DNA from: Syntrophales bacterium | GTDB lineage: Bacteria; Desulfobacterota; Syntrophia; Syntrophales; PHBD01 | Direction of reading: 5' to 3' | NCBI GenBank assembly: GCA_963668175.1 | Contig: OY764159.1 | Coordinates: 2,720,001-2,784,000, forward strand | Length of the DNA stretch: 64,000 bases | Shown here: in pieces, positions 1 through 64,000 of the stretch | Layout of the letters: each line of letters opens with the position of its first letter | How positions within the stretch are numbered: position 1 is the first letter of the stretch | The notes under the pieces: generated by a model | The model's database searches: none | Seen by the model: only the letters and a program-made list of their open reading frames with translations | What the model was told of the DNA's origin: nothing | Made by a program: the position numbers and the translations under genes

Positions 1-2
1 GC

Positions 3-479
3 TCATTTAAAATCAAAGAACTCTATGCTGCGGCGGTTTGCGATGATTGCACCAGAATCACCTATGCCGAAATTATCAAGGATAAAAAGGCTTCAACCTT
101 GACTTATTTCATGGCTCGTTCGTTCTCCTGGTTTAAACAGATATACAATTTTGAGTATGAGGCCGTCATGTCCGATAATGGACCCGAATTCAAAGGAACC
201 TTGGAACGTGAACATCCCTTTGAAACGATGTGCCAGGAATTGGGCATCAAGCATGTCTATACTAGGCCCTATCGACCGCAGACCAATGGAAAGATTGAGG
301 CCTTTTTCCGAATTTTAAAAGAGGAGTTTTGCTATTCAAATACCTTCGATTCAGAACAGGATCTCGTCATGAATCTTGGGAATTTTCTCTTCGAATACAA
401 TCATCTCCGCAGGCATGGTGGATTGAATTATGAAACTCCTTTTGATAAACTACAAAAAGTTACCGAATTAGTGAGCTAG
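3..479 (+). CDS. IS481-family transposase, C-terminal integrase core (5' truncated by window edge)
   Basis: Frame is open from base 3; motifs DDCTR, SDNGPEF, RPYRPQTNGKIE, YNHLRRHGGL are typical of rve/IS481 DDE transposases; element ends in ...TAGTACA at 483 (TGT terminus). Confidence 0.85.
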   Translation, partial: SFKIKELYAAAVCDDCTRITYAEIIKDKKASTLTYFMARSFSWFKQIYNFEYEAVMSDNGPEFKGTLEREHPFETMCQELGIKHVYTRPYRPQTNGKIEAFFRILKEEFCYSNTFDSEQDLVMNLGNFLFEYNHLRRHGGLNYETPFDKLQKVTELVS

Positions 480-570
480 TACAACGGTTCTATTTATCGG
501 CTGCGTCAGCCATACGCGGCCGTTCTTTCGAAGAATTCAAACGTTCCTTTTGAATCGCGCGATAAGTTGA

Positions 571-837
571 CTAGTACACATTTTTGCGATGGCCGACTTT
601 GACCACAATGACGAATAGCCGCCGATCTTCGATCTTACAGATCAACCGATAGTCGCCGATACGGTAGCGCCAGTATTTTCCCAACTCCGGGCCCTTGAGC
701 GGCTCCCCGATCGTGCGGGGATCATCAAGAGGCTTTATCCTGCTTTCCAGGAACTTGAGTATTCGGCGGATCGTCTGACGGTCCAGGGCTTCAAGATCTT
801 TTTCGGCCTGGGGCAGGAATTCAATCTTCCAGGCCAT
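571..837 (-). CDS. relE: Type II toxin, RelE/StbE family mRNA interferase
   Basis: 88 aa; GEPLKG...WRYRIGDYRLIC...VKVGHRKNVY signature. Confidence 0.92.
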   Translation of the reverse strand: MAWKIEFLPQAEKDLEALDRQTIRRILKFLESRIKPLDDPRTIGEPLKGPELGKYWRYRIGDYRLICKIEDRRLFVIVVKVGHRKNVY

Positions 838-1039
838 ATTTTTTCACCAACTCGTCAAGCGGTATCGTCTTGGACTGATCGAATGTCTGCATCCGTTCTT
901 CTGAGAGGTAAAAATCTTCCAGATCATCGATGTATGAAACAACCGCTTCCCGAACGTAATGGGTCTTGGTGCGTCCCGTGCGGCTGGAGAGTTTGGCCAG
1001 GCGGCTTTCGATCTCTGACGGCAATCTTACGGCAATCAT
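821..1039 (-). CDS. Ribbon-helix-helix antitoxin (RelB-like)
   Basis: MIAVRLPSEIESRL...TGRTKTHYVREA; AGGAGG RBS just upstream of ATG 1039; overlaps the toxin start. Confidence 0.88.
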   Translation of the reverse strand: MIAVRLPSEIESRLAKLSSRTGRTKTHYVREAVVSYIDDLEDFYLSEERMQTFDQSKTIPLDELVKKYGLED

Positions 1040-1050
1040 GTATGAATCCT

Positions 1051-1074
1051 CCTTGATATACATGTATATCAAGG
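1051..1074. promoter_or_regulatory. 24-bp perfect palindrome, probable TA autoregulatory operator
   Basis: CCTTGATATACATGTATATCAAGG lies directly upstream of the antitoxin RBS. Confidence 0.75.
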
Positions 1075-1300
1075 GCTGACGGATAAGTCAAGGGGCATAC
1101 AAAAAAATGGGGACAACCGCCCCATTTTTTGCTTTTTGAGCGGGTTGCGACTCTGAGCGATGTCTTGGTTTGAAAGTCAAGAAAAGTCAAAGATGGACCT
1201 ATTCCCTGAATATCGGTTCGATATTCGATTTATTCATTTTTGTATGAGGATTCAATTGGCGAAGGTTCTTTTCGGAAGGGACTGACGAAACGGCTGATCG

Positions 1301-1333
1301 AGAAGGTAGGAAGCGTAAAGCTTCCTACCTTCT
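1301..1333. repeat. 14-bp perfect inverted repeat (hairpin)
   Basis: AGAAGGTAGGAAGC-gtaaa-GCTTCCTACCTTCT. Confidence 0.8.
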
Positions 1334-1442
1334 AATGGATTGGTTTATTTCGACCATCCAAGGAGTGTGAATTCTGACACTCTCATCGCTTGGGATCAAG
1401 GAGGCGGAAAGTCCGCTGCTTCACGCCTTCTTGTATGTCAGC

Positions 1443-1568
1443 TTATCTCAACCAGTCGGGGAGCGTGAAGTCGGATAAGCTGCCGACGTCGTCTTTTATC
1501 TTTCCCTCTTTCTTTACAGATTTTCCTTTCTCTTTGGATTTTCTCGTTTTGTCGCCTGTTTTTAACAT
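1443..1568 (-). CDS. Putative 41-aa Lys-rich small protein (not in the ORF track)
   Basis: AGGAG RBS then MLKTGDKTRKSKEKGKSVKKEGKIKDDVGSLSDFTLPDWLR*. Confidence 0.4.
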   Translation of the reverse strand: MLKTGDKTRKSKEKGKSVKKEGKIKDDVGSLSDFTLPDWLR

Positions 1569-2239
1569 AATCATCATCTCCTATCTTTTCTTTTGCCAGG
1601 ATTGATGCTCCGTTGAGACCTGCCCGATGGTAGCGGCTGCTTCTGTCTCCCGGCATCGTTTTCCTGGATTATCGTTCCGGGGATTGCATTCGATTTTCTC
1701 TGCAAACGTTTGTCGCGGTTTTAATGTTTCCCCGCGACTCTCTTTCTGACGGCTTTAGGATGATCCCGAACGTAGCGATTAACAATCAGACGAAATCTGA
1801 ATATGTAATCAGCCAAAGGTGCTTATCCGTATCGGAACCAAACGACACGAAGGATCAGGCTTAGTCTGATGAAATACCTTATATGATAGAAGGATTGCGT
1901 CTGAGAATGGATTGCCCGCACGGATAATAGGCTCTACTGGTTGATAATGCGCCGAGATCGGAGAGAAATGCCGTATTCGGGATATTGCGGCGGGAAGTCG
2001 ACGGTCACGGCTTGTACCGACAATGTCTTCGTTTCCGGCGGAAAGAAAACGGCGGAGAATAAAGCGGAATATTCGGTAGGACAACGGGATGCATGTTTGA
2101 TCGGATTTTATCTGATCCGCCCCTTTTTTGATTCAATATGGAAAGGTTTGGACTTTCCGACGAGGGGATAATACATTGGCGGCTACTTCACGCGCCGGAG
2201 ATGCCTAAACCTATCTGAGAGACCAAAGGACTGGACAAA

Positions 2240-2785
2240 ATGAAAGAGTTGAACAATCTGAGACTTAAGACAAATCACCTTGAGTTAATCGCTGCGACAT
2301 TGGAACATATCTGCAAAGAGCTGGAATCTCCTGAACATCTTGCCGCTTTATTGGGAGCACAGGTGGAACCGGGATGGCCGCCGGGTGAGTATGACCGCGA
2401 TGCCCAGGAATTCTTCCGGGATTGTCTTCAATGCTGGGGTATATCCGTTGTCGGGTGGTATGGTTGGTATGCCGTCCTGCGAGAAGGACCAAGCAAGTCC
2501 TCCACGCTGGTGGGAGCAGGCGGGTATTTTGGCCCTCCGGGTAAAGACGGAGAAGTGGAGATCGGTTTTTCCATGATGCCTTCCTGGCGGAATTTAGGAT
2601 ACGCAACGGAAATAGCTGGAGCGCTCATTGTTAATGCGTTCAACGATGCGCGAGTACAAAAAGTCATTGCTCACGCATCAGCTGAAAATGCAGCATCGAT
2701 AAAGGTTCTCATGAAATGTGGTTTATGTCGTGTATGCAGGGACCAAGAATCAGGTGAGGATCTTTTTGAAATATCGAGGAGCTGA
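2240..2785 (+). CDS. GNAT N-acetyltransferase, RimJ/RimL family
   Basis: EVEIGFSMMPSWRNLGYATE and ENAASIKVLMKCG motifs. Confidence 0.88.
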   Translation: MKELNNLRLKTNHLELIAATLEHICKELESPEHLAALLGAQVEPGWPPGEYDRDAQEFFRDCLQCWGISVVGWYGWYAVLREGPSKSSTLVGAGGYFGPPGKDGEVEIGFSMMPSWRNLGYATEIAGALIVNAFNDARVQKVIAHASAENAASIKVLMKCGLCRVCRDQESGEDLFEISRS

Positions 2786-2884
2786 TAATGGATGTAATGA
2801 GGACCGTTGTTCCCTTGTTGCCCGCCCCTGCCGGGGCGGGCGGGCCGGAGAAGATGCCGGCATATGGGATGCGGCCTGAAAAGC

Positions 2885-3607
2885 TCAGTACCGCCAGATG
2901 GCGTTGTCCATGCCGATGACGAGGGGGACGCCGGTGTGGCTCACCGTAATGCGGTGGCCGCGGCCGCCGCCGGGAAGCTGGGTCCATACGGAGCCGTTGT
3001 GGTAATAGATGGCGTCGTCCATGCCGATGACCCAGGCATTGCCCCGCCCGTCCACGGCGATGTCCTTGCCCTTGCCGCCGCCGGGGAGCTGCACCCAGCC
3101 GCTGCCGGTGCCCTTGTAAATGCCGTTGTCCGTGCCGATGACGAAGGGCGTGCCGTTATGGCTCACGGCGATGGCGAAACCCTTCCCGCTGCCGGGATAC
3201 TGGGTCCAGGTGGAGCCGTTGTGATAGTAGATGCCGTCGTCCATGCCGATGACCCAGGCATTGCCGCGTCCGTCCACGGCGATGTCCTTGCCCCTGCCGC
3301 CGCCGGGAAGCTGCGTCCAGCCGTTGCCGGTGCCCTTGTAGATGCCGTTGTCCGTGCCGATGACGAAAGGCGTGCCGTGGGAGGTGACGGCGATGGCGTA
3401 GCCCTTGCCGCCCCCGGGATACTGCTGCCAGCCGCCGCCGTTATGGAAGTAGATGCCCAGGTCGGACCCGATGGTCCAGGCCGTCGAGATGCCGCCGCTT
3501 ACGGCGACGTCCTTGCCGATGCCCCCCAGCGACTTCCAGTCCGCATGGGCCGCCGCGGCGATGTGGAGAACGAGCAACATCGTCAACCAGAATAACGTCT
3601 TTTTCAT
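2885..3607 (-). CDS. Secreted tectonin-like beta-propeller protein (putative lectin)
   Basis: Signal peptide followed by six ~37-aa repeats (WxQxPGGGxGxxIAV...WVIGxDxxIY); 222-bp DNA periodicity. Confidence 0.75.
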   Translation of the reverse strand: MKKTLFWLTMLLVLHIAAAAHADWKSLGGIGKDVAVSGGISTAWTIGSDLGIYFHNGGGWQQYPGGGKGYAIAVTSHGTPFVIGTDNGIYKGTGNGWTQLPGGGRGKDIAVDGRGNAWVIGMDDGIYYHNGSTWTQYPGSGKGFAIAVSHNGTPFVIGTDNGIYKGTGSGWVQLPGGGKGKDIAVDGRGNAWVIGMDDAIYYHNGSVWTQLPGGGRGHRITVSHTGVPLVIGMDNAIWRY

Positions 3608-3900
3608 AAATCGTTGTCCTTTCTCGTAGTCTGAAAGAGTAACCTTCCGCCATTTGTTGCGTCTGTGCCGTTATAACGGCTTACACTGTATGATGAGGGC
3701 GATATGATAGGCGAATTGACCGCCGCCGTCAATATAAATGCGACGCGGGCATAGCAGGAAAACAGCAGGGGCAAGGACAGACGGCGTGACGCTTTTCGGA
3801 CGGCGCAAACGAAACGCTAGGCGCGCCGGGTACGTGTCCCCGGTTCCGGGGCGGCGTTGAAGCGACGGCGGATAGAAGAGAGCGTTGCGGCCGCCGTTTC

Positions 3901-4251
3901 CTAGGGGCGGCCTTCGGTTGCGCAGCGCAAACGCCGGACCAGGGCGAGAAGCGCCAGGGAAAGGCGGCGCACGCTGTAGCCTTCAAGGTCCGTCAGGGGG
4001 TCGATGTCCCTGGTGAAGACGTCGTTCAGGCCGAGGAGGTTCGCTTCGATTTCGTCGAGGACGGCGCCCGTGTCGGGGCTGCCTTTGCGGCCGAGTTCCG
4101 TCAGACGCGCGGCGACGCCGGTAAGGTAAAGCCAGCGGTTCTGCGGGGCCGGGCCTTCCGCCGCAAGCCCTTCGGCGGGGACGCCGGGATCGGTTCCCTC
4201 GGATTTGAGGGCGCGGCGGTCGCAGCGGTTCTGGGGCGGTTTTGTCTTCAT
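3901..4251 (-). CDS. Hypothetical protein
   Basis: 116-aa ORF with plausible helical composition. Confidence 0.45.
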   Translation of the reverse strand: MKTKPPQNRCDRRALKSEGTDPGVPAEGLAAEGPAPQNRWLYLTGVAARLTELGRKGSPDTGAVLDEIEANLLGLNDVFTRDIDPLTDLEGYSVRRLSLALLALVRRLRCATEGRP

Positions 4252-4414
4252 CTCACTTTTATTCAGCCATGGGGCGCCCCGCGGGACGGCGGGTTCGCTT
4301 GCGATGCGGCGAGTCTAGGACGAACGGCCTGTTTTGTCAATGCGGTCCGGGCGTCTTCCCGGGGTTGCTTCGTCCGGCGGCGCGTGGTATGGTAGCTGCA
4401 AGGAGTGTTGCACC

Positions 4415-4735
4415 ATGACGCTGAAAAAGGCAAAGACCCTGGCCTTGATGCTTGCGGGACTGTTCTTCCTGACGGCCCTTCACGCCGTTTCTGCGGCGGG
4501 GCAGACGGATGTCCTGCGCGCGACGGGCAAGATGTACAAGGCGGCCCATGCCGCCGCCCCCGCCGTCGCCGCCAAGCAGAAGAAGGACAGGGGCGATCAT
4601 GCCGCCGCGTGGGAACAGCGGACGGCCGCGCCTTGCCTGCCCGACGCGGGCGCACCCGCCGTCATGCGGGAAGAGGTGCGCTCCCCGGAAAGCGTTGCTC
4701 CGTTATCGAACAAAGACCCGCCGTTACCAACCTGA
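4415..4735 (+). CDS. Hypothetical secreted protein
   Basis: AGGAG RBS; MTLKKAKTLALMLAGLFFLTALHA signal peptide. Confidence 0.55.
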   Translation: MTLKKAKTLALMLAGLFFLTALHAVSAAGQTDVLRATGKMYKAAHAAAPAVAAKQKKDRGDHAAAWEQRTAAPCLPDAGAPAVMREEVRSPESVAPLSNKDPPLPT

Positions 4736-4898
4736 TAGACATCACCCATTTTCACAGGCCTGAATAGTCCCGCATCCGGCGTTGCCCGGCACGATTCGTG
4801 CTGCCGAAGACAGAAGGATGCGAGGACGTACGCATTCCCCCAGGTGTTCGGCGCGCCGGCGCCGGAAACATCCGCATCCATCGGGTAAGGAGGTCGGT

Positions 4899-5021
4899 AT
4901 GTCCGATTTTATGATGGAATTGTTGGTTCTCGGCGGGCTTCTGCTGTTGTTCGTTCCCGTCGCCTATAAAATGATCCGGAAGGGCGGGGAGCCCGGCCGG
5001 GAGGACCCGGACAAAGGATAG
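4899..5021 (+). CDS. Small single-pass membrane protein
   Basis: AAGGAGG RBS; MSDFMMELLVLGGLLLLFVPVAYK. Confidence 0.5.
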   Translation: MSDFMMELLVLGGLLLLFVPVAYKMIRKGGEPGREDPDKG

Positions 5022-5056
5022 ACGGGTCCACAAAAAAAAGAAAGGAGTACCCGAGC

Positions 5057-5593
5057 ATGCGAAAATGCCGTGTCGTTCTGGTCGTGGCGTCTTTCATGGT
5101 CATTATAACGTCTTGCCAGGAAAGCGGGAAGCCGCCCGGTGCAGCCGGAACGGCCGGCGTTTTCGATGCCGGGCGCCTGACGATCAAGGATGCCGACAGC
5201 GTCCGGAAGGTGAAGGGGCAGGTCCTCTACGTGCCCGTCTATTCCAATCTGCCGTGCAAGATGGAAACGACGGTGGACCTGAGCGCCCTCATCGCCATCC
5301 ACAATACCGACCTGCAACGGCCGATCCGGGTCGCCAAGGTGCTTTACTTCGACAACGACGGAAAGCTCGTGAGCGATTTCGTCTCCAGCGATATCGTCCT
5401 GGGGCCCCTGGCGGCGACGCATTTCCGGGTCCCGCGGAGGGACAGGAGCGGGACGGGCGCGAACTTCCTCGTCGAATGGCTGGCCGACGGGCCCGTGACG
5501 GAGCCGGTCGTCGAGTCGGTCATGATCGATTGCGACACGTGCAGCGGCCTGTCCTTTCCGAGCAGGGGCCGGGTGATCCGGGAGATCAGGTAG
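5057..5593 (+). CDS. DUF3124-family lipoprotein
   Basis: Lipobox-like ITSC; GQVLYVPVYS, IHNTD, SGTGANFLVEW, PVVESVMI motifs. Confidence 0.85.
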   Translation: MRKCRVVLVVASFMVIITSCQESGKPPGAAGTAGVFDAGRLTIKDADSVRKVKGQVLYVPVYSNLPCKMETTVDLSALIAIHNTDLQRPIRVAKVLYFDNDGKLVSDFVSSDIVLGPLAATHFRVPRRDRSGTGANFLVEWLADGPVTEPVVESVMIDCDTCSGLSFPSRGRVIREIR

Positions 5594-5665
5594 GCCGACG
5601 GATCTCTTCCGGGGCCGGAAGGGGCGCGCAAACGGCGGAGAGCTTACGGAGATGCAATTTCCCCC

Positions 5666-5694
5666 TTGACAATCCGGGCGGGGATGAACAGAAT
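5666..5694 (+). promoter_or_regulatory. Putative sigma70 promoter
   Basis: TTGACA-N17-CAGAAT upstream of the ORF at 5800. Confidence 0.45.
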
Positions 5695-5799
5695 AGGGTT
5701 AAACGTTTCAAAAAAAATATGCAGGGCCGTGCGCCGGGACGCGGACAGAAAAAAACCGGGGCATGAAGGGTCTATAACGCAAAGCGACAAGAGGCGACC

Positions 5800-6099
5800 A
5801 TGAGCAGCGAAGAAGTGAGGATAGGGTCCATCATCGGCCTGGAAGAGGCCGGCGAAGACGGCGTCCTCGTGATCAAGGAGAAGAAAAGCAAGGATATCGT
5901 CAAGGTGCCGTGCAACAGGCTGGGGGTCATGATTGCCCTTCAGCAGAAATTCGGGAACGTCATCACCGAAGGCTGGGGCCTGGTGCCGAACGGCGGCCAC
6001 GTGGGGAAGGTCATCGCCTGGGAGTGCGACGACGACGGCGAACTCGTCGGCTTCACGCCGGTGGAGGACTGGCTCTCCGGCGCCAAACGGAAGAACTGA
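5800..6099 (+). CDS. Hypothetical protein
   Basis: 99 aa, GAGG RBS, followed by a terminator. Confidence 0.65.
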   Translation: MSSEEVRIGSIIGLEEAGEDGVLVIKEKKSKDIVKVPCNRLGVMIALQQKFGNVITEGWGLVPNGGHVGKVIAWECDDDGELVGFTPVEDWLSGAKRKN

Positions 6100-6129
6100 C
6101 GGGACAGGTACAAGAAAATCGAAATGATT

Positions 6130-6165
6130 GGGCTGACACGGCAAAGCGCCGGTCAGCCCTTTTTT
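6130..6165 (+). terminator. Intrinsic terminator
   Basis: GGGCTGAC...GTCAGCCC followed by T6. Confidence 0.7.
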
Positions 6166-6285
6166 AGGTCGGGAAAAGAGTATCCGCAGTCATGAACAGG
6201 CTATGTAATACGGGGCCGCTCAACTTGTTCCGCTGCGCACCGCTCAACTGTTGCCTGATCCGGCCCCGGCGGGATGTACGGCCGT

Positions 6286-7143
6286 TTATCCGGCTGAGAC
6301 ACTCGATTGCTCCTTTTTTTTATCGGTTGCGGACGGTTCTTTGGTCTTGTCCACGGCGGAAATGCTGGCTATGATCGACGGCGCCCACTTTTCGCTCGCG
6401 CCCGCAACGAAAGCCATCAGCATGATGCTCCAGTTCGCCTCGGCCGATTTCGATATGAACGGAAGGATGATCCCCGTTTTTACGACCAGGGCAGCAAGAA
6501 CACCCGAAATGCATCCCGTCAGTATTTTGAAGCCGCCTTCGGCGTAATGCAGCATCTTTCCCGATGCAATGTCCAGTTCAGCCTTTCCCATTCTCAGGAG
6601 GATGGATAACAATGCGCCAAGACAGCCGGACGCGCTTGCCATCAGGACCATGAAAACTCCTTCACTCAAAAAAGGCAGCAGGGAGGATCGATGCAGCCAG
6701 AATATGCAGCCTGTGAACAAAACACAGAGCGATACCGCCCCGCACCCGGTGAGATACCACAGCCGCGCCCTTTCATTGTATCGTGTTGAGATAAAATTAT
6801 TCGCTCTATCGAGTGTTTTTCTGGCAATGTCGTAATCGCCATCCAGGGTCCTTGCCATCGCCTCGCCAATCATGATTCGGAATTGCAGCTTAACGCTTTC
6901 GTCGAAATCTCCACTCGGCATGATCTCCTTGACGGCCGCCTCGTTCAGGATTTCGTTATGCGCTTCCGGGCATTTAGGTTTTCTTCGGTCGTACGCTACG
7001 GATGTGTCATAGTGTACCACGCCGTCCGTGCCGACATAAACGACGAAATCTTTGTTGGCCATGACAAGATACTGCCAGTTCAACTTGTTCAGATAGTCGT
7101 CGTCGTCTAGGCTTGATTCACGTCGTTGCTTGTCTTTTATCAT
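6286..7143 (-). CDS. Hypothetical membrane protein (soluble N-terminus plus ~4 TM)
   Basis: GGAGG RBS; four hydrophobic segments; AFVAGASEKWAP motif. Confidence 0.7.
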   Translation of the reverse strand: MIKDKQRRESSLDDDDYLNKLNWQYLVMANKDFVVYVGTDGVVHYDTSVAYDRRKPKCPEAHNEILNEAAVKEIMPSGDFDESVKLQFRIMIGEAMARTLDGDYDIARKTLDRANNFISTRYNERARLWYLTGCGAVSLCVLFTGCIFWLHRSSLLPFLSEGVFMVLMASASGCLGALLSILLRMGKAELDIASGKMLHYAEGGFKILTGCISGVLAALVVKTGIILPFISKSAEANWSIMLMAFVAGASEKWAPSIIASISAVDKTKEPSATDKKKEQSSVSAG

Positions 7144-7306
7144 AGTGAACCTCCAAAATAACGAGAAGGTTCTGCATACGCTTTTCCGTTACCATTATGC
7201 CTTGATCCATAGTTTCCTGAGCTGCGCATCGCCGCCGTCGACCTTGTCCCGTTCGCTGTGTCCCATGCCGTTGACGCGATGCGGCTCGGGGCCGACGGCT
7301 ATCGCG

Positions 7307-8473
7307 CTACATCGCCACGAAGCCTTCCTTGATGTTGAAGACGTTGCCCGTACCCTTGTATTGCATCAGGCGGACGTAATGGCGTTTCTGCTTCGGGGCT
7401 TCCTCGGTTTCCACGTAGGTGTAGATGCCGTTATTATCGTCGCACCACGCGCCGCAGTTGGCGTAGATGTCGTCCCAGGGCGTTTCACTGTCGTGGTTGG
7501 GGTTGTCCGGCACGGGGCCCAACTCGTACCGCAGCATCGTCGGGGTGTGCGTATGCCCGAAGATCACGATATGCTGGCTGTTTTGAGAGCCGTTCTTGCG
7601 GTAATAGTCCCTGGCCGCGATGTCGAGATTGTCGCAATCGCTCTCGACGGCCGTGATGGCACCGGATTTTCCTTTCGCGCCTTCCCATTGCTTGAATAGG
7701 TTCTTATATTCGTCGCCGATTGCCTGGGCCGTCTTTTTGGCCGGGTATCCTGCGATGCCGCTCAAGTTGACTTCGGCGGGAGTCAGGTTTGCGTCCTTGG
7801 CGATCGACTCCATCATGGCCTCGATGAACCGTTGGTCGTCCTTGTGATCCCTGATGTAATAGTAGAGCATCTTGAAGTAGTTCTTTTCCTTGCCCTCGTT
7901 GAATACCTTGTACGTGATCATGCGCGTGATGAAGTAGCCGAGAGGAAGGAACGACTTGCCGGGATTCGTCCAGGTGTCGGGCGAATTGAACATGCCGTAG
8001 CGGTGGCCGTGCTCAGCGGTGAGGGTGCCGATATTATAGGTTCCCAGAGGGACGTTCTTCTCGCTGATGAAGATCATGCCGGGAAAGGTCGATTCGAAGA
8101 ACGATTTTATCTTCGGCATATCTGCGGGGTGCATGGCCATGTCGTGATTCCCTGGCACATAGGCGAGTTTGACTTCGGGGTATGCGGCCAGGGCTTTCAG
8201 ATTGTCGATAACCTTTTTGTTCGCCGTATTGGTGCAGATACTGTCGAAGGAAGTGAGGGGATCGAGCGTAGCCGGGATGACCCAGTTGTCGAAAAGGTCG
8301 CCGAGGATGACCACTTCCTTCACGTCTTTTGCGGTCCGCTGTTCGTCCAGAAATTGGGCCAGCAGTTCGATGCCCTGCGTGAACCAGCAGTACGGATGAT
8401 CGCTGCCCTTGCCTTGATCGTCGCCCATGTGAACGTCGCTGATAAAGATGCGTTTGGTCCTTACTCCTGCCAT
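7307..8473 (-). CDS. Calcineurin-like metallophosphoesterase
   Basis: FISDVHMG, ILGDLFD, VPGNHD, EHGH, IFGHTH motifs; AGGAGG RBS before ATG 8473. Confidence 0.88.
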   Translation of the reverse strand: MAGVRTKRIFISDVHMGDDQGKGSDHPYCWFTQGIELLAQFLDEQRTAKDVKEVVILGDLFDNWVIPATLDPLTSFDSICTNTANKKVIDNLKALAAYPEVKLAYVPGNHDMAMHPADMPKIKSFFESTFPGMIFISEKNVPLGTYNIGTLTAEHGHRYGMFNSPDTWTNPGKSFLPLGYFITRMITYKVFNEGKEKNYFKMLYYYIRDHKDDQRFIEAMMESIAKDANLTPAEVNLSGIAGYPAKKTAQAIGDEYKNLFKQWEGAKGKSGAITAVESDCDNLDIAARDYYRKNGSQNSQHIVIFGHTHTPTMLRYELGPVPDNPNHDSETPWDDIYANCGAWCDDNNGIYTYVETEEAPKQKRHYVRLMQYKGTGNVFNIKEGFVAM

Positions 8474-8537
8474 GGCTTTTGTTCCTCCTTTCCCGATTTG
8501 TGTGTCTTTTGATTTTTGTTCGACCCGCAACGCTTTG

Positions 8538-10103
8538 TCATTGTCCAATTGAAATCTGAATGGTCTGTATATCGTCCATGCTTTTGATGGCTGTCTTCGC
8601 GTCGGATTCAGCCTTTGCTTCGACCGCTAGTCTCGTGCTTTTATCGCCGATATTGAAAGATTTTATCGCCTTGTCTTTCTCCGCCTGGCTGCATGCAAAA
8701 ACGCACCAGGAAACTTTCTCCGCGGCCTTGCGGGCGATGACGCCGACGGCCGTCTCAATCAGCTTCGCGAGGGCTTCGTTATTGAGGGAGATCCAACTTG
8801 CGCCGCGAATGATTTGTCCGGTCGCGGTTGCAGCAAGGGATTCCGACAGATCGGCGTATTCGTTTACCGAAGCAAATTGTGCGGCTTCGATGATCTTACC
8901 GTCGTAACACTGAAAATCCGGATATTTATCAAATTGGCCAGCCTTTTTCGCTTTACAGGCGGTTGAGGTTGCATCAGCGGGCAACTGACCCAACGTATCG
9001 CCAAAAGCCTCTAAAAAGACTCTGACGACATCTGCACCCACCTGCGTAAAATCGATTTTCGCAGCCTGCAATCCGGTGTCCGAGAACGGGTCGATGGTTA
9101 TGGAAACTCCGGGGAATGCATATTTTGTCCCGCCGCGCGTGACAAACCCGCCATCCGTTGCCTTCGTCAGGAGATGGTATGTGTCGCCTTTTTCGGGTTT
9201 CAGGCCGATGATTGAATTCATCAGCTTAACGGCGAGTTTCTCCGCCAGCGCTTCGTCGGTGATTTTAAGTTTATCCTTGAGATCCTTTATCAGTTTGGCC
9301 TTGGTCGTCGTCGCATCGAAATCGATACTGACAAAATTGCCGTTTGAAAAATAGGCGGCGAGGTAGGCTTCAACGATCGTTAACTGAGCGACGGAAGATT
9401 GCATAACCGCTATTTCTCGCAGGTCGTCCGAGGATTTCACGGATTGCTTTCTCTTGTCTTCGAGTTGTCCTTGAAAGTGAAAGCGAAGCGAGGTCCAACC
9501 ATTAAAGTTTGTCGCCTGGTGAATGGATTTTGCGTATTGGCCTATTTCATGCCTGCTGATCGTCAGTGGCTCATTATCCGGTGGCGGGTCCTGAACTCCG
9601 GTCGCTATCTCGTAAAGATCCTTCAACTTGCCGGAAGTTGGATCTGTCAGAACGTCGCCAGCAAAAACGGCGGCCTTTGCGGTTTGTTCATTAGAGACAA
9701 AATCGAAAGGCAGCTTTCTGCCGGTTATGGCAAAGCCCTTTCTGGAATCGGCAACAGCCGCTCCCTTCTTAATAGTATCCGCCGTGACAGGATATTTCTT
9801 CATCAAAGACTTTAAGGTATTCGCCTCATCCTTAGGACTAATTCTGCTGCCGGAAGGCGCTGCGAGGGTGAACATTCTGGTTTTGTCATTCGCTGGGCAC
9901 ATGCCGCCGGGTTTACCCACGCAGTCGATGACCTGAGGCAATTTGTTTATGTAAGCGGTCAGATTGGTGGGGGCAGGCCGGGATGAAATGTAGTCTTGCG
10001 TTTGCATCACGAATGTCGAGCATGCCGACAACGACAAAGACGCCGTCAACAGCAGCGCCCAACGGGCAACTGAGAACAAGAATATTTTGCTTCGCTTCAT
10101 CAT
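8538..10103 (-). CDS. Hypothetical lipoprotein
   Basis: AGGAG RBS; MMKRSKIFL...LSLSAC lipobox. Confidence 0.7.
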   Translation of the reverse strand: MMKRSKIFLFSVARWALLLTASLSLSACSTFVMQTQDYISSRPAPTNLTAYINKLPQVIDCVGKPGGMCPANDKTRMFTLAAPSGSRISPKDEANTLKSLMKKYPVTADTIKKGAAVADSRKGFAITGRKLPFDFVSNEQTAKAAVFAGDVLTDPTSGKLKDLYEIATGVQDPPPDNEPLTISRHEIGQYAKSIHQATNFNGWTSLRFHFQGQLEDKRKQSVKSSDDLREIAVMQSSVAQLTIVEAYLAAYFSNGNFVSIDFDATTTKAKLIKDLKDKLKITDEALAEKLAVKLMNSIIGLKPEKGDTYHLLTKATDGGFVTRGGTKYAFPGVSITIDPFSDTGLQAAKIDFTQVGADVVRVFLEAFGDTLGQLPADATSTACKAKKAGQFDKYPDFQCYDGKIIEAAQFASVNEYADLSESLAATATGQIIRGASWISLNNEALAKLIETAVGVIARKAAEKVSWCVFACSQAEKDKAIKSFNIGDKSTRLAVEAKAESDAKTAIKSMDDIQTIQISIGQ

Positions 10104-10495
10104 GATTCTCCTTTCTGTTGTTACTGCCGTATTATTTCTGTTCAAGCCGGACACGATCATGGAAAATGTGTCGTGCGGCTTTACACACAATACGTGCCTC
10201 CGCGTCGGGAAGCGCAGGGAAAGGAACAAGCCCGAACAGACTACGCTACAAGAGTTGGAAACGTAACAATAATACGAGTGACTTGAAAGGAATGGTGCGA
10301 CCGGAAAAAAGATTCTCGAACTGCCTAGCGAGAGTAGATAAATAGGGTAAATATAAAGCATCGGCAGTGCTTATAAGTCAAGATATATTATGGTTATATT
10401 ATGTTATAGATATAAGTATAACGCCCGATATTCTGGGCGGTCCGTTCCGCATCCTGCCGGGCCGGCATGAGGCATGCCATACAAAGACCATCGCG

Positions 10496-11305
10496 TCATT
10501 CGGAAGAAGATTTGGTCGCTTGTTTCAAGAGTTTATTGCACTCGTTGCCGAATGGAACGGGTGCCCATGCGGGAATCCTCGCCGCGTCTTTCGCGGCCTG
10601 TGCGTCCAGGTCCTTCCAGACGGCGGAAGTATTCGGCACGAAGCGGGACAGCTTGGCCGCGGCGATTCTTTTATTTTCCTGAATCTCTTTGAGATAGATG
10701 CTGGATGGATTCTTGTTCTTCAATCGAATCGAGACCGTCTCCAGCCATTTATAGGCCTCTTTCAGCCTTCCAACGTCGGCGGGCCCTTCCATCAGAACCT
10801 GCGCCAGATTCTCCAAGGCATGATCGTCGCCGTTCATGGCGGCCGCCCGGTACCAATACTCGGCCTTCCTGAGATCCTTCCGGACCTTCTTTTCATAGCC
10901 GCGGAAATTGAAATAAATATCTCCCAAGGTGCTCTGGGCGGAAACATTGCCCTGTTCCGCCGACGCATTCAACAGCCGCATGCCTTCATCCACATTGCCA
11001 TCCGATCGGACGACCATCCAGTAGCCTTTAATATGCCGGGCTTCCGGGTGGCCGTAGAAGGCCGCCTTGTCTTCCCAGTACTTGTATTTCTCCTGATTCT
11101 TCAGATAATGAACGGCGATGCACCAGCAGGCCGTTCCGTCGCCGTTTTCCGCCCTGCGTGTAAGTTCCTGCAACTGTTCGCGATTCAGATGGAAGTCGGG
11201 ATTATCCACCGGCTCGAACGTGACGGCCTCGTAGACCGCCATAATCGCGAATACCAAAACAACCGCCGCAGTAATCATCTTCAGCCATTTTGGCGACATA
11301 TTCAT
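10496..11305 (-). CDS. Sel1-like repeat protein, membrane anchored
   Basis: N-terminal TM; SAEQGNVSAQSTLGDIY...KAEYWYRAAAMNGDDHA repeats. Confidence 0.8.
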   Translation of the reverse strand: MNMSPKWLKMITAAVVLVFAIMAVYEAVTFEPVDNPDFHLNREQLQELTRRAENGDGTACWCIAVHYLKNQEKYKYWEDKAAFYGHPEARHIKGYWMVVRSDGNVDEGMRLLNASAEQGNVSAQSTLGDIYFNFRGYEKKVRKDLRKAEYWYRAAAMNGDDHALENLAQVLMEGPADVGRLKEAYKWLETVSIRLKNKNPSSIYLKEIQENKRIAAAKLSRFVPNTSAVWKDLDAQAAKDAARIPAWAPVPFGNECNKLLKQATKSSSE

Positions 11306-11371
11306 ATATCCGCATCCCTATAAGTGCAGCCTTCTATTCCGGTGCTGAAAAAATGTCATGGCGGAACATAT

Positions 11372-11908
11372 TCACATCTCCCTCGCGATGGCGTGGAGCG
11401 GCCTGCGCGGCGTGGCGCGGGGTCTATCCGCGCCGTGTCCGACGGGCAGCAGGGCGACGGGGATGCGGTCGTCGGCGATCCCCAGGGCGGCCTTGACGGC
11501 ATCGTCGTCGTAGGCCCCGACCCAGGTCGCAGCCAGGCCCAGGGCCGCGACGGCCATCATGGCGAAGGTGCAGGCGATGGTCGCATCCTGAATGGCGTAG
11601 AGGCGCGTGCCGCGCGCGCCGTAGCGCACGGACGAAACGGAAGGCAGTCCCACGAAGGCCAAAACGACCGGCGCCTGGGCGACAAAATGCTGCCCGTAGG
11701 CGGCTGCGGCGAGGAACATTTTGACGGCATCGTCCGTGACGACGATCACCTCGTAGGCCTGGAGGTTCCCGGCGGATGGCGCCGTGCGGACGGCTTCCAG
11801 TATCTGACGGATCTCGTTATCGCCGACCGGCTCCGGGCGGAAAGAACGGACGGAATGCCGCTTTTCGCAAAGCTTCATGAACGATGCATACATGGTTCGA
11901 TCCTCCAA
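11372..11908 (-). CDS. Nitroreductase family protein
   Basis: RHSVRSF, APSAGNLQ, LGLAATWVGA motifs. Confidence 0.92.
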   Translation of the reverse strand: MEDRTMYASFMKLCEKRHSVRSFRPEPVGDNEIRQILEAVRTAPSAGNLQAYEVIVVTDDAVKMFLAAAAYGQHFVAQAPVVLAFVGLPSVSSVRYGARGTRLYAIQDATIACTFAMMAVAALGLAATWVGAYDDDAVKAALGIADDRIPVALLPVGHGADRPRATPRRPLHAIAREM

Positions 11909-11935
11909 AACAGGGTTGGCGGAAACGGGCGCCTG

Positions 11936-12382
11936 TCAGGTTGCCGGAGCCGCCTCCGGCTTGTCCCCCTTATCGCCCCGCCTCGGGACAAAGACTTCCT
12001 TGATGCGCGGCCGCGTCAAATAATACAGCGACCAGACGGGAAGAGGAAAAATAAATACGGTGAAAAATAAAACGGCGCCAATGTTCCTTCCGTGGAAAAC
12101 CGCGGCTACGATAAAAAGAAAGACGTTGAACAAGCCGAAGATAGAGACCATGAACGAGTAGATCAGGGCGATCAACCGCGCCCAGTTTTTTGAGAACAGA
12201 AACCCTATCCCCGCCGCGAGGCCGGCAAGATTCATGAGGAAGGCGAGGGCAAAGGCATGATGCAAATGGGCGGGCAGGCCGGACCGCACATCTGCGAAGT
12301 GGAAAAGTATGATTACGGTACCGCTTCCCGGAATCAAAATATACGCAATCGCCGTATTCCTGATGCCCCTGTGACTCGTCAT
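11936..12382 (-). CDS. Hypothetical 4-TM membrane protein (paralog of 12517-12981)
   Basis: LAGLAAGIG...KNWAR...LIYS...WSLYYLTRPRIK. Confidence 0.7.
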   Translation of the reverse strand: MTSHRGIRNTAIAYILIPGSGTVIILFHFADVRSGLPAHLHHAFALAFLMNLAGLAAGIGFLFSKNWARLIALIYSFMVSIFGLFNVFLFIVAAVFHGRNIGAVLFFTVFIFPLPVWSLYYLTRPRIKEVFVPRRGDKGDKPEAAPAT

Positions 12383-12516
12383 CGCTTCCCCCCGAAACGA
12401 TATTGCCGCGATTTGAAGCAGGCTGCGGGCCTGTTGGTCCTGACACGGTCTCCCGTCTTATTGCAGCGGCAAGCCCATAAGGCGAATCGGCATTTTAAGC
12501 CGGGGTATGTGGGCCG

Positions 12517-12981
12517 TCATGCCGTCGTGACGGGTTCATGCGGCTTATCCGCCGCCGCTTTCGGGACGAAAAGCCCTTTGATGCGCGGCCGTCGCAGGTA
12601 GTAAAGCGACCAGACGGCGAGCGCGAGATAGCAGGCGGCTTCAACCGCATCCGGTGCGGAAAATGTGTACGTGTATTTGCCCGATTTGACGGCCATGATC
12701 AGGATGGACGTGGCGCTGAAGCTCAAGAGCACCGTCGCGAGCGAATAGATGAGAACGAGTCTCCGCGCCCAGTTCTTCATGCGCAGAAGTCCGATCCCGG
12801 CCGCGAGGCCCGCAAGCTCGACAAATAGAACGAGAGCGGAGGCGAAAGGCTGGTCGGGAGGAAGAAGGGACCCGTTGCTTACGGATTCGGCGAGCATCGT
12901 GGCGATCTCGATAACCGAAACCAGGATGAAGAGGATCGCCGTGATCTTGATGCCCTTGGGCGCTGTCGCTGCCTTGTCCAT
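12517..12981 (-). CDS. Hypothetical 4-TM membrane protein (paralog of 11936-12382)
   Basis: LAGLAAGIG...KNWARR...LIYS...WSLYYLRRPRIK. Confidence 0.7.
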   Translation of the reverse strand: MDKAATAPKGIKITAILFILVSVIEIATMLAESVSNGSLLPPDQPFASALVLFVELAGLAAGIGLLRMKNWARRLVLIYSLATVLLSFSATSILIMAVKSGKYTYTFSAPDAVEAACYLALAVWSLYYLRRPRIKGLFVPKAAADKPHEPVTTA

Positions 12982-13184
12982 GATGTCCCGCTTCAGGTCC
13001 TGCCGGCCTCGTTGTGTGCAGATAGAGGGGAACCGCGTTTCTTAACGGCCCTGACCTATACTTGACTATGTATGCGGTGTCCAATAAAATCTTGTCCCGG
13101 CTGCCGGGCTCGCCTGCGAAGATGCGGAGGCCCTATACGACCGGCGGCGACGATAGCGGCTTGAAGGCTTCTCCTCCGGTCATG

Positions 13185-16100
13185 CTACGCCGGATTCGTG
13201 TTATTCCACGGCGGCGACGGCAGAGTAAAATAGAAGGTCGCTCCCTTTCCTTCCTGTCCTTCCGCCCAGACGCGGCCGCCATGGCGGTGCACGACGCGCG
13301 AGACGATGGCCAGCCCCACGCCGGTTCCTTCGTAATCCTCGGCGTTATGGAGGCGCTGGAATACCTGGAACAGGCTGTCGTGGTAGGACATATCGAAGCC
13401 GATGCCGTTGTCTTTCACGAAATAGACGATCTCGCCGCCCCGGACATCGCCCCCCACTTCGACAAGGGCGGGATCGCTCGTCTTCGTGTATTTGACGGCA
13501 TTGGCAAGGAGGTTCATCCAGGCCTGTCTGAGAAGCGTCGTGTCGCCGTAGCCGTCGGGCAGGCCGTTCATCGCGATGCGGATGTCCCTGTCCGCGTTCG
13601 CCGACGAGAGGTCTTTCCATAAATCGCCGACCAGGGCGTCCATGGCGATCCGCGAAAAGGACATCTTCGTTCTGCCCAGGCGGGACAGGGCCAGGAGATC
13701 CTCGATAAGCTGGCCCATCGTCCGGACATTCTCCCTGATGACACCGAACTTGCGGAGCGAATCGCCGTCTAATGACGGCCCGTGCTTCTTCATCAGCATC
13801 CTCGAGAAACCGTCGATGGCGCGGAGCGGCGCCCGCAGATCGTGGGAGACGGAGTAGCTGAAGCTCTCCAGCTCCCTGTTGGCTTCTTCGAGGGCGGATG
13901 CGTGTCTCTTGATCTCCTCTTCGGCCAGGGCGCGGTCGATGGTATCGGCGGCGTGGCGCGCCAGGAGATCGAGGAGCCGGGCCGTATGTTCGTCAAGGCG
14001 GTGCGGGGCCTTATGGTGCGTGGAGAACATGCCGAGGGGTTTCCCCGCGCGGCTGACGAGGGGCGTGGACTGGACGGCCCGGACACCGGCGCGCAGCTGG
14101 ATATCCAGGGCTTCGGTGCCGGCGAATATCGAACTCTTTTCGACATCCTCCACGACGACGCGCTCTCCGTTCCTGAGGGCCGTGCCACACGAGCCCCGGC
14201 CCTCGGAAACGCGGTTCCAGAAATCGAGCCACCACTGCGGGAACCCGCGATGGGCGACGATCTTCAGATCCTGCGTCCGCGGATCGAGGAGCTGGATGTT
14301 CCCGAAATCTGCTCCGGTAATGGCAATGGCCGCATCGACAATCTGGGTCAGGATGGCCTCCATGTTCCCTTCCTGCAGAAACAGGGAACCGAGTCTCTGC
14401 AGCCTGGTCATGACTTCCAAATCGGCGCGGAGCGTCTCCTCCGTCCGGACGTACTGTATCAGGTCGGCGGCCTGACGGGCGAGCAGGTCGATCCGCCAGA
14501 GGTCCCGGCCTCTTGGCTTGTGCGGAACGCCCCACTGGGCCGTGAGGATGCCCAGGAGCTCCCCGCCGCGGCCGATCAGGGGCGTGGACAGTACGGCCCG
14601 AACGCCCGCCTCGCGAAGAACCGGAAGCGACGGCGTCCCGGCAAAAAGGGCGCTTTCCTCCACATCGGGGACGATGACGCGTTTGCCGCTCGACAGGGCC
14701 TCGCCGCAGACCGAAGCCCGGTTCTCGGCGGAGGCGAAGAATTCCAGAAAAGGCTCCCGGTGGCCGTGGTGGGCCAGGATTCGGAGGCTGCGGTCTTCCA
14801 GGAGTTGCAGAGTGCCGCGGTCGGCCTTCAGGATAGCCACCGCCGCGTCCATCACTTCCTGGAGCTGCGGCTGCAGGCCCCCTTTGTCCATGAGCATCCC
14901 GCTCAATGCATGCATCCGGGTGAGGGCGGCCAGGTCTTCCTCCCTGCGTTCCTCGGCCTGTTTGCGGTCGGTGATGTCCAGCGTGACGCCGACGTAGCGG
15001 ATCAGCTTTCCTTCCCCGTCGAAGTAGGGCTGCGCGCGGTTGTACAGCCACCGCACATTGCCGTCCGGCCGGACGATCCGGTGCTCGATCTCGTAGAGCG
15101 AACCGCTTTGCATGGCGGCCGTGAACTTCCCATGCAGGGAGGCCGCGTCGTCGGGATGGATGTGTTTCGCAAGGAGCAGGTCGTACGGGGGCGACGGCCC
15201 CGCGGGATCGAGGCCGTAGATGCGGTACTCTTCCTCGGACCAGACCGTGGTCTGCGTGGCGGCTTCGTACTCGAACGTCCCGACGTGGCCGATTTTCTGG
15301 CCCTCCGAGAGGATGTTCTTCATCTTCTCCAGGGCTTCCCGCGCCTGCTTGCGTTCGGTGATGTCGCGGACGAAGCAGGTATTCACCCACCCGACGGGCA
15401 GTTCCCGGGCAAAGGCGGATATCTCCACGGGCAGAAGCGTTCCGTCTTTACGGCGCACTTCGATCTCGGCGGTGCTGCGGGAGGCCGCCCCGCCGGATAC
15501 CGCACGGGGGACGTCGATAAGTTCCTTCACGGCCGGCACATACTTCTCCGGAATGAGCGTTCCCAGGAAGGGCGCGCCCGTCGTCTCTTCCTTCGTGTAG
15601 CCGAAAAGCGTCCCGGCCCCGGAATTCCAGAGGATGATCCGGTTCTCCCGGTCGTAGGAAACGATCGCGTCCGTGGCCGCTTCGACCAGGGAGTAGAGGC
15701 TCGCCTCCGCCTCCAGGAAGAAGCCGGAGATCACGTCTTCCAGGGCCTGTCCTTTCCGTCTGCTTTGATGCATGGAGGCGAGAACGGCGGTCAGCGCAAA
15801 GACGGAGCCGATGTAATTGGTGATGCGCCCGGCCCAGCCGATGGGGCTGCCGACGCCCTTCTGGATGAAGAAGGCGAAGAGCCCGAAGGCCATCATGGCG
15901 AGACCCAGGGAATACCAGTAGAAGAAGACGGATTTCGTCTTCTGATAGTTGTCCATGAAGAAGACCGCGGAGAGGAGATAGAAGAAGATCGCGAGCCCCA
16001 GGACGACCTGTCTCAAGGCGGTCGGGCCTTGCCCCTGAACGAAAAAGAATGGAATCAGCCCTTCCAGGGTCGCGAACGTGAACAGGACGATGAAGGCGAA

Positions 16101-16556
16101 AATGGCCGTGTAGGCGGCGGTCACGGCCAGCCTCCCCGGGATGGACCGCCAATGGGTCTTTCCGGAGGAGCTGAAGAGAGCGCCGGCGATGTGAAAGAGC
16201 GCGCCGGCCAGGGCGCCCGTATTGTAGACGGTGACGTTGAGGTTCGCCCCGTTCTGGGCCGGTCTCAGCCAGCCCGCCATGGCCGCGCTGATGCCGAAGC
16301 TGAGCATGCCGCAGCCCATGAGAAAAATGCTCAGGGAGCTGTTTTTGATGAAGATCCGTGCCGCGAAGAAGGCGATGGCCACCGGGATGACGGCGGCGAA
16401 AAGCGTGTTGGTGACGGGGAGGAGGTACGGCGGCTCGAAGATGAAGCGGAAGTCGGCGATATAGAGGACGACGATGCAGACGACGGATGCAACGACGACA
16501 AACATGCCGATTCGTTTCGCATCATACAGCTCTATTGCCGCGGGTTTTTTCGACAT
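13185..16556 (-). CDS. Membrane sensor histidine kinase (multi-TM, 2 PAS, 2 GAF, HisKA, HATPase)
   Basis: SYSVSHDLRAPL H-box; NLLANAVKY, DNGIGF, GTGVGLAIV boxes; PAS ends RDITERK/DITDRK; two paralogous GAF domains. Confidence 0.95.
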   Translation of the reverse strand: MSKKPAAIELYDAKRIGMFVVVASVVCIVVLYIADFRFIFEPPYLLPVTNTLFAAVIPVAIAFFAARIFIKNSSLSIFLMGCGMLSFGISAAMAGWLRPAQNGANLNVTVYNTGALAGALFHIAGALFSSSGKTHWRSIPGRLAVTAAYTAIFAFIVLFTFATLEGLIPFFFVQGQGPTALRQVVLGLAIFFYLLSAVFFMDNYQKTKSVFFYWYSLGLAMMAFGLFAFFIQKGVGSPIGWAGRITNYIGSVFALTAVLASMHQSRRKGQALEDVISGFFLEAEASLYSLVEAATDAIVSYDRENRIILWNSGAGTLFGYTKEETTGAPFLGTLIPEKYVPAVKELIDVPRAVSGGAASRSTAEIEVRRKDGTLLPVEISAFARELPVGWVNTCFVRDITERKQAREALEKMKNILSEGQKIGHVGTFEYEAATQTTVWSEEEYRIYGLDPAGPSPPYDLLLAKHIHPDDAASLHGKFTAAMQSGSLYEIEHRIVRPDGNVRWLYNRAQPYFDGEGKLIRYVGVTLDITDRKQAEERREEDLAALTRMHALSGMLMDKGGLQPQLQEVMDAAVAILKADRGTLQLLEDRSLRILAHHGHREPFLEFFASAENRASVCGEALSSGKRVIVPDVEESALFAGTPSLPVLREAGVRAVLSTPLIGRGGELLGILTAQWGVPHKPRGRDLWRIDLLARQAADLIQYVRTEETLRADLEVMTRLQRLGSLFLQEGNMEAILTQIVDAAIAITGADFGNIQLLDPRTQDLKIVAHRGFPQWWLDFWNRVSEGRGSCGTALRNGERVVVEDVEKSSIFAGTEALDIQLRAGVRAVQSTPLVSRAGKPLGMFSTHHKAPHRLDEHTARLLDLLARHAADTIDRALAEEEIKRHASALEEANRELESFSYSVSHDLRAPLRAIDGFSRMLMKKHGPSLDGDSLRKFGVIRENVRTMGQLIEDLLALSRLGRTKMSFSRIAMDALVGDLWKDLSSANADRDIRIAMNGLPDGYGDTTLLRQAWMNLLANAVKYTKTSDPALVEVGGDVRGGEIVYFVKDNGIGFDMSYHDSLFQVFQRLHNAEDYEGTGVGLAIVSRVVHRHGGRVWAEGQEGKGATFYFTLPSPPWNNTNPA

Positions 16557-16740
16557 GGCTCTTACGCTCGTATATGGGAAGTCGCTTGCCCAGATTAGAA
16601 CCGGAAGAGTTTCAATCGACCTTATGGATGGAATTCAACATATTTTCGGCTTGCCGTCAACTAAAGGTTTCGGAAGGAAACATGCGGATCGGGACGTTTT
16701 ATGCGGACGGTGCCAGGATACGGGTATCCTGCGGCGCAAT

Positions 16741-17646
16741 CTACGACGGGCGGCTCGCCCCCCGCTCCGCCCACGTGTGCGTTCCGAAGCGGCGGCACGA
16801 CTCGCTGGCGACGCCCGCGGCAAGCTCCAGGGACCGCGCGAAGTCCCCGTTCGTCCCGTAATAATGGCAGAAGGCCCCGTGGAGGACGTCCCCCGCGCCG
16901 AGGGTGTCCACGGCATCGACCTGCGGCACGGGTATCCGTTTCGCCGCGCCGTTTTCGGAGGCGAGGATCGGCTCCCCGTCGTGCGTGAACGCGACCTTCC
17001 CGATGCCCTGGCGGTGCAACTCCGCGATCGTTTCTTCCCTGCCGGGGAATCCGGGGATCCGGAACCGTTCGCTGCAGATGGCGACATCGACGAGGGGGAT
17101 CAGGCCGCCCGTCGTCTCCTTCCAGCTTCCGCCGTCGAAAACGATGACGGCCCCCTTGCGCTTCCAGCCTTCTATCCAGGCCAGCCGGCCGCCTTCCAAC
17201 TCGTAGCCGTCGACGAGGACCATGCCGGGCGCGGGGATGTCCGCCGGGTCGAAGGGGCATGATGCCGGATCGATGGCCCGCTTCGGCGTGTTGAGGATGG
17301 TCCGGGAGCCTTTGCCGGGGTTGACGACGATGGACGACATGGGCAGGTCGAAGGGCGCGTCCCCGGCGAGATCGAAGACGGCGAGGCCGTACCTGTTTTG
17401 GGCCTGCGCCTTGACGAGGGAGCCGAACACCCCGTTGCCGAACGCGGAGACGACCGTGCCTTTCCCGCCCAGAAGCGAGAACGTGACGGCGGCGTTCAGG
17501 GCCGTGCCGCCGGGCTGCAGGACGAACGCCTCGGAGAAGACCTTGTCGTTCTCCGCCGGGAAGTCCGCAACGACATAGGACAGATCGATCGTCGCCCTGC
17601 CGAAAAAGATGGTTTCCAAGATTTCCGCCTCGCCTGCCGTAATCAA
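16741..17646 (-). CDS. PfkB-family carbohydrate kinase
   Basis: PGGTALNAA and VDTLGAGDVLHGAF signatures. Confidence 0.92.
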   Translation of the reverse strand: MITAGEAEILETIFFGRATIDLSYVVADFPAENDKVFSEAFVLQPGGTALNAAVTFSLLGGKGTVVSAFGNGVFGSLVKAQAQNRYGLAVFDLAGDAPFDLPMSSIVVNPGKGSRTILNTPKRAIDPASCPFDPADIPAPGMVLVDGYELEGGRLAWIEGWKRKGAVIVFDGGSWKETTGGLIPLVDVAICSERFRIPGFPGREETIAELHRQGIGKVAFTHDGEPILASENGAAKRIPVPQVDAVDTLGAGDVLHGAFCHYYGTNGDFARSLELAAGVASESCRRFGTHTWAERGASRPS

Positions 17647-17953
17647 TCGACTATGGGCAAGATGTACCGCCTAAATCGCCCGGGCGCAAGGGAATAGTTG
17701 AGGCGGGCGGCGGGGCGTCGAACCGCGATGCCCTCTTGCAGATCGAATGTAACGCCGTGCATCGGAAGCCGGCGGACCGTTGTCTCAAGAGGAGCACCGA
17801 CGCGTTTTCGCTTGCCGGCATGCCGTCGCACATGGCCGTGAGGCGGACGCCGTTTTCGCCCGGGGGCAGGCCGTCGTGCCGGCAGCCGGTCAGGCGTCTC
17901 AAATTGCCGCCGCAGCGCGATAAACGGGGGGCCGCCGATAGAAGATGCCGTCC

Positions 17954-18526
17954 CTACCGTCTGGTGCTGGACCCGACCCCGACTCCCGGCATGACATACC
18001 ATGCGTCCGCGACGGTCAGATTCATTTTTTCCTGCACTTTTTCGCCGTCGACGATCAATGTCAGGAGGATGCCGTTCTCCCCGAACGGCAGGAAGTTCGG
18101 CTCCCACCAGCAGGCCCTCGGGTCGAGGCAGAACCAGAAGGCCATGGCGTTGGGGGAGAGGTTCCTCATGAATGTCCTGTTGCCGATGATCCTTTCGTTG
18201 CGCCTGGGGGCGTCACGGTTCCCGACGACGATTCCCTGGTAATAGAACCCGCCGTTGGTCGCGCCGTTGTGGATGAATTGGGTCCGGTTCCAGTCTATTT
18301 CGATATCGGCGTCGGTTTTGTTCTCGATGGTGAGAACGAGCGTCGTAAAGCCGCGGTACTCGACCATTTTGGTCCCGTTCCAGCTGGTGTAATCCGGAAC
18401 GATGGAGGCGTTGAATTGGGGTCTTGCGACAGCGGCCGCTTTTCTCGGATCGCTCCATTTGGTGGGCGCTTTCGTGCAGCCGAAGAGAACAAGAACGCAG
18501 AAGAGAGCAATCGATATTTTCTTCAT
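17954..18526 (-). CDS. Hypothetical lipoprotein
   Basis: MKKISIALFCVLVLFGC lipobox. Confidence 0.7.
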   Translation of the reverse strand: MKKISIALFCVLVLFGCTKAPTKWSDPRKAAAVARPQFNASIVPDYTSWNGTKMVEYRGFTTLVLTIENKTDADIEIDWNRTQFIHNGATNGGFYYQGIVVGNRDAPRRNERIIGNRTFMRNLSPNAMAFWFCLDPRACWWEPNFLPFGENGILLTLIVDGEKVQEKMNLTVADAWYVMPGVGVGSSTRR

Positions 18527-18591
18527 CTTCCCCCTCTTGGACGAATGCCGTTCACTTGCCGAGGCGGCAGCATTTCGTCGTATGATCAGAT

Positions 18592-18912
18592 TCACGGTTT
18601 CCGGGCTCGCGGGCTTTGGCGGGCGAGCCCCATGGCGCCCGCATGCCGCCGGAAAGCCCGGCCGCGAGCATCGTCAAGCCGCGGCATAATAGGGTATCGG
18701 GCGAATGGCCTCGTCATGGTCCTCGATAGCCTGCCGATATCGTGTCGGTCCGAAATAGGCGGTTCCCCGGGTTGCGTTTCTCCGGCGATATCTCCCGGAT
18801 TCGGCGTCTGCGGCGTTGTGCCGGCGGCGCTCACGACGGCGAGGGGACGGAAAAGGACGACAGGCGGAAAGATGAGGACGACAAAAAGAAAGGCGGCAGA
18901 GATGCGCTTCAT
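18592..18912 (-). CDS. Hypothetical secreted or membrane protein
   Basis: AAGGA RBS; hydrophobic N-terminus. Confidence 0.4.
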   Translation of the reverse strand: MKRISAAFLFVVLIFPPVVLFRPLAVVSAAGTTPQTPNPGDIAGETQPGEPPISDRHDIGRLSRTMTRPFARYPIMPRLDDARGRAFRRHAGAMGLARQSPRARKP

Positions 18913-19128
18913 GATCCGTTTGTCCTTCGTGGCGGTCTATATAGTCGTATGGCGGTGAATCGTGCGGAATTTAAGCGGAGATATAAAATAGCTGCGATTT
19001 AATGTCAATACTATATTGCTATATTTCATCATGAATATACACGAAATAGGAGCAATCCGGGCGGCGGACCGGGGGGCGTGCCGGGAGACAGGGTGCGGCG
19101 GCGGGGCGAACGAAATGCCCGCCTTCGT

Positions 19129-19680
19129 CTATTGCAGGGAGGCCACGCACTTCTTCAAATTGCTGTCCTTGAGGATTTCGACGGTGATCTTGTCGATCAT
19201 GGCGTAGGCCCTCTGTTCGAGATATTCCTGGTCCCGCTTTTCCGGCGGCGGCATTTTTATCGTGTACCGCTTCCTGTAAAGCTGCTCCTCGTCCCGGCGT
19301 ATATCGATCTCCACGACGATTTCCCGGTCCGAGAAGCCGAACAGGTACCACCTCAGTTCCGGGATGATCTTCGAGGAGGGCATGGCGTCGTACAGCTTGA
19401 TTCCCGAATGCCTGAGGGCCGTCTGGAATACCTTGTAGAAATAGGACGACACGGAAGGATGGCTGGTGTATCGTTCTTGCGAGTCGACGCTGTAATAGTA
19501 GCCGAGCGTCGTGTTGTCGGCCCGGTTGTAGAAGACAAAAAGCAGCGATTTGCCTTTGTACTCGGCATAATCGGCGGTGGAAAAGGCAGGGTCGTACCGG
19601 TCCGGGCTGAGCCAGACGCGGGAACATCCGCACAGAAGGCAAAAGGCGCACAAGAGCACAATCCATTTGTTTTTCATCAT
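19129..19680 (-). CDS. Hypothetical lipoprotein
   Basis: MMKNKWIVLLCAFCLLCGC lipobox. Confidence 0.72.
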   Translation of the reverse strand: MMKNKWIVLLCAFCLLCGCSRVWLSPDRYDPAFSTADYAEYKGKSLLFVFYNRADNTTLGYYYSVDSQERYTSHPSVSSYFYKVFQTALRHSGIKLYDAMPSSKIIPELRWYLFGFSDREIVVEIDIRRDEEQLYRKRYTIKMPPPEKRDQEYLEQRAYAMIDKITVEILKDSNLKKCVASLQ

Positions 19681-20177
19681 TCCCCCAAATCAATGAAGTG
19701 TCTATGCGTAAGCCGACCCGGCGAAGATCGCCGGGGACGGCCTTGCAAGCCGTGTGGCGCAAAACGGATGTCCGGCAGCATTGCCCCCGGCGTACAAAAC
19801 GGCGCATTTGAGTAAGAGAAGATATATATTTATAGGATAAAATATAACTTAAATCCAGTCTTTTTCTTATACACCACAGGGTCGGCAGGAGGTTGTGCCG
19901 GGTGGCAGTGGGGGGGCAGTCCTTCGGGGGCGGGGGAAAGGATCGGTGCGCGGGAGTAGGGGCGCAGACGAAGCGCGGGGGCGGGGCAGGGCGTGAGGAA
20001 TATTGAAGGCAAAGGGTGAGCGACGCGAGCGGGGCAGGGTGGACAGGTCGGCAAGAACGAGGCAGATGAAAAGGGGGCGATGACGGCGGAATGGGGTGAG
20101 GGGCTACGGGGCGAGGGTGGAGCGAGGCAGCGGGGCAAAGGGCGCGGCCGGGTTGGGGGAGATAGCGGCAGGGCGGG

Positions 20178-20429
20178 TTACGACGGGACGTTGCAGGAAT
20201 AGTGGATGCGGCAGGCGCCGCAGTAGCCGCAGCTGGTGCAGCAAAGGACGTTGTCCGTCCCGCAGTCGGGGCATTTCGATTTGACCGGGCTCCTCATCCC
20301 GCCCTGGTCCTTTTCGCACGAGTTGTGCAAATGGCACCTCCCGCAATACCCGCAGAAGGAGCAGCACAACACGTTGTCCGCGCAGGTCCGCGTCGGACAT
20401 TTGGCAACGGCCGGCGTCTTCATTCCCAT
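20178..20429 (-). CDS. Cys-rich small protein with two tandem repeats (metallothionein or zinc-binding-like)
   Basis: AAGGAG RBS; 83 aa with 16 Cys; repeat CP..C..DNVLCC..CGYCG.C..H.SC present twice. Confidence 0.7.
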   Translation of the reverse strand: MGMKTPAVAKCPTRTCADNVLCCSFCGYCGRCHLHNSCEKDQGGMRSPVKSKCPDCGTDNVLCCTSCGYCGACRIHYSCNVPS

Positions 20430-20517
20430 GGGGGCTCCTTTCGCTTGGGTGGGGATGGACGACGTTACCTCCTGATAAGATTAGCGAGCCGGAAACAAAG
20501 AGACGATGTGAAATTAA

Positions 20518-21114
20518 TTACCGCTTTTTGTTGAACTCTATCCAATTTTCAAAATTTCTTTTGAAGTATTCTCTTGAACCAATTTTTGTGCATTCAATAT
20601 AAGACATATTTATCAAATTATATTCATCCTTTTTTAGGATATATCTTTCGTCGAGTTCTTTCTTAATGAGACAATCGAATCTGTCATCTATGAATTCCAA
20701 GTAAGCGGCATGTTGGGGTAAGATTTTTATTTCTCCAAAATTCGGGCTGAGTAACCATAAATATTTTTCAAGTTCTTTACTGAGGGAATCCGATAAATAT
20801 GGGCTTGCCTGAGTTAAATGGTTTTGAAATTTATCAAAATATGAAATATTATATTTGGCGCTAGTGTCCATTGTCATCCGAGAGATTTCATTTGTAAGGT
20901 CCTTATAACTTAGCACCATCTTATTGATTACTTCATATTTTTTTTCATAGAAAATTCTGTCTTTTGTTAGAATATTTTTATAATTTTCAAGCCATATATT
21001 ACCAGCCAGAACCGTAACGACGATGATAATACCTATAAGTAATTTGTCAATAACGATTTTAATAATATCATATTTTAATTTGAGCTTCTCATCTAATAGA
21101 TTATTTTCGTTCAT
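20518..21114 (-). CDS. Hypothetical membrane-anchored protein (AT-rich)
   Basis: 198-aa ORF in low-GC DNA with one TM near the N-terminus. Confidence 0.65.
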   Translation of the reverse strand: MNENNLLDEKLKLKYDIIKIVIDKLLIGIIIVVTVLAGNIWLENYKNILTKDRIFYEKKYEVINKMVLSYKDLTNEISRMTMDTSAKYNISYFDKFQNHLTQASPYLSDSLSKELEKYLWLLSPNFGEIKILPQHAAYLEFIDDRFDCLIKKELDERYILKKDEYNLINMSYIECTKIGSREYFKRNFENWIEFNKKR

Positions 21115-21150
21115 ATGTTTATCAATACGCTAGATAATAAGAATATTAAT

Positions 21151-21351
21151 CTACTTATCACTTTGAGGAAAGTCTGGAACTCTGTGATGACCCGTTTCAT
21201 GTTCAGATGGTGAAGTGCCTGCTGGGGCTGGGGCTGGGGCTGTTCTTGCAGGTTCCGCCGGCTTTTGTTCTTCGGCTTTTTTGCAGCCGTTAATAGAAAT
21301 TATTGCGAGTAAAAACATTGTCGCCATTAATAACAGTATCAATTTTCTCAT
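21151..21351 (-). CDS. Small lipoprotein
   Basis: GGAGG RBS; MRKLILLL...INGC lipobox then Pro/Ala linker. Confidence 0.6.
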   Translation of the reverse strand: MRKLILLLMATMFLLAIISINGCKKAEEQKPAEPARTAPAPAPAGTSPSEHETGHHRVPDFPQSDK

Positions 21352-21511
21352 ATCAGTCTTTCCTCCATGAATGCTTTCATGAAACATTCAATTGCTAAGA
21401 TCAGGTAGACTAAGTTTGAAGTAGCCCCCAATTGAACCGGACACTTTGAATCTGGAAATAAGTTGTAGGAATAGATATAGAGATATTACTACAACCAGAA
21501 AGAAGGTGTTT

Positions 21512-21889
21512 ATGGTTCCTGTAGAAGTGATCGTCGGTGTACAGAGGCGACGTCGCTGGTCGGCTGCCGAGAAGAAGTCGATGGTGCGGGAGGCGGAGCA
21601 GCCGGGAATGAGCATCTCGGCTGTAGCCCGGAAGTATGACATCCATCCGAACCAGTTGTTCCACTGGCGCAGGCTTGCCGAAGAAGGGGCTCTGTCGGCG
21701 GTTGGTGCAGATGAAGGCGTCGTTCCTGCATCGGAAGCCAGAGAACTGAAAAAGCAGATCCGGGAGTTGGAGCGTCTTCTGGGCAAAAAGACAATGGAGG
21801 TGGAGATATTAAGGGAGGCTGTCCGGATTGCCCGTGAAAAAAAACTGATCTCGCGGTTGCCGTTGTTGCCGGAGGACGATTCCCGATGA
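21512..21889 (+). CDS. IS3-family transposase OrfA
   Basis: RRRRWSAAEKK...SAVARKYDIHPNQLFHWRR HTH; A8C slippery run at ~21837-21845 for a -1 frameshift. Confidence 0.92.
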   Translation: MVPVEVIVGVQRRRRWSAAEKKSMVREAEQPGMSISAVARKYDIHPNQLFHWRRLAEEGALSAVGADEGVVPASEARELKKQIRELERLLGKKTMEVEILREAVRIAREKKLISRLPLLPEDDSR

Positions 21890-22734
21890 AGACGGTTGTC
21901 GATACGCTGGACGTTTCCCGTTCCCGGCAGTACGAAAGGCAAGGGAAGGAAGCCGATTCGAGAAGCCGCCATTACAGGAGAGGCGACGATGGCAGATATC
22001 TTCTTCTGATCAGGCAGGTTATTGATAATCGTCCCAGTTACGGCTATCGGAGAGTAACGGCAAGAATCAACAAGCTTCTGGAACGTCAGGGGCATCCGGG
22101 AGTTAATCCCAAACGGATTTATCGTCTCATGAAGATGCACAATCTGCTTCTTCAGCGGCATACGGGTAGGCCGGCAAGGCTTCACGAGGGTAAGGTCACG
22201 ACGAGACGGAGCGATCTTCGTTGGTGTTCCGATGCGTTTGAGATTGCCTGCTGGAATGGGGACCGTCTCCGGGTAGCGTTCAGCATGGATTGTTGCGACA
22301 GGGAAATCATGAGTTATATAGCCACGACAGGGGGCGTATCCGGCGACATGGTCAGGGACTTGATGGCGGAAGCCATTGAGGCCCGTTTCGGTATGATCAA
22401 TCGGCTGCCTCACAGAATCCAGTGGCTGAGCGATAATGGTCCTGCGTACACCGCCAGGGAAACGAAAAGCTTTGGGCAGATGATGGGGCTTGAGGTTTGC
22501 ACGACCCCGTTCTATAGCCCGGAATCGAACGGAATGGCCGAATCCTTTGTCAAGACCTTCAAGAGGGATTATGTTCATCTGAATATCCTGACTGATGCCG
22601 AAACGGTCATGAAGCAACTGCCCGGATGGTTCGTAGACTACAATGAAAACCATCCGCACAAGGGATTGAAAATGATGTCGCCCAGGGAGTATAGGAGACA
22701 TCAAAATAAGTTAGAACAGTGTCCGGTGAAATAG
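21886..22734 (+). CDS. IS3-family transposase OrfB (DDE)
   Basis: YGYRRV, RWCSD, WLSDNG, SPESNGMAESFVKTFKRDY motifs. Confidence 0.95.
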   Translation: MKTVVDTLDVSRSRQYERQGKEADSRSRHYRRGDDGRYLLLIRQVIDNRPSYGYRRVTARINKLLERQGHPGVNPKRIYRLMKMHNLLLQRHTGRPARLHEGKVTTRRSDLRWCSDAFEIACWNGDRLRVAFSMDCCDREIMSYIATTGGVSGDMVRDLMAEAIEARFGMINRLPHRIQWLSDNGPAYTARETKSFGQMMGLEVCTTPFYSPESNGMAESFVKTFKRDYVHLNILTDAETVMKQLPGWFVDYNENHPHKGLKMMSPREYRRHQNKLEQCPVK

Positions 22735-22780
22735 GGGCAACTCCAAAGTTCAGTATGCCCATTATTTGAATAATAAATTA

Positions 22781-24424
22781 CTACCAAGCTGCGAGTTGAG
22801 TTATGGCTACATCAATAGTATTCGATCGAATCTTCAGAAAAGAATTATAGTCATCCTTTAGAGCTGCTTCAAACGCTTCTATTGAAATCAGATTTGAATC
22901 AAGCCATTGTTTAAGATTGTCTCCTGCTGCTCGTTGGACTTGCTTTAAGTAATCAGAGGGGGCTCTACTTGAAATTTGCTTATTACTTACTGAAGTAAGC
23001 ATGATGATATTTGCGAGAGAATTTGGAAGACCATCATCCATACCTTCGTTTTTTAAATAGTCCTGCGGAAAAAAATGGTGATATTCTTTTTGATTAGTCC
23101 ATGCCAGGGACTTACTAACATCAATGTGTTGGCCTGTTAGAATATCAATCGGCATATGATGAGCTAAAATTATTGCAAGGGTTTTCGCATGAGCACTGTC
23201 CGATCGAAAGGGTTTATTGATCCATATGGTGGAATTCGGTCTATATGCGGGTACAATGACTTCGTTTTCTGCACCTGTTGCGAATCTTGAAACTGCTTCT
23301 TTATCACGCGCCATGCTGCCTGTGTTCCATCCAGAGAAATATCCGCTCGAAGCTGTACGCCAAAACCACTTCCTGATTGCACTATATTGCGCGGCATTAG
23401 GTGTGGGGAGCAACCTAAATATCTCTGAGAGAACAACAACTTGATTGGCATAAGGTATGATTGCATCACTAGGAATTCTTATTTGTGTTGTTAAAAAGTC
23501 GATTGTTTTTTCATAAGCAGCTTGGCTGTTTGTTGTTGCTTCTTTTAATACATCGGCCGGGTGTTTGCGGAGGCTATTAATGCTTTCGACCGAAAATCCA
23601 CCTCCCGCAGCGGCGGACATCGTTCTGAGTATGACCTTGCGGTCAAGTCCTCCAAATGACTTGGCGTTTAGTGCTTTCAAAACACTATCGATCGAATCTA
23701 TTAGATCGAAGTTCTGACTCCAAGTTGCAGCGCGCATCAAATCTACAATTGTCAGACGTGTTCCTGTACTATTAATGCGTTCAAAAATCGGGGCCACATC
23801 CTGAATAGACATGTCACCAAGTGTGACAACAGCTACTTTGTAGTCTTTGAATCTATTAAAAAGTGCATCAGCGTTGGCTTTTAGCGTATCTTTGTCTGGT
23901 GCACTGAGCGAGTCTAGGGTTGCGTAGAATTTGTAAAATACGGCTCCGTCCGCAAGTTTATTCATCCGGACTTGATGCTGGGGGGGGTCATCAAGAGTAT
24001 CAAGATGCAAGAATTCACATTTACGAAGATCATATGCTATATTCCATACACTGTTTGGCTCTGTCCCATTCCAGTATAAAGCGCCGCAAATTGCGGAGAG
24101 GCGTTGTTGTCCATCAAGCAAATAATTTACAGGGTAATCGGGACGCGGCAAATCAATTTTCAAATCGGCGATACGATTTTCACTTCGCAACTCCTGTCTA
24201 CTCTGCCAAAGAAGAAGGCTCCCAATGGGATAATTCTGAGCAATCGAATCAAGCAGATCAAGTACTTGCTGTCGTTTCCATATAAAATCGCGCTGAAACT
24301 GTGGTAATAGAATATCGCCAGCTCGTACACGCCGCGCGAGTTCATCAATTCTATCCACGCTAGGTTGTGGATCTTTAGGCACAGGTGCAGTTGGGCCAGA
24401 CTTAGGATGAATATTTTCTGTCAC
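22781..24424 (-). CDS. GmrSD-like protein (DUF262 plus C-terminal HNH-like domain), putative type IV restriction/defence
   Basis: LPQFQRDFIW, YPIGSLLLW, LLDGQQRL, FERINSTG; C-terminal EYHHFFP...SLANIIML...NKQI. Confidence 0.85.
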   Translation of the reverse strand: MTENIHPKSGPTAPVPKDPQPSVDRIDELARRVRAGDILLPQFQRDFIWKRQQVLDLLDSIAQNYPIGSLLLWQSRQELRSENRIADLKIDLPRPDYPVNYLLDGQQRLSAICGALYWNGTEPNSVWNIAYDLRKCEFLHLDTLDDPPQHQVRMNKLADGAVFYKFYATLDSLSAPDKDTLKANADALFNRFKDYKVAVVTLGDMSIQDVAPIFERINSTGTRLTIVDLMRAATWSQNFDLIDSIDSVLKALNAKSFGGLDRKVILRTMSAAAGGGFSVESINSLRKHPADVLKEATTNSQAAYEKTIDFLTTQIRIPSDAIIPYANQVVVLSEIFRLLPTPNAAQYSAIRKWFWRTASSGYFSGWNTGSMARDKEAVSRFATGAENEVIVPAYRPNSTIWINKPFRSDSAHAKTLAIILAHHMPIDILTGQHIDVSKSLAWTNQKEYHHFFPQDYLKNEGMDDGLPNSLANIIMLTSVSNKQISSRAPSDYLKQVQRAAGDNLKQWLDSNLISIEAFEAALKDDYNSFLKIRSNTIDVAITQLAAW

Positions 24425-25324
24425 TAGTCACACTCCTTCTTCAAGTCGCAAAAGACGCAATATGACCTGTAACTAATTATGATCTTTCTTCTATTTGATC
24501 ATAATGGATAATATTTATGAAAACCGTGTATGAATAGTAATGTGTAATTGAAAACAGAATAGTCGTAAAATCACGTGTCATAGAATTCTGAACTTAAATC
24601 CTCCTTTTGTCAAGATAAATATCAGCAAAACCTATTCTAAATAGCTTAAGCTCCTTTAAAAAATACCGAATCGTCATCGGAATTTAGGGTACTCAACGCC
24701 GGGTGGATGGTTAATCAAAATCGAAGCAAAAGGGTGAGATGGCGCGGGCGTGAAGTTGGGATTTGCTTAATCAACGCCGTTTAGCTTAACCAACAGGCTT
24801 CCTTTGCTTATCCAAAGGTCCAACCAAAACGGAAGCAAATTTTAAAAATTTGGTTAACTTTTGCTTAAGCAGCGCTTCCAAAACCTTGTCAAGAGGCAAT
24901 GATATATCGTTTGCCGGCCTCTGCCGGCCCCACGCGGTCATCCTTGAAGGGTCGGAAAAAAGAGGGCATATAATGTTTTTAGGTTCAGGCAGGGCGAAAA
25001 AGAGGGACAAAGAGAGGGTAAGCAAGCGTAAGGCGTTAGGCGGTTATGGGGGAGGAAGGGTGAGAAGGCGAAGCGCACTGCTGAAAGGCTTCCGCAGGGT
25101 TTTGGTGATCCTTCCGTCTTCATGAATGATCAAAAAAACGCGCGCCCGATTTCAGCGAAAACCCCGCCACCCCCGAAAACGCATTTTTAACCGGATTTCT
25201 ACTTTTCCCCGACAAAATCGCTCCGCAAACCCTCCGCCGGGGAGGAAAAAAGTTTTGACTTTTTCGGACTCCCTCCGCCGTCTCGAAGATAAAAAATCCC
25301 CCCGCAGTATATATCGGGCTTTAT

Positions 25325-25516
25325 TTAATCGGCGCTATTCGGTATTTCTAATTTTCCTTTCTTTTTATTTGATATAAAATCACTCTTTTCTGTTGTTTCT
25401 AAATTGAGCGGGATCTGGTCCGTCCCTGCTTTTTTTTGCCATCCCCCTTTATTCCAATCGCCTTTATTCCAAGGTTGATCATTTGATCCGCCTGTTTTCT
25501 TATTCTTGGCAGCCAT
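25325..25516 (-). CDS. Small hypothetical protein (3' end may be affected by poor sequence)
   Basis: AGGAGG RBS, translationally coupled to the upstream lipoprotein; runs into a homopolymer-rich stretch. Confidence 0.4.
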   Translation of the reverse strand: MAAKNKKTGGSNDQPWNKGDWNKGGWQKKAGTDQIPLNLETTEKSDFISNKKKGKLEIPNSAD

Positions 25517-25530
25517 TAGACGGCACCTCC

Positions 25531-27261
25531 TTAAATGATTTTATTGATTGCCTCAATTTTTTTGAAGAAATCATCTATTTCTCTTGCGGCTTCTTTCACC
25601 TTTTTAGAATGGTCCTGCAATTTATTGTTCTCTGCCTCGCTTTTAGCCTGATATAAATTGTATTCCGCTGTCCATAACTTCTTTTCTGATTCTGTGCCGG
25701 TCTTTCTTGTATCTTTCATAAGCGCGACGTACTCTTGTTCAATTTTATCAATCTTTGCCTTTTCATTATCGGTTATCAAGGAATTACCTTCTGATATTAC
25801 TACATCGGCTTTTTCTATCAGGCCTTTCTTTTCCTTAGCAAGTTGTTCATTATTGCTTGGCATGGTTTTTGTGCTCAAATCGCTCTTTTTTTTCGCTAGA
25901 ATCTTTAGATCGTCACTCAGTAAATTATATGCCAGTTGGGGAAAAATTGCCTCTTTCATTTTAACGTCCTCTGCAATCTGGTGTTTTGCTAGATCGAGTT
26001 TTTTAGTCTCAATTTCAAGTGTTTTGAACTTTAGTGCGTATCGATTATCCTGTGCTTTCGAAATAAATTTCTCAAGGTTCATAACACAATGCTCGGAAAG
26101 TAAGGTCCCTTTGGTGTTGAGGCTGCTTGCCAGGAAGAAAGGGCGTGATTTTACTGCATCCACCCATTGACTCAAATCTTTCCTTTCGTTATTCAAGCCC
26201 TCTTTTTCCTTATCTTTCAAAGCTTGTTTTTTAAACTCTGAGATCTGATCGATCGAGAGATTTAAATAAGCTCTGTCTTCAGAAGATTGTAATTTCCAAC
26301 CACCAAGCTCGATTAAACATGCCGAAATATAGGCTTGTTCAATATCCTTTTCGATAAAAGTTTTATGCATTTCTCCTAATATCTTTGCAGTATCAGCATC
26401 ATGTTTTGGAGTAAGGCCGCCCATCGCTATTAGTTGGCTCACCTCAGAAGCCGATTTACTGGTTGTGTCAATTTGTACGCTCAATTTCTGTATGATAGCA
26501 TTCTTTTCTACGTTGGCTGCATCCAATTCTGCCTTCTTTGCATCGCGTTCAGCCTTTAATTGGTTTTTTTTTGGATCAGCATCAGTCGCGTCAGTATATG
26601 CTTTGTCAGCAGCTTTGTAGGCGTCATCTTTCTCTTTGACTTTTTGTTGTGCCGCGTCGAGCTCTGCTTTGGCCTTATCAATATCTTTCAGCATTTCGGG
26701 AAAGCCGACTAATTTAGCTTGAGCTTCAGCGTTCGCTTTTAATCCTATTGCCGCGCCTGTTCTACCGAAAGCTCCACCTGCAACCTCACCGAGGATTAGC
26801 GTTACCAGCAAATCGTCCAATCGGCTCGTTCGCAAGCTATACGTCGTACCGGTGATTGCTCCGTTGGCATAGTCTAGGCACGCCTGATATCCCTGATGCA
26901 GTAACGCTTGAATAGCCGTAGTCCGTTCAGCGAGTTGGGCTATAGCTTCAGCTTGACTGCCGGAAAGACTTGCGCTGCCGTAATTTAAAACGCTGATACC
27001 GAACCCGAATGAGCTTGCGAGTGCTGCTGCGACAATCGGGCCTGGTTCTGTACATGTAATTACGTTTGGATCAACTCTTCCGGGGCGTGATGCTATGCCG
27101 GGTTTCATATGTGTGATCATCCGAAGCCTGGCATCCGTTGCTATTCCTTGGCCGTCTTCCAAAACCTTCACTTCTTTCAGATCCCCTTTGGGAGCCGTGG
27201 CACAGCCGGAATGCAAGGCTATGAAAAAAATAATGCTAAAACCGATTTTCACTCTCCTCAT
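25531..27261 (-). CDS. Large coiled-coil lipoprotein, uncharacterised
   Basis: LHSGC lipobox; CTEPGP...QACLDYANGAI region; long Lys/Glu/Ala heptad stretches. Confidence 0.75.
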   Translation of the reverse strand: MRRVKIGFSIIFFIALHSGCATAPKGDLKEVKVLEDGQGIATDARLRMITHMKPGIASRPGRVDPNVITCTEPGPIVAAALASSFGFGISVLNYGSASLSGSQAEAIAQLAERTTAIQALLHQGYQACLDYANGAITGTTYSLRTSRLDDLLVTLILGEVAGGAFGRTGAAIGLKANAEAQAKLVGFPEMLKDIDKAKAELDAAQQKVKEKDDAYKAADKAYTDATDADPKKNQLKAERDAKKAELDAANVEKNAIIQKLSVQIDTTSKSASEVSQLIAMGGLTPKHDADTAKILGEMHKTFIEKDIEQAYISACLIELGGWKLQSSEDRAYLNLSIDQISEFKKQALKDKEKEGLNNERKDLSQWVDAVKSRPFFLASSLNTKGTLLSEHCVMNLEKFISKAQDNRYALKFKTLEIETKKLDLAKHQIAEDVKMKEAIFPQLAYNLLSDDLKILAKKKSDLSTKTMPSNNEQLAKEKKGLIEKADVVISEGNSLITDNEKAKIDKIEQEYVALMKDTRKTGTESEKKLWTAEYNLYQAKSEAENNKLQDHSKKVKEAAREIDDFFKKIEAINKII

Positions 27262-27795
27262 GGCACTTCCTCCCTTTATGAGATGGGTTTTGTAGGAGAT
27301 CGACGTTCGTAAATTCCTTCCCTTGATTATGATCTTTTAAAAAACACGAATTACTTGCGTATATATCTGCAACAAGATGGGATTTCGCAGTTACTTCATT
27401 TTTCTTACGAGCGAAGGGTTTATAAAGTCGGTTTATATATTGAAAAAAATTACAGGATCGGAATACGCATGCGAATAGAATAGGAAAGAGTCACGCAACA
27501 GAAGTGTTAAAGTTAATTTCATTCAAGCGTAAAATAACGAAATTGTCAAGATTAATATAGTTATATTAAGTTATCAATATGAGTATAACACCTCGTAATA
27601 TGTGCATTAGCCGCACATTATCACCCCTGTAGAGAATAAGATGAATTCCCTCTCGTAAAATCCCCTCTTATAAATCCCCCCCCCGAAAAAACTTTTTTTT
27701 GTCACCGCTTGAATGGCACCCCTTGAGCGGCACGCCTGATGGCACCCTACATGGCAGTTTGGCAGGCTTTTCCGGCATCTGCTAGCATTCCTCCC

Positions 27796-28239
27796 ATGGC
27801 AAGGAAAGCAACCGAAACAGCCCAGGCAAACGCCGACGACTTCAGGGCCCTGGCCTCGCAGAAGGGCCTCACGCCCGCGAAACTGATCGAGGAGCTTGCC
27901 GTCATCGCCACGGCGGACATCGCCGACTTCGTTACCGTAAGCGAGGACGGGGCTCTTCAGGCGAAACCCCTGACGGAATTGAAAGGCGCCAGCCGCGCCG
28001 TCCGAAAGATCAGGGAAAAAACCGTCATTACGGAAAAGGCCGACGGCTCCGTCCTCACGAAAACAAGCACGCTCGAATACGAGCTGCACCCGAAGCTGGA
28101 AGCCATCGACGCCGGTTTGAAGATTCACGGCATGAAGGCGCCGGAGAAGCGCGAGGTGAGCGCGGAGCTGAAAGCCGCCGCCGATCTCCCCCCGGCGATG
28201 AAGTCCGCCCTCGACGAAATCTACATCAAGGCATCATGA
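27796..28239 (+). CDS. Terminase small subunit
   Basis: LIEELAVIATADIADFV...ELHPKLEAIDAG; overlaps the TerL start. Confidence 0.8.
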   Translation: MARKATETAQANADDFRALASQKGLTPAKLIEELAVIATADIADFVTVSEDGALQAKPLTELKGASRAVRKIREKTVITEKADGSVLTKTSTLEYELHPKLEAIDAGLKIHGMKAPEKREVSAELKAAADLPPAMKSALDEIYIKAS

Positions 28240-29780
28240 CGCGAAAAGAAGCCCACGTAAGTTACAAGAAACTCTTCTCCGCCTGCCGGAGCGACAAGGC
28301 CCGGAACGCCCTGTTCCGCGAGCTATGCCTCCGGGACCTTTTTTTCCTCCTCGCCTACGGCCTGGGGCGCCGGGACGTGGACCGCGACTGGACCTACGAC
28401 CGGTGCCGCGAGGTCGAGGCGGAGCCCGACGGCCGCCTGGACCTGTGGGCGCGCGAGCATTACAAGTCCACCATCATCACCTTCGGCCTCACCATCCGCG
28501 ACATCCTGAACGACCCGGAGATCACCGTCGGCATCTTCTCCCACACGCGGCCCATCGCGAAGGGGTTCCTGCGCCAGATCAAGCAGGAGTTCGAGACGAA
28601 CGTGAAGCTCAAGGGCCTCTTTCCCGAGATCCTCTGGGAGAACGCCAAGCAGGCGGCGAAATGGTCCGAGGACGACGGCATCACCGTCCGGCGCGCATCG
28701 AACCCGAAGGAGGCGACCGTCGAGGCCTGGGGCCTCGTGGACGGCCAGCCGACCTCGAAACATTTCAGGCTCCTCGTCTACGACGACGTCGTCACGCGCG
28801 AGTCCGTCACGACGCCGGACCAGATCGCCAAGGTGAACAAGGCCTGGGAGCTGTCGCTCAACCTGGGCTCCGAGGGCGGCCGCCGGCGCTACATCGGCAC
28901 GCGCTACCATTACAACGATACCTACAAGCTCATCATGGACCGCCGCGCCGCCGTCCCCCGCATCCATCCCGCGACGAAGGACGGCAAGCCGACGGGCAAA
29001 GCGGTGCTCCTCACGAAGGAAATCCTCGAGGAGAAGCGCCGCGACATGGGGCCCTACACCTTCGCCTGCCAGCTTCTCCTGGACCCCCGGGCGGACGACG
29101 TCCAGGGCTTCAAGCTCGACTGGCTTAAAACGTGGCCCGCCCAGAACCACTCGCATCTCAACAAGATCGTCCTTTGCGACCCGGCGGGCGAGAAGAAAAA
29201 GGAGAACGACTACACCGTCGCGATGGTCATAGGCCTCGGCGAGGACGAAAATTATTACGTCGTCGACATGGTCCGCGACAGGCTGTCCCTCACGGAGCGC
29301 GGCAACCTGATCATGAAGCTCCACCGCGAGTACCGGCCGACCTTCGTCGGCTACGAGAAATACGGGAAGGACTCGGACATCGAGTTCATCCAGTTCCTCC
29401 AGGAGCGCGACAATTACCGCTTCGGCGTCACGGCCCTGAAGGGGGCGCTGCCCAAGAACGACCGCATCCGCAAGCTGATCCCGCTCTTCGAGCAGGGCCG
29501 CGTCTATCTGCCGGACCACTGCATCAAGACAAGCTACGACGGCCGGACGGAAGACCTCGTCCGCGTCTTCGCGAACGAGGAGTACCTGGCCTTTCCGGTG
29601 CCCGTCCACGACGACATGCTCGACTGCCTGGCGCGGATCATGGACCCGGACTGCACGCGGGATTTCCCGTCCCGCCGCGACGCCTCCTACGAGGAACGGG
29701 CCGCGGACACGTGGCTCGACGGCTTCGGCGGCAGGCGGCGCGACGAGGCCGAATACCACTACGACATCTATGCGAGGTGA
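28236..29780 (+). CDS. Terminase large subunit
   Basis: WAREHYKST Walker A-like, LLVYDDVV Walker B, IGTRYH, CDPA...DYT nuclease, HDDMLDCLA. Confidence 0.93.
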   Translation: MTRKEAHVSYKKLFSACRSDKARNALFRELCLRDLFFLLAYGLGRRDVDRDWTYDRCREVEAEPDGRLDLWAREHYKSTIITFGLTIRDILNDPEITVGIFSHTRPIAKGFLRQIKQEFETNVKLKGLFPEILWENAKQAAKWSEDDGITVRRASNPKEATVEAWGLVDGQPTSKHFRLLVYDDVVTRESVTTPDQIAKVNKAWELSLNLGSEGGRRRYIGTRYHYNDTYKLIMDRRAAVPRIHPATKDGKPTGKAVLLTKEILEEKRRDMGPYTFACQLLLDPRADDVQGFKLDWLKTWPAQNHSHLNKIVLCDPAGEKKKENDYTVAMVIGLGEDENYYVVDMVRDRLSLTERGNLIMKLHREYRPTFVGYEKYGKDSDIEFIQFLQERDNYRFGVTALKGALPKNDRIRKLIPLFEQGRVYLPDHCIKTSYDGRTEDLVRVFANEEYLAFPVPVHDDMLDCLARIMDPDCTRDFPSRRDASYEERAADTWLDGFGGRRRDEAEYHYDIYAR

Positions 29781-29783
29781 ATC

Positions 29784-30080
29784 ATGAGTTTAGGTTCCGC
29801 GAACTGGTTATGGATACGGCAGGCCCTTGACAGCAATCCCGATCCCATCCCCCCGCCTCCGCCCGCGCCGGTGATCACGGTCCCGGAAGTCAAGGAGCCG
29901 GAAACGCCGGACAAGTCCGTTTCGGAAACGAACGCCGGCATCGCCGACGAAAAACGCCGGGTGCTGGCCGCGCTCCCCAAGGCGACGAAAACGGTCCTGG
30001 ACCAGACGGGCGACCAGGGGAAGGTGAAAAGGAAGACGCTCCTCGGGGCGGGCGGCGCGGGAAGCGCCACACTCGGATGA
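29784..30080 (+). CDS. Small virion protein (T7 gp7.3-like position)
   Basis: Pro-rich with KRKTLLG motif, immediately before the portal. Confidence 0.6.
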   Translation: MSLGSANWLWIRQALDSNPDPIPPPPPAPVITVPEVKEPETPDKSVSETNAGIADEKRRVLAALPKATKTVLDQTGDQGKVKRKTLLGAGGAGSATLG

Positions 30081-30088
30081 GGTGTAAC

Positions 30089-31738
30089 ATGACGGTAAAG
30101 GCCGACGCGGAAGATATCGTCCGGAAGTACGACGACCTGACAGGCAACCGGGGCACGTATCTCGCGCACCTGCGGGAGATTTCGAGCTACATGGCGCCGA
30201 CGCAGGCTTCGACGCTCTCGCCCATGGTCGAGGGCGGCAAGCGGACCGAATACATCTACGACGGAACGCAATTGCGGTGCGTGGACAACTTCGCCAACGG
30301 CATGTACGGCAACCTCACGCCGGTGGCCACGCCGTGGTTCGCCCTGGCCTGCCGTAACAAATCGATCAACGACAACGCTGCCGTGAAGACCTGGCTCTCC
30401 GACACGACGGAGCGCATGCGCGACGCCGTCAACACCTCGAACGCCGGGATGGCCCTCTTCGAGTGCTACAAGTACCTGGCCTGGGCCGGTTCGGCGGCGG
30501 TCTACATTACGAAGGGCACGCGCTACGCCCTGAACTTCAAGACGTTCTCCCCCGCGGTCTGCGTCTGGGAGGAAGACCCGGACGGCATCGTCGACTCTCT
30601 CTACCGCGTCGAGAAATTCACCGCCCGCAAGTGCATCCAGGCGTGGGGCGATCGGGTCAGCGAAGAGATCAAACAGGCCTACATCGGGAACGACAACACG
30701 AAGACCTTCGACATCCTCCATGCCGTCTATCCCCGCGACGATTACGACTGGTCGAAGAGGGACGGCATCAACATGAAGTACGCCTCCGTCTATCTCGTGA
30801 AGGAGTCGCGGCATGTCCTTTCGGAAGGCGGCTACAGCGAATTCCCCTATGCGGTCCCACGGTGGGACAAGGCGGACGGCGAGGTGACGGGCCGTTCCCC
30901 GGGCATGAATGCCCTGCCCGACGTGAAGCAGTTGCAGCAGGTCGTCTACGACACGACGGTGGCGCACCAGATGTGGCTGCGGCCGCCGGTCCTGGCCTCG
31001 AAGGAATCGGCTTTAAGCTCCACGCGGTTCCAGCCGGGCAAGATCATCTACCACCGCACGGGCGAAAGGCCCGAGCCCTGGCCGATCTCCGGCGACCTGC
31101 GGGTGTCCCTCGAAGAGAAGAACAGCCTGCGGGACGCCATCCGCCAGTCCTTCTTCAACGACCTCTTCATCGTCCTTGGCGACAATGTCCCGGGCAGGAC
31201 GGCCTACGAGGTCCGGCAGATGGTCGAGGAGAAGATGAACATCCTGGGGCCTTTTCTGGGCCGGCTGATGGTCGAGCTTCTCGACGTCATGCTGTCGAGG
31301 GTCTTCTGGGTCCTCTACCGGAACGGCTATATCACGCCGGTGCCGAGGGAACTCGTCAACCAGGGCCTCAACATGGAATACATCGGGAGGCTCGCGCTGG
31401 CCATGAGGCGGTACGAGACCGCGGCTGCGGCGGATGCGCTGCAGATGACGCAGACCATCGCCCAGGCGGACCAGAGCGTCCTCGACAACTGGAACATGGA
31501 CGAAGTGGTTACCGGCACGGCGCAGCGCGCCGGCGTCCCGGTCAAGTACCTGCGGCCCGCGAACGAACGCGACAAGATGCGCCAGGAGCGCGTCGCGCAG
31601 ATGCAGGCGCAACAGCAGGCGCAGCAGCAGGATGCGACGGCGCAGGCCCTGGCGGAGCAGGTGCCGAACCTCTCCAAAGCGCCCGAGGAAGGGTCGCCCG
31701 CAGAGGCGCTCCTCAAGGCCATGGGAGGAAAGCAATAA
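30089..31738 (+). CDS. Portal (head-to-tail connector) protein
   Basis: LTPVATPWFAL, EFPYAVPRW...GRSPGMNALPDVKQLQ, TAYEV...LGPFLGRL; Gln-rich C-terminus. Confidence 0.93.
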   Translation: MTVKADAEDIVRKYDDLTGNRGTYLAHLREISSYMAPTQASTLSPMVEGGKRTEYIYDGTQLRCVDNFANGMYGNLTPVATPWFALACRNKSINDNAAVKTWLSDTTERMRDAVNTSNAGMALFECYKYLAWAGSAAVYITKGTRYALNFKTFSPAVCVWEEDPDGIVDSLYRVEKFTARKCIQAWGDRVSEEIKQAYIGNDNTKTFDILHAVYPRDDYDWSKRDGINMKYASVYLVKESRHVLSEGGYSEFPYAVPRWDKADGEVTGRSPGMNALPDVKQLQQVVYDTTVAHQMWLRPPVLASKESALSSTRFQPGKIIYHRTGERPEPWPISGDLRVSLEEKNSLRDAIRQSFFNDLFIVLGDNVPGRTAYEVRQMVEEKMNILGPFLGRLMVELLDVMLSRVFWVLYRNGYITPVPRELVNQGLNMEYIGRLALAMRRYETAAAADALQMTQTIAQADQSVLDNWNMDEVVTGTAQRAGVPVKYLRPANERDKMRQERVAQMQAQQQAQQQDATAQALAEQVPNLSKAPEEGSPAEALLKAMGGKQ

Positions 31739-31987
31739 ATGCCGTACAGCCATTTGCCGGAGGAGGAACAGGACAGGCAGCGCAAGATCGATTTCAACGC
31801 GACGTTCGGCGGCGAAACAGGCTTCCGCGTCCTTCAGGACCTGGTCCTCAACGCATGCCACATGTTCAGGCCTTCCGTCGAGGTGGACGATAAGAATACG
31901 GAGGTCTTCTTCCGCGAGGGCGAAAGGCGCATAGGGCTCTACATCATGGAAAAGCTGAACGAAGATCTCAGGTCGAAAATACTCTAG
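31739..31987 (+). CDS. Bbp19-like small phage protein
   Basis: TFGGETGFRVLQDL...FFREGERRIGLYI; lies between portal and scaffold. Confidence 0.75.
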   Translation: MPYSHLPEEEQDRQRKIDFNATFGGETGFRVLQDLVLNACHMFRPSVEVDDKNTEVFFREGERRIGLYIMEKLNEDLRSKIL

Positions 31988-31998
31988 GAGGAGAAACG

Positions 31999-32877
31999 AT
32001 GGCGGAAGGAACCGATCCGGGAACCATCCAACCGGGGAGTCAGGAAAGCCAGGACGGATGGCAAGTCGGCCTTAACGGCAGCAACTGGGGCGAGTTCCTG
32101 GGCGACCTCAAGGGCGATCCGGTCTTTAAGCCTTACGAGGGCAAGCCGGTTCAGGAGGTGTTCAAGGGCTACGCCAATGCGGCGAGGATGATCGGCGGCG
32201 ACAAGATCGTCGTCCCGGCCGGGAGCCTCGACACGGAAGCGACCTGGAACCAGGTCTGGGACAAGCTCGGCCGGCCGAAGGACCACAGGGGATACCATTT
32301 GAAGCTGGAGCAGGGCATCTTTCCCGAGGGAACGCAACTCGATCCCGGGGTGGACGAGGCATATGCGAAGACCTGCCACAGGCTCGGCATCCTGCCGAAG
32401 CAGGCCAACGCCCTGTATAACTGGCATGCAAGACTGGTGTCGGATATGCAGGCCCAAAGCGCGGCCCGCGAGGGTTCGGCCTACGACCGCGCCGCCGACG
32501 AACTGCGCCGCGAATTGCGGACCGAAGAGAGGTTCCAGACATTCGTCGACAAGAGCAACCGGGTCGTCTCCCGGTATGCCGGATCGCAGGACGCCGCGGA
32601 CCGGATCATCGACAAGTACGGCAACGACCCCGACATCATCCGTCTCCTGGGGAATATCGGTGCGTCGCTCGACGAGGACGTCCTGGTGACGGGAGGCCGG
32701 CGTTACGCCGACGGCGCCGACCCGCGGGAGAAGCTCCTCGACATCCAGCAGAACAAGGCGAATCCGCTGCACGAGGCCTACTTCAACGCGGGCCATCCGC
32801 AGCACCAGTACGCGGTGGACGAGGTCTTCCGGCTCACGCAGCTCGCGCAGGGCGGCAAGGGATGGAGGAAGCCGTGA
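31999..32877 (+). CDS. Capsid scaffolding/assembly protein
   Basis: WDKLGRPKD...GNDPDIIRLL...GHPQHQYAV; position before the capsid gene. Confidence 0.78.
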   Translation: MAEGTDPGTIQPGSQESQDGWQVGLNGSNWGEFLGDLKGDPVFKPYEGKPVQEVFKGYANAARMIGGDKIVVPAGSLDTEATWNQVWDKLGRPKDHRGYHLKLEQGIFPEGTQLDPGVDEAYAKTCHRLGILPKQANALYNWHARLVSDMQAQSAAREGSAYDRAADELRRELRTEERFQTFVDKSNRVVSRYAGSQDAADRIIDKYGNDPDIIRLLGNIGASLDEDVLVTGGRRYADGADPREKLLDIQQNKANPLHEAYFNAGHPQHQYAVDEVFRLTQLAQGGKGWRKP

Positions 32878-33059
32878 ACTTTTTCGATTTGCAGGAAGAA
32901 TCGTGCCGCGTCGTGAGCAGGTTCGGAAAGCCGAACCCCCGGCAGATCACGGAAGAGGAACAGCGCCGGGAGGAAACACTGGCGCGCAGGGAAAACCGCG
33001 GCGGGCAGCCCCCGGAGGGTCCGCCCGGGCCATGAAAGGAAAATGAAACGGTCGGGCAG

Positions 33060-33244
33060 CGCCTTAACAGGCTATGCCCCCCGCATGGGGGGTGTTGAAT
33101 AACTCGCTTTGAACCCCCTATGCAGGGGGCACGCAGGCTGTTCAAAAATGTCCAGATGTAAGGTTTATCCCCTTTAGGGGACGCGCAAAAGACCCCCATG
33201 CGGGGGGCGCGGCCCCCATGCGGGGGGCATGGCCTGATAAGGCG
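33060..33244. repeat. ~185-bp element with 32-bp terminal inverted repeats (MITE/REP-like)
   Basis: 33060-33091 matches the reverse complement of 33213-33244 with 2 mismatches; several internal CCCCC-N4-GGGGG hairpins. Confidence 0.7.
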
Positions 33245-33345
33245 TCCGTGCTAGGCGAGAAGAAGCTTGAAGAAGCTCGGTGATCCGCAACCGCGGGCAG
33301 TCACGAGGAAAAGTCGAACCATATAACTTTTTGGAGGTGACTGAG

Positions 33346-34212
33346 ATGTCCACACAGATAACCGCTGCCATGGTCGAGCAGTATTCGTCCAATGTGCAGA
33401 TCCTCATGCAGCAGAAGGAAAGCCGCCTGCGGAGCGCCGTCCGCGTGGAGACGGGCGTCGTCGGGCGGAACGCCTTCTTCGATCAACTGAACCAGACGGC
33501 CGCCATCAGACGCACGACGCGCCACGGCGACACGCCTCTCGTCAACACGCCTCATATGCGCAGGCGCGTCACCCTGGCCGACTACGACTGGGCCGACCTC
33601 GTCGACAACATGGACGCGAGGAAAGTCCTGACGGACCCGACGAGCAACTATGCCAAGAACGCGGCCAACGCCATGAACCGGGCCATCGACGACGTCATCA
33701 TCGCCAATGCCTTGGTGACGGCGGCCGGCGGCATCGACGGAAGCACGCCTTACAGTTTCGACACGGCCAACTATCAGATCGCCCACGGCGGTGCGGGACT
33801 GAACCTGAACAAGATCCTCTCGGCCAAGCAGAAACTCGACGCCGCCGAAGTGGACGAAAACGACCGCTTCTTCGTCCTCGGCTCGAAGCAGCTCAACGAT
33901 CTGCTGAACATCAACCAGATCCAGTCCGCCGACTACAACACCGTCAAGGCCCTCGTCCACGGCGATATCGACACGTACCTTGGGTTCAGGTTCATCCGCA
34001 GCGAACGCCTGCAGATACCCACCACCAATGTCTATTCGTGCCTGGCCTTCCAGAAGAATTCGCTCCTCCTGGCCATCGGCCTCGACATCGTGACGGACGT
34101 CGGACCGCGGCGCGACAAGAACATGGCGAACCAGGTCTATCTCGGCATGTCCATCGGCGCAACCCGCATGGACGAAAAGGGCGTAGTCGAAGTCCAGTGC
34201 CAGAACGCTTAA
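33346..34212 (+). CDS. Major capsid protein
   Basis: GGAGG RBS; QQKESRLR, HMRRRV...ADLVD, AMNRAIDDVII, SADYN...GFRFI, GATRMDEKGVVEV. Confidence 0.92.
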   Translation: MSTQITAAMVEQYSSNVQILMQQKESRLRSAVRVETGVVGRNAFFDQLNQTAAIRRTTRHGDTPLVNTPHMRRRVTLADYDWADLVDNMDARKVLTDPTSNYAKNAANAMNRAIDDVIIANALVTAAGGIDGSTPYSFDTANYQIAHGGAGLNLNKILSAKQKLDAAEVDENDRFFVLGSKQLNDLLNINQIQSADYNTVKALVHGDIDTYLGFRFIRSERLQIPTTNVYSCLAFQKNSLLLAIGLDIVTDVGPRRDKNMANQVYLGMSIGATRMDEKGVVEVQCQNA

Positions 34213-34221
34213 CAACCCGCG

Positions 34222-34241
34222 GGGGAGGGCATTCCCTCCCC
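34222..34241 (+). terminator. GC hairpin after the capsid gene
   Basis: GGGGAGGG-catt-CCCTCCCC; weak U-tract. Confidence 0.45.
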
Positions 34242-34268
34242 GTGTAATTCCTCAAGGAGGATTAGACC

Positions 34269-34724
34269 ATGGCAACATACAGCGGTTCCAACTACACGAA
34301 ATTCCTGTCCCCAAGTCCTTTTCCCGTGGGAACGAATCCGGGTTACATGGGAGCGGAGTGGGAGGGCAAAGTACGCGCGATCTACGATACATATACCTTC
34401 GCGGGAGAAACGTCCGGATCGTTCGTCAATGTCGGCGTTCTGAGGGCCGGAGAGGTGTACCTCGGCTGCGAGATCGTCAACGCGGCGCTCGGCGCCAGCA
34501 CAACACTTCAGCTCGGTGATCAGGGCTGCACCGGCCTGGCGGCCAACGACGCCCGATACATGGCGGCGCAATCGTCCGTATCCGCCGGGAACATCATTGG
34601 CAAGGACGCATCGTCGGGTTTGGGGTTCAAGGCTCCGGGCGACCTCGTCCTCCAGCTCAAGACGGGCGGCGGTGCCTGTACGGGCCAAGTCCAGATCACC
34701 ATCTGGAAAGTCTGCCCGAATTAA
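34269..34724 (+). CDS. Putative capsid decoration/cement protein
   Basis: 151-aa beta-rich ORF directly after the capsid gene; AGGAGG RBS. Confidence 0.6.
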   Translation: MATYSGSNYTKFLSPSPFPVGTNPGYMGAEWEGKVRAIYDTYTFAGETSGSFVNVGVLRAGEVYLGCEIVNAALGASTTLQLGDQGCTGLAANDARYMAAQSSVSAGNIIGKDASSGLGFKAPGDLVLQLKTGGGACTGQVQITIWKVCPN

Positions 34725-34734
34725 TTATCAAACG

Positions 34735-34764
34735 GCGGGGAGGGGCATAACGGCCCCTCCCCGC
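34735..34764 (+). terminator. 12-bp GC hairpin after the decoration gene
   Basis: GCGGGGAGGGGC-ataacg-GCCCCTCCCCGC. Confidence 0.5.
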
Positions 34765-34782
34765 ATCTCACAGGGGAACGAC

Positions 34783-35346
34783 ATGACGGCAAGTGCGTTG
34801 GATCTTTGCAACAGTGCGCTGACCCTCCTCGGTCAGCCGGCTATCACCTCGCTTACGGCCAATCTCCGGGCGGCGAAGCTCGTGAACCAGCGGTATCCGT
34901 ACTGCATCGACGCGACCCTCCGGGCCTATCCGTGGAACTCCGCCCTGGTGCGCATGACGGTAACGGCGGATGCGACGGCGCCCGTCTTCGGGTACGCCTT
35001 CAGATATCTCCTGCCGACGGAACCTTACTGTCTCCGCGTACTGCGTATGGACGACACCGACTGCGAGTTCAAGGTCGAAGGCCGGTATCTTCTTACGGAT
35101 GTGGGCGGCTGCAAGCTCCTGTATATCGCGAGGATCAGCGTGGGCGGTTTCGACGCCCTGCTGTTCGAGGCCGCGGCGGCAAGGCTCGCCGCGGACATCG
35201 CCTTCCCCCTGACGAACAGCACGTCCATGTCCCAGCAGGCATGGAATGCCTACCAGCAGAAGCTCGTCGAGGCCCAGGACACGGACGCCCAGGAAGGCAC
35301 CTCCGAGGACGTGGGCATGTACGGGTGGATCGATTCGAGGAGATAG
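34783..35346 (+). CDS. Tail tubular protein A (adaptor, T7 gp11-like)
   Basis: LDLCNSALTLLGQPAITSL, YPWNSAL, YLLPTEPYCLRV, RLAADIAFPLT. Confidence 0.88.
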   Translation: MTASALDLCNSALTLLGQPAITSLTANLRAAKLVNQRYPYCIDATLRAYPWNSALVRMTVTADATAPVFGYAFRYLLPTEPYCLRVLRMDDTDCEFKVEGRYLLTDVGGCKLLYIARISVGGFDALLFEAAAARLAADIAFPLTNSTSMSQQAWNAYQQKLVEAQDTDAQEGTSEDVGMYGWIDSRR

Positions 35347-35349
35347 GCG

Positions 35350-37800
35350 ATGCGGACATCCCAGGCCATCACATCCTTCAACGCCGGCGAATGGTCGCCG
35401 CAGCTCTACGGCAGATACGACCTGGCGAAGTACCTCAATGCCTGCCGGTACCTGCGAAACTTCATTCCCCGGGTCCACGGCGGCGCGCAAAGGCGGCCGG
35501 GGTGGCGGTATGTCGCAGGGACGAAGTACGACGAGCAGAAATCGCGCCTCATTCCCTTCCAACAGAGCCAGTCCAAGGCGTACGCGCTGGAGTTCGGCGA
35601 CGGTTACATCCGCGTCTTCAAGGACAAGGGGAAGGTGACGGCCGGCGCCGGCGACGATCCCCCTCCCTACGAAGTCTCGTCGCCCTACGGCGTGGACGAC
35701 ATCAGGGGCATCCGCTACATCCAGGACGCGGACATCATGTATCTCTTCCATCCTTCCTACGCCGTGCACCAGATCTCTCGCACCGGCGACGCCTCCTGGA
35801 CGCTCGAGGAAGCGACGTTCACCGACGGTCCCTATCTAGACGAAAACACCGTCGAAGACACCGGAACGAACCTCTGCCCCGACGGGGACATGGAGAACAA
35901 CACTGGTTGGACGTCCGTCGGGACGCCGACGACGCAGGAGAGATCGTCGGACAGATCCTATCACGGGGCATACAACCGGAAATTCGTCGTGGACGCCCTG
36001 GGGGAGGGGATTCAGTCGGGGACATGGACATCGGTCACGGGCACCCTTTACCGACTCCGGTTCCGTGTTTGGACGGCGGCAAAGAACATCGCCTTCACGG
36101 TGCGCAACGGGGCGAACACGGCGGACCTCTTCACGGAGACGTTCTCTTCCGTGGCCGATTCGGAGTGGACGGAGTACGAGCGCTACTACAAGGAGACGGC
36201 GGGAGGAGCAGGGGCTTACGTCAAGTTCGTCAATGCCACGGGCACCTCCGGCACGTTCTATATCGACCACGTCGAGGTCTACGCCATCGATTCGGTGCTG
36301 CTCACGCCGTCGGGCGTCACCGGCACTGTCACCCTCATGGCCACGAGCGAGATATTCGAATCGACCCACGTCGGCTCTCACTGGCGTCTCCGGTGGAACG
36401 AAGACGAGGTGGGATACGTCAAGGTGACGAGCTACAACGCCACGACCTCCGTGAACGCCCTCGTCATGAAGGAGCTGCCGCACACGTCGCCGACGCCGTT
36501 CTGGCGGGAAGGGGCGTGGTCGGACAAACGGGGATTCCCCGCCACCGGGACGTTCTACGAACAGAGGCTGTGCGCGGCCTGCACGTCTTACCAGCCCCAG
36601 ACCATCTGGGGATCGAGAACGACGGCTTACACGGATTTCACGCCGGGCACGGAAGACACGGACGCCTTCACGCACACGATCAAGAGCGACCAGGTCCAGT
36701 ACATCCGCTGGCTGGCGGGGCTTTCGCAACTCATGGTCGGGACGTCGTCCGGGGAATGGCGGCTGGGAGGAGCTTCTTCGAGCGACGCCCTCACGTCGGG
36801 AAACGTCCGGATCCTGCCGCAGTCGCGGTACGGATGCTCGGACCTCCATCCCGTCAACATGGGATTCGCCATCCTCTTCCTCTGCCGGCACGGGGAACCG
36901 ACGAACTACGGCCGGACGCTCCGGGAACTGACCTACCGGCTGGAGTACGACACCTTTATCGGCGCGAACCTCTCGAAGTTCGTCGATCACATCGCCAGGG
37001 ACGGCATCTCGGATATGGCCTTCATGTCGTCCCCCTGGCCGATTCTCTGGGGGATCAGGCTGAACGGGGGCGTCGGCGAACTTGTCGGCATGACGTACGA
37101 AAAGGACGAGGACGTCCTCGGGTGGCACGTCCATCCCACGGCGGGATCGCTGGAGTCGATCTGCGTCATCGCCGGCGCGAAGCAGGACGAGCTCTGGGGC
37201 ATCTTCAAGCACACGATCAACGGCAACACCGTCCGGTACGTCGAGGTCCTGGAGGACTTCGACTGGGGCGACGACCAATCGGACAGCTTCTTTGTCGATT
37301 GCGGGGGAACGTATGCGGGAACGACGACGACGACGATAAGCGGCCTCGAATTCCTGGAAGGGGAGACGGTCAAGGTCCTCGTCAACGGCGCCGTGCATCC
37401 GGAGCGGACGGTTCACCAGGGAGCGATCGGTTTGGATTGGGCGGGCAGCGTCGTCCAGGTCGGTCTTGCCTATACGTCGGACCTCAAGCCCCTGGACCTG
37501 GAGGGCGGCGCGGCGGAAGGGGCGTCGCAGGGCAAGCTCAAGCGTGTCCATTCCCTCGGTATCCGGTTCTACAACACCCTGGGCGGCAGTTACGGACCCG
37601 ACGAGGACAACCTGGAGGAGATCGTCTTCCGGGACACGGCGGACCCGGTCGGCACCGTGGTCCCGCTTTACTCGGGCCTTGTCGAGTACGCCTTCCCGGG
37701 CGGATGGGAATCCGAGTGCGAGGTGATGATAAGGCAGACGGACCCCCTGCCCATGACGGTCCTTTCGATGATCCCGCGATACCGGACGGAGGACAAATGA
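35350..37800 (+). CDS. Tail tubular protein B (nozzle, T7 gp12-like) with an inserted CBM-like domain
   Basis: SFNAGEWSPQLYGRYDL, GGAQRRPG, RLIPF...LEFGDGYIRV, FYEQRL, PLPMTVLS. Confidence 0.9.
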   Translation: MRTSQAITSFNAGEWSPQLYGRYDLAKYLNACRYLRNFIPRVHGGAQRRPGWRYVAGTKYDEQKSRLIPFQQSQSKAYALEFGDGYIRVFKDKGKVTAGAGDDPPPYEVSSPYGVDDIRGIRYIQDADIMYLFHPSYAVHQISRTGDASWTLEEATFTDGPYLDENTVEDTGTNLCPDGDMENNTGWTSVGTPTTQERSSDRSYHGAYNRKFVVDALGEGIQSGTWTSVTGTLYRLRFRVWTAAKNIAFTVRNGANTADLFTETFSSVADSEWTEYERYYKETAGGAGAYVKFVNATGTSGTFYIDHVEVYAIDSVLLTPSGVTGTVTLMATSEIFESTHVGSHWRLRWNEDEVGYVKVTSYNATTSVNALVMKELPHTSPTPFWREGAWSDKRGFPATGTFYEQRLCAACTSYQPQTIWGSRTTAYTDFTPGTEDTDAFTHTIKSDQVQYIRWLAGLSQLMVGTSSGEWRLGGASSSDALTSGNVRILPQSRYGCSDLHPVNMGFAILFLCRHGEPTNYGRTLRELTYRLEYDTFIGANLSKFVDHIARDGISDMAFMSSPWPILWGIRLNGGVGELVGMTYEKDEDVLGWHVHPTAGSLESICVIAGAKQDELWGIFKHTINGNTVRYVEVLEDFDWGDDQSDSFFVDCGGTYAGTTTTTISGLEFLEGETVKVLVNGAVHPERTVHQGAIGLDWAGSVVQVGLAYTSDLKPLDLEGGAAEGASQGKLKRVHSLGIRFYNTLGGSYGPDEDNLEEIVFRDTADPVGTVVPLYSGLVEYAFPGGWESECEVMIRQTDPLPMTVLSMIPRYRTEDK

Positions 37801-38180
37801 TGCCCGCAGCGAAACGACCGTGGGATGATGGTTTGCGGCGGAGGACGGAAATATTTCTCCCCGGGCGTATGGGAGGCCGTATGCGAGGTGATGACCAACG
37901 GATCGACCTGCTGCCGATGACGGTGTCTGCAACGCGATACCGGACGGAGGACAAATGATGCTCATACCGCGCGACGATATGGGAACACCGGTACACGGGC
38001 GGAACGGCAGGAACATCCTCTTTCCGGTATGGCTGGAGTCCCGGAGAGAGGCGACGATCCGGCGGATAGATACGCTGCCGAGGAGAGTGTCTGCAGCGCA
38101 CTTCGGGACGGAGGATAAATAGATGGCCGATGATTTTGTCGTCAGGCGCGACCTGAATGGTGTTCCCGTCCACGGGTACG
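37700..38180 (+). repeat. Three degenerate tandem copies (~160 bp) of the nozzle/next-gene junction
   Basis: GGACGGAGGA(C/T)AAAT at 37784, 37942 and 38106; 29-bp identity between 37775-37803 and 37933-37961. Confidence 0.8.
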
Positions 38181-38494
38181 ATCATAACACCGATCTCGTC
38201 AAGACGCTCCTGTACCTCTGGGACACTTCGAGCCTTTCGCCCGTCCTGGCTACGAATATTCCGGGAACCGGTGCCATCGCCGCAGGCAACGTCGCCCTGA
38301 CGACGCGCGTGGACGACCAGACGGACGCATTCTATATCTATATCGGCAAGGCGGCCATAGGGTCCTCGGAGGACGCGGCGATCTGGCAAATCCAGAGGCT
38401 GCCCAAGAGCGGCATCGTCAAGAGCCTCTACGCCGACCGCAACCAAAATTTCGACAACATCTGGAGCAACAGGAAAAACCTGTCTTATTCGTGA
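38123..38494 (+). CDS. Phage structural hypothetical protein
   Basis: YIYIGKAAIGSSEDAAIWQIQRL...FDNIWSNRKNLSYS motif, recalled from phage tail regions. Confidence 0.7.
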   Translation: MADDFVVRRDLNGVPVHGYDHNTDLVKTLLYLWDTSSLSPVLATNIPGTGAIAAGNVALTTRVDDQTDAFYIYIGKAAIGSSEDAAIWQIQRLPKSGIVKSLYADRNQNFDNIWSNRKNLSYS

Positions 38495-38507
38495 GGGCGA
38501 TTTGGTT

Positions 38508-38729
38508 ATGAGTGACGAGACGATTACTGCAGAATGCATCGGGATGACCCCTTTTGAGGCGACGCTTTTTCTTAAGGAAAAAAGCAGGAGGTTAGATTGT
38601 GGGCTCGATTTGTCCCCTTCCGCGTTTCTTGCTGCGCTCAATTACGGCACATTAGAAGAATTGCAGGCCGAGACTCTGGCGAACTCAGCGAGGCTGGATG
38701 TCGCTCAAGCGGCGGAGGTACCTGAATAA
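38508..38729 (+). CDS. Small hypothetical phage protein
   Basis: Fills the gap and is coupled to the next gene (TAATG). Confidence 0.55.
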   Translation: MSDETITAECIGMTPFEATLFLKEKSRRLDCGLDLSPSAFLAALNYGTLEELQAETLANSARLDVAQAAEVPE

Positions 38730-39511
38730 TGGCGACCATTACTGCGCAGGCTAATGGGAATTGGAGTAGCACGAGTACCTGGGACCTGGGTCGTCTTCCC
38801 CAGGCTGGCGACGACGTCAATCTGTCGTCTTATGCTGTCGTATGGGACACCGGCATAACGACAATCCCGGCGACGGGGTCGCTCAATTCTTTGACGGACA
38901 CGACAGGGAAACTTACCTGGAATTCCCCAGATTTCAGCAGTGACTGCGTTTTGAATTGCACAACAATAACGGCTGTCGGTACGTCTTTGATATATCAAAC
39001 CGGCTCCAGTTCTTCGCGTAAGCTCACGATTAACGCTGATGCGTTGTTCGGTGGGTCTACCAATGGGGCAGAAGGTATTCATGCTCATGGGGACTGCACG
39101 TTAGTTCTGTACATAAGACTTGTACAGGGAGGAACAACCACGTCCACAAGAGGCATAATGCTGTGGGGAAACACGACTCTTTATGTGTATGGCTTCCCAG
39201 GAGCACAGGTATGTGGGGACATAACCACATGGCCAGGGGGGGCCGGAGTAGAGAATAACGGTGCGAACCCCAGTTATTTTTATAATTGTACCATTGTTGG
39301 AGGAAACAGGGTGGAGGGAGTTACGCATACTTACAGCGGGAGATCTACCTTCTATAACTGCAATATTATTGACGGATCGTTTCAGGCTATAGGTGGATTC
39401 GCGTCCACTTTTATCTGGGGTCCAAACAATTACTGGAAAATGCGTGACGGAACCCTGTTGTTCATGGGGGGCCGGGACAGGAAACGGAGGGTGACATATG
39501 GCGGTCGCTGA
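38729..39511 (+). CDS. Beta-rich putative virion/receptor-binding protein
   Basis: NGNWSSTSTWDLGRLPQAGDDV N-terminus; Gly/Thr/Asn-rich beta-helix-like body; lower GC. Confidence 0.6.
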   Translation: MATITAQANGNWSSTSTWDLGRLPQAGDDVNLSSYAVVWDTGITTIPATGSLNSLTDTTGKLTWNSPDFSSDCVLNCTTITAVGTSLIYQTGSSSSRKLTINADALFGGSTNGAEGIHAHGDCTLVLYIRLVQGGTTTSTRGIMLWGNTTLYVYGFPGAQVCGDITTWPGGAGVENNGANPSYFYNCTIVGGNRVEGVTHTYSGRSTFYNCNIIDGSFQAIGGFASTFIWGPNNYWKMRDGTLLFMGGRDRKRRVTYGGR

Positions 39512-39995
39512 CGAATTAAGACAGGACTTAACTGCCGACTCCATCAACAAGGCGTTGGCGATTCAATCAAGACAGGTGTCGAGCAGTGACGCCAGGGCGG
39601 GGTCCGTATGGCCGACGGAGAAAAAAACGCCGGCGAAGCCGTCCGCGCATAGATCAAGCTTGGCGGCCGCGGACACCGGAGACATCAGCTCAAGCATGGG
39701 AGGCCTGGGTATTATTTTTGATGTCGGAAACTCTCAATATGTGTCGATGGTCGCGGAGCTTTCCGTCGCGTCCGCCACAGTCCAGATTGCCCTTGCTCTC
39801 TACGACGCAAGCGGAACGCTTATAGGGATAACTGAGGTCGCCAGTTTTATCGCCGACGCCTCCTGGCGCAACGGGGCAAGCGGTCCGTATGTGTCGCCTC
39901 GCTATGTTTTCGACGTGTCGGGCGCGAGCAAGGTGTTAGCGAAGTTAAAGAGCATCAGTTCTGGAAATGTCGGTATATATTTAATATCGCTATGA
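39498..39995 (+). CDS. Hypothetical phage protein
   Basis: Overlapping start, GGAGG RBS. Confidence 0.65.
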   Translation: MAVADELRQDLTADSINKALAIQSRQVSSSDARAGSVWPTEKKTPAKPSAHRSSLAAADTGDISSSMGGLGIIFDVGNSQYVSMVAELSVASATVQIALALYDASGTLIGITEVASFIADASWRNGASGPYVSPRYVFDVSGASKVLAKLKSISSGNVGIYLISL

Positions 39996-40579
39996 TTAGG
40001 CCTTATTTCAACAACTGGTACACGGGGACATACTTTGGTCAACAGACATATAGTTGGGATTGTAGCGGCTTTGGTGGCGATTTTAACGTCTATACAAATT
40101 TGACGCATGCCTGCCCAAGTAGCGGAAGTATCGCCATCGATTCATTGGAGGTATATGTCCTTGCGCCACTTATGATGTCAGTTAAGGTCGCCATATATAC
40201 CGTGGATGGCTCACTGATCGCTGAAAGCACAAGTGCAAAAACTCCTGGTACGTCAATGGCCTGGCTTGCGTGGAGTTCGTCTGAACTGACATGGCATAAC
40301 GGCTATAATTATCTAACGGGCGGAACATATTACAGACTGGCCGTTTTTGTGATGCCTGGGGAAACTTATGTAAGATTTGGAGTGAATACCTGCACGACAG
40401 GGGACATCGCGGGATTAAGCAGTCAGTCCTACTCGTCTATGCCCGATCCGATCCCCGGAGGATTGTCCAATACCAATGCGGGTCTAATGATCCGATGCCG
40501 GGTGTCAGCTGGAGGCGGAGGATTTATAGCAAAGGCGAGGCGTTCAATAAGCCAGAGGGTCGGCGTAAGAGGAGGGTGA
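39992..40579 (+). CDS. Hypothetical beta-sandwich phage protein
   Basis: ATGA coupling; lower GC. Confidence 0.65.
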   Translation: MIRPYFNNWYTGTYFGQQTYSWDCSGFGGDFNVYTNLTHACPSSGSIAIDSLEVYVLAPLMMSVKVAIYTVDGSLIAESTSAKTPGTSMAWLAWSSSELTWHNGYNYLTGGTYYRLAVFVMPGETYVRFGVNTCTTGDIAGLSSQSYSSMPDPIPGGLSNTNAGLMIRCRVSAGGGGFIAKARRSISQRVGVRGG

Positions 40580-40580
40580 A

Positions 40581-41660
40581 ATGTCCAGTTTTCAGGGATT
40601 CTTAAAACAATCAACGGCGAAAAATGTCACCATCTTGATGATAGATTCGTCGGACCATATCACCGGCAAGACCGGCCTGACGCTGACGACTTACCTGTCG
40701 AAGGATTGCAACACCCCTGCCACCATTACGCCGACGGTGACGGAACTTGATGCCATGAACATGAAGGGGGTTTATAAGCTGGCCCTGACGGCCGCCCACA
40801 CGGATACATTAGGAGAATTCAAGCTCATGGTTTCGGCTACGGGAGCGGACCCTGTCGATTATAAATGGCAGGTCTGCTCGTACCTTCCCGGCGAAGCAGC
40901 AACCCTGCAATCGGACCAGGCTGTCAATGTGACGAAGATCGCGGGCGCGACGGTTGATGCTAACACAGCTCAGCTCGGTGTGAACGTCGTGAACTGGAAA
41001 GGTTCGGCGGCTCAGAACATGACAGGGGATGCCTATGCAAGGCTCGGCGCACCGGCGGGGGCGTCCCTCTCTGCCGATATTGCCGCCGTCAATGCAAAGA
41101 CAACGAACCTGCCGGCCTCGCCGGCGGCCGTCGGGTCCGCGATGACTCTGCAAGCCTCCGCAGTTCAGGCCGTCTGGGATGCTTTGACAAGTGCCTTCAC
41201 AACCAGTGGAAGTATAGGCAAACGGCTGTCCGACAATGTCGATGCCCAGATATCGACGAGATCCACCTTCGCCGGCGGCGCCGTATCGAGTGTCACGGGC
41301 AACGTCGGCGGGTCCGTGAACTCCGTTAATAGCCCTGTGACGGTAGGAACAAACAATGACAAGCTGAATTACGGCTTGTCTTCCGCAGCTGTCCAGGCAG
41401 TCTGGGACGCCCTTGCATCGGCCCTGACGACGGCAGGGAGCATCGGCAAGCGCATCGCCGATTACCTGACTGGCGACGCCTATGCGCGCCTCGGTGCGCC
41501 GTCGGGCGCATCCGTAGCGGCCGATATCGCGGCCGTCAAGACCCAGACGGACAAGATGACGTTCGACGCCTCCAACAGGATTGCTTCCAACACCAAGGCC
41601 GTCAACGACGCGACGCTCGCCGGAGCCGGCACTTCCGGGAGCCCCTGGGGGCCCGCATGA
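40581..41660 (+). CDS. Fibre-like virion protein with internal repeats
   Basis: TGDAYARLGAPxGASxxADIAAV twice and AVQAVWDAL...GSIGKR twice. Confidence 0.7.
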   Translation: MSSFQGFLKQSTAKNVTILMIDSSDHITGKTGLTLTTYLSKDCNTPATITPTVTELDAMNMKGVYKLALTAAHTDTLGEFKLMVSATGADPVDYKWQVCSYLPGEAATLQSDQAVNVTKIAGATVDANTAQLGVNVVNWKGSAAQNMTGDAYARLGAPAGASLSADIAAVNAKTTNLPASPAAVGSAMTLQASAVQAVWDALTSAFTTSGSIGKRLSDNVDAQISTRSTFAGGAVSSVTGNVGGSVNSVNSPVTVGTNNDKLNYGLSSAAVQAVWDALASALTTAGSIGKRIADYLTGDAYARLGAPSGASVAADIAAVKTQTDKMTFDASNRIASNTKAVNDATLAGAGTSGSPWGPA

Positions 41661-41833
41661 GTATAGGCAATTCCTGGGCGGCGAACAGCTGGACGTCGGC
41701 CGCGTGGGCGGCAAACAGCTGGCAAAACTGGACCGTTGAAGCGTCGACCGCCGGCATGTACCTCATCATCGACGCGGACGGAAACGTCGAAGTCAAATAC
41801 TGCACGAAGGTGAAGCAACTCGGGACGGCATAG
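41657..41833 (+). CDS. Small Trp-rich phage protein (not in the ORF track)
   Basis: ATGA coupling; MSIGNSWAANSWTSAAWAANSWQNW... Confidence 0.55.
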   Translation: MSIGNSWAANSWTSAAWAANSWQNWTVEASTAGMYLIIDADGNVEVKYCTKVKQLGTA

Positions 41834-41842
41834 GAGGATGAC

Positions 41843-42085
41843 ATGCTCTGGGTAACGATATCGAAGAAATGGCACCAACCGACGATCTACACGAATCTCA
41901 CGCGGGACGACGGGATCGAGCTGTCCTTGCCCGTGGCGGACTTTGTCGAGGCCGTGCGGCGGGAGATCGGCTCGGTGACCTTCACCATGACGGAGGCCCA
42001 GTTCAAAGCAAAGATCGAGGCGGCGCGGGACATCGTGATCGAGGGCATCAAGGAGGAGTCGGTCAAGTGCGTAGGGGTGAATTGA
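41843..42085 (+). CDS. Hypothetical phage protein
   Basis: AGGAGG RBS; coupled to the next gene. Confidence 0.65.
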   Translation: MLWVTISKKWHQPTIYTNLTRDDGIELSLPVADFVEAVRREIGSVTFTMTEAQFKAKIEAARDIVIEGIKEESVKCVGVN

Positions 42086-42513
42086 TGGACGCCCATACGA
42101 TTCCCTTCGTTCCGGACCACATCGGCGAACTCAATCTGTCGCCGGATTTTCCGTTCGAGAGCCGGAACCTGGATTTCTTCGTCAAGGCGGGACCGGCCGT
42201 AACACTCGTCGTGGACGGCCGTAAGATCGGCTGCGGCGGCGTGGCCTTTCCCTGGGACGGCATGGGCGAAGCCTGGGCCTGTTTCGATGTGGACGTCGCC
42301 AGGTATCCGCTTTGCGCGTTCAAGCTGTCCCGCAAATTTCTGGACGATGTTTTCATGGCGTGCGGCATGAGGCGGATGCAGGCCATGGTCCGGGCGGACG
42401 CGCCCCGGCACCGCCGGTTCGTCGAGCACCTGGGATTTTCGTTCGAAGGCCTTCTGCAGGCCTTCGACAAGGACGGTAACGATTTCATGATGTATGCGAG
42501 GATCAAACCATGA
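42085..42513 (+). CDS. GNAT-fold virion protein (T7 gp13-like position)
   Basis: IGCGGV...GEAW...RRMQAMV...RFVEHLGFSFEG; precedes the internal virion genes. Confidence 0.78.
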   Translation: MDAHTIPFVPDHIGELNLSPDFPFESRNLDFFVKAGPAVTLVVDGRKIGCGGVAFPWDGMGEAWACFDVDVARYPLCAFKLSRKFLDDVFMACGMRRMQAMVRADAPRHRRFVEHLGFSFEGLLQAFDKDGNDFMMYARIKP

Positions 42514-43235
42514 GCGCAAGTTATGCACAGGCCGGGATGGCGCAGTTTTTCACCTCGGCGTCTTCGGCGAATCAGCAGTATACGGACTGGGAGTTGGGGG
42601 AACGCCAGCGGTACGCCTATCAACTCAAGTCACAGCTCTCCTGGCGCGAGGGCGAGATGGAGCAGCTTGCCATCAACGCCGAGAAATACCAGGCGAACGT
42701 CCAGGCGGTCCAGGCTGCGGCGGCGCAAAGCGATGCAGACGCACTGGCCGAGGCGGGACGGATGAAGGCACAGGCCCTCCAGGAAGACACGAACACGAAG
42801 GCGGCCCAGCTTTACGCCCATGCCGCCAAGTTCGGCGCGTTGACAAACAGCGGTTCGACGCTGGAGATCCTGAACGCCTTCGCCGCGAAGCGCGCCCAAA
42901 GCCTGGCGGAACAGAAATGGCAGACGGGCCAGCAGGTCTACGGTAAGAACATCGACGCCTACACAAAAGCGTCTCAGGCGGCGCTCACGCTTTACGACAC
43001 GAAGCTCAGGGAAGGCAACCTGCCCATGTACGCCTACCAGGGCGGGCTTTACATGATGGCCGGAGAGCAGGCGAAGAAAGACGCCACGGCCCGGATCGTC
43101 GCCGATCAGATTGCGGAGCTGGCGAAATCGGCCGAGATCTGGGGCAACGCCGCCGGAGGCGGCGGAAGCGGGGGCGGGGGCAGTATGGGCGGCATGACTT
43201 TTAATTTCGGCGGCAGCGGTGCTCCTAGCCAATAA
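42510..43235 (+). CDS. Internal virion/ejection protein (gp14-like)
   Basis: Ala/Gln-rich helical protein with Gly-rich tail; synteny. Confidence 0.6.
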   Translation: MSASYAQAGMAQFFTSASSANQQYTDWELGERQRYAYQLKSQLSWREGEMEQLAINAEKYQANVQAVQAAAAQSDADALAEAGRMKAQALQEDTNTKAAQLYAHAAKFGALTNSGSTLEILNAFAAKRAQSLAEQKWQTGQQVYGKNIDAYTKASQAALTLYDTKLREGNLPMYAYQGGLYMMAGEQAKKDATARIVADQIAELAKSAEIWGNAAGGGGSGGGGSMGGMTFNFGGSGAPSQ

Positions 43236-43256
43236 AGAACCATAAGGTGATATATC

Positions 43257-44948
43257 ATGCAGATCGTCATACCTGAAGAATTGACGGGATCGACGGAGTA
43301 TACGGCGGCTTCGCAGATGTCGAGATCCCTCTCCGCGATGGCGGACGTCTTCGCCAAGCAGTCGGCGCAGAGCGCCCAACGGAACCGGCAGCTGGACGAG
43401 ACCGTGGGGGTCATGCAGGACAGCAACAAAATCAACCAGACGTGTAACGATGCGGTCGCGCAATATAAGGGGATGACTTCCTATGAACGGGAACTGCGCG
43501 CGCAAAGCGGGTACGATCCGCTGGAAGACGACGCCAGACAGAAAATCGAGGAGGAGCGGGCAAAAATTACGAACCCGATCAGACTTGCTCTCTTCGATCG
43601 GGCGAGTCAAAGGGCCTTATATCAGGGGAGAGAAAAGGCCGATGCGATTATGACCGGCAAGATGAAGGTGGAGGCGCAGGGCGCATTAGACGCCTCTACG
43701 GAGTATCGGGTCGACTATACTCTTAACGGGTATCAAGAACCGAAAATCCCCTTATCCTCCGATCCCGATGCTCATCTTGAGGCCGTTGCCCGTGACAGAA
43801 GGCAATTCATGGCTAATCAGTATCGCGAACAACAGAGCTATCTGGCCGCAACCGTTGCTGGAGGGATGATCAACCAGGCCGAGGCCAAGGCACGCGACAC
43901 GTTGTTCCTAACGAACGTTGCATCGGGTCTTGCGGCCCAGGGGAGGATGACCGAAGCGGACGACTGGCTTGAAAGTAACCGTAACGCGATGACGCCGCAA
44001 AATTACGACCGTGCATACGCGAAACTTCGGCAGATACGCCAGGATGCGGACGTATCGAATCTCAAGGCGTATCTGAACGACCGTCATGTGATCAATCCGG
44101 TCGATCCCTATAATGCGGACGGAATGGAAACGTCGCCCCTGGAAAGAGCACAAGAAGCCGTTAAAGAGGCGACGTCGCCGGGTTTCGCCGAAGGGTACGG
44201 CCCCGATACGGTGAAGCGTGTGCAAGCAGCCGTGATCGGCCAATACGCCGAGCAGCGCGATCAATATAGGAACAAGCTCCCCGAAGTCCTGGGCGGGTTG
44301 TTGTCGGACGTCATGAACCGCAAGATCACCTCGGAGCAGCTGATGAACGATCATAACTTTCGGTACCTGAATTATCCTGAAAAGACTAATGTCCGCAATT
44401 TTACCGAGGCCGTCCAAAGGGCGGACGCTGCGGAAGCCGTCCAAGAAGGATCTCTGAATATGAAAGAGCGCCAGGAGATCTGGCGGAAGCAACAGAAGGA
44501 TGCGGTGAATAAAGCGGGGGAAATCAGGACCAACATTGCGCGCGGCCTCTATGCGAACCCGGCGGAAATGTTGCCCGAGTATTCCCGGTCGGACAATCCG
44601 CTCATTCTGAAACAATACCCCCAGGCGATGGCGGAATACAAACTTATTCAAGGCAATCGCGATTTGAAGGCGAATCTCGAACGCATCGCAACTGCGGCCG
44701 ACCAGGGCGTGCTCCATGCCGACGGGCCCGATCAAAACATGGCGGCGAGAGGATCGCTGCAGGACGATCTCATGGATATGTATAAGTCCGACAATACATT
44801 CCGCGGCGACAAAATGGAAAAGTGGGTCAAAGAGAAAATTCAGGAGATGGTGAAAAAGGCCGTGGGACAGTTGCTGGACAGGCAATTCCCCCTGATACCG
44901 GTTGTGAAAGCGTCCGAGGAACAGGGCGGCATAAAAGGCGGCGTGTAA
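43257..44948 (+). CDS. Internal virion/ejection protein (gp15-like)
   Basis: 563-aa helical protein; synteny. Confidence 0.6.
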   Translation: MQIVIPEELTGSTEYTAASQMSRSLSAMADVFAKQSAQSAQRNRQLDETVGVMQDSNKINQTCNDAVAQYKGMTSYERELRAQSGYDPLEDDARQKIEEERAKITNPIRLALFDRASQRALYQGREKADAIMTGKMKVEAQGALDASTEYRVDYTLNGYQEPKIPLSSDPDAHLEAVARDRRQFMANQYREQQSYLAATVAGGMINQAEAKARDTLFLTNVASGLAAQGRMTEADDWLESNRNAMTPQNYDRAYAKLRQIRQDADVSNLKAYLNDRHVINPVDPYNADGMETSPLERAQEAVKEATSPGFAEGYGPDTVKRVQAAVIGQYAEQRDQYRNKLPEVLGGLLSDVMNRKITSEQLMNDHNFRYLNYPEKTNVRNFTEAVQRADAAEAVQEGSLNMKERQEIWRKQQKDAVNKAGEIRTNIARGLYANPAEMLPEYSRSDNPLILKQYPQAMAEYKLIQGNRDLKANLERIATAADQGVLHADGPDQNMAARGSLQDDLMDMYKSDNTFRGDKMEKWVKEKIQEMVKKAVGQLLDRQFPLIPVVKASEEQGGIKGGV

Positions 44949-44975
44949 GCATCCTGCGGTTTTTACCGCGCCGCA

Positions 44976-46700
44976 TTGCATGGTCGTACGGATGGCGCAC
45001 AGGAACAAGGCATGGAATCGGCCAATGGCGGACAGGTGAATGAGATGGCATACGAAAGCGAAACAGGATCGATCCCGGAGAGTGCCGACGGATACATGCC
45101 GACGGGACCGCATGACAACCTGAAATATGCTCCTGCGGTTTTTTACACAGAGCCGGGAAAAGACGGTCGGAATGAACCCTCGGGGACCGATGCGTTAACC
45201 GCCTGGTTAAGAAACGCCGTATTTATCCATGGTGTCGATGACAAAATGGAAGAAGTCGCGATGCAAAACGCCGTCGCCTGGTCCAGAATGCTCAACATTC
45301 CCGCCTCCGTCGCCTATGAGTATGGACCGGATATATCGAAGATGATCCGGAGTCGGGCGGATTCAAACAACTTCGTCACGGATTCGGGTATTGCCGACCC
45401 TCGGATCGTTATGGAGGACGAAAGGAAGAAAGACGAAACCGGCCGGTTCTACGGCATGGACGGGATGAATGCGGCCGACGCGATCGCCGGCGGATCGCCT
45501 CCGCAACAACCGGAAGGCAGGAATCCGTTCCGGAATATCTATGAGGCCAAGCGAAGGTCCCGTGCGGAATTGACCTACGAAGAACTTCAGGCGCGCCTGG
45601 CCTCCGACTGGATGCGTGAGGGAATGAGCAAGGAAGCCGCGATGGCCGAGGCATACGGCCATACGTCGGCGCAGACGGAAGCCTACGACCCGTTCACATT
45701 GTTTGCCGGGGGATTGGGCGCAGGCTATCGCCTGGGAAACACGGCGGCGAGCGTGGGCGAGCGGCTGTTCAGGGCGGGCGTGCAGTCGGCCGTCATGACG
45801 GCGGCGGATATCCCGATCAGCGGGATGATCACCCCCGCCATCGAGGAGAAGTATCCCGGCCTGGCCCTTCCGGCGAATCTCATCCTCAGCGTCATATCGG
45901 GCATCTCCATCGAGAAGGGCGCGGAGAAAGGCCTGATCAAGCTACTCGAAAGCAAAGGCATTAAAAACGCCGGGGCGGCAGCCGCGGAGATAAAAGCGGG
46001 TCTTGCCGAAAAGGCCGGAAGCGGGGAATTGGGGACGATGCTCGACAAGGCCATCGAGGCACGCGGCGGTGCGGCGGATAAGATCAGACCGCCGGCAACC
46101 GATATGAATGCGGCCGGTCCCGCCGAAGGCGTCAAGGCGGAAGGGGTGACGAGCAAACCAATTAATGGTTCATTTGTCAAAACAGAGAATCTACCAAAGA
46201 ACACGATCGTTGGAGACGAAAAAGCGATTGGCGCTTTGGTTGACTTCACCCTCGAAGATAAGACGAATGTGAAACGTGCGGTGCGATTTCAAACTGTGAC
46301 GCCTGAAGAGGCGGCAAGTCTCAAAGAACGGACAAGTCTCGAATTGGAAGGATATCATCACACGATAGATAATTATGGGATCAAGCACGTGCTGGAGCAA
46401 CATGGCGATCTGATTTCAGAGGGGCATCGTGGCCAATTGCCGATTGAAAGGAGCGATATCCAGATGATTCCGGAGATTGTCAATAACTATGATTCTGTGA
46501 AGTTGATTCCAAAAGGATCGAAAGGCGATGCTAGTCCTGCATTAGACCTTATAAGATACGAAAAAAGGATTGATGGATCCGTCTATTATGTCGAGGAGAT
46601 TAGGACCGGCCGGAATGAACTGACAACAAAATCCTTATGGAAGACGCGCGCCGCGAAAGATTCCAAGCCTGATGGCTCGAACCCTTTCTCTACGCCCTAA
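44976..46700 (+). CDS. Internal virion (gp16-slot) protein with C-terminal PBECR3-like nuclease domain (NucA)
   Basis: C-terminus HTIDNYGIKHVLEQHG...GQLPIERSDIQMIPEIVNNYD...YEKRIDGSVYYVEEIRTGRNELTTKSLWK resembles PBECR3; true start may be 45012 or 45045. Confidence 0.72.
   Translation: MHGRTDGAQEQGMESANGGQVNEMAYESETGSIPESADGYMPTGPHDNLKYAPAVFYTEPGKDGRNEPSGTDALTAWLRNAVFIHGVDDKMEEVAMQNAVAWSRMLNIPASVAYEYGPDISKMIRSRADSNNFVTDSGIADPRIVMEDERKKDETGRFYGMDGMNAADAIAGGSPPQQPEGRNPFRNIYEAKRRSRAELTYEELQARLASDWMREGMSKEAAMAEAYGHTSAQTEAYDPFTLFAGGLGAGYRLGNTAASVGERLFRAGVQSAVMTAADIPISGMITPAIEEKYPGLALPANLILSVISGISIEKGAEKGLIKLLESKGIKNAGAAAAEIKAGLAEKAGSGELGTMLDKAIEARGGAADKIRPPATDMNAAGPAEGVKAEGVTSKPINGSFVKTENLPKNTIVGDEKAIGALVDFTLEDKTNVKRAVRFQTVTPEEAASLKERTSLELEGYHHTIDNYGIKHVLEQHGDLISEGHRGQLPIERSDIQMIPEIVNNYDSVKLIPKGSKGDASPALDLIRYEKRIDGSVYYVEEIRTGRNELTTKSLWKTRAAKDSKPDGSNPFSTP
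45565..46142 (+). repeat. 578-bp direct repeat, copy 1 (shared core)
   Basis: Matches 47300-47877 at offset 1735; about 11 mismatches counted by eye. Confidence 0.95.
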
Positions 46701-46728
46701 ACGACGGACGGCAATCCCCATAAGGACG
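46628..46728 (-). ncRNA. Predicted structured small RNA type A, copy 1 (antisense to the NucA 3' end)
   Basis: Begins just after a perfect promoter; closed by a UCCUUAUGG/CCAUAAGGA stem then UUUU; ~93% identical to 48901-48997. Confidence 0.62.
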
Positions 46729-46733
46729 TAATT

Positions 46734-46762
46734 ATTATATCTCCTGCCGTCAAAGATGTCAA
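46734..46762 (-). promoter_or_regulatory. Perfect consensus sigma70 promoter
   Basis: TTGACA (46762-46757)-N17-TATAAT (46739-46734). Confidence 0.85.
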
Positions 46763-46809
46763 GGAGAATGGAGCCGAAGTGAATGAAAATAAGGATTAAA
46801 TTGTGGACT

Positions 46810-46925
46810 ACCAGGCCGCTGTGACACGGCGCCGTGATTGGGGTGGCTGTAAAAGAAAAAAGCGAAGAAGGCAAAGTGTTCCGAACCGTTTACGATTGGG
46901 GCGATGTGAGTAGGAAAGTGAAGAG
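46810..46925 (+). pseudogene. Decayed remnant of the NucB 3' end
   Basis: VAVKEKSEEGKVFRTVYDWGDVSRKVK versus VVVKETKQEGKVFRTVYDWSDVSDKVK in 47062-48495. Confidence 0.8.
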
Positions 46926-47001
46926 AACCCCCCCGCTGGTTCATCTTCCAGCCAACCGGTTTATGGGGTGGGCGGGGCACCCTGGGGTTTCCCGATTGAC
47001 T
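46910..47001 (-). ncRNA. Predicted small RNA type B, orphan copy
   Basis: About 94% identical (5 differences in 84 nt) to 48494-48577; lies downstream of promoter 47008-47036. Confidence 0.55.
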
Positions 47002-47007
47002 GACGAT

Positions 47008-47036
47008 ATTTTACACGAATAATTCGGTGATGTCAA
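47008..47036 (-). promoter_or_regulatory. Near-consensus sigma70 promoter
   Basis: TTGACA (47036-47031)-N17-TAAAAT (47013-47008). Confidence 0.8.
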
Positions 47037-47061
47037 GTGATATTAGACGGTTATACGTTAT

Positions 47062-48495
47062 GTGACGACAGATGTGATCCAAGAGAATTTTACGACGGCA
47101 CTGCAAAAAATCCGGCAATCGTGCGAATCGATGCCTAATCACGGAAATAAAAGTATGACCGTGTCAGCCGTAAACCATCTGATGAGATATAATGGCGCCT
47201 CCGTCCCGGGGCTGATCGCCGGCGGATCGTACCCGCCGCAACCACTGGAAGGCAACAATCCGTACCGTAATATCTATGAGGCAAACCGAAGACCCCTGTC
47301 GGAATTGACCTACGAAGAACTTCAGGCGCGCCTGGCCTCCGACTGGATGCGTGAGGGAATGAGCAAGGAAGCCGCGATGGCCGAGGCATACGGCCATACG
47401 TCGGCGCAGACGGAAGCCTACGACCCGTTCACATTGTTTGCCGGGGGATTGGGCGCAGGCTATCGCCTGGGAAATACGGCAGCGAGCGTAGGCGAGCGGC
47501 TGTTCAGGGCGGGCGTGCAGTCGGCCGTCATGACGGCGGCGGATATCCCGATCAGCGGGATGATCACCCCCGCCATCGAGGAGAAGTATCCCGGCCTGGC
47601 CCTTCCGGCGAATCTCATCCTCAGCGTCATATCGGGCGTCTCCATCGAGAAGGGCGCGGAGAAAGGCCTGATCAAGCTACTCGAAAGCAAAGGCATTAAA
47701 AACGCCGGGGCGGCAGCCGCGGAGATAAAAGCGGGTCTTGCCGAAAAGGCCGGAAGCGGGGAATTAGGACCGACGCTCGACAAGGCCATCGAGGCACGCG
47801 GCGGTGCGGGGGAGAAGATCAAACCGCCGGCAACCGATATGAATGCGGCCGGTCCCGCCGAAGGCGTCAAGGCGGAAAGTCAACTCGGCGACAGTGCCGC
47901 ATCTGCCGTGGAGAAAGAAGAAGCCGCCGCGGCCAATGCGTGGGCTGTGGAAAGATCGCCTTCGATCTCCACCGAGAAAATCGACGGCGTCAACGTCATC
48001 CAGAGCAGCAAAGAGAGCAGAATCGGCAGGGCCTACGATATTGTCATGCAATACCTGCCCCGTCCCGTAAAAAATCTCTTCGACGCGAAAACGACGGATG
48101 TCGAAACGGCCATAGAAAAAGGCGAAAAATTCTACCGAGGGGAATTGATGAACGCTCCCGTGAAAGCACCCGCCTTCGACGGCGATAATGTGAATTTCAC
48201 GATGAGTGGATTCCTGCATGTTTCGGCTCAGGATGGACGTGTATTGAAAACGGAAGATATTACAAGACGGATTAACCTTTTGCCGAAAGCGAAGGAGGTT
48301 CTGACAAATACGCCTTGCGTTGATGAAATGAGAATATGGCCCAATGGAGATAGAACATATGGGTTGCTCGGCCGCTTTGATGACGGCTCCGTAATCAGGG
48401 TTGTCGTAAAGGAGACAAAGCAAGAGGGCAAGGTATTCCGAACAGTTTACGATTGGAGCGACGTGAGCGACAAAGTGAAGAAATCAGGAATATGA
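47062..48495 (+). CDS. N-truncated paralog with an alternative C-terminal LPD3/BECR-like nuclease domain (NucB)
   Basis: Shares a 192-codon core with 44976-46700, then VKAPAFDGDNVNFTMSGFLHV...RRINLLPKAKEVL...IRVVVKETKQEGKVFRTVYDW; start uncertain. Confidence 0.68.
   Translation: MTTDVIQENFTTALQKIRQSCESMPNHGNKSMTVSAVNHLMRYNGASVPGLIAGGSYPPQPLEGNNPYRNIYEANRRPLSELTYEELQARLASDWMREGMSKEAAMAEAYGHTSAQTEAYDPFTLFAGGLGAGYRLGNTAASVGERLFRAGVQSAVMTAADIPISGMITPAIEEKYPGLALPANLILSVISGVSIEKGAEKGLIKLLESKGIKNAGAAAAEIKAGLAEKAGSGELGPTLDKAIEARGGAGEKIKPPATDMNAAGPAEGVKAESQLGDSAASAVEKEEAAAANAWAVERSPSISTEKIDGVNVIQSSKESRIGRAYDIVMQYLPRPVKNLFDAKTTDVETAIEKGEKFYRGELMNAPVKAPAFDGDNVNFTMSGFLHVSAQDGRVLKTEDITRRINLLPKAKEVLTNTPCVDEMRIWPNGDRTYGLLGRFDDGSVIRVVVKETKQEGKVFRTVYDWSDVSDKVKKSGI
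47300..47877 (+). repeat. 578-bp direct repeat, copy 2 (shared core)
   Basis: Matches 45565-46142. Confidence 0.95.
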
Positions 48496-48575
48496 AGAGA
48501 ACCCCCCCGCTGGTTCATCTTCGAGCCAACCGGTTCATGGGGTGGGCGGGGCACCCTAGGGGATCCCGATTGACT
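48481..48575 (-). ncRNA. Predicted small RNA type B, cognate copy convergent on NucB
   Basis: Closing stem AAUCGGGA/UCCUGAUU and internal CCCCGC/GCGGGG; lies downstream of promoter 48582-48610. Confidence 0.6.
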
Positions 48576-48581
48576 GATTAT

Positions 48582-48610
48582 ATTTTACACGAATAATTCG
48601 GAGATGTCAA
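48582..48610 (-). promoter_or_regulatory. Near-consensus sigma70 promoter
   Basis: TTGACA (48610-48605)-N17-TAAAAT (48587-48582). Confidence 0.8.
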
Positions 48611-48635
48611 GTGATATTCGATGGTTATACGTTAT

Positions 48636-48970
48636 ATGACGATGGATGCGATTCAAAAGATTTTGATGATGGCACTGCAAGAAATCAAGGAAAATAAAAC
48701 ATGACCGTATCGGCCGTAAATCATCCGATGAAATGCAACGGCAACGCCGTTCCGTGGCCGATCGCCGGCGGAACGTTTCTGCCGGAGCGGGAAGGCGGGA
48801 ACAGCCCGGTACTCGACCTCATCTCGAAAGAAAGAAGGATTGATGGATCTGTCTATCGCATCGAAAAAGTGAGGGCAGGACGGAACGATCTGATAAAAAA
48901 TCCTTATGGAGGCCGCGCGCCGCGTAAGATTCCAAGCCTGATGGCTAGAACCCTTTCTCGACGCCCGAAG
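48636..48970 (+). pseudogene. Deleted third cassette: decayed N-terminus of the NucB-type gene fused to the decayed NucA 3' end
   Basis: MTVSAVNH...IAGG matches 47155-47230; SPVLDLISKERRIDGSVYRIEKVRAGRNDL matches NucA SPALDLIRYEKRIDGSVYYVEEIRTGRNEL, then frameshifts. Confidence 0.8.
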
Positions 48971-48997
48971 CGACGGACGGCAATCCCCATAAGGACG
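48895..48997 (-). ncRNA. Predicted structured small RNA type A, orphan copy
   Basis: Same closing stem followed by U6; 7 differences in 97 nt from copy 1. Confidence 0.6.
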
Positions 48998-49002
48998 ATC
49001 AT

Positions 49003-49031
49003 ATGGTATCGCCTGCAATAAACGGTGTCAA
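49003..49031 (-). promoter_or_regulatory. Sigma70-like promoter
   Basis: TTGACA (49031-49026)-N17-TACCAT (49008-49003). Confidence 0.7.
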
Positions 49032-49102
49032 GCCGAAGGGACCCTGCCCGCGTCGCAGGACGACGCAAAAAATAGATTAGAACGATACGAACAGGAGAGT
49101 AA

Positions 49103-51145
49103 ATGACAGTAGAGACCACAGACAATCGCATTTCCCATGTCGGCGACGGATCGACGATCCAGTTCGCCTTTCCCTTCGGCATTTTCGGCACGGACGATAT
49201 CGTCGTCTATCTGGCAACGGCGGGAGGTTCGAAGGTTCTGCAACAAAGGGGCGTCGACTACGACGTAACCCTTACGAACCCGGACGACCTGCCGTCGCCC
49301 GGCGTGATCACGTTCTGCCAGCTACCGGCGCCTGTGCCGCCGACTCCGCAACAGACCGTGAAGATCGTAAGGACGCTCCCCTACACGCAGGAGATCGAAA
49401 TCACGAACGGCGGGCCGATGCCGGCCGCATCCCTGAACGAAGCCTTCGACCGGGCCGTGATCCTCATGCAGCAGCTCCAGGACCAGCTACGCCAGGCGAC
49501 CATGTCGCTGGGCGAGATCGTGGCTTCGGACTTCTTCAAGCTCCTGGCGGTTTCCGGTAATGCAACGGCCGCAAGGGCGCTCCTTCAAGCCCAGCAACTG
49601 AACAATAACCTGACGGCCCTCTCGGGCCTAAGCGGCGCGGCGAACCTGCTTCCGTACTTCACCGGGACGGGAACGATGACGACGACTCCCCTGTCGTCCT
49701 TCGCCCGTGGCCTTCTTGACGACCAAAGCCCCGCGGCAGCCAGAACAACCCTTCAAGTCGACAATTCCGGAGGCGTGACCTGGAAGCAGCTCGCGTCCGG
49801 GACGGATTTTCAGACGACCTGCCCCACGGCCTCGACCATTACGATGAGCAGCGACCAGACGGCAAACATCAAATTCGGGACGCTCATCAAAGTCAAGATA
49901 AGCGGCGGGTATTATGTGGGCCAGTGCGTGACATGCACGGCCGTTCTCCTCACGGTGTCGGGGGTGGCCCTCAGCACGGGGAGCAACGCTCTACAGGAAC
50001 TCTACTACACGTCGTTTTCGGACATGGAGAGGGACATCCAGCAGGTCACGAAAAGATATTACGCGGCCGACGGTTCCGGGGTCGACACCGTAACGGCGAC
50101 ATTGGACCCGCCTCCTCCGGCCCTGGTGGACAAGATGCATTGCCGGATCGTGGCGGCCGGTAAGAATACGGGGGCGATGACATTCGAGCCCAACGCCCTT
50201 GGGCGGAAAGACATTGTCAAGCTGAACAATGTTCCGATGGCGGAGGGCGACATACCCGGCCAGTATTTCGTCATGGACCTGCAATACAGTTCCGCCCTGG
50301 ATAAATGGGTCATCCTGAACGCCGGCGTTCCCAATGGCGTGATCTCCCAGTCGAAACTTAAGACATCAAGTGAGACTGCCGGTACATTGTCCATCATTTC
50401 GGGCGGCACGGTTGAAAGTAGCTATACGCTGCCGGGGGGCGAGTATGGGTTCATGCCATCGTTTCGTTGTTGGACGAATGAATCCGGGAGATGGCCGGTG
50501 AATTTATATTCGGGGCTTCTTCAGGATTATGACGGCTACACTCTCGGAAATACAAACAAGAACGTGATATACATGAAATTCACCGGCGGTACGATTGCGG
50601 GAACGAGCTGGTTCCAGTGCAACCAAAGATATGTGACGTCCTCCGGCGAAGTTCCCTGGTTCTTTGCCCTTCGCGACAAAACAACAAAGTTCGTCAAGGC
50701 GGCAGTCTTTTCGCTCGATCATCCATGCTTCGGCAACGGCGGCAAGCCTGCTCTCGTTCCTCATCCCTTCCAGACGCCGAAAGACGACGAGGAAATTATC
50801 GTCGTTCACCCGACACCCGAGCAAATAGCTGCGGCGGAGGATTACTCCGTCCGGGGCGATGACGAAGCGGACTATTCTGTGTTGAGATCCCTCCTTGAAT
50901 TGTACGATATTGACGAAGACTCCAAACCGTCCTGGCCGGATGTTCCCGTCACCGTAGGCATCACAAAAGTATTGAGTCCGCAGGGGCGCATGGTCAAGGC
51001 CAATGCGGATAATTTAAAGGCGGTCCCCGAAAACACTCCTATCGAGGTTATAAAGAAGGTCATCCCGCAGACTGAAGGTTTGATCTGCAGGGCCTTCAAG
51101 GCGAAGGAAACGAAAACCGCCAAGGAGGACGCCGTCCATGGATGA
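49103..51145 (+). CDS. Tail fibre protein (T7 gp17-like N-terminal anchor)
   Basis: GDGSTIQFAFPF...IVRTLPYTQ...LNEAFDRAVILMQQL; LSGLSGAANLLPYFTG fibre motif. Confidence 0.88.
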   Translation: MTVETTDNRISHVGDGSTIQFAFPFGIFGTDDIVVYLATAGGSKVLQQRGVDYDVTLTNPDDLPSPGVITFCQLPAPVPPTPQQTVKIVRTLPYTQEIEITNGGPMPAASLNEAFDRAVILMQQLQDQLRQATMSLGEIVASDFFKLLAVSGNATAARALLQAQQLNNNLTALSGLSGAANLLPYFTGTGTMTTTPLSSFARGLLDDQSPAAARTTLQVDNSGGVTWKQLASGTDFQTTCPTASTITMSSDQTANIKFGTLIKVKISGGYYVGQCVTCTAVLLTVSGVALSTGSNALQELYYTSFSDMERDIQQVTKRYYAADGSGVDTVTATLDPPPPALVDKMHCRIVAAGKNTGAMTFEPNALGRKDIVKLNNVPMAEGDIPGQYFVMDLQYSSALDKWVILNAGVPNGVISQSKLKTSSETAGTLSIISGGTVESSYTLPGGEYGFMPSFRCWTNESGRWPVNLYSGLLQDYDGYTLGNTNKNVIYMKFTGGTIAGTSWFQCNQRYVTSSGEVPWFFALRDKTTKFVKAAVFSLDHPCFGNGGKPALVPHPFQTPKDDEEIIVVHPTPEQIAAAEDYSVRGDDEADYSVLRSLLELYDIDEDSKPSWPDVPVTVGITKVLSPQGRMVKANADNLKAVPENTPIEVIKKVIPQTEGLICRAFKAKETKTAKEDAVHG

Positions 51146-51449
51146 GATCAAGGTAACCTGGAACCTCGTGCTGTCGGGCCTGATGTTCCCCCTGCTCATT
51201 TACATGGTCAATAAGTTGGGGAAGGACGCGGCGGCCCGGAGCGCCGAGATGAAGAACCAGATCGCCGAGGTGACCGCGTGCGTCAACAAGATCAAGGTGG
51301 CCATGGCGGGCAAGCTGGACCGCGAGGAACACGACAACCGGTGCGAGGAAAGACTGAACGACCTCTGGGACCGCGTCCATTTCCATAGCCACAAGGGGCT
51401 CAAGGACGAAGAGGGAGAAGTCGTCATCACCGCAGGAGGGAGAAGATAA
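51138..51449 (+). CDS. Single-TM coiled-coil protein of the lysis cassette
   Basis: N-terminal TM; directly precedes the amidase. Confidence 0.6.
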   Translation: MDEIKVTWNLVLSGLMFPLLIYMVNKLGKDAAARSAEMKNQIAEVTACVNKIKVAMAGKLDREEHDNRCEERLNDLWDRVHFHSHKGLKDEEGEVVITAGGRR

Positions 51450-51889
51450 TGAGACCGAGGAAAAAGAAAACGGCGGAAGCCGCCGCCGAAGGCATGAGGC
51501 CCGTCAACGGGCTGGTTGTCCACTGTTCCGCAACGCCGAACGGCAAGGAATACCACGCCGCCGACATCGACCGCTGGCACAAGGCGCGGGGCTGGAACGG
51601 CATCGGCTATCATTTCGTGGTCGCCCTCGACGGCTCCGTCGAGGCGGGCCGGCCGGTGGAAGAGATCGGCGCCCACGTCGAAGGCCACAACCAGGACAGC
51701 ATAGGCATCTGCCTCATCGGGACGGACGAGTTCAATTCGCTGCAGCATGTGGCCCTGGCGCGGCTGCTGGCCGATCTCAAGAAACGGTTTCCGGCCGCCG
51801 ACATATGCGGCCACCGGGATTTCCCCGATGTCCAAAAACTGTGTCCCGGCTTCGACGTCAGGACGTGGTGCAGGGATTACGGCCTATGA
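51449..51889 (+). CDS. Endolysin, N-acetylmuramoyl-L-alanine amidase (T7 lysozyme-like)
   Basis: VVHCSAT, GWNGIGYHFVV, GAHVEGHN..SIGICLIG, GHRD...KLCPGFDV. Confidence 0.95.
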   Translation: MRPRKKKTAEAAAEGMRPVNGLVVHCSATPNGKEYHAADIDRWHKARGWNGIGYHFVVALDGSVEAGRPVEEIGAHVEGHNQDSIGICLIGTDEFNSLQHVALARLLADLKKRFPAADICGHRDFPDVQKLCPGFDVRTWCRDYGL

Positions 51890-52437
51890 TCGACCGTTAC
51901 GACGAATGCAGAGACCGCATGCGCACGGGCGACATTCTGCTCTGGCACAGCAATTCGCTCCTCGGCGCGCTGATCCGGATGAAGACGGGCGGCGACGAGA
52001 ACCACGCCTCCATGATCATCCGCCTCCAGGAGTACGAGGGCAGGGAGCAGCGGCGGTACCACACGGAGGCCATGGAAAACGGCGTCTGCCCGAACCTCCT
52101 GTCCGTCCGGGTGAAGGGCTTCGACGGCAGGGTCTGGTGGCTGCCGCTGAAAGAAGAATACGAAGGGAGGCGCGCCGAGATCGGCGCCAGGCTGACGGAG
52201 GTCTGGGGCAGGCCCTACGACTACGGCTCGCTCTTCTGGCAGATCGTCGGGAAGGTCTCCGTCGAGACGCGGCGGATGTTCTGCTCGGAGGTCATCGACT
52301 ACGCCATGGGGCACACGGGCGAAGCGGCCAACCCCCACGAGCTTTTGAGCCGGGGATACCATAAGGACCAAATCCTGATCTGGGAGAACATGGTCCCTGC
52401 AACTTACAACATTCCAAAGGGGACATCGGAGGTGTGA
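51886..52437 (+). CDS. Permuted papain-like NlpC/P60 (YiiX/YebB-like) protein
   Basis: TGDILL...NHASM...GRPYDY...FCSEVI (His precedes Cys). Confidence 0.78.
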   Translation: MIDRYDECRDRMRTGDILLWHSNSLLGALIRMKTGGDENHASMIIRLQEYEGREQRRYHTEAMENGVCPNLLSVRVKGFDGRVWWLPLKEEYEGRRAEIGARLTEVWGRPYDYGSLFWQIVGKVSVETRRMFCSEVIDYAMGHTGEAANPHELLSRGYHKDQILIWENMVPATYNIPKGTSEV

Positions 52438-52438
52438 A

Positions 52439-52852
52439 ATGAAAAAGAAGATTCTGCTGCTGGTTTCGGCGCTCCTTGTCCTTGCGGGATGCGCCGGCAT
52501 CCAGGTATCGACGACGCCGTCTGCGGACGTATCGATTGCCTACAAACACGGCAGGGCCATCGGGGCCGGTCTGGCCCTGGCGTATCCGGACCAGGTCGCG
52601 GCCGCGCTGCCCTACGTCCGGGGGCTTTACGCCGTGGCGAAGGACGGCACGATCACGGACGCCCAGGTGGCGAAGGCCCTGGCCCTGGTAGCGGAGAAGC
52701 TCGGCGGGAACGCCGCGCTCAAGGCGTCCATCGCCGTCGTGACGTCGGAAATCGGCCTTACGGTCAAAACGGGGACAGTGAACCCGAATCTCGTCGACGC
52801 CCTGCAGGGGGCCATCGACGGGATCTCCGCCTTCAAGGAGGTCAAGACATGA
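52439..52852 (+). CDS. Phage lipoprotein
   Basis: MKKKILLLVSALLVLAGC lipobox. Confidence 0.75.
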   Translation: MKKKILLLVSALLVLAGCAGIQVSTTPSADVSIAYKHGRAIGAGLALAYPDQVAAALPYVRGLYAVAKDGTITDAQVAKALALVAEKLGGNAALKASIAVVTSEIGLTVKTGTVNPNLVDALQGAIDGISAFKEVKT

Positions 52853-53025
52853 AGAACTGGAAAACGACGCTGGCGGGCTGTGTCTCCGCCGCCATCTATG
52901 CCGTCATCGCCGCCGTGCAGGCGGGAAGGATCGACCCGAAGGACCTGGCCGTCGCCGGGGGGCTTGCGGCCCTCGGCATCCTGGCGAAGGACCTGAACGT
53001 CACGGGAGGTTCCGTATCCCAGTAA
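52849..53025 (+). CDS. Small holin-like protein
   Basis: MKNWKTTLAG...GILAKD, 2 TM, AAGGAGG RBS. Confidence 0.68.
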   Translation: MKNWKTTLAGCVSAAIYAVIAAVQAGRIDPKDLAVAGGLAALGILAKDLNVTGGSVSQ

Positions 53026-53262
53026 ACCGGACACTGTAACTGCATCATCGATAGCCGCCCCTCCCGCACCGACGGGAACGGGGGCATGTCGGGGGCGTCC
53101 CGCCGGAAGCCGGAAACGGGCGGCGGAACGATACGGGGAGCTTTGCGCCCCGCCCTGGGACAAAAGAAGAAAACCTGCAACCAATGGAGCCCGCCGGGAA
53201 TCCGGCCTTAACCCACCAAACCGTTCGCTCCGATGGAGACGATAGAGTCAAGGGAGGATGTC

Positions 53263-53757
53263 ATGAAGAAGACGGCAATAGGCATTGCGATACTGTTAAC
53301 CTTTATCACGGCCGGTGTGTGCATGGCGCAGGGACAAGTCACGGTCGGCGCGCCGCAGCAGATCCTTGTGGACCAGTCGAGCTGCGCGGGACACGCCGCG
53401 GACAATATCAAAAAGACGATCACGATCAGTTGGAGGGGGGATTTGGCCGACGGGACGATTCCCGCGACGCCGATCCCGAGCACGGGCGTCCTGGGCTGGT
53501 ATCTCTATACGGTCGAGACCGTTCCGGGAAGCACGGCGCCTACCAGCGGATACGGCATCACGATCAAGAACAGCCACGGCATCGACCTGATGGACGGAAA
53601 CCTGGCGAACCGCAGCGCGTCGGCGGCGCAGCTGGTGAACGCGGGGGCGGGCGCATTCGGGTATCCCCTCGTCATGGGCGACCTGACCTTCGCGATCACG
53701 GGAAACTCTGTGCAGAACAGCACGGGGACCGTCATCTTAACCTTTTTGCCCGAATGA
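53263..53757 (+). CDS. Signal-peptide-bearing beta-rich protein
   Basis: GGAGG RBS; MKKTAIGIAILLTFITAGVCMA. Confidence 0.72.
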   Translation: MKKTAIGIAILLTFITAGVCMAQGQVTVGAPQQILVDQSSCAGHAADNIKKTITISWRGDLADGTIPATPIPSTGVLGWYLYTVETVPGSTAPTSGYGITIKNSHGIDLMDGNLANRSASAAQLVNAGAGAFGYPLVMGDLTFAITGNSVQNSTGTVILTFLPE

Positions 53758-53769
53758 CGGAGGTGCGCC

Positions 53770-54861
53770 ATGAAAAAAAGAATCTCGATCTGTCTGGCTT
53801 TGATTATCATGTTCGCGGCGACGGCTTACGCCCTGCCGCCGCTTCCCCGCGAGGCCTCCGGAACGGACAGCCGCCTGACGAGCTGTTCCGCCTCCGGCAT
53901 GGGCCCCCTCTGGGACGGCACCATCTTTGCCTGCACGTCCGGCACCGGCTTCGGGTATTATAACGCAGGCGTCCTCAGTTACCTGACCGGCGCATCGGCC
54001 CGTTCGGCGATGGGGCTTGCCATCGGCACGGACGTCCAGGCCTATTCGGCCAATCTCGCAACCTACGCGGCTATCGCGCCCTCGGCGAACGTCCAGACGC
54101 TATTGGGCTCCGCGAATTATGCGGCGTTCAGGACATCGCTGGGAGTCGTTCCGGGAACAGACGTCCAGGCTTACAGTTCGCTCCTGAATGCGCTTTCCGG
54201 CCTCACGCCCGACGCGGGCAAACCCATCGTCGGCAACGGCTCGACCTTCGTCATGGCCGCAAACGCCCTGACGACAGATAACGCCACAGCCAATCACTTG
54301 CTCAAGAAAGACGGTTCCGGCTATGTGGCGAACGCGACGGCGGGGACGGACTATCCCGGCCTTACGTCCTCGAACACGTTTACCGGCGCAAACCAGATCG
54401 GCGATACGTCGAGCAACAATCTCCAGAAGGTCATCCTGAAGAAAGCCACATCCATGGCAAACGGCGACTGGCAGGGGACGGCCATCCTCGGCACGGCCGG
54501 TGAAGCCCTCAGCCAGGGCGATGTTGTCTACAAGAAATACAACAACTCGGCCTGGAAATATTACAAATACAACGCGGGCGGGACCGATAAGCTGATCATC
54601 CCCTCCGGAATCGCGACGGCCGCGATTGCATCGGGATCGGACGGCGTCATTCTGGTTCAAGGCGTCATGCGCTACGATTCGTGGTCCTCGTTGTCCTACA
54701 CTGCCGATGCCGCCGTGACCGTTTATGCTTCCACGACCGCCGGTGCCCCCGCGACGACTGTGCCTGCGAATTCCGGCAATGAGGTCGTCGTTGTCGGCGT
54801 CCTGGTCGGTACAAACACCATCGAAACGATGTTCGGCGCCACCTGGGTGGAGGTGAAATGA
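53770..54861 (+). CDS. Signal-peptide-bearing protein with fibre-like repeats and a cement-like C-terminus
   Basis: MKKRISICLAL...AYA; GTDVQAYS twice; AGEALSQGDVVY...GIATAAIASG. Confidence 0.72.
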   Translation: MKKRISICLALIIMFAATAYALPPLPREASGTDSRLTSCSASGMGPLWDGTIFACTSGTGFGYYNAGVLSYLTGASARSAMGLAIGTDVQAYSANLATYAAIAPSANVQTLLGSANYAAFRTSLGVVPGTDVQAYSSLLNALSGLTPDAGKPIVGNGSTFVMAANALTTDNATANHLLKKDGSGYVANATAGTDYPGLTSSNTFTGANQIGDTSSNNLQKVILKKATSMANGDWQGTAILGTAGEALSQGDVVYKKYNNSAWKYYKYNAGGTDKLIIPSGIATAAIASGSDGVILVQGVMRYDSWSSLSYTADAAVTVYASTTAGAPATTVPANSGNEVVVVGVLVGTNTIETMFGATWVEVK

Positions 54862-55652
54862 TGAAACGCCTTATTCCATTCATCGCCGCCCTGCTGATCC
54901 TCTGCGGATCGGCCTATGCCGAGACGCAGAAGGTCACCGGCATCGATCAGCCGCAGCAGGCCATGGGCATGCCCTGGTTCACCGGCACCCAGACGGTCGG
55001 CAAGGTCAGCGGCCAGACGGCTTCGACGGCCTCTGAATGCGGCACGTATGAATTACTCTGTGAAAATTTTGAAAACGTCGGAACGCCTACGGGATGGTTA
55101 GGGTTGGTTAATAGCTATGATTTTGTAAACACCACGGCCCCTTTGCGCGGTTCAAAGTCACTTAAATTAATATGCGGTAATTCGTGTTCTGTGCTCGGTT
55201 CTGTTCAGGCCCCGTCTTTCACGGCCCAAAATACCGTTTACGGACACTTCATGGTTCAGTTTAACGGATCCACCGTATATGGATCACCCGATATCGTAGC
55301 TGTTTACAATTCAACAACTCTCCTTGCTCATGCCTGGTTGAATTATGACAACACTATAGGGATAAGACACGGGTTGGGTACACCTGCCTATACACCGGCT
55401 ATAAATTTTGGGACAACGTATCATTTCTATTGGAAGTATTCAAAGGGGACGGGGAGCAATGGCATATTGCAGATATGGCTTGGAACGTCAAAGGATAGAG
55501 CATCGGCCACGCTGACGGCATCCTGTCCGGACGGTACAGCCACGGCGCAAGCCGATAATATTAGGCACACCTACGGAGGTGGGGACGCGACATGTTTCAC
55601 TTACATAGACCAGGATTACATTTCAGCGACAGAATTTACGACGGTGCCGTGA
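54858..55652 (+). CDS. Signal-peptide-bearing protein with a lectin/LamG-like beta domain
   Basis: MKRLIPFIAALLILCGSAYA; CENFE...GILQIW...YID. Confidence 0.65.
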   Translation: MMKRLIPFIAALLILCGSAYAETQKVTGIDQPQQAMGMPWFTGTQTVGKVSGQTASTASECGTYELLCENFENVGTPTGWLGLVNSYDFVNTTAPLRGSKSLKLICGNSCSVLGSVQAPSFTAQNTVYGHFMVQFNGSTVYGSPDIVAVYNSTTLLAHAWLNYDNTIGIRHGLGTPAYTPAINFGTTYHFYWKYSKGTGSNGILQIWLGTSKDRASATLTASCPDGTATAQADNIRHTYGGGDATCFTYIDQDYISATEFTTVP

Positions 55653-57133
55653 TGAAAAAAATAATATTCATAATTGCCTTTGTCTTGCTTCCGTCGCTGG
55701 TCTTTGCCGATGTAACCGTTACGCAGAGCGGGACCAAGACGCATGGAAGTCTGCAAACTATATCCATATCCGGGGGGTCTTTCGGGACAGGTCCAACGAA
55801 GTCAAATATAAACTGGCTCCAAGATACTATCGAATCATGCTCGAATGGAAATACCCTTTCGTCTTATGGCGAAACGGGGGCCGGTAAATGCGTCATGCCG
55901 TCAGGGTGGACAGCTTGCACAGAGGGTGGAGAATGTGTCAGGCCGACCATCACGACAACCTCGCCGGTCGGCGGGGTTTACACAAAGAGTATCCATGCTT
56001 ATGTATCGGGGGGTAGTGTTCACAATTCAAGTTGGTATCACTCTCAGGCTGGCAGCGATCAATTGTTAGCCTTTTTTAAGGTCCGGGTAGCTATTGCCGG
56101 GGCGTCGGACAACGTCGAATGGAAACTGTTTAGAGCGTCCAAGGACATATCATGGGCTGCCGATGTCGGCACCTATATGACATCATGTGTCGGGCTGCTC
56201 GGTACGATTACAACAGTACCCTGTGGTTCACCATATGTTGCTGCCTATAATTATTGCGGCTCAGTCGGGGACGGATATGGATTCAAGGTCAAGCAAGACG
56301 GCGTTACGCAGGGAACGCCGCGAGCCTGTTACTGTAATTCCAGTGGATGCTCGACATCAGACGAACCCCATACAACATTCGGCGACGGGACGGCCTATAT
56401 AACAACGTCCTCCGATTGGTATACATTCATCGTTCAGTCAAAAGAATCTGCTTCCGGATCGCTTGATGGGGCAATAACAATATGGGTCCAGCGGGGAACC
56501 GGACACCCGGTTAAGTTCTTTGACGCGAACGCCACCATGACGCGACACGACGCCTCTCAATGGGTAGCGTTCATGGCACAAAACTATTTTAACAGCATCA
56601 CTACTGCCTACATAGATTGGGCCTCTCTCTATGTCCAGTGGGGAAGTTGGGCGCGAGTAGAATTGGTGGACGGCACGTCAGACGCTACAATCACCCACAC
56701 GGAAATTCAGAACCTTAGCGATGCTTCTGCGAGTTGGTCTACGAGCCAAATACAGGTGCCTTTAAATCGCGGTGCCATCGCCGCAGACGCTACAAATCTT
56801 CGCTTCCGTGTCACCCTTGCCGATGGCACTCAATATAATTCTGATTCCTTTAATTTGGGAACTATTCAATACAATCTCAACGTCACCAATGCTGGCCACG
56901 GCACGGTGACGAGTTCACCTTCGGGCATTAACTGCGGAACGGCGTGTTCGGCGAGTTTCGATTCGGGAACGGCTGTCACGCTCACGGCAACTCCGGATAG
57001 CGGATATGGCGTGACTTGGTCAGGCGATTGCGATTCGACGGGGCATGTGACGATGAGCGCAGCCAAAACGTGTACGGCGACGTTCTCTCCGCTACCGGTA
57101 CAGTACCTGCCCTGGGTCGCGACGCAACAGTGA
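55652..57133 (+). CDS. Signal-peptide-bearing protein with a C-terminal InlB B-repeat-like domain
   Basis: MKKIIFIIAFVLLPSLVFA; GTVTSSPSGINCGTACSASFDSGTAVTLTATP...WSGDC...VTMSAAKTCTATF. Confidence 0.75.
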   Translation: MKKIIFIIAFVLLPSLVFADVTVTQSGTKTHGSLQTISISGGSFGTGPTKSNINWLQDTIESCSNGNTLSSYGETGAGKCVMPSGWTACTEGGECVRPTITTTSPVGGVYTKSIHAYVSGGSVHNSSWYHSQAGSDQLLAFFKVRVAIAGASDNVEWKLFRASKDISWAADVGTYMTSCVGLLGTITTVPCGSPYVAAYNYCGSVGDGYGFKVKQDGVTQGTPRACYCNSSGCSTSDEPHTTFGDGTAYITTSSDWYTFIVQSKESASGSLDGAITIWVQRGTGHPVKFFDANATMTRHDASQWVAFMAQNYFNSITTAYIDWASLYVQWGSWARVELVDGTSDATITHTEIQNLSDASASWSTSQIQVPLNRGAIAADATNLRFRVTLADGTQYNSDSFNLGTIQYNLNVTNAGHGTVTSSPSGINCGTACSASFDSGTAVTLTATPDSGYGVTWSGDCDSTGHVTMSAAKTCTATFSPLPVQYLPWVATQQ

Positions 57134-57163
57134 GGGGAGGGACGTGCAGTCCGGTAATGAAAC

Positions 57164-57194
57164 GCCTCCGGCCTTTATGTGAAAGGCCGGAGGC
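57164..57194. terminator. Hairpin between the phage module and convergent host genes
   Basis: GCCTCCGGCCTTT-atgtg-AAAGGCCGGAGGC. Confidence 0.65.
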
Positions 57195-57309
57195 CCGTGC
57201 ATGCCTGCCGACGTGTGTCGCGCCCATAGATGTCGGCTTGGCGACGGATTCGGGGCCGGGGAAGCGCAAATGGCAGTCGCAAAAATCCGACGCTCGTTTG
57301 AGAACGGAT

Positions 57310-57771
57310 TCAGGGCTGCTGCGGTTTCTTCATGAACCCGTAGTTCATGGCCCCTGTCTGGAAGTAGAACTTCCATTCGCCGGAGGGCATCTTCGTGAAG
57401 ATCTTGCAGATGCGGCCCTTCCAGTGGTTGTCCTTCCCGGTTGCCTTGTGCCGCCAGAGGGTGTCGATGTCGACGACGGCGAAGGCGCCGTCCTCTTCCG
57501 GCGCGATCTCGATGCGCACCGTCCGGCGGACGTTGTGGACGAGTTCGTGGGTGTCGAAAAGCTCCTGCCAGCCCTGCCGCCATTTCTCACGGTCGAAGCG
57601 GCCCACGACGAAGACCCAGTCGACGGGGTCGTGGGCGTCGGAAGTCGGCGGCCACGGCCAGACCATATCCGGATGGATCATGGACAGGAAAGGCTCCGGA
57701 TTTTTGGTATTCCAGCCCTCCGTCTCCAGGTCGACGAGGGCCTGGATCTCTTTGACGACCATTTCTCTCAT
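57310..57771 (-). CDS. NTF2/SnoaL-like protein
   Basis: IHPDMVWPWP...AFAVVDIDTLW...WKFYFQTG. Confidence 0.7.
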   Translation of the reverse strand: MREMVVKEIQALVDLETEGWNTKNPEPFLSMIHPDMVWPWPPTSDAHDPVDWVFVVGRFDREKWRQGWQELFDTHELVHNVRRTVRIEIAPEEDGAFAVVDIDTLWRHKATGKDNHWKGRICKIFTKMPSGEWKFYFQTGAMNYGFMKKPQQP

Positions 57772-57972
57772 GCAATACTCCCGATATTCCGGTTGCTGCG
57801 GCCACATTCCCGGCGGTATCCCCGCGCCGCAGCGTGACGGGTTCGACGACGGCCATATCGCGACGCCGTATGACGGGCGCGACGCACGGCATGGTTCCCG
57901 CCGCCCATGGACGTCTTGACGGGCCGCGTTTCGAGGGAAATGTCATAAGCGCCGGGCGAAGGCGGCCTGCCG

Positions 57973-58539
57973 CTAATCGATGTGAACGCCTATGGAGAAG
58001 GCCTTGCCGATGTTCATCCCGAGGGCGTAGTAATGGCCGTTTTCCGGGGCGTAGATGACGGGCCGCGCCTTTTCGATATCCGGCTCGCCGTCGGACATGA
58101 TGGCTTCGTCCGCCTTGATGTCGAGGATCTCGCCGATGAACTGGGTGTGCATCCCGAGTTCGATGGTGTGCGTCAGGCGGCATTCCAGGATCAGGGGGAA
58201 TTCCTCGATATAGGGCGCATCGACGAGGTCGCTCTTCACGGGCGTGAGGCGCGTGTCGGCGAACTTGTCCTTCTTCTTCCCCGAGGCGATGCCGAAATAA
58301 TCCACTTCCTTGACATACTTCTCGGACGGCACGTTGGCCGTGAAAGCCTTTCTCTCCACGATGCTGCCGTATGTGTATCGCGACTTCCTGACGGACACGG
58401 CCAGGCAGGGCGGTTTCGAACAGCAGATGCCGGCCCAGGCGGCTGTCATGACATTGGCCTTGCCGTTCTTGTCGTACGTGCCGATGACCAGCGCCGGTGT
58501 GGGGTAGATGATGGTTCGGGGTCCCAGCGATGCTTTCAT
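57973..58539 (-). CDS. Flavin reductase family protein (flavoredoxin-like)
   Basis: YPTPALVIGTYD..GKANVMTAAW, DAPYIEEFP..LEC, HTQFIGEI. Confidence 0.92.
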   Translation of the reverse strand: MKASLGPRTIIYPTPALVIGTYDKNGKANVMTAAWAGICCSKPPCLAVSVRKSRYTYGSIVERKAFTANVPSEKYVKEVDYFGIASGKKKDKFADTRLTPVKSDLVDAPYIEEFPLILECRLTHTIELGMHTQFIGEILDIKADEAIMSDGEPDIEKARPVIYAPENGHYYALGMNIGKAFSIGVHID

Positions 58540-58663
58540 GAATCTTTCCTCCTATGCGTTCTGTAACGGCGATAGATGGCCGATCGCTCATGTCCGCTGC
58601 AACGGGGCAGGGCGGGGCGGTCGGCGCCGTTATGATTTTCTTCTGTCTCGGCGCTGAAAAAGG

Positions 58664-59107
58664 TCAGCGCCCGGGATATCCTTTCTTCCTGTATCGTTGC
58701 AGTTCGGCGGCAAACCAGGCCGCGCTCTCGACCGGCTCTCCCCCGCCGCATTTCACGAGATAGGGCCTGCCGCTGATGCTGCTTCCCGTGGCCGCCCGTT
58801 CGATGAACGATTCCGCGGAGGTGACGAGGCCCCGCTCCAGGAGGTAGCGGTATTTCCTGTCCAGGTGAACGGAGGCTGCTTTGCTCTCGTGCCAATCGCC
58901 GTTCCGCTGGAAGGAGCACGCCGAGCCCTGCAGATAGGCGAAGAGATGCGTAATCTCCCGCTTCGCCGCTTCGCCGGGAACTTCCGCCGCTGCCGCAGCG
59001 GGCACGATGAGAAGCACCGCAACCAGAAGCCATGCCGGCGCCGATGGCCGACAACCCCGCCGTCTCCGTCCCGGACGGGAGATGAAACCGAATGTCCTTA
59101 TCCGCAT
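58664..59107 (-). CDS. DUF5329/YfeK-family secreted protein
   Basis: CSFQRNG.WH....A..HL..K, AESFIERAATGSSISGRPYLVKC. Confidence 0.82.
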   Translation of the reverse strand: MRIRTFGFISRPGRRRRGCRPSAPAWLLVAVLLIVPAAAAAEVPGEAAKREITHLFAYLQGSACSFQRNGDWHESKAASVHLDRKYRYLLERGLVTSAESFIERAATGSSISGRPYLVKCGGGEPVESAAWFAAELQRYRKKGYPGR

Positions 59108-59116
59108 CGCTTGGCC

Positions 59117-59302
59117 TCAGCCGACATATCCCTTGATCGCCTTGACGATCGTGTCCGTAAAAAGAAACACCAGGGCGGCGTAGAGGCCCAGGATCACGAA
59201 AAACTCGAGATCGGTGATCTTGGGGAACTGCTTCTTTATCAAATAAAGAACGATGCAGCCGACGATAAAGGCGACGGCCGGCACGACAGGCAATGCATCC
59301 AT
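59117..59302 (-). CDS. Small 2-TM membrane protein
   Basis: GGAGG RBS; two hydrophobic segments. Confidence 0.6.
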   Translation of the reverse strand: MDALPVVPAVAFIVGCIVLYLIKKQFPKITDLEFFVILGLYAALVFLFTDTIVKAIKGYVG

Positions 59303-59438
59303 CCTCCCTCTCCTTTCCCGCCGGGGGCTTTTCGCTTTCCCGGCTTCGATGCAATGGACGATCCGCTATATTCACAAGGCCCGGACCGGTGCGTCAATCC
59401 TGACAGGTGCAGGGACGCAGCCGGAAAAGGCCGTGTTG

Positions 59439-59804
59439 TCAATTGTTCCGCCCGTTGTCGGCCCGATAACGGGCCTCCAGCTTGCGGACGAACCTCACGG
59501 TCAGGAGCATCGTGACAAGCTGCGGCGCCACCGGCGTGGCGGCGACAGCCTTGAAAAAGACCAGCGGCGACAGATCGGGCGCGGCGTAGAGAAAGAGCAT
59601 GGATACGGCGGTGACGATGCCGGCGGCGAAAAGGCCCCGTCCGAAAAAAGCGTTGGCCTCGTACCACATGCGGTCGTCGCGGAGCGTCGCCTTGCTGCGG
59701 AATCCGTAGATCCGGTTGCGCGGCACCTTGCGGAGCATGAGCGGCACGGCGAGAACCGCCATCAGAACCGAACAGCCGAGGATCGTTAAAAGACCGTCGA
59801 TCAT
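59439..59804 (-). CDS. SdpI/YfhL-family membrane protein
   Basis: VPRNRIYGFR...TL.DDRMWYEANAFFGR. Confidence 0.82.
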   Translation of the reverse strand: MIDGLLTILGCSVLMAVLAVPLMLRKVPRNRIYGFRSKATLRDDRMWYEANAFFGRGLFAAGIVTAVSMLFLYAAPDLSPLVFFKAVAATPVAPQLVTMLLTVRFVRKLEARYRADNGRNN

Positions 59805-59998
59805 GCAATCTCCCCTTGCGAACAGCGTAGGCGAAAGCGAGGTGCCGCCCCGATGGTTCCCGTGTACTTTAAACTGTCACGATTATAGGTTTTCGAAAGT
59901 TCGCTGTCAACAACGAGATGAAAACGCGCAAAATAAAACGCGATGGGGATCGAAGCCGCAGCCCGAGAATTTCAATAGAACATTCCAATGGAATCCCA

Positions 59999-60838
59999 TT
60001 AATGTCTGAATCCTGTCTGACGGGCTTGCCTCTCGTTATCCCGCACGACAGCGGGCGACATCCAAAATACCGTGTCCCATGAAAGCGGATCAGGATCCTT
60101 CTGAAGATCCATGATCAGAAGGGCGCCCGTATCCATTCGCCATACCGCAAGACGGTCCGTTTCTTTGTTCATGTCTCCGCTCCGGCTTCTTTTTATCATG
60201 TTTTTTATGCGGTACAGCGTATCGCGGAAGTCGCCCCTAGACGCATACGCGCTGGGCGCCCCATAGGCGGAATGGACATATTGAACGAGCTCGTCGTGGT
60301 GCCACGGCGGCACATCGAGCCTCACATAGGTTAAGACGCCGTCTCTGAACCAGAAGATTACCGTCAGGGCAGGCATATGGTTCCATTCCAGAAGTTCGTC
60401 GGCGCAAAAAGAGTCGCCGAACGGCCCCCGTTCTTTGCGGCAGAACCAGTTCAATTTGAACTCCCTTCTTGCGCTCTCGATGCTGATAGGTTCGAGTTTA
60501 TTGAAGTCCAAGAGCAGTTGGTCTTCGGCCTGAAAAAAATGCAGACGGTAGACACGGCCATATTCCGAATCCCAAATCCTGTAAAAGATCAAGGTGCCTG
60601 CAAAAATGAACAGGACCGGCAAGATCAGTTTCATGAAATGAAATTTTCTCATCGATGCCGGATCACACGCAGGTGTTTTCTCCGGGGTTTCATCTTTTCC
60701 ATGTGACTTGAACTTTAAAATATCGGACAGAAATTTAGAAGGGTCGACGCCGGACCCTCCGATTGAGACCATGACTTCGTAAAAGACAAAGGCCAGGATG
60801 AAAACGATGATGATGAAGACGATCAATAGGTCTGTCAT
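59999..60838 (-). CDS. Hypothetical membrane protein
   Basis: 279 aa with two TM segments. Confidence 0.65.
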   Translation of the reverse strand: MTDLLIVFIIIVFILAFVFYEVMVSIGGSGVDPSKFLSDILKFKSHGKDETPEKTPACDPASMRKFHFMKLILPVLFIFAGTLIFYRIWDSEYGRVYRLHFFQAEDQLLLDFNKLEPISIESARREFKLNWFCRKERGPFGDSFCADELLEWNHMPALTVIFWFRDGVLTYVRLDVPPWHHDELVQYVHSAYGAPSAYASRGDFRDTLYRIKNMIKRSRSGDMNKETDRLAVWRMDTGALLIMDLQKDPDPLSWDTVFWMSPAVVRDNERQARQTGFRH

Positions 60839-61168
60839 GTCATATTCGGTTCTGCCCTAAAGATAACGCCGCAGGTTCCGGTTCTTGCCTGTTCCTCCGC
60901 CGCGATGATCGCCGCGGGTGCATAAACGGCGCGCCGGGGCGCCTCGCATTCGATCCAAAACCGCGCAATTATAGGTTGCGAGAGCTGCTCTGTCAACGAC
61001 GATATGCGGCACATATTGCGGAAGGGCGAAATATAACATCGGGAGGCATGCCCGGTGCGTGTGTCCAGAGCTGTGCCTGGCGGGAAAAACGCTTTTTAAG
61101 GTATGTGATTAAAAGGTGCGAGAGTCTTTGCGTCCGATCGGGAAATTCAGACCGGACCGATGATCCGG

Positions 61169-61192
61169 AGGGGGCGGTCAGGACCGCCCCCT
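61169..61192. terminator. Hairpin downstream of the MCP gene
   Basis: AGGGGGCGGTC-ag-GACCGCCCCCT. Confidence 0.6.
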
Positions 61193-61211
61193 TTGTCCCG
61201 GGAACAGGATT

Positions 61212-63152
61212 TCAGAAATTTTTGAATCCTTCGTCGTCTTCAAAAGGGATGACCTTCTCGGCCGGTGGACGGCTGCCGCCTTTGGAGGCCTTCGGGTAGT
61301 TGCCTTTTTTCAAGAAAGAGACGGCCTTCCTGGCGACAGGTCTCTCCTCGTGCATTTCGATCTGTTTCATGTCTCCGGACCGGCCCCCGTTTTTCTCGTC
61401 GCCGCTGATGATGGTCTTGAGACCGACGATATTGCCCCGCATCATTTCGGCCTGGGCGTTGGTCTCCTCCGCGGCGCTGGCCAGTTCCTCCGCGTTGGCG
61501 GCGCTCTGCTGGACCACCTTGTCCATCTCGACGACCGCCTTGTTCACCTGGTTGATGCCTTCCGCCTGCTCCGTCGACGCCGCGGATATCTCGCTGACCA
61601 GTTCGGCCACCTTCACCGATTTCTCGGCGACTTCCGCGAAATCCCTGTTGGTCGTGTTGACAAGATCCGTCCCGTCCTTGATCTTCTTGACGGTCCCTTC
61701 GATCAGGCCCGCCGTGTTCTTGGCGGCCTCGGCCGCGCGGATGGCCAGGTTCCTCACCTCGTCGGCGACGACGGCGAAACCCGCCCCGGCTTCCCCGGCC
61801 CTCGCCGCTTCAACCGCGGCGTTCAGGGCCAGGAGGTTCGTCTGGAAGGCGATCTCGTCGATCGTCTTGATGATCTTCGATGTCTCCATGCTGGCGGTGG
61901 TTATCTCTTCCATCGACCTGGTCAGGCTTTTCATGGACTCGTTCGCCCGTATGACGACCTGCTTGGTCTCGGTCATCATGCCGTTGGCCTCCATGGCGTT
62001 GTCGGCGTTCCGGCGGGTCATGGACGACATCTCTTCCAGCGACGAGGATGTCTCTTCGATCGCGGCCGCCTGTTCGGTCGCACCCTCCGCCATGGACTGG
62101 CTGGCCGTCGAGACTTCCGTCGAGGCGGTGGCGATCTGCCGGGCCCCTTCGGTCAGTTCCCCGACGATCCGCGTGATGGGCCCGCTGATGCTCCGGGCGA
62201 AGAAGAGAACCGCCGCGACCGTCAGCGCCAGGAACACGACGCCGATGATGATGATAAAATTACGGATGGCCACGGCGTCTGCCAGGAATTCCTGCGAATC
62301 CTGGGTCATGAAGACCTTCCATCCGGTACCCTCGACGGACGCATAACCCGCCACCTTGGAAACGCCCTTGAAGACATACTCCTCGACGCCTTCTTTGCCG
62401 GACAGGGCCTTCGCCATGAAGTCCCGCATGCCCTCCTGTTGGGACAGGTTCATATCGAGGATGAATTCCTTCTTCGGATGGGCGATGACGAGGCCGTTCT
62501 TGTCCGTCATAAAGACATAACCCGTTTTGCCGATCTTGACGCTGCCGAGCCTTTCGGTCAGGAAATCGATCTTCAATACCAAGGCGACGATGCCGACAAA
62601 TTCACCCGATGCCGTCAGAACGGGGCTGGAAATGCCGACAACCGGGTTGCCGGTCGCTTTCGATTTGACGGGTGAGCCGATCACGCTGGCCTTTCCCGCC
62701 TTGGCCTCTTTGAAATAATCCCGTTCGGCTATGTTGATTCCCTTGTATTTGCCGCCGACGCCGTCGGCAACGACGCTGCCGTCCCTGTCTATCACGAGGA
62801 TAACCTCGTAATCCTTCCCGATTTTCTTCATCACGGCCGCCAGTTCGTTGCTGACGCGGGCCAACTCGCCGGCCGCCGCTTCCGCGCCGCCGGCCGCCGC
62901 TTTTGCCTCGGCGTTGACGACGTCGTCACGCACGGCGAGGCCCAAGACGATCTTCGCCTCTTCCGCCAGAACGAGCTGTACCATCCCCGACAAGTCCCTG
63001 GCGATGTTCTGCGCCTGGTTTTTAGCTGAATCGCCGAGGGCATTCGACGAACGGATTGCGGCAAAAACGCCCACAATCAGAAGGGGAATCAAGACGGCAA
63101 GAACCCCTCCCACCAGCAACTTGAAACCCAACGATCTCTTTTTCATAACCAC
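61212..63152 (-). CDS. Methyl-accepting chemotaxis protein with a dCache sensor domain
   Basis: Two [39 protein letters not shown] signature. Confidence 0.96.
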
Positions 63153-63378
63153 CTCTCTATCCTTTTCTTCGTATAATGCCGCCGCGGATACCCGCTCTCA
63201 TCGCTCATGCCCGGTGCCCGGTCCATATCCGGAAGGATATACGCCATGCCGTTCGGTACGGCCGTGCCCCGGATGCAATCCGTATCCGCCTTGTCGCCGG
63301 ATTTGCGCGATCCCCGATGGCATTGCCGGAAACATCCGCGCTTCCGACAACGATATCCGGACCTTAAATACGATGTAA

Positions 63379-63394
63379 TGCGCTTACCGTGCCA
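63379..63394 (-). promoter_or_regulatory. Possible sigma54 promoter for the MCP gene
   Basis: TGGCAC-N5-GCGCA keeps GG-N10-GC spacing but lacks the TT. Confidence 0.3.
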
Positions 63395-64000
63395 GAAGAC
63401 GCGGGGAAGATGCGGCGGACGCCCTGCCGACCCCGAACATATTATGAGAATGATACGGCATTAGAAGGGTCGTTTCGTCCCGGCATCCGCCGAGATGCCG
63501 GTCAGGCCTAAGAATAGCGAATAATGCCGTATAATCGAATGGATGATAATGCTGTGCGCCGTATTCGCCATGCCTGGACGGCCTGAAGGGTCTGAAAAAG
63601 AAAGAGAAATGCAATACTATACCATGGCAATATCCTTATATTATGCCCGGCTGCCGGAAATGAAGATTTGTTATGAAAAATCGGGGGAATATTCTACGAT
63701 TCGAAATTCTCTTTCCGTGAAGAGGGCGAGACAGGCGAAGGACGACGCGATGGGTAGGTTTTCATGAGAAATAAATAATATGATATAGTCATACAAACGA
63801 CTGCAAATATGCATTTCTAACGATCCGTGTATGCCTGGAGGATGAATCGAACCGTCCAATTTGCCGGAATCAGTCCGGAAATTCAGACATGGGTAAGGAT
63901 CGCAGGGCACGGGCGATCGACGGTGAATTTCAATGCCGGCGGAAAATAGCGGTTCGGAGCCGATTGACGAGATGGTAGAATCGTGCTCCTGTTCCGGGTG

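Follow-up and report, generated by a model that had tools for sequence, protein, structure and literature searches.

The question raised by this locus is why a late operon that is otherwise read from the plus strand should contain four consensus host-type promoters directed against the ends of its effector genes and their remnants. We analysed a stretch of 64,000 nucleotides from a Syntrophales bacterium (contig OY764159.1, hereafter the window), and all coordinates are positions within it. The prophage is podovirus-like, with a T7-like head and portal. An array of "polyvalent" ejected-effector cassettes, which consists of NucA, NucB and two decayed remnants, is inserted where the internal-virion genes end and before the gene for the tail fibre. 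The locus is flanked by genes for terminase, portal, capsid, an internal-virion-like protein, tail fibre and amidase, as is typical of polyvalent proteins. The coding features are as follows.

45012..46700, plus strand: NucA effector gene, 562 aa from the ATG at 45012 (reading frame open from a TTG at 44976)
45482..46142, plus strand: shared central module of NucA, ending in PAEGVKAE (46119-46142), beyond which the C-terminal domains diverge
46302..46664, plus strand: PBECR3 (phage BECR-fold, predicted RNase) domain of NucA, aa 443-563 of the 574-aa translation, Pfam E 1.2e-19
46826..46929, plus strand: remnant (CT-B) of an LPD3-like domain, comprising its last ~34 codons
47155..48495, plus strand: NucB cassette gene, 446 aa, starting MTVSAV, with the central module at 47214-47877 and an LPD3-like C-terminal domain at 47950-48492
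48701..49021, plus strand: third cassette, decayed, with a MTVSAV start joined by a deletion and a frameshift to a PBECR3-end remnant whose frame contains an in-frame TAA and TAG
49103..51145, plus strand: tail-fibre gene, directly downstream of the array, given for context

Each cassette runs from a conserved N-terminal/central module through the junction motif PAEG[IV]KA to a swappable C-terminal domain of low GC content, NucA having an N-terminal extension in addition. The central modules of NucA and NucB are 95.8% identical (pS ~0.06) and their C-terminal domains share no similarity. The motif PAEG[IV]KA[EK] heads unrelated C-terminal domains in NucA, NucB, P0002, P0025 and P0076, and the central module is also found N-terminal in proteins with ART-PolyVal or Zeta_toxin domains. 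Several features are shared with polymorphic toxins and phage MuF toxins as described in the available text of PMC5576092: a delivery module that is conserved at the N-terminus, a motif marking the boundary, exchangeable C-terminal domains whose composition is foreign, "orphan" cassettes that have been cut short, and carriage by temperate phage, although the N-terminal module here is not MuF. The layout of conserved N-terminal region, motif and variable C-terminal domain is thus that of a polymorphic toxin; a gene for an immunity protein directly downstream was looked for and none was found, and, unlike in polymorphic toxins, one of the two variable domains is without known toxic activity. PBECR3 and LPD3 were defined by Iyer et al. 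2017 (PMC5512222), and the PBECR3 of NucA and the LPD3-like domain of NucB both belong to the polyvalent repertoire (PBECR, LPD, ART-PolyVal and others). The virion-gene neighbours, giant multidomain relatives and mosaic domain shuffling match the polyvalent proteins of that source in its available text, but the proteins here are short, with one recognisable effector domain each instead of 2-15, and are arrayed with remnants. That text contains nothing on antisense RNA, on a conserved linker motif or on an immunity factor ("immunity protein" occurs 0 times). Multidomain forms occur among the relatives (L002-L005 and P0005-P0017), and most relatives carry both the PBECR3 and the LPD3-like domain inside giant open reading frames, with no gap behind them. 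The close relatives were found solely in metagenome collections.

The initial annotation had placed a nuclease-like domain or its remnant beside every unit. This is borne out for the A units by PBECR3, the only Pfam match of NucA, but not for the B units, where the partner is LPD3-like. NucB has no Pfam match; its C-terminal model finds LPD3-named viral proteins at E 6.5e-5 to 7.8e-4, its homolog P0014 carries LPD3 at 31 bits (cut-off 27), and the search against solved structures gave nothing at E<=0.001, so that the label "nuclease" for NucB is not established. We know of no activity for LPD3. Neither NucA nor NucB has a match in PADLOC. The searches agree with the observation that no credible protein immunity gene accompanies the effectors: none of the eight small open reading frames in the gaps matches Pfam at E<=1, and none of the three that were compared with PADLOC matches it at E<=0.01.

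Four minus-strand promoters with a TTGACA box and a 17-nt spacer had been reported at this locus, and all four were recovered where they had been placed.

46762..46734, minus strand: promoter A1, TTGACA-17-TATAAT, 12/12, over the relic linker codons I-I-S-P-A-V-K-D-V-K
47036..47008, minus strand: promoter B1, within the block 46996..47036, TTGACA-17-TAAAAT, 11/12
48610..48582, minus strand: promoter B2, within the block 48570..48610, TTGACA-17-TAAAAT, 11/12
49031..49003, minus strand: promoter A2, TTGACA-17-TACCAT, 10/12, over the relic codons M-V-S-P-A-I-N-G-V-K

These are the top four of 18 promoter-like sites between 40000 and 56000 (shuffle mean 8.2). In the whole window 19 sites score 10/12 or better, where shuffles average 5.5, and seven score 11/12 or better, where shuffles average 0.35 and never exceed 2. 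Judged by sequence we regard the four predicted sigma-70-type promoters as real and as far beyond what chance would give. They do not count as four independent events, because A1 and A2 are homologous copies, as are B1 and B2, and the A and B promoters overlie one and the same linker motif.

The units had been described as sitting just past the 3′ end of a nuclease-like domain or its remnant. They are not additions to complete genes but lie in linker DNA exposed by a nonsense codon or by frameshifts. What is new is that both element types, A and B, are seated on DNA that relatives translate as inter-domain linker. In the relatives the linker behind these domains ends in I-[ST]-P-x4-V-[KN], and the motif I-S-P-x4-V-K recurs in many polyvalent proteins. 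At A1 the linker is cut from translation by a GAA-to-TAA change that creates the NucA stop (TAA 46698-46700; at this codon the relatives encode Glu or Lys), and at A2, B1 and B2 by frameshifts and stops.

46701..46800, plus strand: linker relic behind the NucA stop, in the NucA frame, TTDGNPHKDVIIISPAVKDVKENGAEVNENKD ending at a stop, with homology to sequence that is translated in P0076, P0077 and L002-L004

The alignment with P0076 runs past the NucA stop, up to 46775. The B1 DNA at 46914-47003 is a frameshifted relic of the linker that follows LPD3, NPPAGSSSSQPVYGVGGAPWGFPID ending at a stop, and the B frame NPPAGSSSSQPV[HY]GVGGAP matches the corresponding linker of P0005-P0013, P0026, P0039 and P0067. 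The linker DNA persists as four conservation islands: RNA-A is identical at 93/100 positions between A1 and A2 (flanks 50/67 and 23/35), and RNA-B at 80/87 between B1 and B2, with 32/35 in the promoter block (flanks 69/89 and 76/106). This relic origin of the elements had escaped the initial annotation.

Read on the opposite strand, the codons at the end of the linker form a sigma-70 promoter, in which V-K supplies the −35 box and two hydrophobic codons the −10 box; the spacer is 17 nt because the six intervening codons amount to 18 nt, one of which lies in the −35 hexamer. The linker peptide motif alone averages 7.4-9.6 of 12 promoter matches, so the promoter likeness is largely due to the protein motif. 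In all four copies (A1, A2, B1 and B2) the native hexamers reach the maximum score available to their own peptide (12, 10, 11 and 11 of 12), which only 0.2-1.9% of 5000 synonymous recodings equal.

The transcripts that would start from these promoters, with starts and 3′ ends that are predictions for RNA-A and RNA-B alike, are listed below.

46628..46727, minus strand: RNA-A1, predicted antisense RNA of ~100 nt, overlapping the last 24 NucA codons (73 nt) and 27 nt past the stop
48897..48996, minus strand: RNA-A2, second copy of RNA-A
46915..47001, minus strand: RNA-B1, predicted short transcript, no above-chance structure
48489..48575, minus strand: RNA-B2, second B transcript region

Self-closing segments of ~95-100 nt had been claimed for all four units. 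The claim holds for type A, with minus-strand fold z scores of -4.65 (A1) and -5.17 (A2), against -2.47 on the plus strand, but fails for type B, where both copies give -0.40 (-0.56 and -0.35 relative to synonymous recodings), and the B segment has a weak terminator-like hairpin. In RNA-A1 a long closing helix encloses two hairpins and the RNA terminates in a U-run, the closing helix being formed between the antisense of PBECR3 "xWK" codons and the antisense of linker "NPH" codons. Relative to synonymous recodings the z score of RNA-A is -3.05 and 0.4% of recodings are as stable, while the values of six control segments lie between -1.3 and +3.2. None of the seven differences between A1 and A2 breaks a consensus pair, and seven random changes to A1 match the stability of A2 in 0.6% of 3000 trials.

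To look beyond the window we aligned A1 and A2 with L002-L005 using MAFFT, an alignment that is not structure-fitted and whose six sequences represent about four lineages. It contains 26 consensus pairs, in which 87.8% of cells are paired, against 78.9% in shuffles (0/500 reach the observed value), and 12 pairs have changed on both sides (shuffles 6.3; 1/500). In slid controls 34-49% of cells are paired, and the doubly changed pairs number 1-4. In a strand test the minus strand has 137/156 cells paired, 30 of them G-U, and the plus strand 107/156 with no G-U at all. A structure of the RNA-A type thus occurs at the PBECR3/linker junction in each of the four distant polyvalent genes of the subfamily (L002-L005), and in a minus-strand helix scan of whole open reading frames the junction ranks, among all helix peaks, 1/78 (L002), 1/44 (L003), 1/100 (L004) and 6/122 (L005). 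Other measures count against it: tested with dinucleotide shuffles, the homologous segments from the distant loci fail to reach significance (z -1.10, -1.48, -0.96 and +0.55), and a fixed-grid recoding scan left the junction unflagged (z -1.75 to +0.89, ranks 6 to 77). Segment-level z scores of -2.2 to -3.0 depend on boundaries picked after the folds were seen, since the junction element is visible only when both helix strands lie inside the segment. The end-duplex test overstates significance some 2-4 fold, since 9/92 random segments gave p<=0.05 in its calibration. Taken together, these comparisons make RNA-A a well-supported candidate for a structured antisense RNA.

RNA-A overlaps the coding end of PBECR3 in all six members of the subfamily, which suggests that domain and RNA are inherited as one module. 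Outside the subfamily, PBECR3 genes of Burkholderia phages, Azospirillum and an H. cinaedi prophage carry the RNA at none of four loci, a result that does not support the reading of the initial annotation. Covariation is seen in the 12 doubly changed pairs. The antisense promoters of the distant loci score just 8-9 of 12, a level that synonymous recodings reach as well (p 0.125, 0.145 and 0.054). The comparison with Rfam that the initial annotation had suggested matched no curated family at the elements: the whole window gave no match at gathering score, 46300-49200 gave at E<=10 only a chance snoRNA match elsewhere, and the element in L002-L005 gave nothing at E<=1. A search for tRNA and tmRNA found none. 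The proposed convergent arrangement survives as promoters of consensus strength and an RNA-A tied to PBECR3, but not as a structured RNA-B.

The reading that we favour, with a probability of about 0.4, is that the elements are cis-antisense RNAs of a type-I-like kind that restrain effector expression. Host RNA polymerase would make RNA-A and a short RNA-B constitutively, in the lysogen as well as on DNA that is entering a cell. RNA-A, whose complementarity to the final 73 nt of the nucA frame and to the stop region is perfect, would pair with read-through or leaky late transcripts, leading to double-strand cleavage and decay; this would leave stop-less messages, and the RNase product of those would be discarded. 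The outcome would be a safeguard against a toxic RNase effector, resembling a type I toxin–antitoxin system or oop. The B block may act chiefly as a bidirectional promoter module heading the MTVSAV cassettes; RNA-B touches NucB only in the stop region, so that antisense control of NucB is weakly grounded. Type I-like examples include bsrG/SR4, the nuclease-type toxins SymE/SymR and RalR/RalA, and the lambda oop RNA. A precedent is SR6, described in the available text of PMC5848175 as an antisense RNA, 100 nt in length, that overlaps the 3′ end of the toxin gene yonT in prophage SPbeta of B. subtilis. As in yonT/SR6, a convergent antisense RNA of ~100 nt with its own constitutive promoter is predicted to overlap the 3′ end of a prophage gene, RNA-A having the antisense position and promoter in geometry, and by analogy its action would be expected to be duplex formation followed by mRNA decay. 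Unlike there, the target is not a small (under about 60 aa) hydrophobic membrane peptide but a 562-aa virion effector with an RNase domain, and the RNA gene lies in DNA that codes for linker in relatives and recurs inside open reading frames of 5-7 kb. Against the cis-antisense reading, the identity islands could be arms of gene conversion or recombination, the central module being even more alike.

Carried further, this last objection leads to the view that the RNAs have no dedicated function: the four units would be decaying linker-coding DNA with promoters as a by-product of I-S-P-x4-V-K, identity islands that are homology arms whose likeness is maintained by recombination or gene conversion as cassettes are shuffled, and helices that are tolerated accidents or have a DNA-level role in recombination. 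We consider this unlikely. The promoter score of the peptide motif alone, its spread through many polyvalent proteins, the single ancestral motif behind all four promoters, the coincidence of cassette borders with conserved motifs, the near-identity of the central modules, the lack of a structure signal in RNA-B and of promoter optimisation at distant loci all agree with it. It accounts poorly for four promoters at their peptide maximum and for an RNA-A structure that beats synonymous recodings, is minus-strand-specific (30 G-U cells vs 0), covaries across distant genes and forms the top antisense helix of the reading frame in three of four of them. Slightly less probable, in our judgement, is RNA immunity, in which RNA-A (and RNA-B) would bind and neutralise the adjacent effector domain like a type III antitoxin, shielding the lysogen, or a cell being lysogenised, from the injected RNase of its own or a kin phage, with orphan RNA genes kept near decayed toxins like the orphan immunity genes of polymorphic-toxin loci. 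The type III systems ToxIN, CptIN and TenpIN pair an endoribonuclease with a structured RNA partner on mobile elements, and the likeness to RNA-A is one of analogy. The polymorphic-toxin architecture, the failure of any protein immunity candidate to turn up, the overlap with PBECR3 throughout the subfamily and the survival of RNA and promoter islands beyond the coding remnants (A2, although its frame has two stops, is 93% conserved) favour this, and constitutive host-type promoters would allow fast expression from entering DNA. However, no ToxI-like tandem repeats or relevant repeat array were found in 44900-49200, the RNA gene is downstream and convergent where type III genes are upstream and co-directional, and the protein is PBECR3 and not of the ToxN/AbiQ/CptN type. 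The B partner is no known nuclease and RNA-B is unstructured, most PBECR3 and LPD3-like domains sit inside giant proteins with no such gap, and the more distant PBECR3 loci are without the RNA. Known BECR toxins are neutralised by proteins, and the available text of bioRxiv 10.64898/2026.08.28.747851 makes no mention of "RNA antitoxin".

The RNAs might instead be prophage "moron" small RNAs, acting in trans on messages of the host or of competing phages or serving as decoys, their site beside effector domains being merely the available promoter-prone linker. Consensus host-type promoters within a plus-strand late operon, the compact and stable RNA-A with its terminal U-run and the keeping of two copies of each RNA would suit such a role, but we think it improbable: when the four RNAs were scanned by a crude method for duplexes with 66 translation-start regions from the window, no outlier emerged (best z -2.7), and distant genomes with different hosts keep the position at the PBECR3 junction, which argues for a role linked in cis. 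Finally, RNA-A could serve as mRNA for an arginine-rich peptide of 28 residues (MGIAVRRLGRRERV...), which would be the true immunity factor, a proposal to which we give hardly any credence. In A1 as in A2 the frame of 28 codons is open, beginning 6-7 nt past the predicted transcription start, but it has no Shine–Dalgarno sequence, the seven differences between A1 and A2 divide by manual count into three synonymous and four non-synonymous, and a similar peptide occurs at none of the four distant loci, where the longest frames are unrelated in sequence.

The B elements also contain a promoter-like site on the plus strand that the initial annotation had overlooked.

46996-47023, plus strand: B1 promoter-like site, TTGACT-16-AATAAT, 10/12, overlapping the minus-strand promoter B1 and pointing at NucB
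48570-48597, plus strand: B2 promoter-like site, TTGACT-16-AATAAT

The four minus-strand promoters lie in a prophage, in a region situated between its internal-virion genes and its tail fibre. The prophage is flanked by bacterial genes (a PAS/GAF histidine kinase, a chemoreceptor and a GmrSD_N protein), and its identified genes are as follows.

28236-29780, plus strand, large terminase
30077-31738, plus strand, T7-type portal (Pfam Head-tail_con)
33280-34212, plus strand, capsid protein
41869-42513, plus strand, internal-virion-like protein
49103-51145, plus strand, tail fibre
51449-51889, plus strand, amidase

Two other large plus-strand prophage ORFs, 34806-37958 (1050 aa) and 43257-44948 (563 aa), are without a Pfam or PHROG match.

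The two effector genes of this region differ in their C-terminal ends. NucA (562 aa from its ATG at 45012) has PBECR3 of Pfam as its C-terminal domain (E 1.2e-19). NucB most likely starts at the ATG at 47155, giving 446 aa. They have in common a central module (95.8% identity over 664 nt) that closes with PAEGVKAE, and beyond this motif their sequences are unrelated. In the form PAEG[IV]KA[EK] (window 46119-46142 and 47854-47877) it marks the exact point at which NucA, NucB and the relatives P0002, P0025 and P0076 diverge, and its role is that of VENN or PxxxxDPxGL, motifs of polymorphic toxins. The G+C content, 56% for the whole window, drops from 60-66% in the shared module to 43-49% in the C-terminal cassettes (46150-46700 and 47950-48500), which suggests that these cassettes are foreign and were acquired from elsewhere. 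The locus is arranged as polymorphic-toxin loci are, with a conserved delivery module, variable foreign ends after the junction motif, and truncated remnants, and is built here of polyvalent-protein domains. The central module also heads proteins with ART-PolyVal or Zeta-toxin domains.

An exhaustive profile-free search with P0002 gave 73 proteins at E<=0.001, and the C-terminal domain of NucB (CT-B) is in its relatives mostly internal to proteins of 1000-4000 aa. Searches of phages and plasmids with NucB or P0002 (tblastn) gave no match, a genome-contig scan with the shared module gave 436 pattern matches of which 0 were confirmed, and P0010 and P0007 matched phages only through unrelated domains (PBECR1 and a lysis-like domain). 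The initial annotation had taken NucB for a nuclease. CT-B has matches (E 6.5e-5 to 7.8e-4) in viral proteins that bear the name "large polyvalent protein-associated domain 3", and LPD domains are without known function in the available text of Iyer et al. (2017, PMC5512222). Nuclease activity is thus not established for NucB. The model of this LPD3-like domain (pLDDT 95) has no match among PDB folds at E<=0.001 (best E 0.067), and its profile has none below E 0.1 among the sequences of solved structures. PDB resemblances to CdiA-CT (probability 0.35) and BrnT (probability 0.44) were too faint for use.

The four promoters were located exactly where the initial annotation had placed them. They are the best of 18 promoter-like sites in 40000-56000 (shuffle mean 8.2), and across the whole window seven sites score at least 11/12 where 0.35 would be expected; three of these lie in the four-promoter region. 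Perfect TTGACA-17-TATAAT promoters also occur on the minus strand at 59910 and 60996, upstream of the ordinary minus-strand ORFs 59239-59808 and 59999-60838, and the consensus therefore appears to be meaningful in this genome. Promoter-like sites cluster on both strands at 20824-21050 as well, beside unannotated small ORFs near the GmrSD_N-domain gene (22781-24424); these include TTGTCA-16-TATCAT at 21044 (plus), overlapping TTGACA-16-TATCAT at 21050 (minus), and an 11/12 site at 20877 (minus).

The four promoter units form two repeat families, A1 (46628-46775) with A2 (48897-49044), and B1 (46912-47112) with B2 (48486-48686). Comparison with relatives shows all four elements to be relic linker DNA. 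The closest PBECR3-end relatives, P0076 (80% identity) and P0077 (49%), both known only from metagenomes, run on without interruption where NucA has its stop (...FSTP-E-TTxGNP...), and the tblastn alignment with P0076 stays in frame up to 46775. Past its TAA the NucA frame reads TTDGNPHKDVIIISPAVKDVKENGAEVNENKD*, while A2 has GAA at the codon of the NucA stop and TAA and TAG earlier in the same frame. In one plus frame the B elements read NPPAGSSSSQPV[HY]GVGGAP.G.PID*, a peptide that in P0005-P0013 and P0067 is the linker after the LPD3-like domain (...KKLKR..LPES......GVGKAPSD....NNI[ST]P....V[KN]); frameshifts put both window B copies out of frame with that domain. Stop-codon reassignment or read-through was rejected, as the relatives have E, K and S at the positions of the in-frame stops and the plus-strand fold is weaker. 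Two short proteins from other metagenomes, P0026 (74 aa) and P0039 (73 aa, ending in ...GVGGAPEVPID), consist of the last ~35 LPD3-like residues and half of the linker with the frame intact. Their left edge nearly equals that of the B1 remnant in the window, which argues that the remnant-plus-B unit is conserved and not a one-off product of decay.

The linkers end in the motif [NS]-I-[STAP]-P-x4-V-[KN], found in L002 and L004, two of four distant PBECR3 polyvalent loci, and in no fewer than eight polyvalent proteins. Carriers with the motif between domains are P0006, P0010, P0023, P0032, P0035, P0042 and P0067, together with L002 at 4532 and L004 at 4553. Read on the opposite strand, V-K (GTC AA) becomes the TTGAC of the -35 box and the two preceding hydrophobic codons become the -10 box. 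The six intervening codons make 18 nt, one of which falls within the -35 hexamer to leave a 17-nt spacer, and K and N codons both retain the AA that TTGAC requires. Because the promoter hexamers overlie the linker-end motif, all four promoters descend from one peptide motif. This puts a strong caveat on promoter likeness, since synonymous recodings of the motif average 7.4-9.6 of 12. The four window copies score the maximum that their peptide allows (12, 10, 11 and 11), a value reached by 0.2-1.9% of 5000 recodings.

RNA-A, the predicted transcript at PBECR3 ends, has a fold that goes well beyond chance. The self-closing segment described in the initial annotation was borne out, with minus-strand z scores against shuffles of -4.65 (A1) and -5.17 (A2), and -2.47 on the plus strand. 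The two copies are identical at 93 of 100 positions in the RNA region, compared with 50 of 67 for the sequence upstream and 23 of 35 for the promoter, and none of the seven differences in the RNA breaks a consensus pair. Nine pairs of the A1/A2 consensus are G-U and would therefore be mismatches on the plus strand. A1 with seven random substitutions reaches the stability of A2 in 0.6% of 3000 trials (18% in the reverse test), and A1 beats synonymous recodings of its own frame (z -3.05, 0.4%), with six control segments at -1.3 to +3.2. Rfam searches matched the elements to no known RNA family, ARAGORN found no tRNA-like gene, and blastn of 46560-47110 against phages and plasmids gave no match. 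Other identities were rejected: a dispersed repeat or MITE (no further A or B copies within 64 kb), a diversity-generating retroelement (the A1/A2 differences are not adenine-specific), and an integron attC-like site, retron RNA, Y-RNA or T-arm likeness (no supporting feature found).

A second genome scan gave four loci with PBECR3 domains 37-49% identical to that of NucA, in two Pseudomonadales MAGs, one proteobacterial MAG and Catenovulum sediminis (L002-L005). In all four, PBECR3 lies within a reading frame of 828 to >2300 aa, beside the polyvalent domains InPase, LPD39, LPD5 and LPD1. The contig of L002, from a Pseudomonadales MAG, also carries a tRNA gene at 91-172 (Rfam RF00005, 58.8 bits), ~3 kb upstream of the polyvalent ORF; this gene could mark the border of a prophage or belong to a phage.

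The segments homologous to RNA-A in these loci were unremarkable against dinucleotide shuffles (z -1.10, -1.48, -0.96 and +0.55), and a recoding scan on a fixed grid did not flag the junction (z -1.75 to +0.89, ranks 6 to 77). Helix-bounded minus-strand segments gave recoding z scores of -2.97, -2.97, -2.70 and -2.17 with boundaries picked after seeing the folds; among random segments 5 of 88 fell at or below -2.17, the two lowest at -2.77 and -2.70. An end-duplex test with an automated boundary rule and a calibration inflated 2-4 fold reached significance in L002 and L003, with p<=0.005 for three end lengths, was marginal for L004, and failed for L005, where the rule chose the wrong start. 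The unbiased test is an exhaustive helix scan that covered each ORF in full, at every in-frame start and seven lengths. The junction element, on the minus strand, ranked 1 of 78 peaks (L002), 1 of 44 (L003), 1 of 100 (L004) and 6 of 122 (L005); on the plus strand it ranked 9, 1, 3 and 84.

Aligned with MAFFT, the six minus-strand segments share a consensus structure with 26 pairs. Its paired cells amount to 87.8% (reached by 0 of 500 shuffles), 12 pairs are changed on both sides (1 of 500) and the covariation score is 0.467 against 0.298 (0 of 500), for a set of six sequences in which A1 and A2 are near-identical and L002 and L004 related, and from which the structure was itself derived. Slid controls have 34-49% of cells paired and 1-4 double-sided changes. 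The minus strand pairs 137 of 156 cells, 30 of them G-U, while the plus strand pairs 107 of 156 with no G-U. The initial annotation had proposed that homologs be checked for promoter and covariation: the four loci carry the covarying helix, while the promoters of L002, L004 and L005, natively 9/12, are not significantly above recodings (p 0.125, 0.145 and 0.054). A covariance model built from the six segments found no further match in the window and recovers only its training sequences, and it had no match in four more distant PBECR3 loci, namely two Burkholderia phages (a portal-PBECR3 fusion with no gap), Azospirillum (a solo gene) and an H. cinaedi prophage. On these searches RNA-A is confined to one PBECR3 subfamily rather than belonging to PBECR3 generally.

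RNA-B, the predicted transcript at LPD3-like ends, is different. The stability of the segment, also described as self-closing, is at chance (z -0.40 in both copies), and the case for an RNA consists of the promoters, a weak hairpin resembling a terminator, an island of identity (80/87 in the RNA, 32/35 in the promoter block) and differences that break no pairs (threading test 1.3% and 9%). On the plus strand, each B block has a TTGACT-16-AATAAT site that is directed at the next gene and overlaps the minus-strand promoter. We interpret the B block chiefly as a promoter module for both directions, heading cassettes that begin with MTVSAV, residues with which P0076 also starts.

The mechanism that we propose goes beyond the observed anatomy, promoter quality, and structure and conservation of RNA-A. 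The last 73 nt of nucA and the stop region could pair with RNA-A without a mismatch. Host polymerase would make RNA-A constitutively, and it would form duplexes with leaky or read-through late transcripts, leading to their cleavage; the resulting messages would be stop-less and their RNase product destroyed. The nearest described system is SR6/yonT of prophage SPbeta, in which SR6 is a 100-nt antisense RNA overlapping the yonT 3' end (PMC5848175). A more far-reaching and less likely reading is that the PBECR3 subfamily and its overlapping antisense RNA travel together, that the structured RNA is an antidote, and that the linker-end motif is at least partly the protein shadow of the antisense promoter. 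We give it a probability of only about 15%. If it is true, an injected phage toxin would have an immunity factor made of RNA, and toxin domain and RNA gene would be co-inherited during domain shuffling because they share the same DNA.

Less probably than the antisense mechanism, the RNA may bind the nuclease itself, the RNA immunity of the initial annotation. The tight linkage of PBECR3 and RNA-A fits this, as does the lack of a protein immunity ORF, which agrees with the initial annotation in that a Pfam search of eight small gap ORFs and a PADLOC search of three of them found none. Were the four units instead by-products or recombination arms, promoter likeness and identity islands would be explained, but the strand-specific, covarying, top-ranked helix would not. 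RNA-A is unlikely to code for a peptide: an arginine-rich 28-codon frame (MGIAVRRLGRRERV..., minus strand, window 46679-46592 region) is open in both copies but is not conserved in the four distant loci. A duplex scan for targets in trans, against 66 translation-start regions of the window, gave no outlier.

No description of this arrangement was found in the literature searched. The portions of the PBECR literature covered by the search list no RNA partner, and searches joining polyvalent protein, antisense RNA and prophage, or polymorphic toxin with RNA antitoxin, gave unrelated papers only. Few phage weapons are as large, or as little understood, as polyvalent proteins, and a conserved, structured antisense RNA placed exactly at the end of an RNase domain offers a testable handle on how a temperate phage keeps such cargo harmless in the lysogen. 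RNA-A, known from the two window copies and four other genomes, would be a new RNA motif absent from Rfam, and an example of a non-coding gene nested in a protein linker and outliving it. If the RNA neutralises the protein, the range of RNA antitoxins would come to include polymorphic-toxin-like loci and effectors injected by phages; if it works through base pairing, type-I-like control would reach beyond small peptides to virion effectors of large size.

Elements of this kind may also exist at other junctions between domains. In the polyvalent ORF of L002, the antisense long-range helix that ranks second in strength (6395-6484, -29.2 kcal/mol) lies ~30 nt before a second linker-end motif, LGLSPGAALVN (6515), with a poor -10 box.

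Follow-up and report, generated by a model that had tools for sequence, protein, structure and literature searches.

Tandem carrier genes before a phage tail fibre suggest that phages swap injected-protein payloads by recombination

Introduction

Why would a phage keep, side by side and directly before its tail fibre, two genes that share an almost identical core and then end in unrelated C-termini? The question arose from a stretch of bacterial DNA of 64,000 nucleotides, which we call the window. The original prediction described the pair as a polymorphic-toxin-like cassette switch in the slot of an injected protein. The tandem carriers suggest that recombination lets phages exchange the payload of an injected protein.

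Results

A near-identical core shared by two tandem genes

The two genes were taken from the list of open reading frames and divided as follows.

44976..46700, + strand: gene A, 574 aa from TTG, with N-terminal extension, core and PBECR3 tip
44976..45481, + strand: N-terminal extension that gene A has and gene B lacks, about 169 aa, distantly homologous to P0006 and P0027 in their N-terminal parts
45482..46142, + strand: core copy A, direct repeat
46119..46142, + strand: junction PAEGVKAE, gene A aa 382-389, where the identity ends
46143..46700, + strand: tip A, linker and PBECR3 predicted RNase domain (Pfam, aa 443-563, nt 46302-46664)
47062..48495, + strand: gene B, 477 aa from GTG, with leader, core and LPD3-like tip
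47214..47877, + strand: core copy B, direct repeat
47878..48495, + strand: tip B, a linker of about 29 aa and an LPD3-like alpha/beta domain, from homologues and predicted fold

Gene A has alternative starts at ATG 45012 and ATG 45045, and P0004 is its 562-aa form from ATG 45012. For gene B, a start at ATG 47155 (446 aa, the form in P0005) is more likely than one at GTG 47062 (477 aa); its own leader comprises 20 aa from the former or 51 aa from the latter.

Self-blastn of 44001-49500 aligned 45482-46142 with 47214-47877 at 95.8% identity over 664 columns (E = 0), with a single 3-nt gap. Aligned base by base, an inner block (45565-46142 and 47300-47877, offset 1735) had 11 mismatches in 578 nt, that is 98.1% identity, which bears out the earlier estimate of about 98% by eye. 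The repeat also extends a further 83 nt in the 5' direction, at about 80% identity with 14 mismatches and a 3-nt indel, and the contrast between these 14 mismatches and the 11 of the inner 578 nt is significant (Fisher p = 1.2e-7). Identity per 30 nt was only 17-47% upstream of 45482 and dropped to 23-37% past 46142/47877, so the repeat does end abruptly at PAEGVKAE, as had been claimed. Gene B was likewise said to lack the first 170 or so residues of gene A; the missing part is the N-terminal extension, and gene B has its own leader instead.

In the inner block 12 codons differ, 5 of them synonymously, and synonymous changes are lacking from the perfect runs of 175, 147 and 127 bp, which argues for recent common ancestry rather than selection at the protein level. 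The identity gradient within the repeat indicates recent gene conversion between the two core copies as far as the alignment can tell, and a very recent duplication could have given the same high core identity. The codon phase is the same in both copies; a crossover anywhere in the repeat would therefore join 389 aa to 205 aa in frame. The G+C content of the core copies (A, 0.632; B, 0.623) is phage-like, close to the 0.629 of the structural module, and both tips lie below the cores (tip A 0.461, GC3 0.481; tip B 0.502, GC3 0.566).

The slot and the core family

Two neighbours bound the pair.

43257..44948, + strand: upstream gene of 563 aa in the gp15 position, called gp15-like by position
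49103..51145, + strand: tail fibre gene bounding the slot, with PHROG matches to 17 families of tails or fibres (phrog_1640 the best, 3.1e-17)

The original prediction had placed the genes in an ejection-protein slot between a gp15-like gene and the tail fibre, and the slot itself held up. In the related locus L003, tail tube B (phrog_376) comes first, then an internal virion protein and then a 1611-aa core-bearing internal virion protein of phrog_6651; in L004 a phrog_1640 fibre stands immediately after the core-bearing protein; and synteny with phage HTVC024P also makes the slot the last internal-virion position before the tail fibre. The term gp15-like, however, is purely positional: the upstream gene had no Pfam or PHROG match and no tblastn match in 50,697 phage records, and it matched itself alone in a search of 5.8 billion proteins.

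The link to internal virion proteins comes from profiles made in this analysis and not from PHROG matches, as neither gene A nor gene B matched a PHROG family. The profile of the P0020 family built here has 7 members and 1110 positions. Core copy A aligned to positions 71-231 (E 2.4e-27) and core copy B to positions 40-242 (E 4.7e-28), so the window genes share only the N-terminal domain of the family; the large conserved body is absent, and the short proteins may for this reason behave unlike their large relatives. Among the 73 HMMER matches to P0006, 32 corresponded to the core, at about aa 40-250 of proteins mostly 900-1900 aa long, and in four of these 32 a further domain scored above the cut-off (ART-PolyVal, Zeta_toxin, Kinase-PolyVal or LPD38). 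On these sequence comparisons, the core is predicted to be the N-terminal domain of the internal-virion protein that related podoviruses encode last, directly before the tail fibre. Its predicted model was poor (pLDDT 61.3, pTM 0.32), and the copies carry a hydrophobic helix (Kyte-Doolittle maximum 1.64, aa 294-312). An HMM of this analysis found the core in 3 of 70 related loci, and none of the 70 held a second core copy or the tip-B module, which leaves recurrence of the tandem array unsupported.

Two unrelated tips

The N-terminal extension of gene A gave no match in the Pfam search. Tip A matched PBECR3 (PF18812) over model positions 5-114 of 115, and its 70.8 bits (E 1.2e-19) exceed the cut-off of 30; the first tip had rightly been called PBECR3-like. 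Tip A and the P0079 tip share 80% identity. A metal-independent RNase activity with a His and Ser/Thr active site would be expected of PBECR3, and the positions of such residues are described in bioRxiv 10.64898/2026.08.28.747851. Candidate residues in tip A are the Lys-His pair of GIKHV and Thr/Ser close to the C-terminal end.

Tip B needed a less direct route. Whole gene B had no LPD3 match in Pfam at E<=0.01, and tip B alone scored 13.8 bits (E 0.07), below the LPD3 (PF18798) gathering cut-off of 27 bits. Half of the P0006 matches (37/73) fell on tip B, mostly within proteins of 1000-3300 aa, with ddrB-ParB, InPase, MuF_C, LPD1, PBECR1, LPD22 and LPD29 as companion domains. Five of these 37 homologues matched LPD3 at E<=0.001, and two passed the cut-off, P0016 (31.0 bits) and P0068 (33.3 bits), in the region aligned with tip B; in alignment A2, LPD3 was present at E<=0.01 in 4 of 21 members (20 besides tip B). 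The predicted model of tip B was confident (pLDDT 90.7) and had six matches in BFVD at E<=0.001, the fourth and fifth of which are phage proteins named LPD3. Through these transitive homologue links and the predicted fold, tip B is assigned as LPD3-like, in agreement with the earlier call. No known activity is given for LPD3 in the available text of PMC5512222.

The name NucB that had been attached to this tip has no support: the Pfam searches gave no match to it. The tip-B model had no Foldseek match in the PDB at E<=0.001 (CdiA-CT 6cp9, E 0.08; BrnT 3u97, E 0.32). A BECR nuclease fold is not supported for tip B, for which there was no significant PDB or profile match to a BECR RNase; the comparison of its profile with tip A by hhalign gave a probability of 0.5% (E 0.11). 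Weak links to the nuclease side were DUF4258 (4e-4) and PBECR2 (7.7e-3), each in 1 of 21 alignment members.

A conserved junction, variable tips and broken cassettes

The relatives of the two genes combine the same parts differently. The metagenomic protein P0006 consists of a long N-terminus, the core and tip B; P0079 starts with the gene B leader, carries tip A and reads on beyond the position of the gene A stop. Three tip types follow the core (PBECR3, LPD3-like and that of P0027), and the junction AEG[VI]KA[EK] is kept in five of five proteins (gene A, gene B, P0006, P0027 and P0079), so the expectation of a constant core with variable tips in relatives was confirmed. The motif is unrelated to the VENN and DPxGL motifs of Rhs and CdiA loci.

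The surroundings of the tips contain the following features.

46701..46775, + strand: former coding sequence past the gene A TAA, from the P0079 alignment, repeated at 49022-49044
46734..46762, - strand: putative sigma-70 promoter, TTGACA-17-TATAAT, 12/12 consensus, antisense into tip A
46814..47000, + strand: displaced tip-B tail remnant B', at the start of repeat J1 (P0006 aa 593-626, tblastn 82% at 46828-46929)
46996..47023, + strand: promoter-like site 5' of gene B, TTGACT-16-AATAAT, 10/12, with identical hexamers at 48570-48597
48636..48704, + strand: 22-codon upstream ORF whose TGA overlaps ATG 48701 (ATGA)
48701..49044, + strand: remnant cassette 3, with leader', the first core residues, an internal deletion and the decayed tip-A tail A'

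P0079 aligned in one frame across the stop of gene A, with Glu337 opposite the stop and 25 residues beyond it; the protein has about 300 more residues after tip A, a frame that the stop interrupts in gene A. Two further direct repeats were found by self-blastn, 46814-47238 with 48370-48784 (74.8%, 444 columns) and 46560-46775 with 48830-49044 (81.0%, 216 columns). They were new beyond the original prediction and mark decayed cassettes, with a tip-B tail behind gene A and, behind gene B, a leader joined to a tip-A tail. The B' remnant ORF (46825-47019) matched the tip-B HMM at E 1.3e-10. P0079 matched remnant cassette 3 at 48701-48763, 48791-48892 and 48871-49041, in two frames and with two stops, and the A' tail contains a frameshift and stops. 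In J1, the counterpart of the 22-codon ORF stretch reads in frame into gene B, with GTG 47062 as the start. No immunity gene was found 3' of either tip, where the only ORFs were remnants (46834-47022 and 48701-49021); on the + strand after the tips there was no further ORF of at least 60 aa beside these two. With its constant core, conserved junction, unrelated low-G+C tips and displaced remnants, the locus does have the polymorphic-toxin-like layout that had been proposed for it. The second tail-A repeat holds a 10/12 copy of the antisense sigma-70-like site (49003-49031).

Discussion

Probable recombining effector carriers and their alternatives

We think that the locus probably represents two co-expressed, recombining ejection-protein effector carriers in a T7/HTVC010P-like prophage. 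The slot before the tail fibre would then be an array of short effector-carrier genes, each of which joins an ejection-protein N-terminal domain through the AEG[VI]KA[EK] junction to a different module of the polyvalent repertoire, a PBECR3 predicted RNase in gene A and an LPD3 domain in gene B. Both genes, gene B included, would be expressed late, the shared core would pack both proteins into the capsid, and both would be ejected with the DNA, such that two payloads, with whatever enzymatic activity their domains may have, would act in the newly infected cell. The cores would recombine, and may still do so: a recent conversion tract would have made the 578 bp near-identical, and earlier events would have left the displaced tip-B tail and the gutted leader/tip-A cassette. 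Core homology would also permit tip exchange with related phages and a 1735-bp in-frame deletion that yields N-terminal extension, core and tip B. A switch through this deletion, as the original prediction envisaged, is plausible from the sequence, in that the fusion is in frame and P0006 has the resulting architecture; being a deletion between direct repeats, it would be one-way and not a reversible switch.

A stronger version, which we regard as tentative and on balance doubtful, is a podoviral polymorphic effector system, in which the ejection-protein N-terminal domain would serve generally for delivery, with AEG[VI]KA[EK] as a recombination or processing junction and conversion-homogenised tandem cassettes as a way to vary the injected enzyme. 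If this were true, deletion, duplication and exchange would let a phage population change the enzyme that it injects with its DNA, a phage counterpart of Rhs/CdiA tip switching that does without immunity genes, since it is aimed at the newly infected cell.

Alternatively, gene B could be a silent, N-terminally truncated reserve cassette, as in Rhs/CdiA orphans, from which one crossover deletes 1735 bp and replaces tip A with tip B. This is unlikely. Gene B does not resemble a start-less orphan: its ATG and leader recur at 48701 and also open the independent 639-aa P0079, the large relatives usually begin in the same way, with a short leader and then the core, and its ORF is intact next to two remnants that are both broken and count as fragments. 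The inter-cassette stretch with the promoter-like site is about 93% conserved in the J1/J2 alignment, more than the coding flanks, which also fits poorly with silence, although the ribosome-binding site of gene B is weak (GGAA-type, where most neighbouring genes have GGAGG-like sites). The long near-perfect repeat, the in-frame fusion, the displaced tip remnants downstream, as at Rhs and CdiA loci, and the natural occurrence of the product architecture in P0006 would suit a reserve cassette; yet the N-terminus of P0006 has strongly diverged from that of gene A, so P0006 is no simple deletion derivative, and a reserve cassette would also have to do with absent immunity genes and an irreversible deletion.

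Even less probable is a decaying relic, the debris of past inter-phage recombination in which gene B or both genes are dispensable and heading for loss, with no selected role for the repeat. Of the four cassettes, two are broken by now, gene A is itself a truncated form of a longer protein that stops where P0079 continues, and the lineage is rare (the core search returned three proteins, two of them from the window itself). Nevertheless, a 477-codon frame has stayed open beside frameshifted remnants, tip B shows 79% identity with P0006 across an undisrupted span of 426 residues and has a confident predicted fold, and tip A lies well above its Pfam cut-off. An assembly artefact, in which a mixed population carried two alleles of a single gene and these were set in tandem, is very hard to believe, for although assemblers can duplicate near-identical 578-bp blocks, allele collapse would not be expected to give unique flanks, secondary repeats of 75-81% and broken remnants, the cores differ at 11 positions and in the diverged 83-nt 5' part, the source contig is 4,567,304 bp long, and P0079 has the leader-type gene start independently.

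Comparison with known systems

In domain content the array resembles the polyvalent proteins of phages and conjugative elements (Iyer et al. 2017). As far as the accessible text of PMC5512222 describes them, these share the PBECR3/LPD3 repertoire and the location among virion genes, which fits a PBECR3 and an LPD3-like tip within a podovirus structural module, and they are likewise proposed to be injected early-phase effectors; mosaic shuffling of PBECR and LPD3 domains is reported there for Helicobacter jhp1044. However, polyvalent proteins in that account combine 2-15 disparate domains each, whereas the window proteins have one recognisable payload on a carrier and form a tandem array marked by a near-identical long repeat, by a junction with a fixed motif and by displaced remnants. 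The terms 'ejection protein' and 'internal virion protein' do not occur in the same text.

In T7 and P22, gp16 is similarly the last internal-virion gene before the fibre and encodes a modular ejection protein, and the hydrophobic helix of the core is in line with the membrane-spanning elements of gp16 homologues (PMC8954989, available parts). Unlike gp16 as portrayed there, the window proteins have no transglycosylase domain, are much shorter (446-574 aa) and are two in number. Neither sequence nor Pfam searches gave a match to T7 or P22 gp16; a protein-atlas search gave a lead of 0.83 to Phage_P22_gp16.

The orphan-module concept of CDI and Rhs loci is that of Poole et al. 2011 (PMC3150448). 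In the portions of that paper available to us, these loci resemble the array in a constant region with a sharply bounded polymorphic tip and in downstream alternative tips and fragments with core homology, and CDI orphans do so in that an alternative tip occurs on a full-length protein elsewhere, as tip B does in P0006. The window locus differs in its lack of immunity genes and in a second copy with its own start, and delivery is by T5SS/T6SS in Rhs/CdiA as against the proposed virion ejection here.

MuF polymorphic toxins of temperate phages (Jamet et al. 2017), to the extent covered by the accessible text of PMC5576092, likewise combine a virion-associated N-terminal domain from the phage with C-terminal toxin domains that vary. 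Their carrier is MuF, whereas the carrier in the window is the N-terminal domain of the protein before the tail fibre, and the words 'orphan', 'recombination' and 'tandem' do not occur in that text. PBECR3 is also found at the end of genes of the portal/MuF region in Burkholderia phages.

Probable recombination between two tandem cassettes

Genes A and B of the prophage share a direct repeat, here called the core, and end in unrelated C-terminal modules, tip A and tip B. Self-comparison of 44001-49500 aligned 45482-46142 with 47214-47877 at 95.8% identity over 664 columns, with a single 3-nt gap. Base-by-base alignment reproduced the 578-nt block of the original prediction (45565-46142 and 47300-47877, offset 1735), which contains 11 mismatches (98.1% identity) and perfect runs of 175, 147 and 127 bp. 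Upstream, the repeat extends another 83 nt at about 80% identity. Identity drops to background on either flank of the repeat, and the predicted abrupt stop after PAEGVKAE (nt 46119-46142) was recovered, with background identity directly downstream. The mismatches are unevenly distributed, 14 falling in the 5' 83 nt versus 11 in the inner 578 nt (Fisher p = 1.2e-7). Synonymous changes are absent from the long perfect blocks, and the other repeats of the locus reach only 75-81% identity. A very recent duplication is an alternative to conversion as the source of the core identity. Nevertheless, we infer a recent gene-conversion tract that ends at the tip boundary, which fits the pattern better than protein-level selection does.

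The self-comparison also revealed two direct repeats that the original prediction had missed. J1 (46814-47238) and J2 (48370-48784) are 74.8% identical, and each consists of the last ~35 codons of the tip-B domain, the inter-cassette stretch and the leader that begins gene B. Therefore, gene A is followed by a broken tip-B tail (B') that shares 82% identity, at 46828-46929, with the tail of P0006, a metagenomic relative, and scores E 1.3e-10 with the tip-B HMM made in this analysis. The second repeat (46560-46775 and 48830-49044, 81.0% identity) covers the end of tip A and 75 nt past the gene A stop. Downstream of gene B, a gutted cassette (A') retains a tip-A tail that needs two frames and has two stops inside. 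With two remnants beside genes A and B, the locus is a four-cassette array that reads A, B', B, A', with B' and A' dead:

44976..46700 (+): gene A, with N-extension, core and tip A
46814..47000 (+): B', broken tip-B tail
47062..48495 (+): gene B, with leader, core and tip B
48701-49021: ORF of A', with leader, first core residues, internal deletion and decayed tip-A tail

The diverged remnants and the 4.57-Mb contig speak against a mis-assembly of the tandem locus.

Both J copies contain a run of seven C (46925-46935 and 48499-48509). A one-base shift there produces a Pro/Gly/Ser-rich tail with an ending like that of the short proteins P0028 and P0041; possible explanations of the run are a sequencing error in the homopolymer, a genuine frameshift and a slippery site. 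P0028 (74 aa) and P0041 (73 aa), which come from other sources, consist of the tip-B tail and linker only and resemble the remnant 46834-47022. They may be orphan fragments of other genomes, or contig-end pieces.

Promoter-like sites numbered 13 in the 10-kb region, versus 4.8 +/- 2.1 expected, with six of the 13 inside repeats. They include the following:

46734-46762 (-): perfect sigma-70 consensus TTGACA-17-TATAAT, just past the gene A stop, antisense into the PBECR3 tip
46996-47023: promoter-like site in the 165-nt inter-cassette stretch
49003-49031 (-): 10-of-12 sigma-70 copy, in the second tail-A repeat

The perfect site could drive an antisense RNA. The only Rfam match to a known RNA in 44500-49500 was a chance snoRNA match (E 0.84).

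Gene B as a probable gene in its own right

The weak ribosome-binding site of gene B would suit an orphan cassette, but four points speak for an independent gene. P0079, another relative, and the dead third cassette (A') both open with the ATG (47155) and leader of gene B; in the large relatives, too, the core usually sits behind a short leader; conservation between J1 and J2 is about 93% in the 165-nt inter-cassette stretch, which includes the promoter-like site, against 77-80% in the flanking coding parts; and the 477-codon frame is intact beside broken remnants. The original prediction had proposed a switch in which a 1735-bp deletion joins NucB to the full N-terminus. The recurring ATG and leader argue against reading gene B as a start-less orphan. 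The fusion itself would be in frame: the codon phase is the same in both repeat copies, so a crossover at any repeat position would yield a protein of 389 + 205 residues.

No immunity-like ORF follows tip A or tip B, and the small ORFs there are remnants. In this the locus differs from Rhs/CdiA and MuF systems; a downstream small ORF is given for 89.4% of 191 MuF toxin genes by Jamet et al. (2017, PMC5576092). A 22-codon upstream ORF (48636-48704) and the dead third cassette overlap at ATGA, where the ORF stops and the cassette starts; the ORF may be a translational-coupling leader. Compared with J2, the equivalent stretch ahead of gene B (47062-47154) has an insertion of 28 nt, and it continues in frame into gene B.

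The core and its position in the phage module

The phage module of the window reads terminase, portal (PF12236), capsid (PF19821), tail tube B (phrog_376), GNAT-type internal virion protein, three further genes, fibre and amidase. Its tail tube B is nearest to HTVC010P-type pelagiphages, which have an annotated internal virion protein gene just ahead of the fibre. Of the 73 HMMER hits with P0006 as query, 37 fall on tip B, 32 on the core and two on the N-extension; the remaining two are the window's own proteins. In the 32 core hits the core lies at about aa 40-250 of proteins mostly 900-1900 aa long, four of which carry ART-PolyVal, Zeta_toxin, Kinase-PolyVal or LPD38. A genome scan with seven core-hit proteins returned 70 loci, three of them with the core according to a core HMM made here. 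In one, L003, tail tube B is followed by an internal virion protein, two small genes and a 1611-aa core-bearing protein (phrog_6651, 'internal virion protein'). In another, L004, a phrog_1640 fibre, of the same family as the window's, comes directly after the core-bearing protein. The seven-protein profile matched the window at two genes only, gene B (positions 40-242 of 1110, E 4.7e-28) and gene A (71-231, E 2.4e-27), and the profile search found no counterpart of the family's large body there. Profile and synteny together suggest that the core is the N-terminal domain of the protein at the T7 gp16 position, here with a small tip only. The predicted ejection-protein slot is thus supported. 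The 'gp15-like' label of the gene upstream of gene A survives as a positional one, since Pfam, PHROG, the phage database and a large protein search detected no relatives of that gene.

A second core was found in none of the three core-bearing loci and tip B in none of the 70, with L004 and L005 cut by contig ends. The structure model of the core was poor (pLDDT 61.3), too low for a fold search. In the protein atlas its best matches were unnamed viral clusters (0.91), with PT-TG (0.87) and Phage_P22_gp16 (0.83) as leads only. The family's conserved body (profile positions ~308-1085) occurs in about 60 alphaproteobacterial genomes (L011-L070, mostly Sphingomonadales), preceded by 400-1000 N-terminal residues without the core, indicating that body and core are separate modules.

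Identity of the two tips

The first C-terminus proved to be PBECR3-like as predicted, with a Pfam score of 70.8 bits against a cut-off of 30. In the phage database gene A was matched via PBECR3 only (5 records), and a sequence search with tip A gave a single non-self relative.

Tip B alone scored only 13.8 bits for LPD3, and its assignment was made via relatives and the predicted fold. The 37 tip-B hits lie mostly in 1000-3300-aa proteins with ddrB-ParB, InPase, MuF_C, LPD1, PBECR1, LPD22, LPD29 or helicase domains. LPD3 was detected at E<=0.001 in five of them, two above the cut-off, and at E<=0.01 in four of the 21 members of the tip-B alignment. The AlphaFold model built on this alignment was confident (pLDDT 90.7, pTM 0.84) and had six BFVD fold matches at E<=0.001, proteins named LPD3 among them. 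With these homologue and fold links, the predicted LPD3-like character of tip B holds; LPD3 is listed among domains of unknown function by Iyer et al. (2017, PMC5512222). The name NucB found no such backing. NucB, or any nuclease family, was rejected for tip B, which drew no Pfam match, no PDB sequence hit below E 0.5 and no PDB fold hit at E<=0.001; the phage database gave no match to tip B either. Comparison of folds and profiles gave no significant BECR match. A BECR relationship is hinted at only by weak resemblances, namely to the PDB folds of the CdiA-CT entry 6cp9 and of BrnT, and to DUF4258 and PBECR2, each in one of the 21 alignment members. Distant homology between the tips was rejected: MAFFT aligns a G-x-x-H and a DGSV motif, but hhalign of the tip-B profile with tip A gave a probability of 0.5%.

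Exchange of modules among relatives

Relatives combine modules of this kind differently. In P0006 (628 aa), a long, diverged N-terminus precedes a core with 86% identity to that of gene A; over core and tip B the protein is 79% identical to gene B. P0027 (625 aa, 27% identical overall) retains N-extension, core and PAEGIKAK before a third tip that has no Pfam match. P0079 (639 aa) starts with the gene B leader, continues with a different, shorter middle region ending in SAEGVKAK, and then carries tip A at 80% identity followed by ~300 more residues. The junction AEG[VI]KA[EK] is present in all five proteins. The gene A TAA lies opposite Glu337 of P0079, and similarity runs 25 residues into the window's 'intergenic' DNA; gene A thus encodes a shortened form of a longer protein that appears truly polyvalent. 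The base composition is consistent with imported tips: G+C is 0.632 and 0.623 in the cores, close to 0.629 in the structural module, versus 0.461 and 0.502 in the tips, and GC3 is 0.75 and 0.73 in the cores versus 0.48 and 0.57 in the tips.

Of 436 pattern matches to the 4-protein alignment across 185,579 species genomes, none was confirmed; the genomes of the window, P0006 and P0027 were not recovered either. Residues 137-197 of P0006, in its N-extension, repeatedly match P0017 (4271 aa, 16 stretches) and P0048 (2884 aa, 8 stretches), both with eukaryote-type Pfam hits. These matches are probably compositional.

Proposed mechanism and significance

The best reading, to which we give a fair degree of confidence, is that both proteins are made late, packaged via the core and ejected with the DNA, while the cores serve as recombining homology. 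The shared core would pack both proteins into the particle, and their joint ejection would bring a predicted RNase (tip A) and an LPD3 module (tip B) into the newly infected cell, a delivery proposed for the effectors of polyvalent proteins by Iyer et al. (2017, PMC5512222). As portable homology, the cores would permit events of three kinds. The two copies could convert each other; tip A could be lost through the 1735-bp deletion, or gene B through J1 x J2 recombination (1556 bp); and tips could be exchanged with co-infecting relatives.

Polyvalent proteins (PMC5512222), MuF polymorphic toxins (PMC5576092) and Rhs/CdiA orphan modules (PMC3150448) are already known. We found no description of the present combination, namely an N-terminal carrier at the gp16 position, a fixed junction, a tandem array with conversion tract and remnants, and no immunity genes; this absence is provisional, because subscription journals lay mostly outside the literature search. 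The terms 'ejection protein' and 'internal virion protein' do not occur in the text of Iyer et al. (PMC5512222).

The locus brings together two live and two dead cassettes, a probable conversion tract and relatives with the same tips on other carriers, and gives a concrete, testable example of the way virion proteins diversify their effector repertoires. Injected phage proteins act ahead of any phage gene expression and are therefore prime candidates for roles in early counter-defence and host takeover. Should the core prove to be a portable domain for delivery, with its junction fixed, it could be used to search podovirus genomes for injected effectors, and would be a natural scaffold showing which payloads are able to travel through the tail.

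Other features of the window

Between tail tube B and the GNAT gene, a 359-aa ORF (40581-41660, +) without Pfam or PHROG hit contains an internal duplication, with two copies each of a GDAYARLGAP...ADIAAV and an AVQAVWDAL...GSIGKR segment. Directly upstream of the terminase genes, an island at 20000-28000 has a G+C of 0.42-0.47, versus 0.55-0.64 in its surroundings. This stretch may hold defence cargo of the prophage or form an island of its own. A protein with a GmrSD-type restriction endonuclease N-terminal domain is encoded within it (22781-24424, -).
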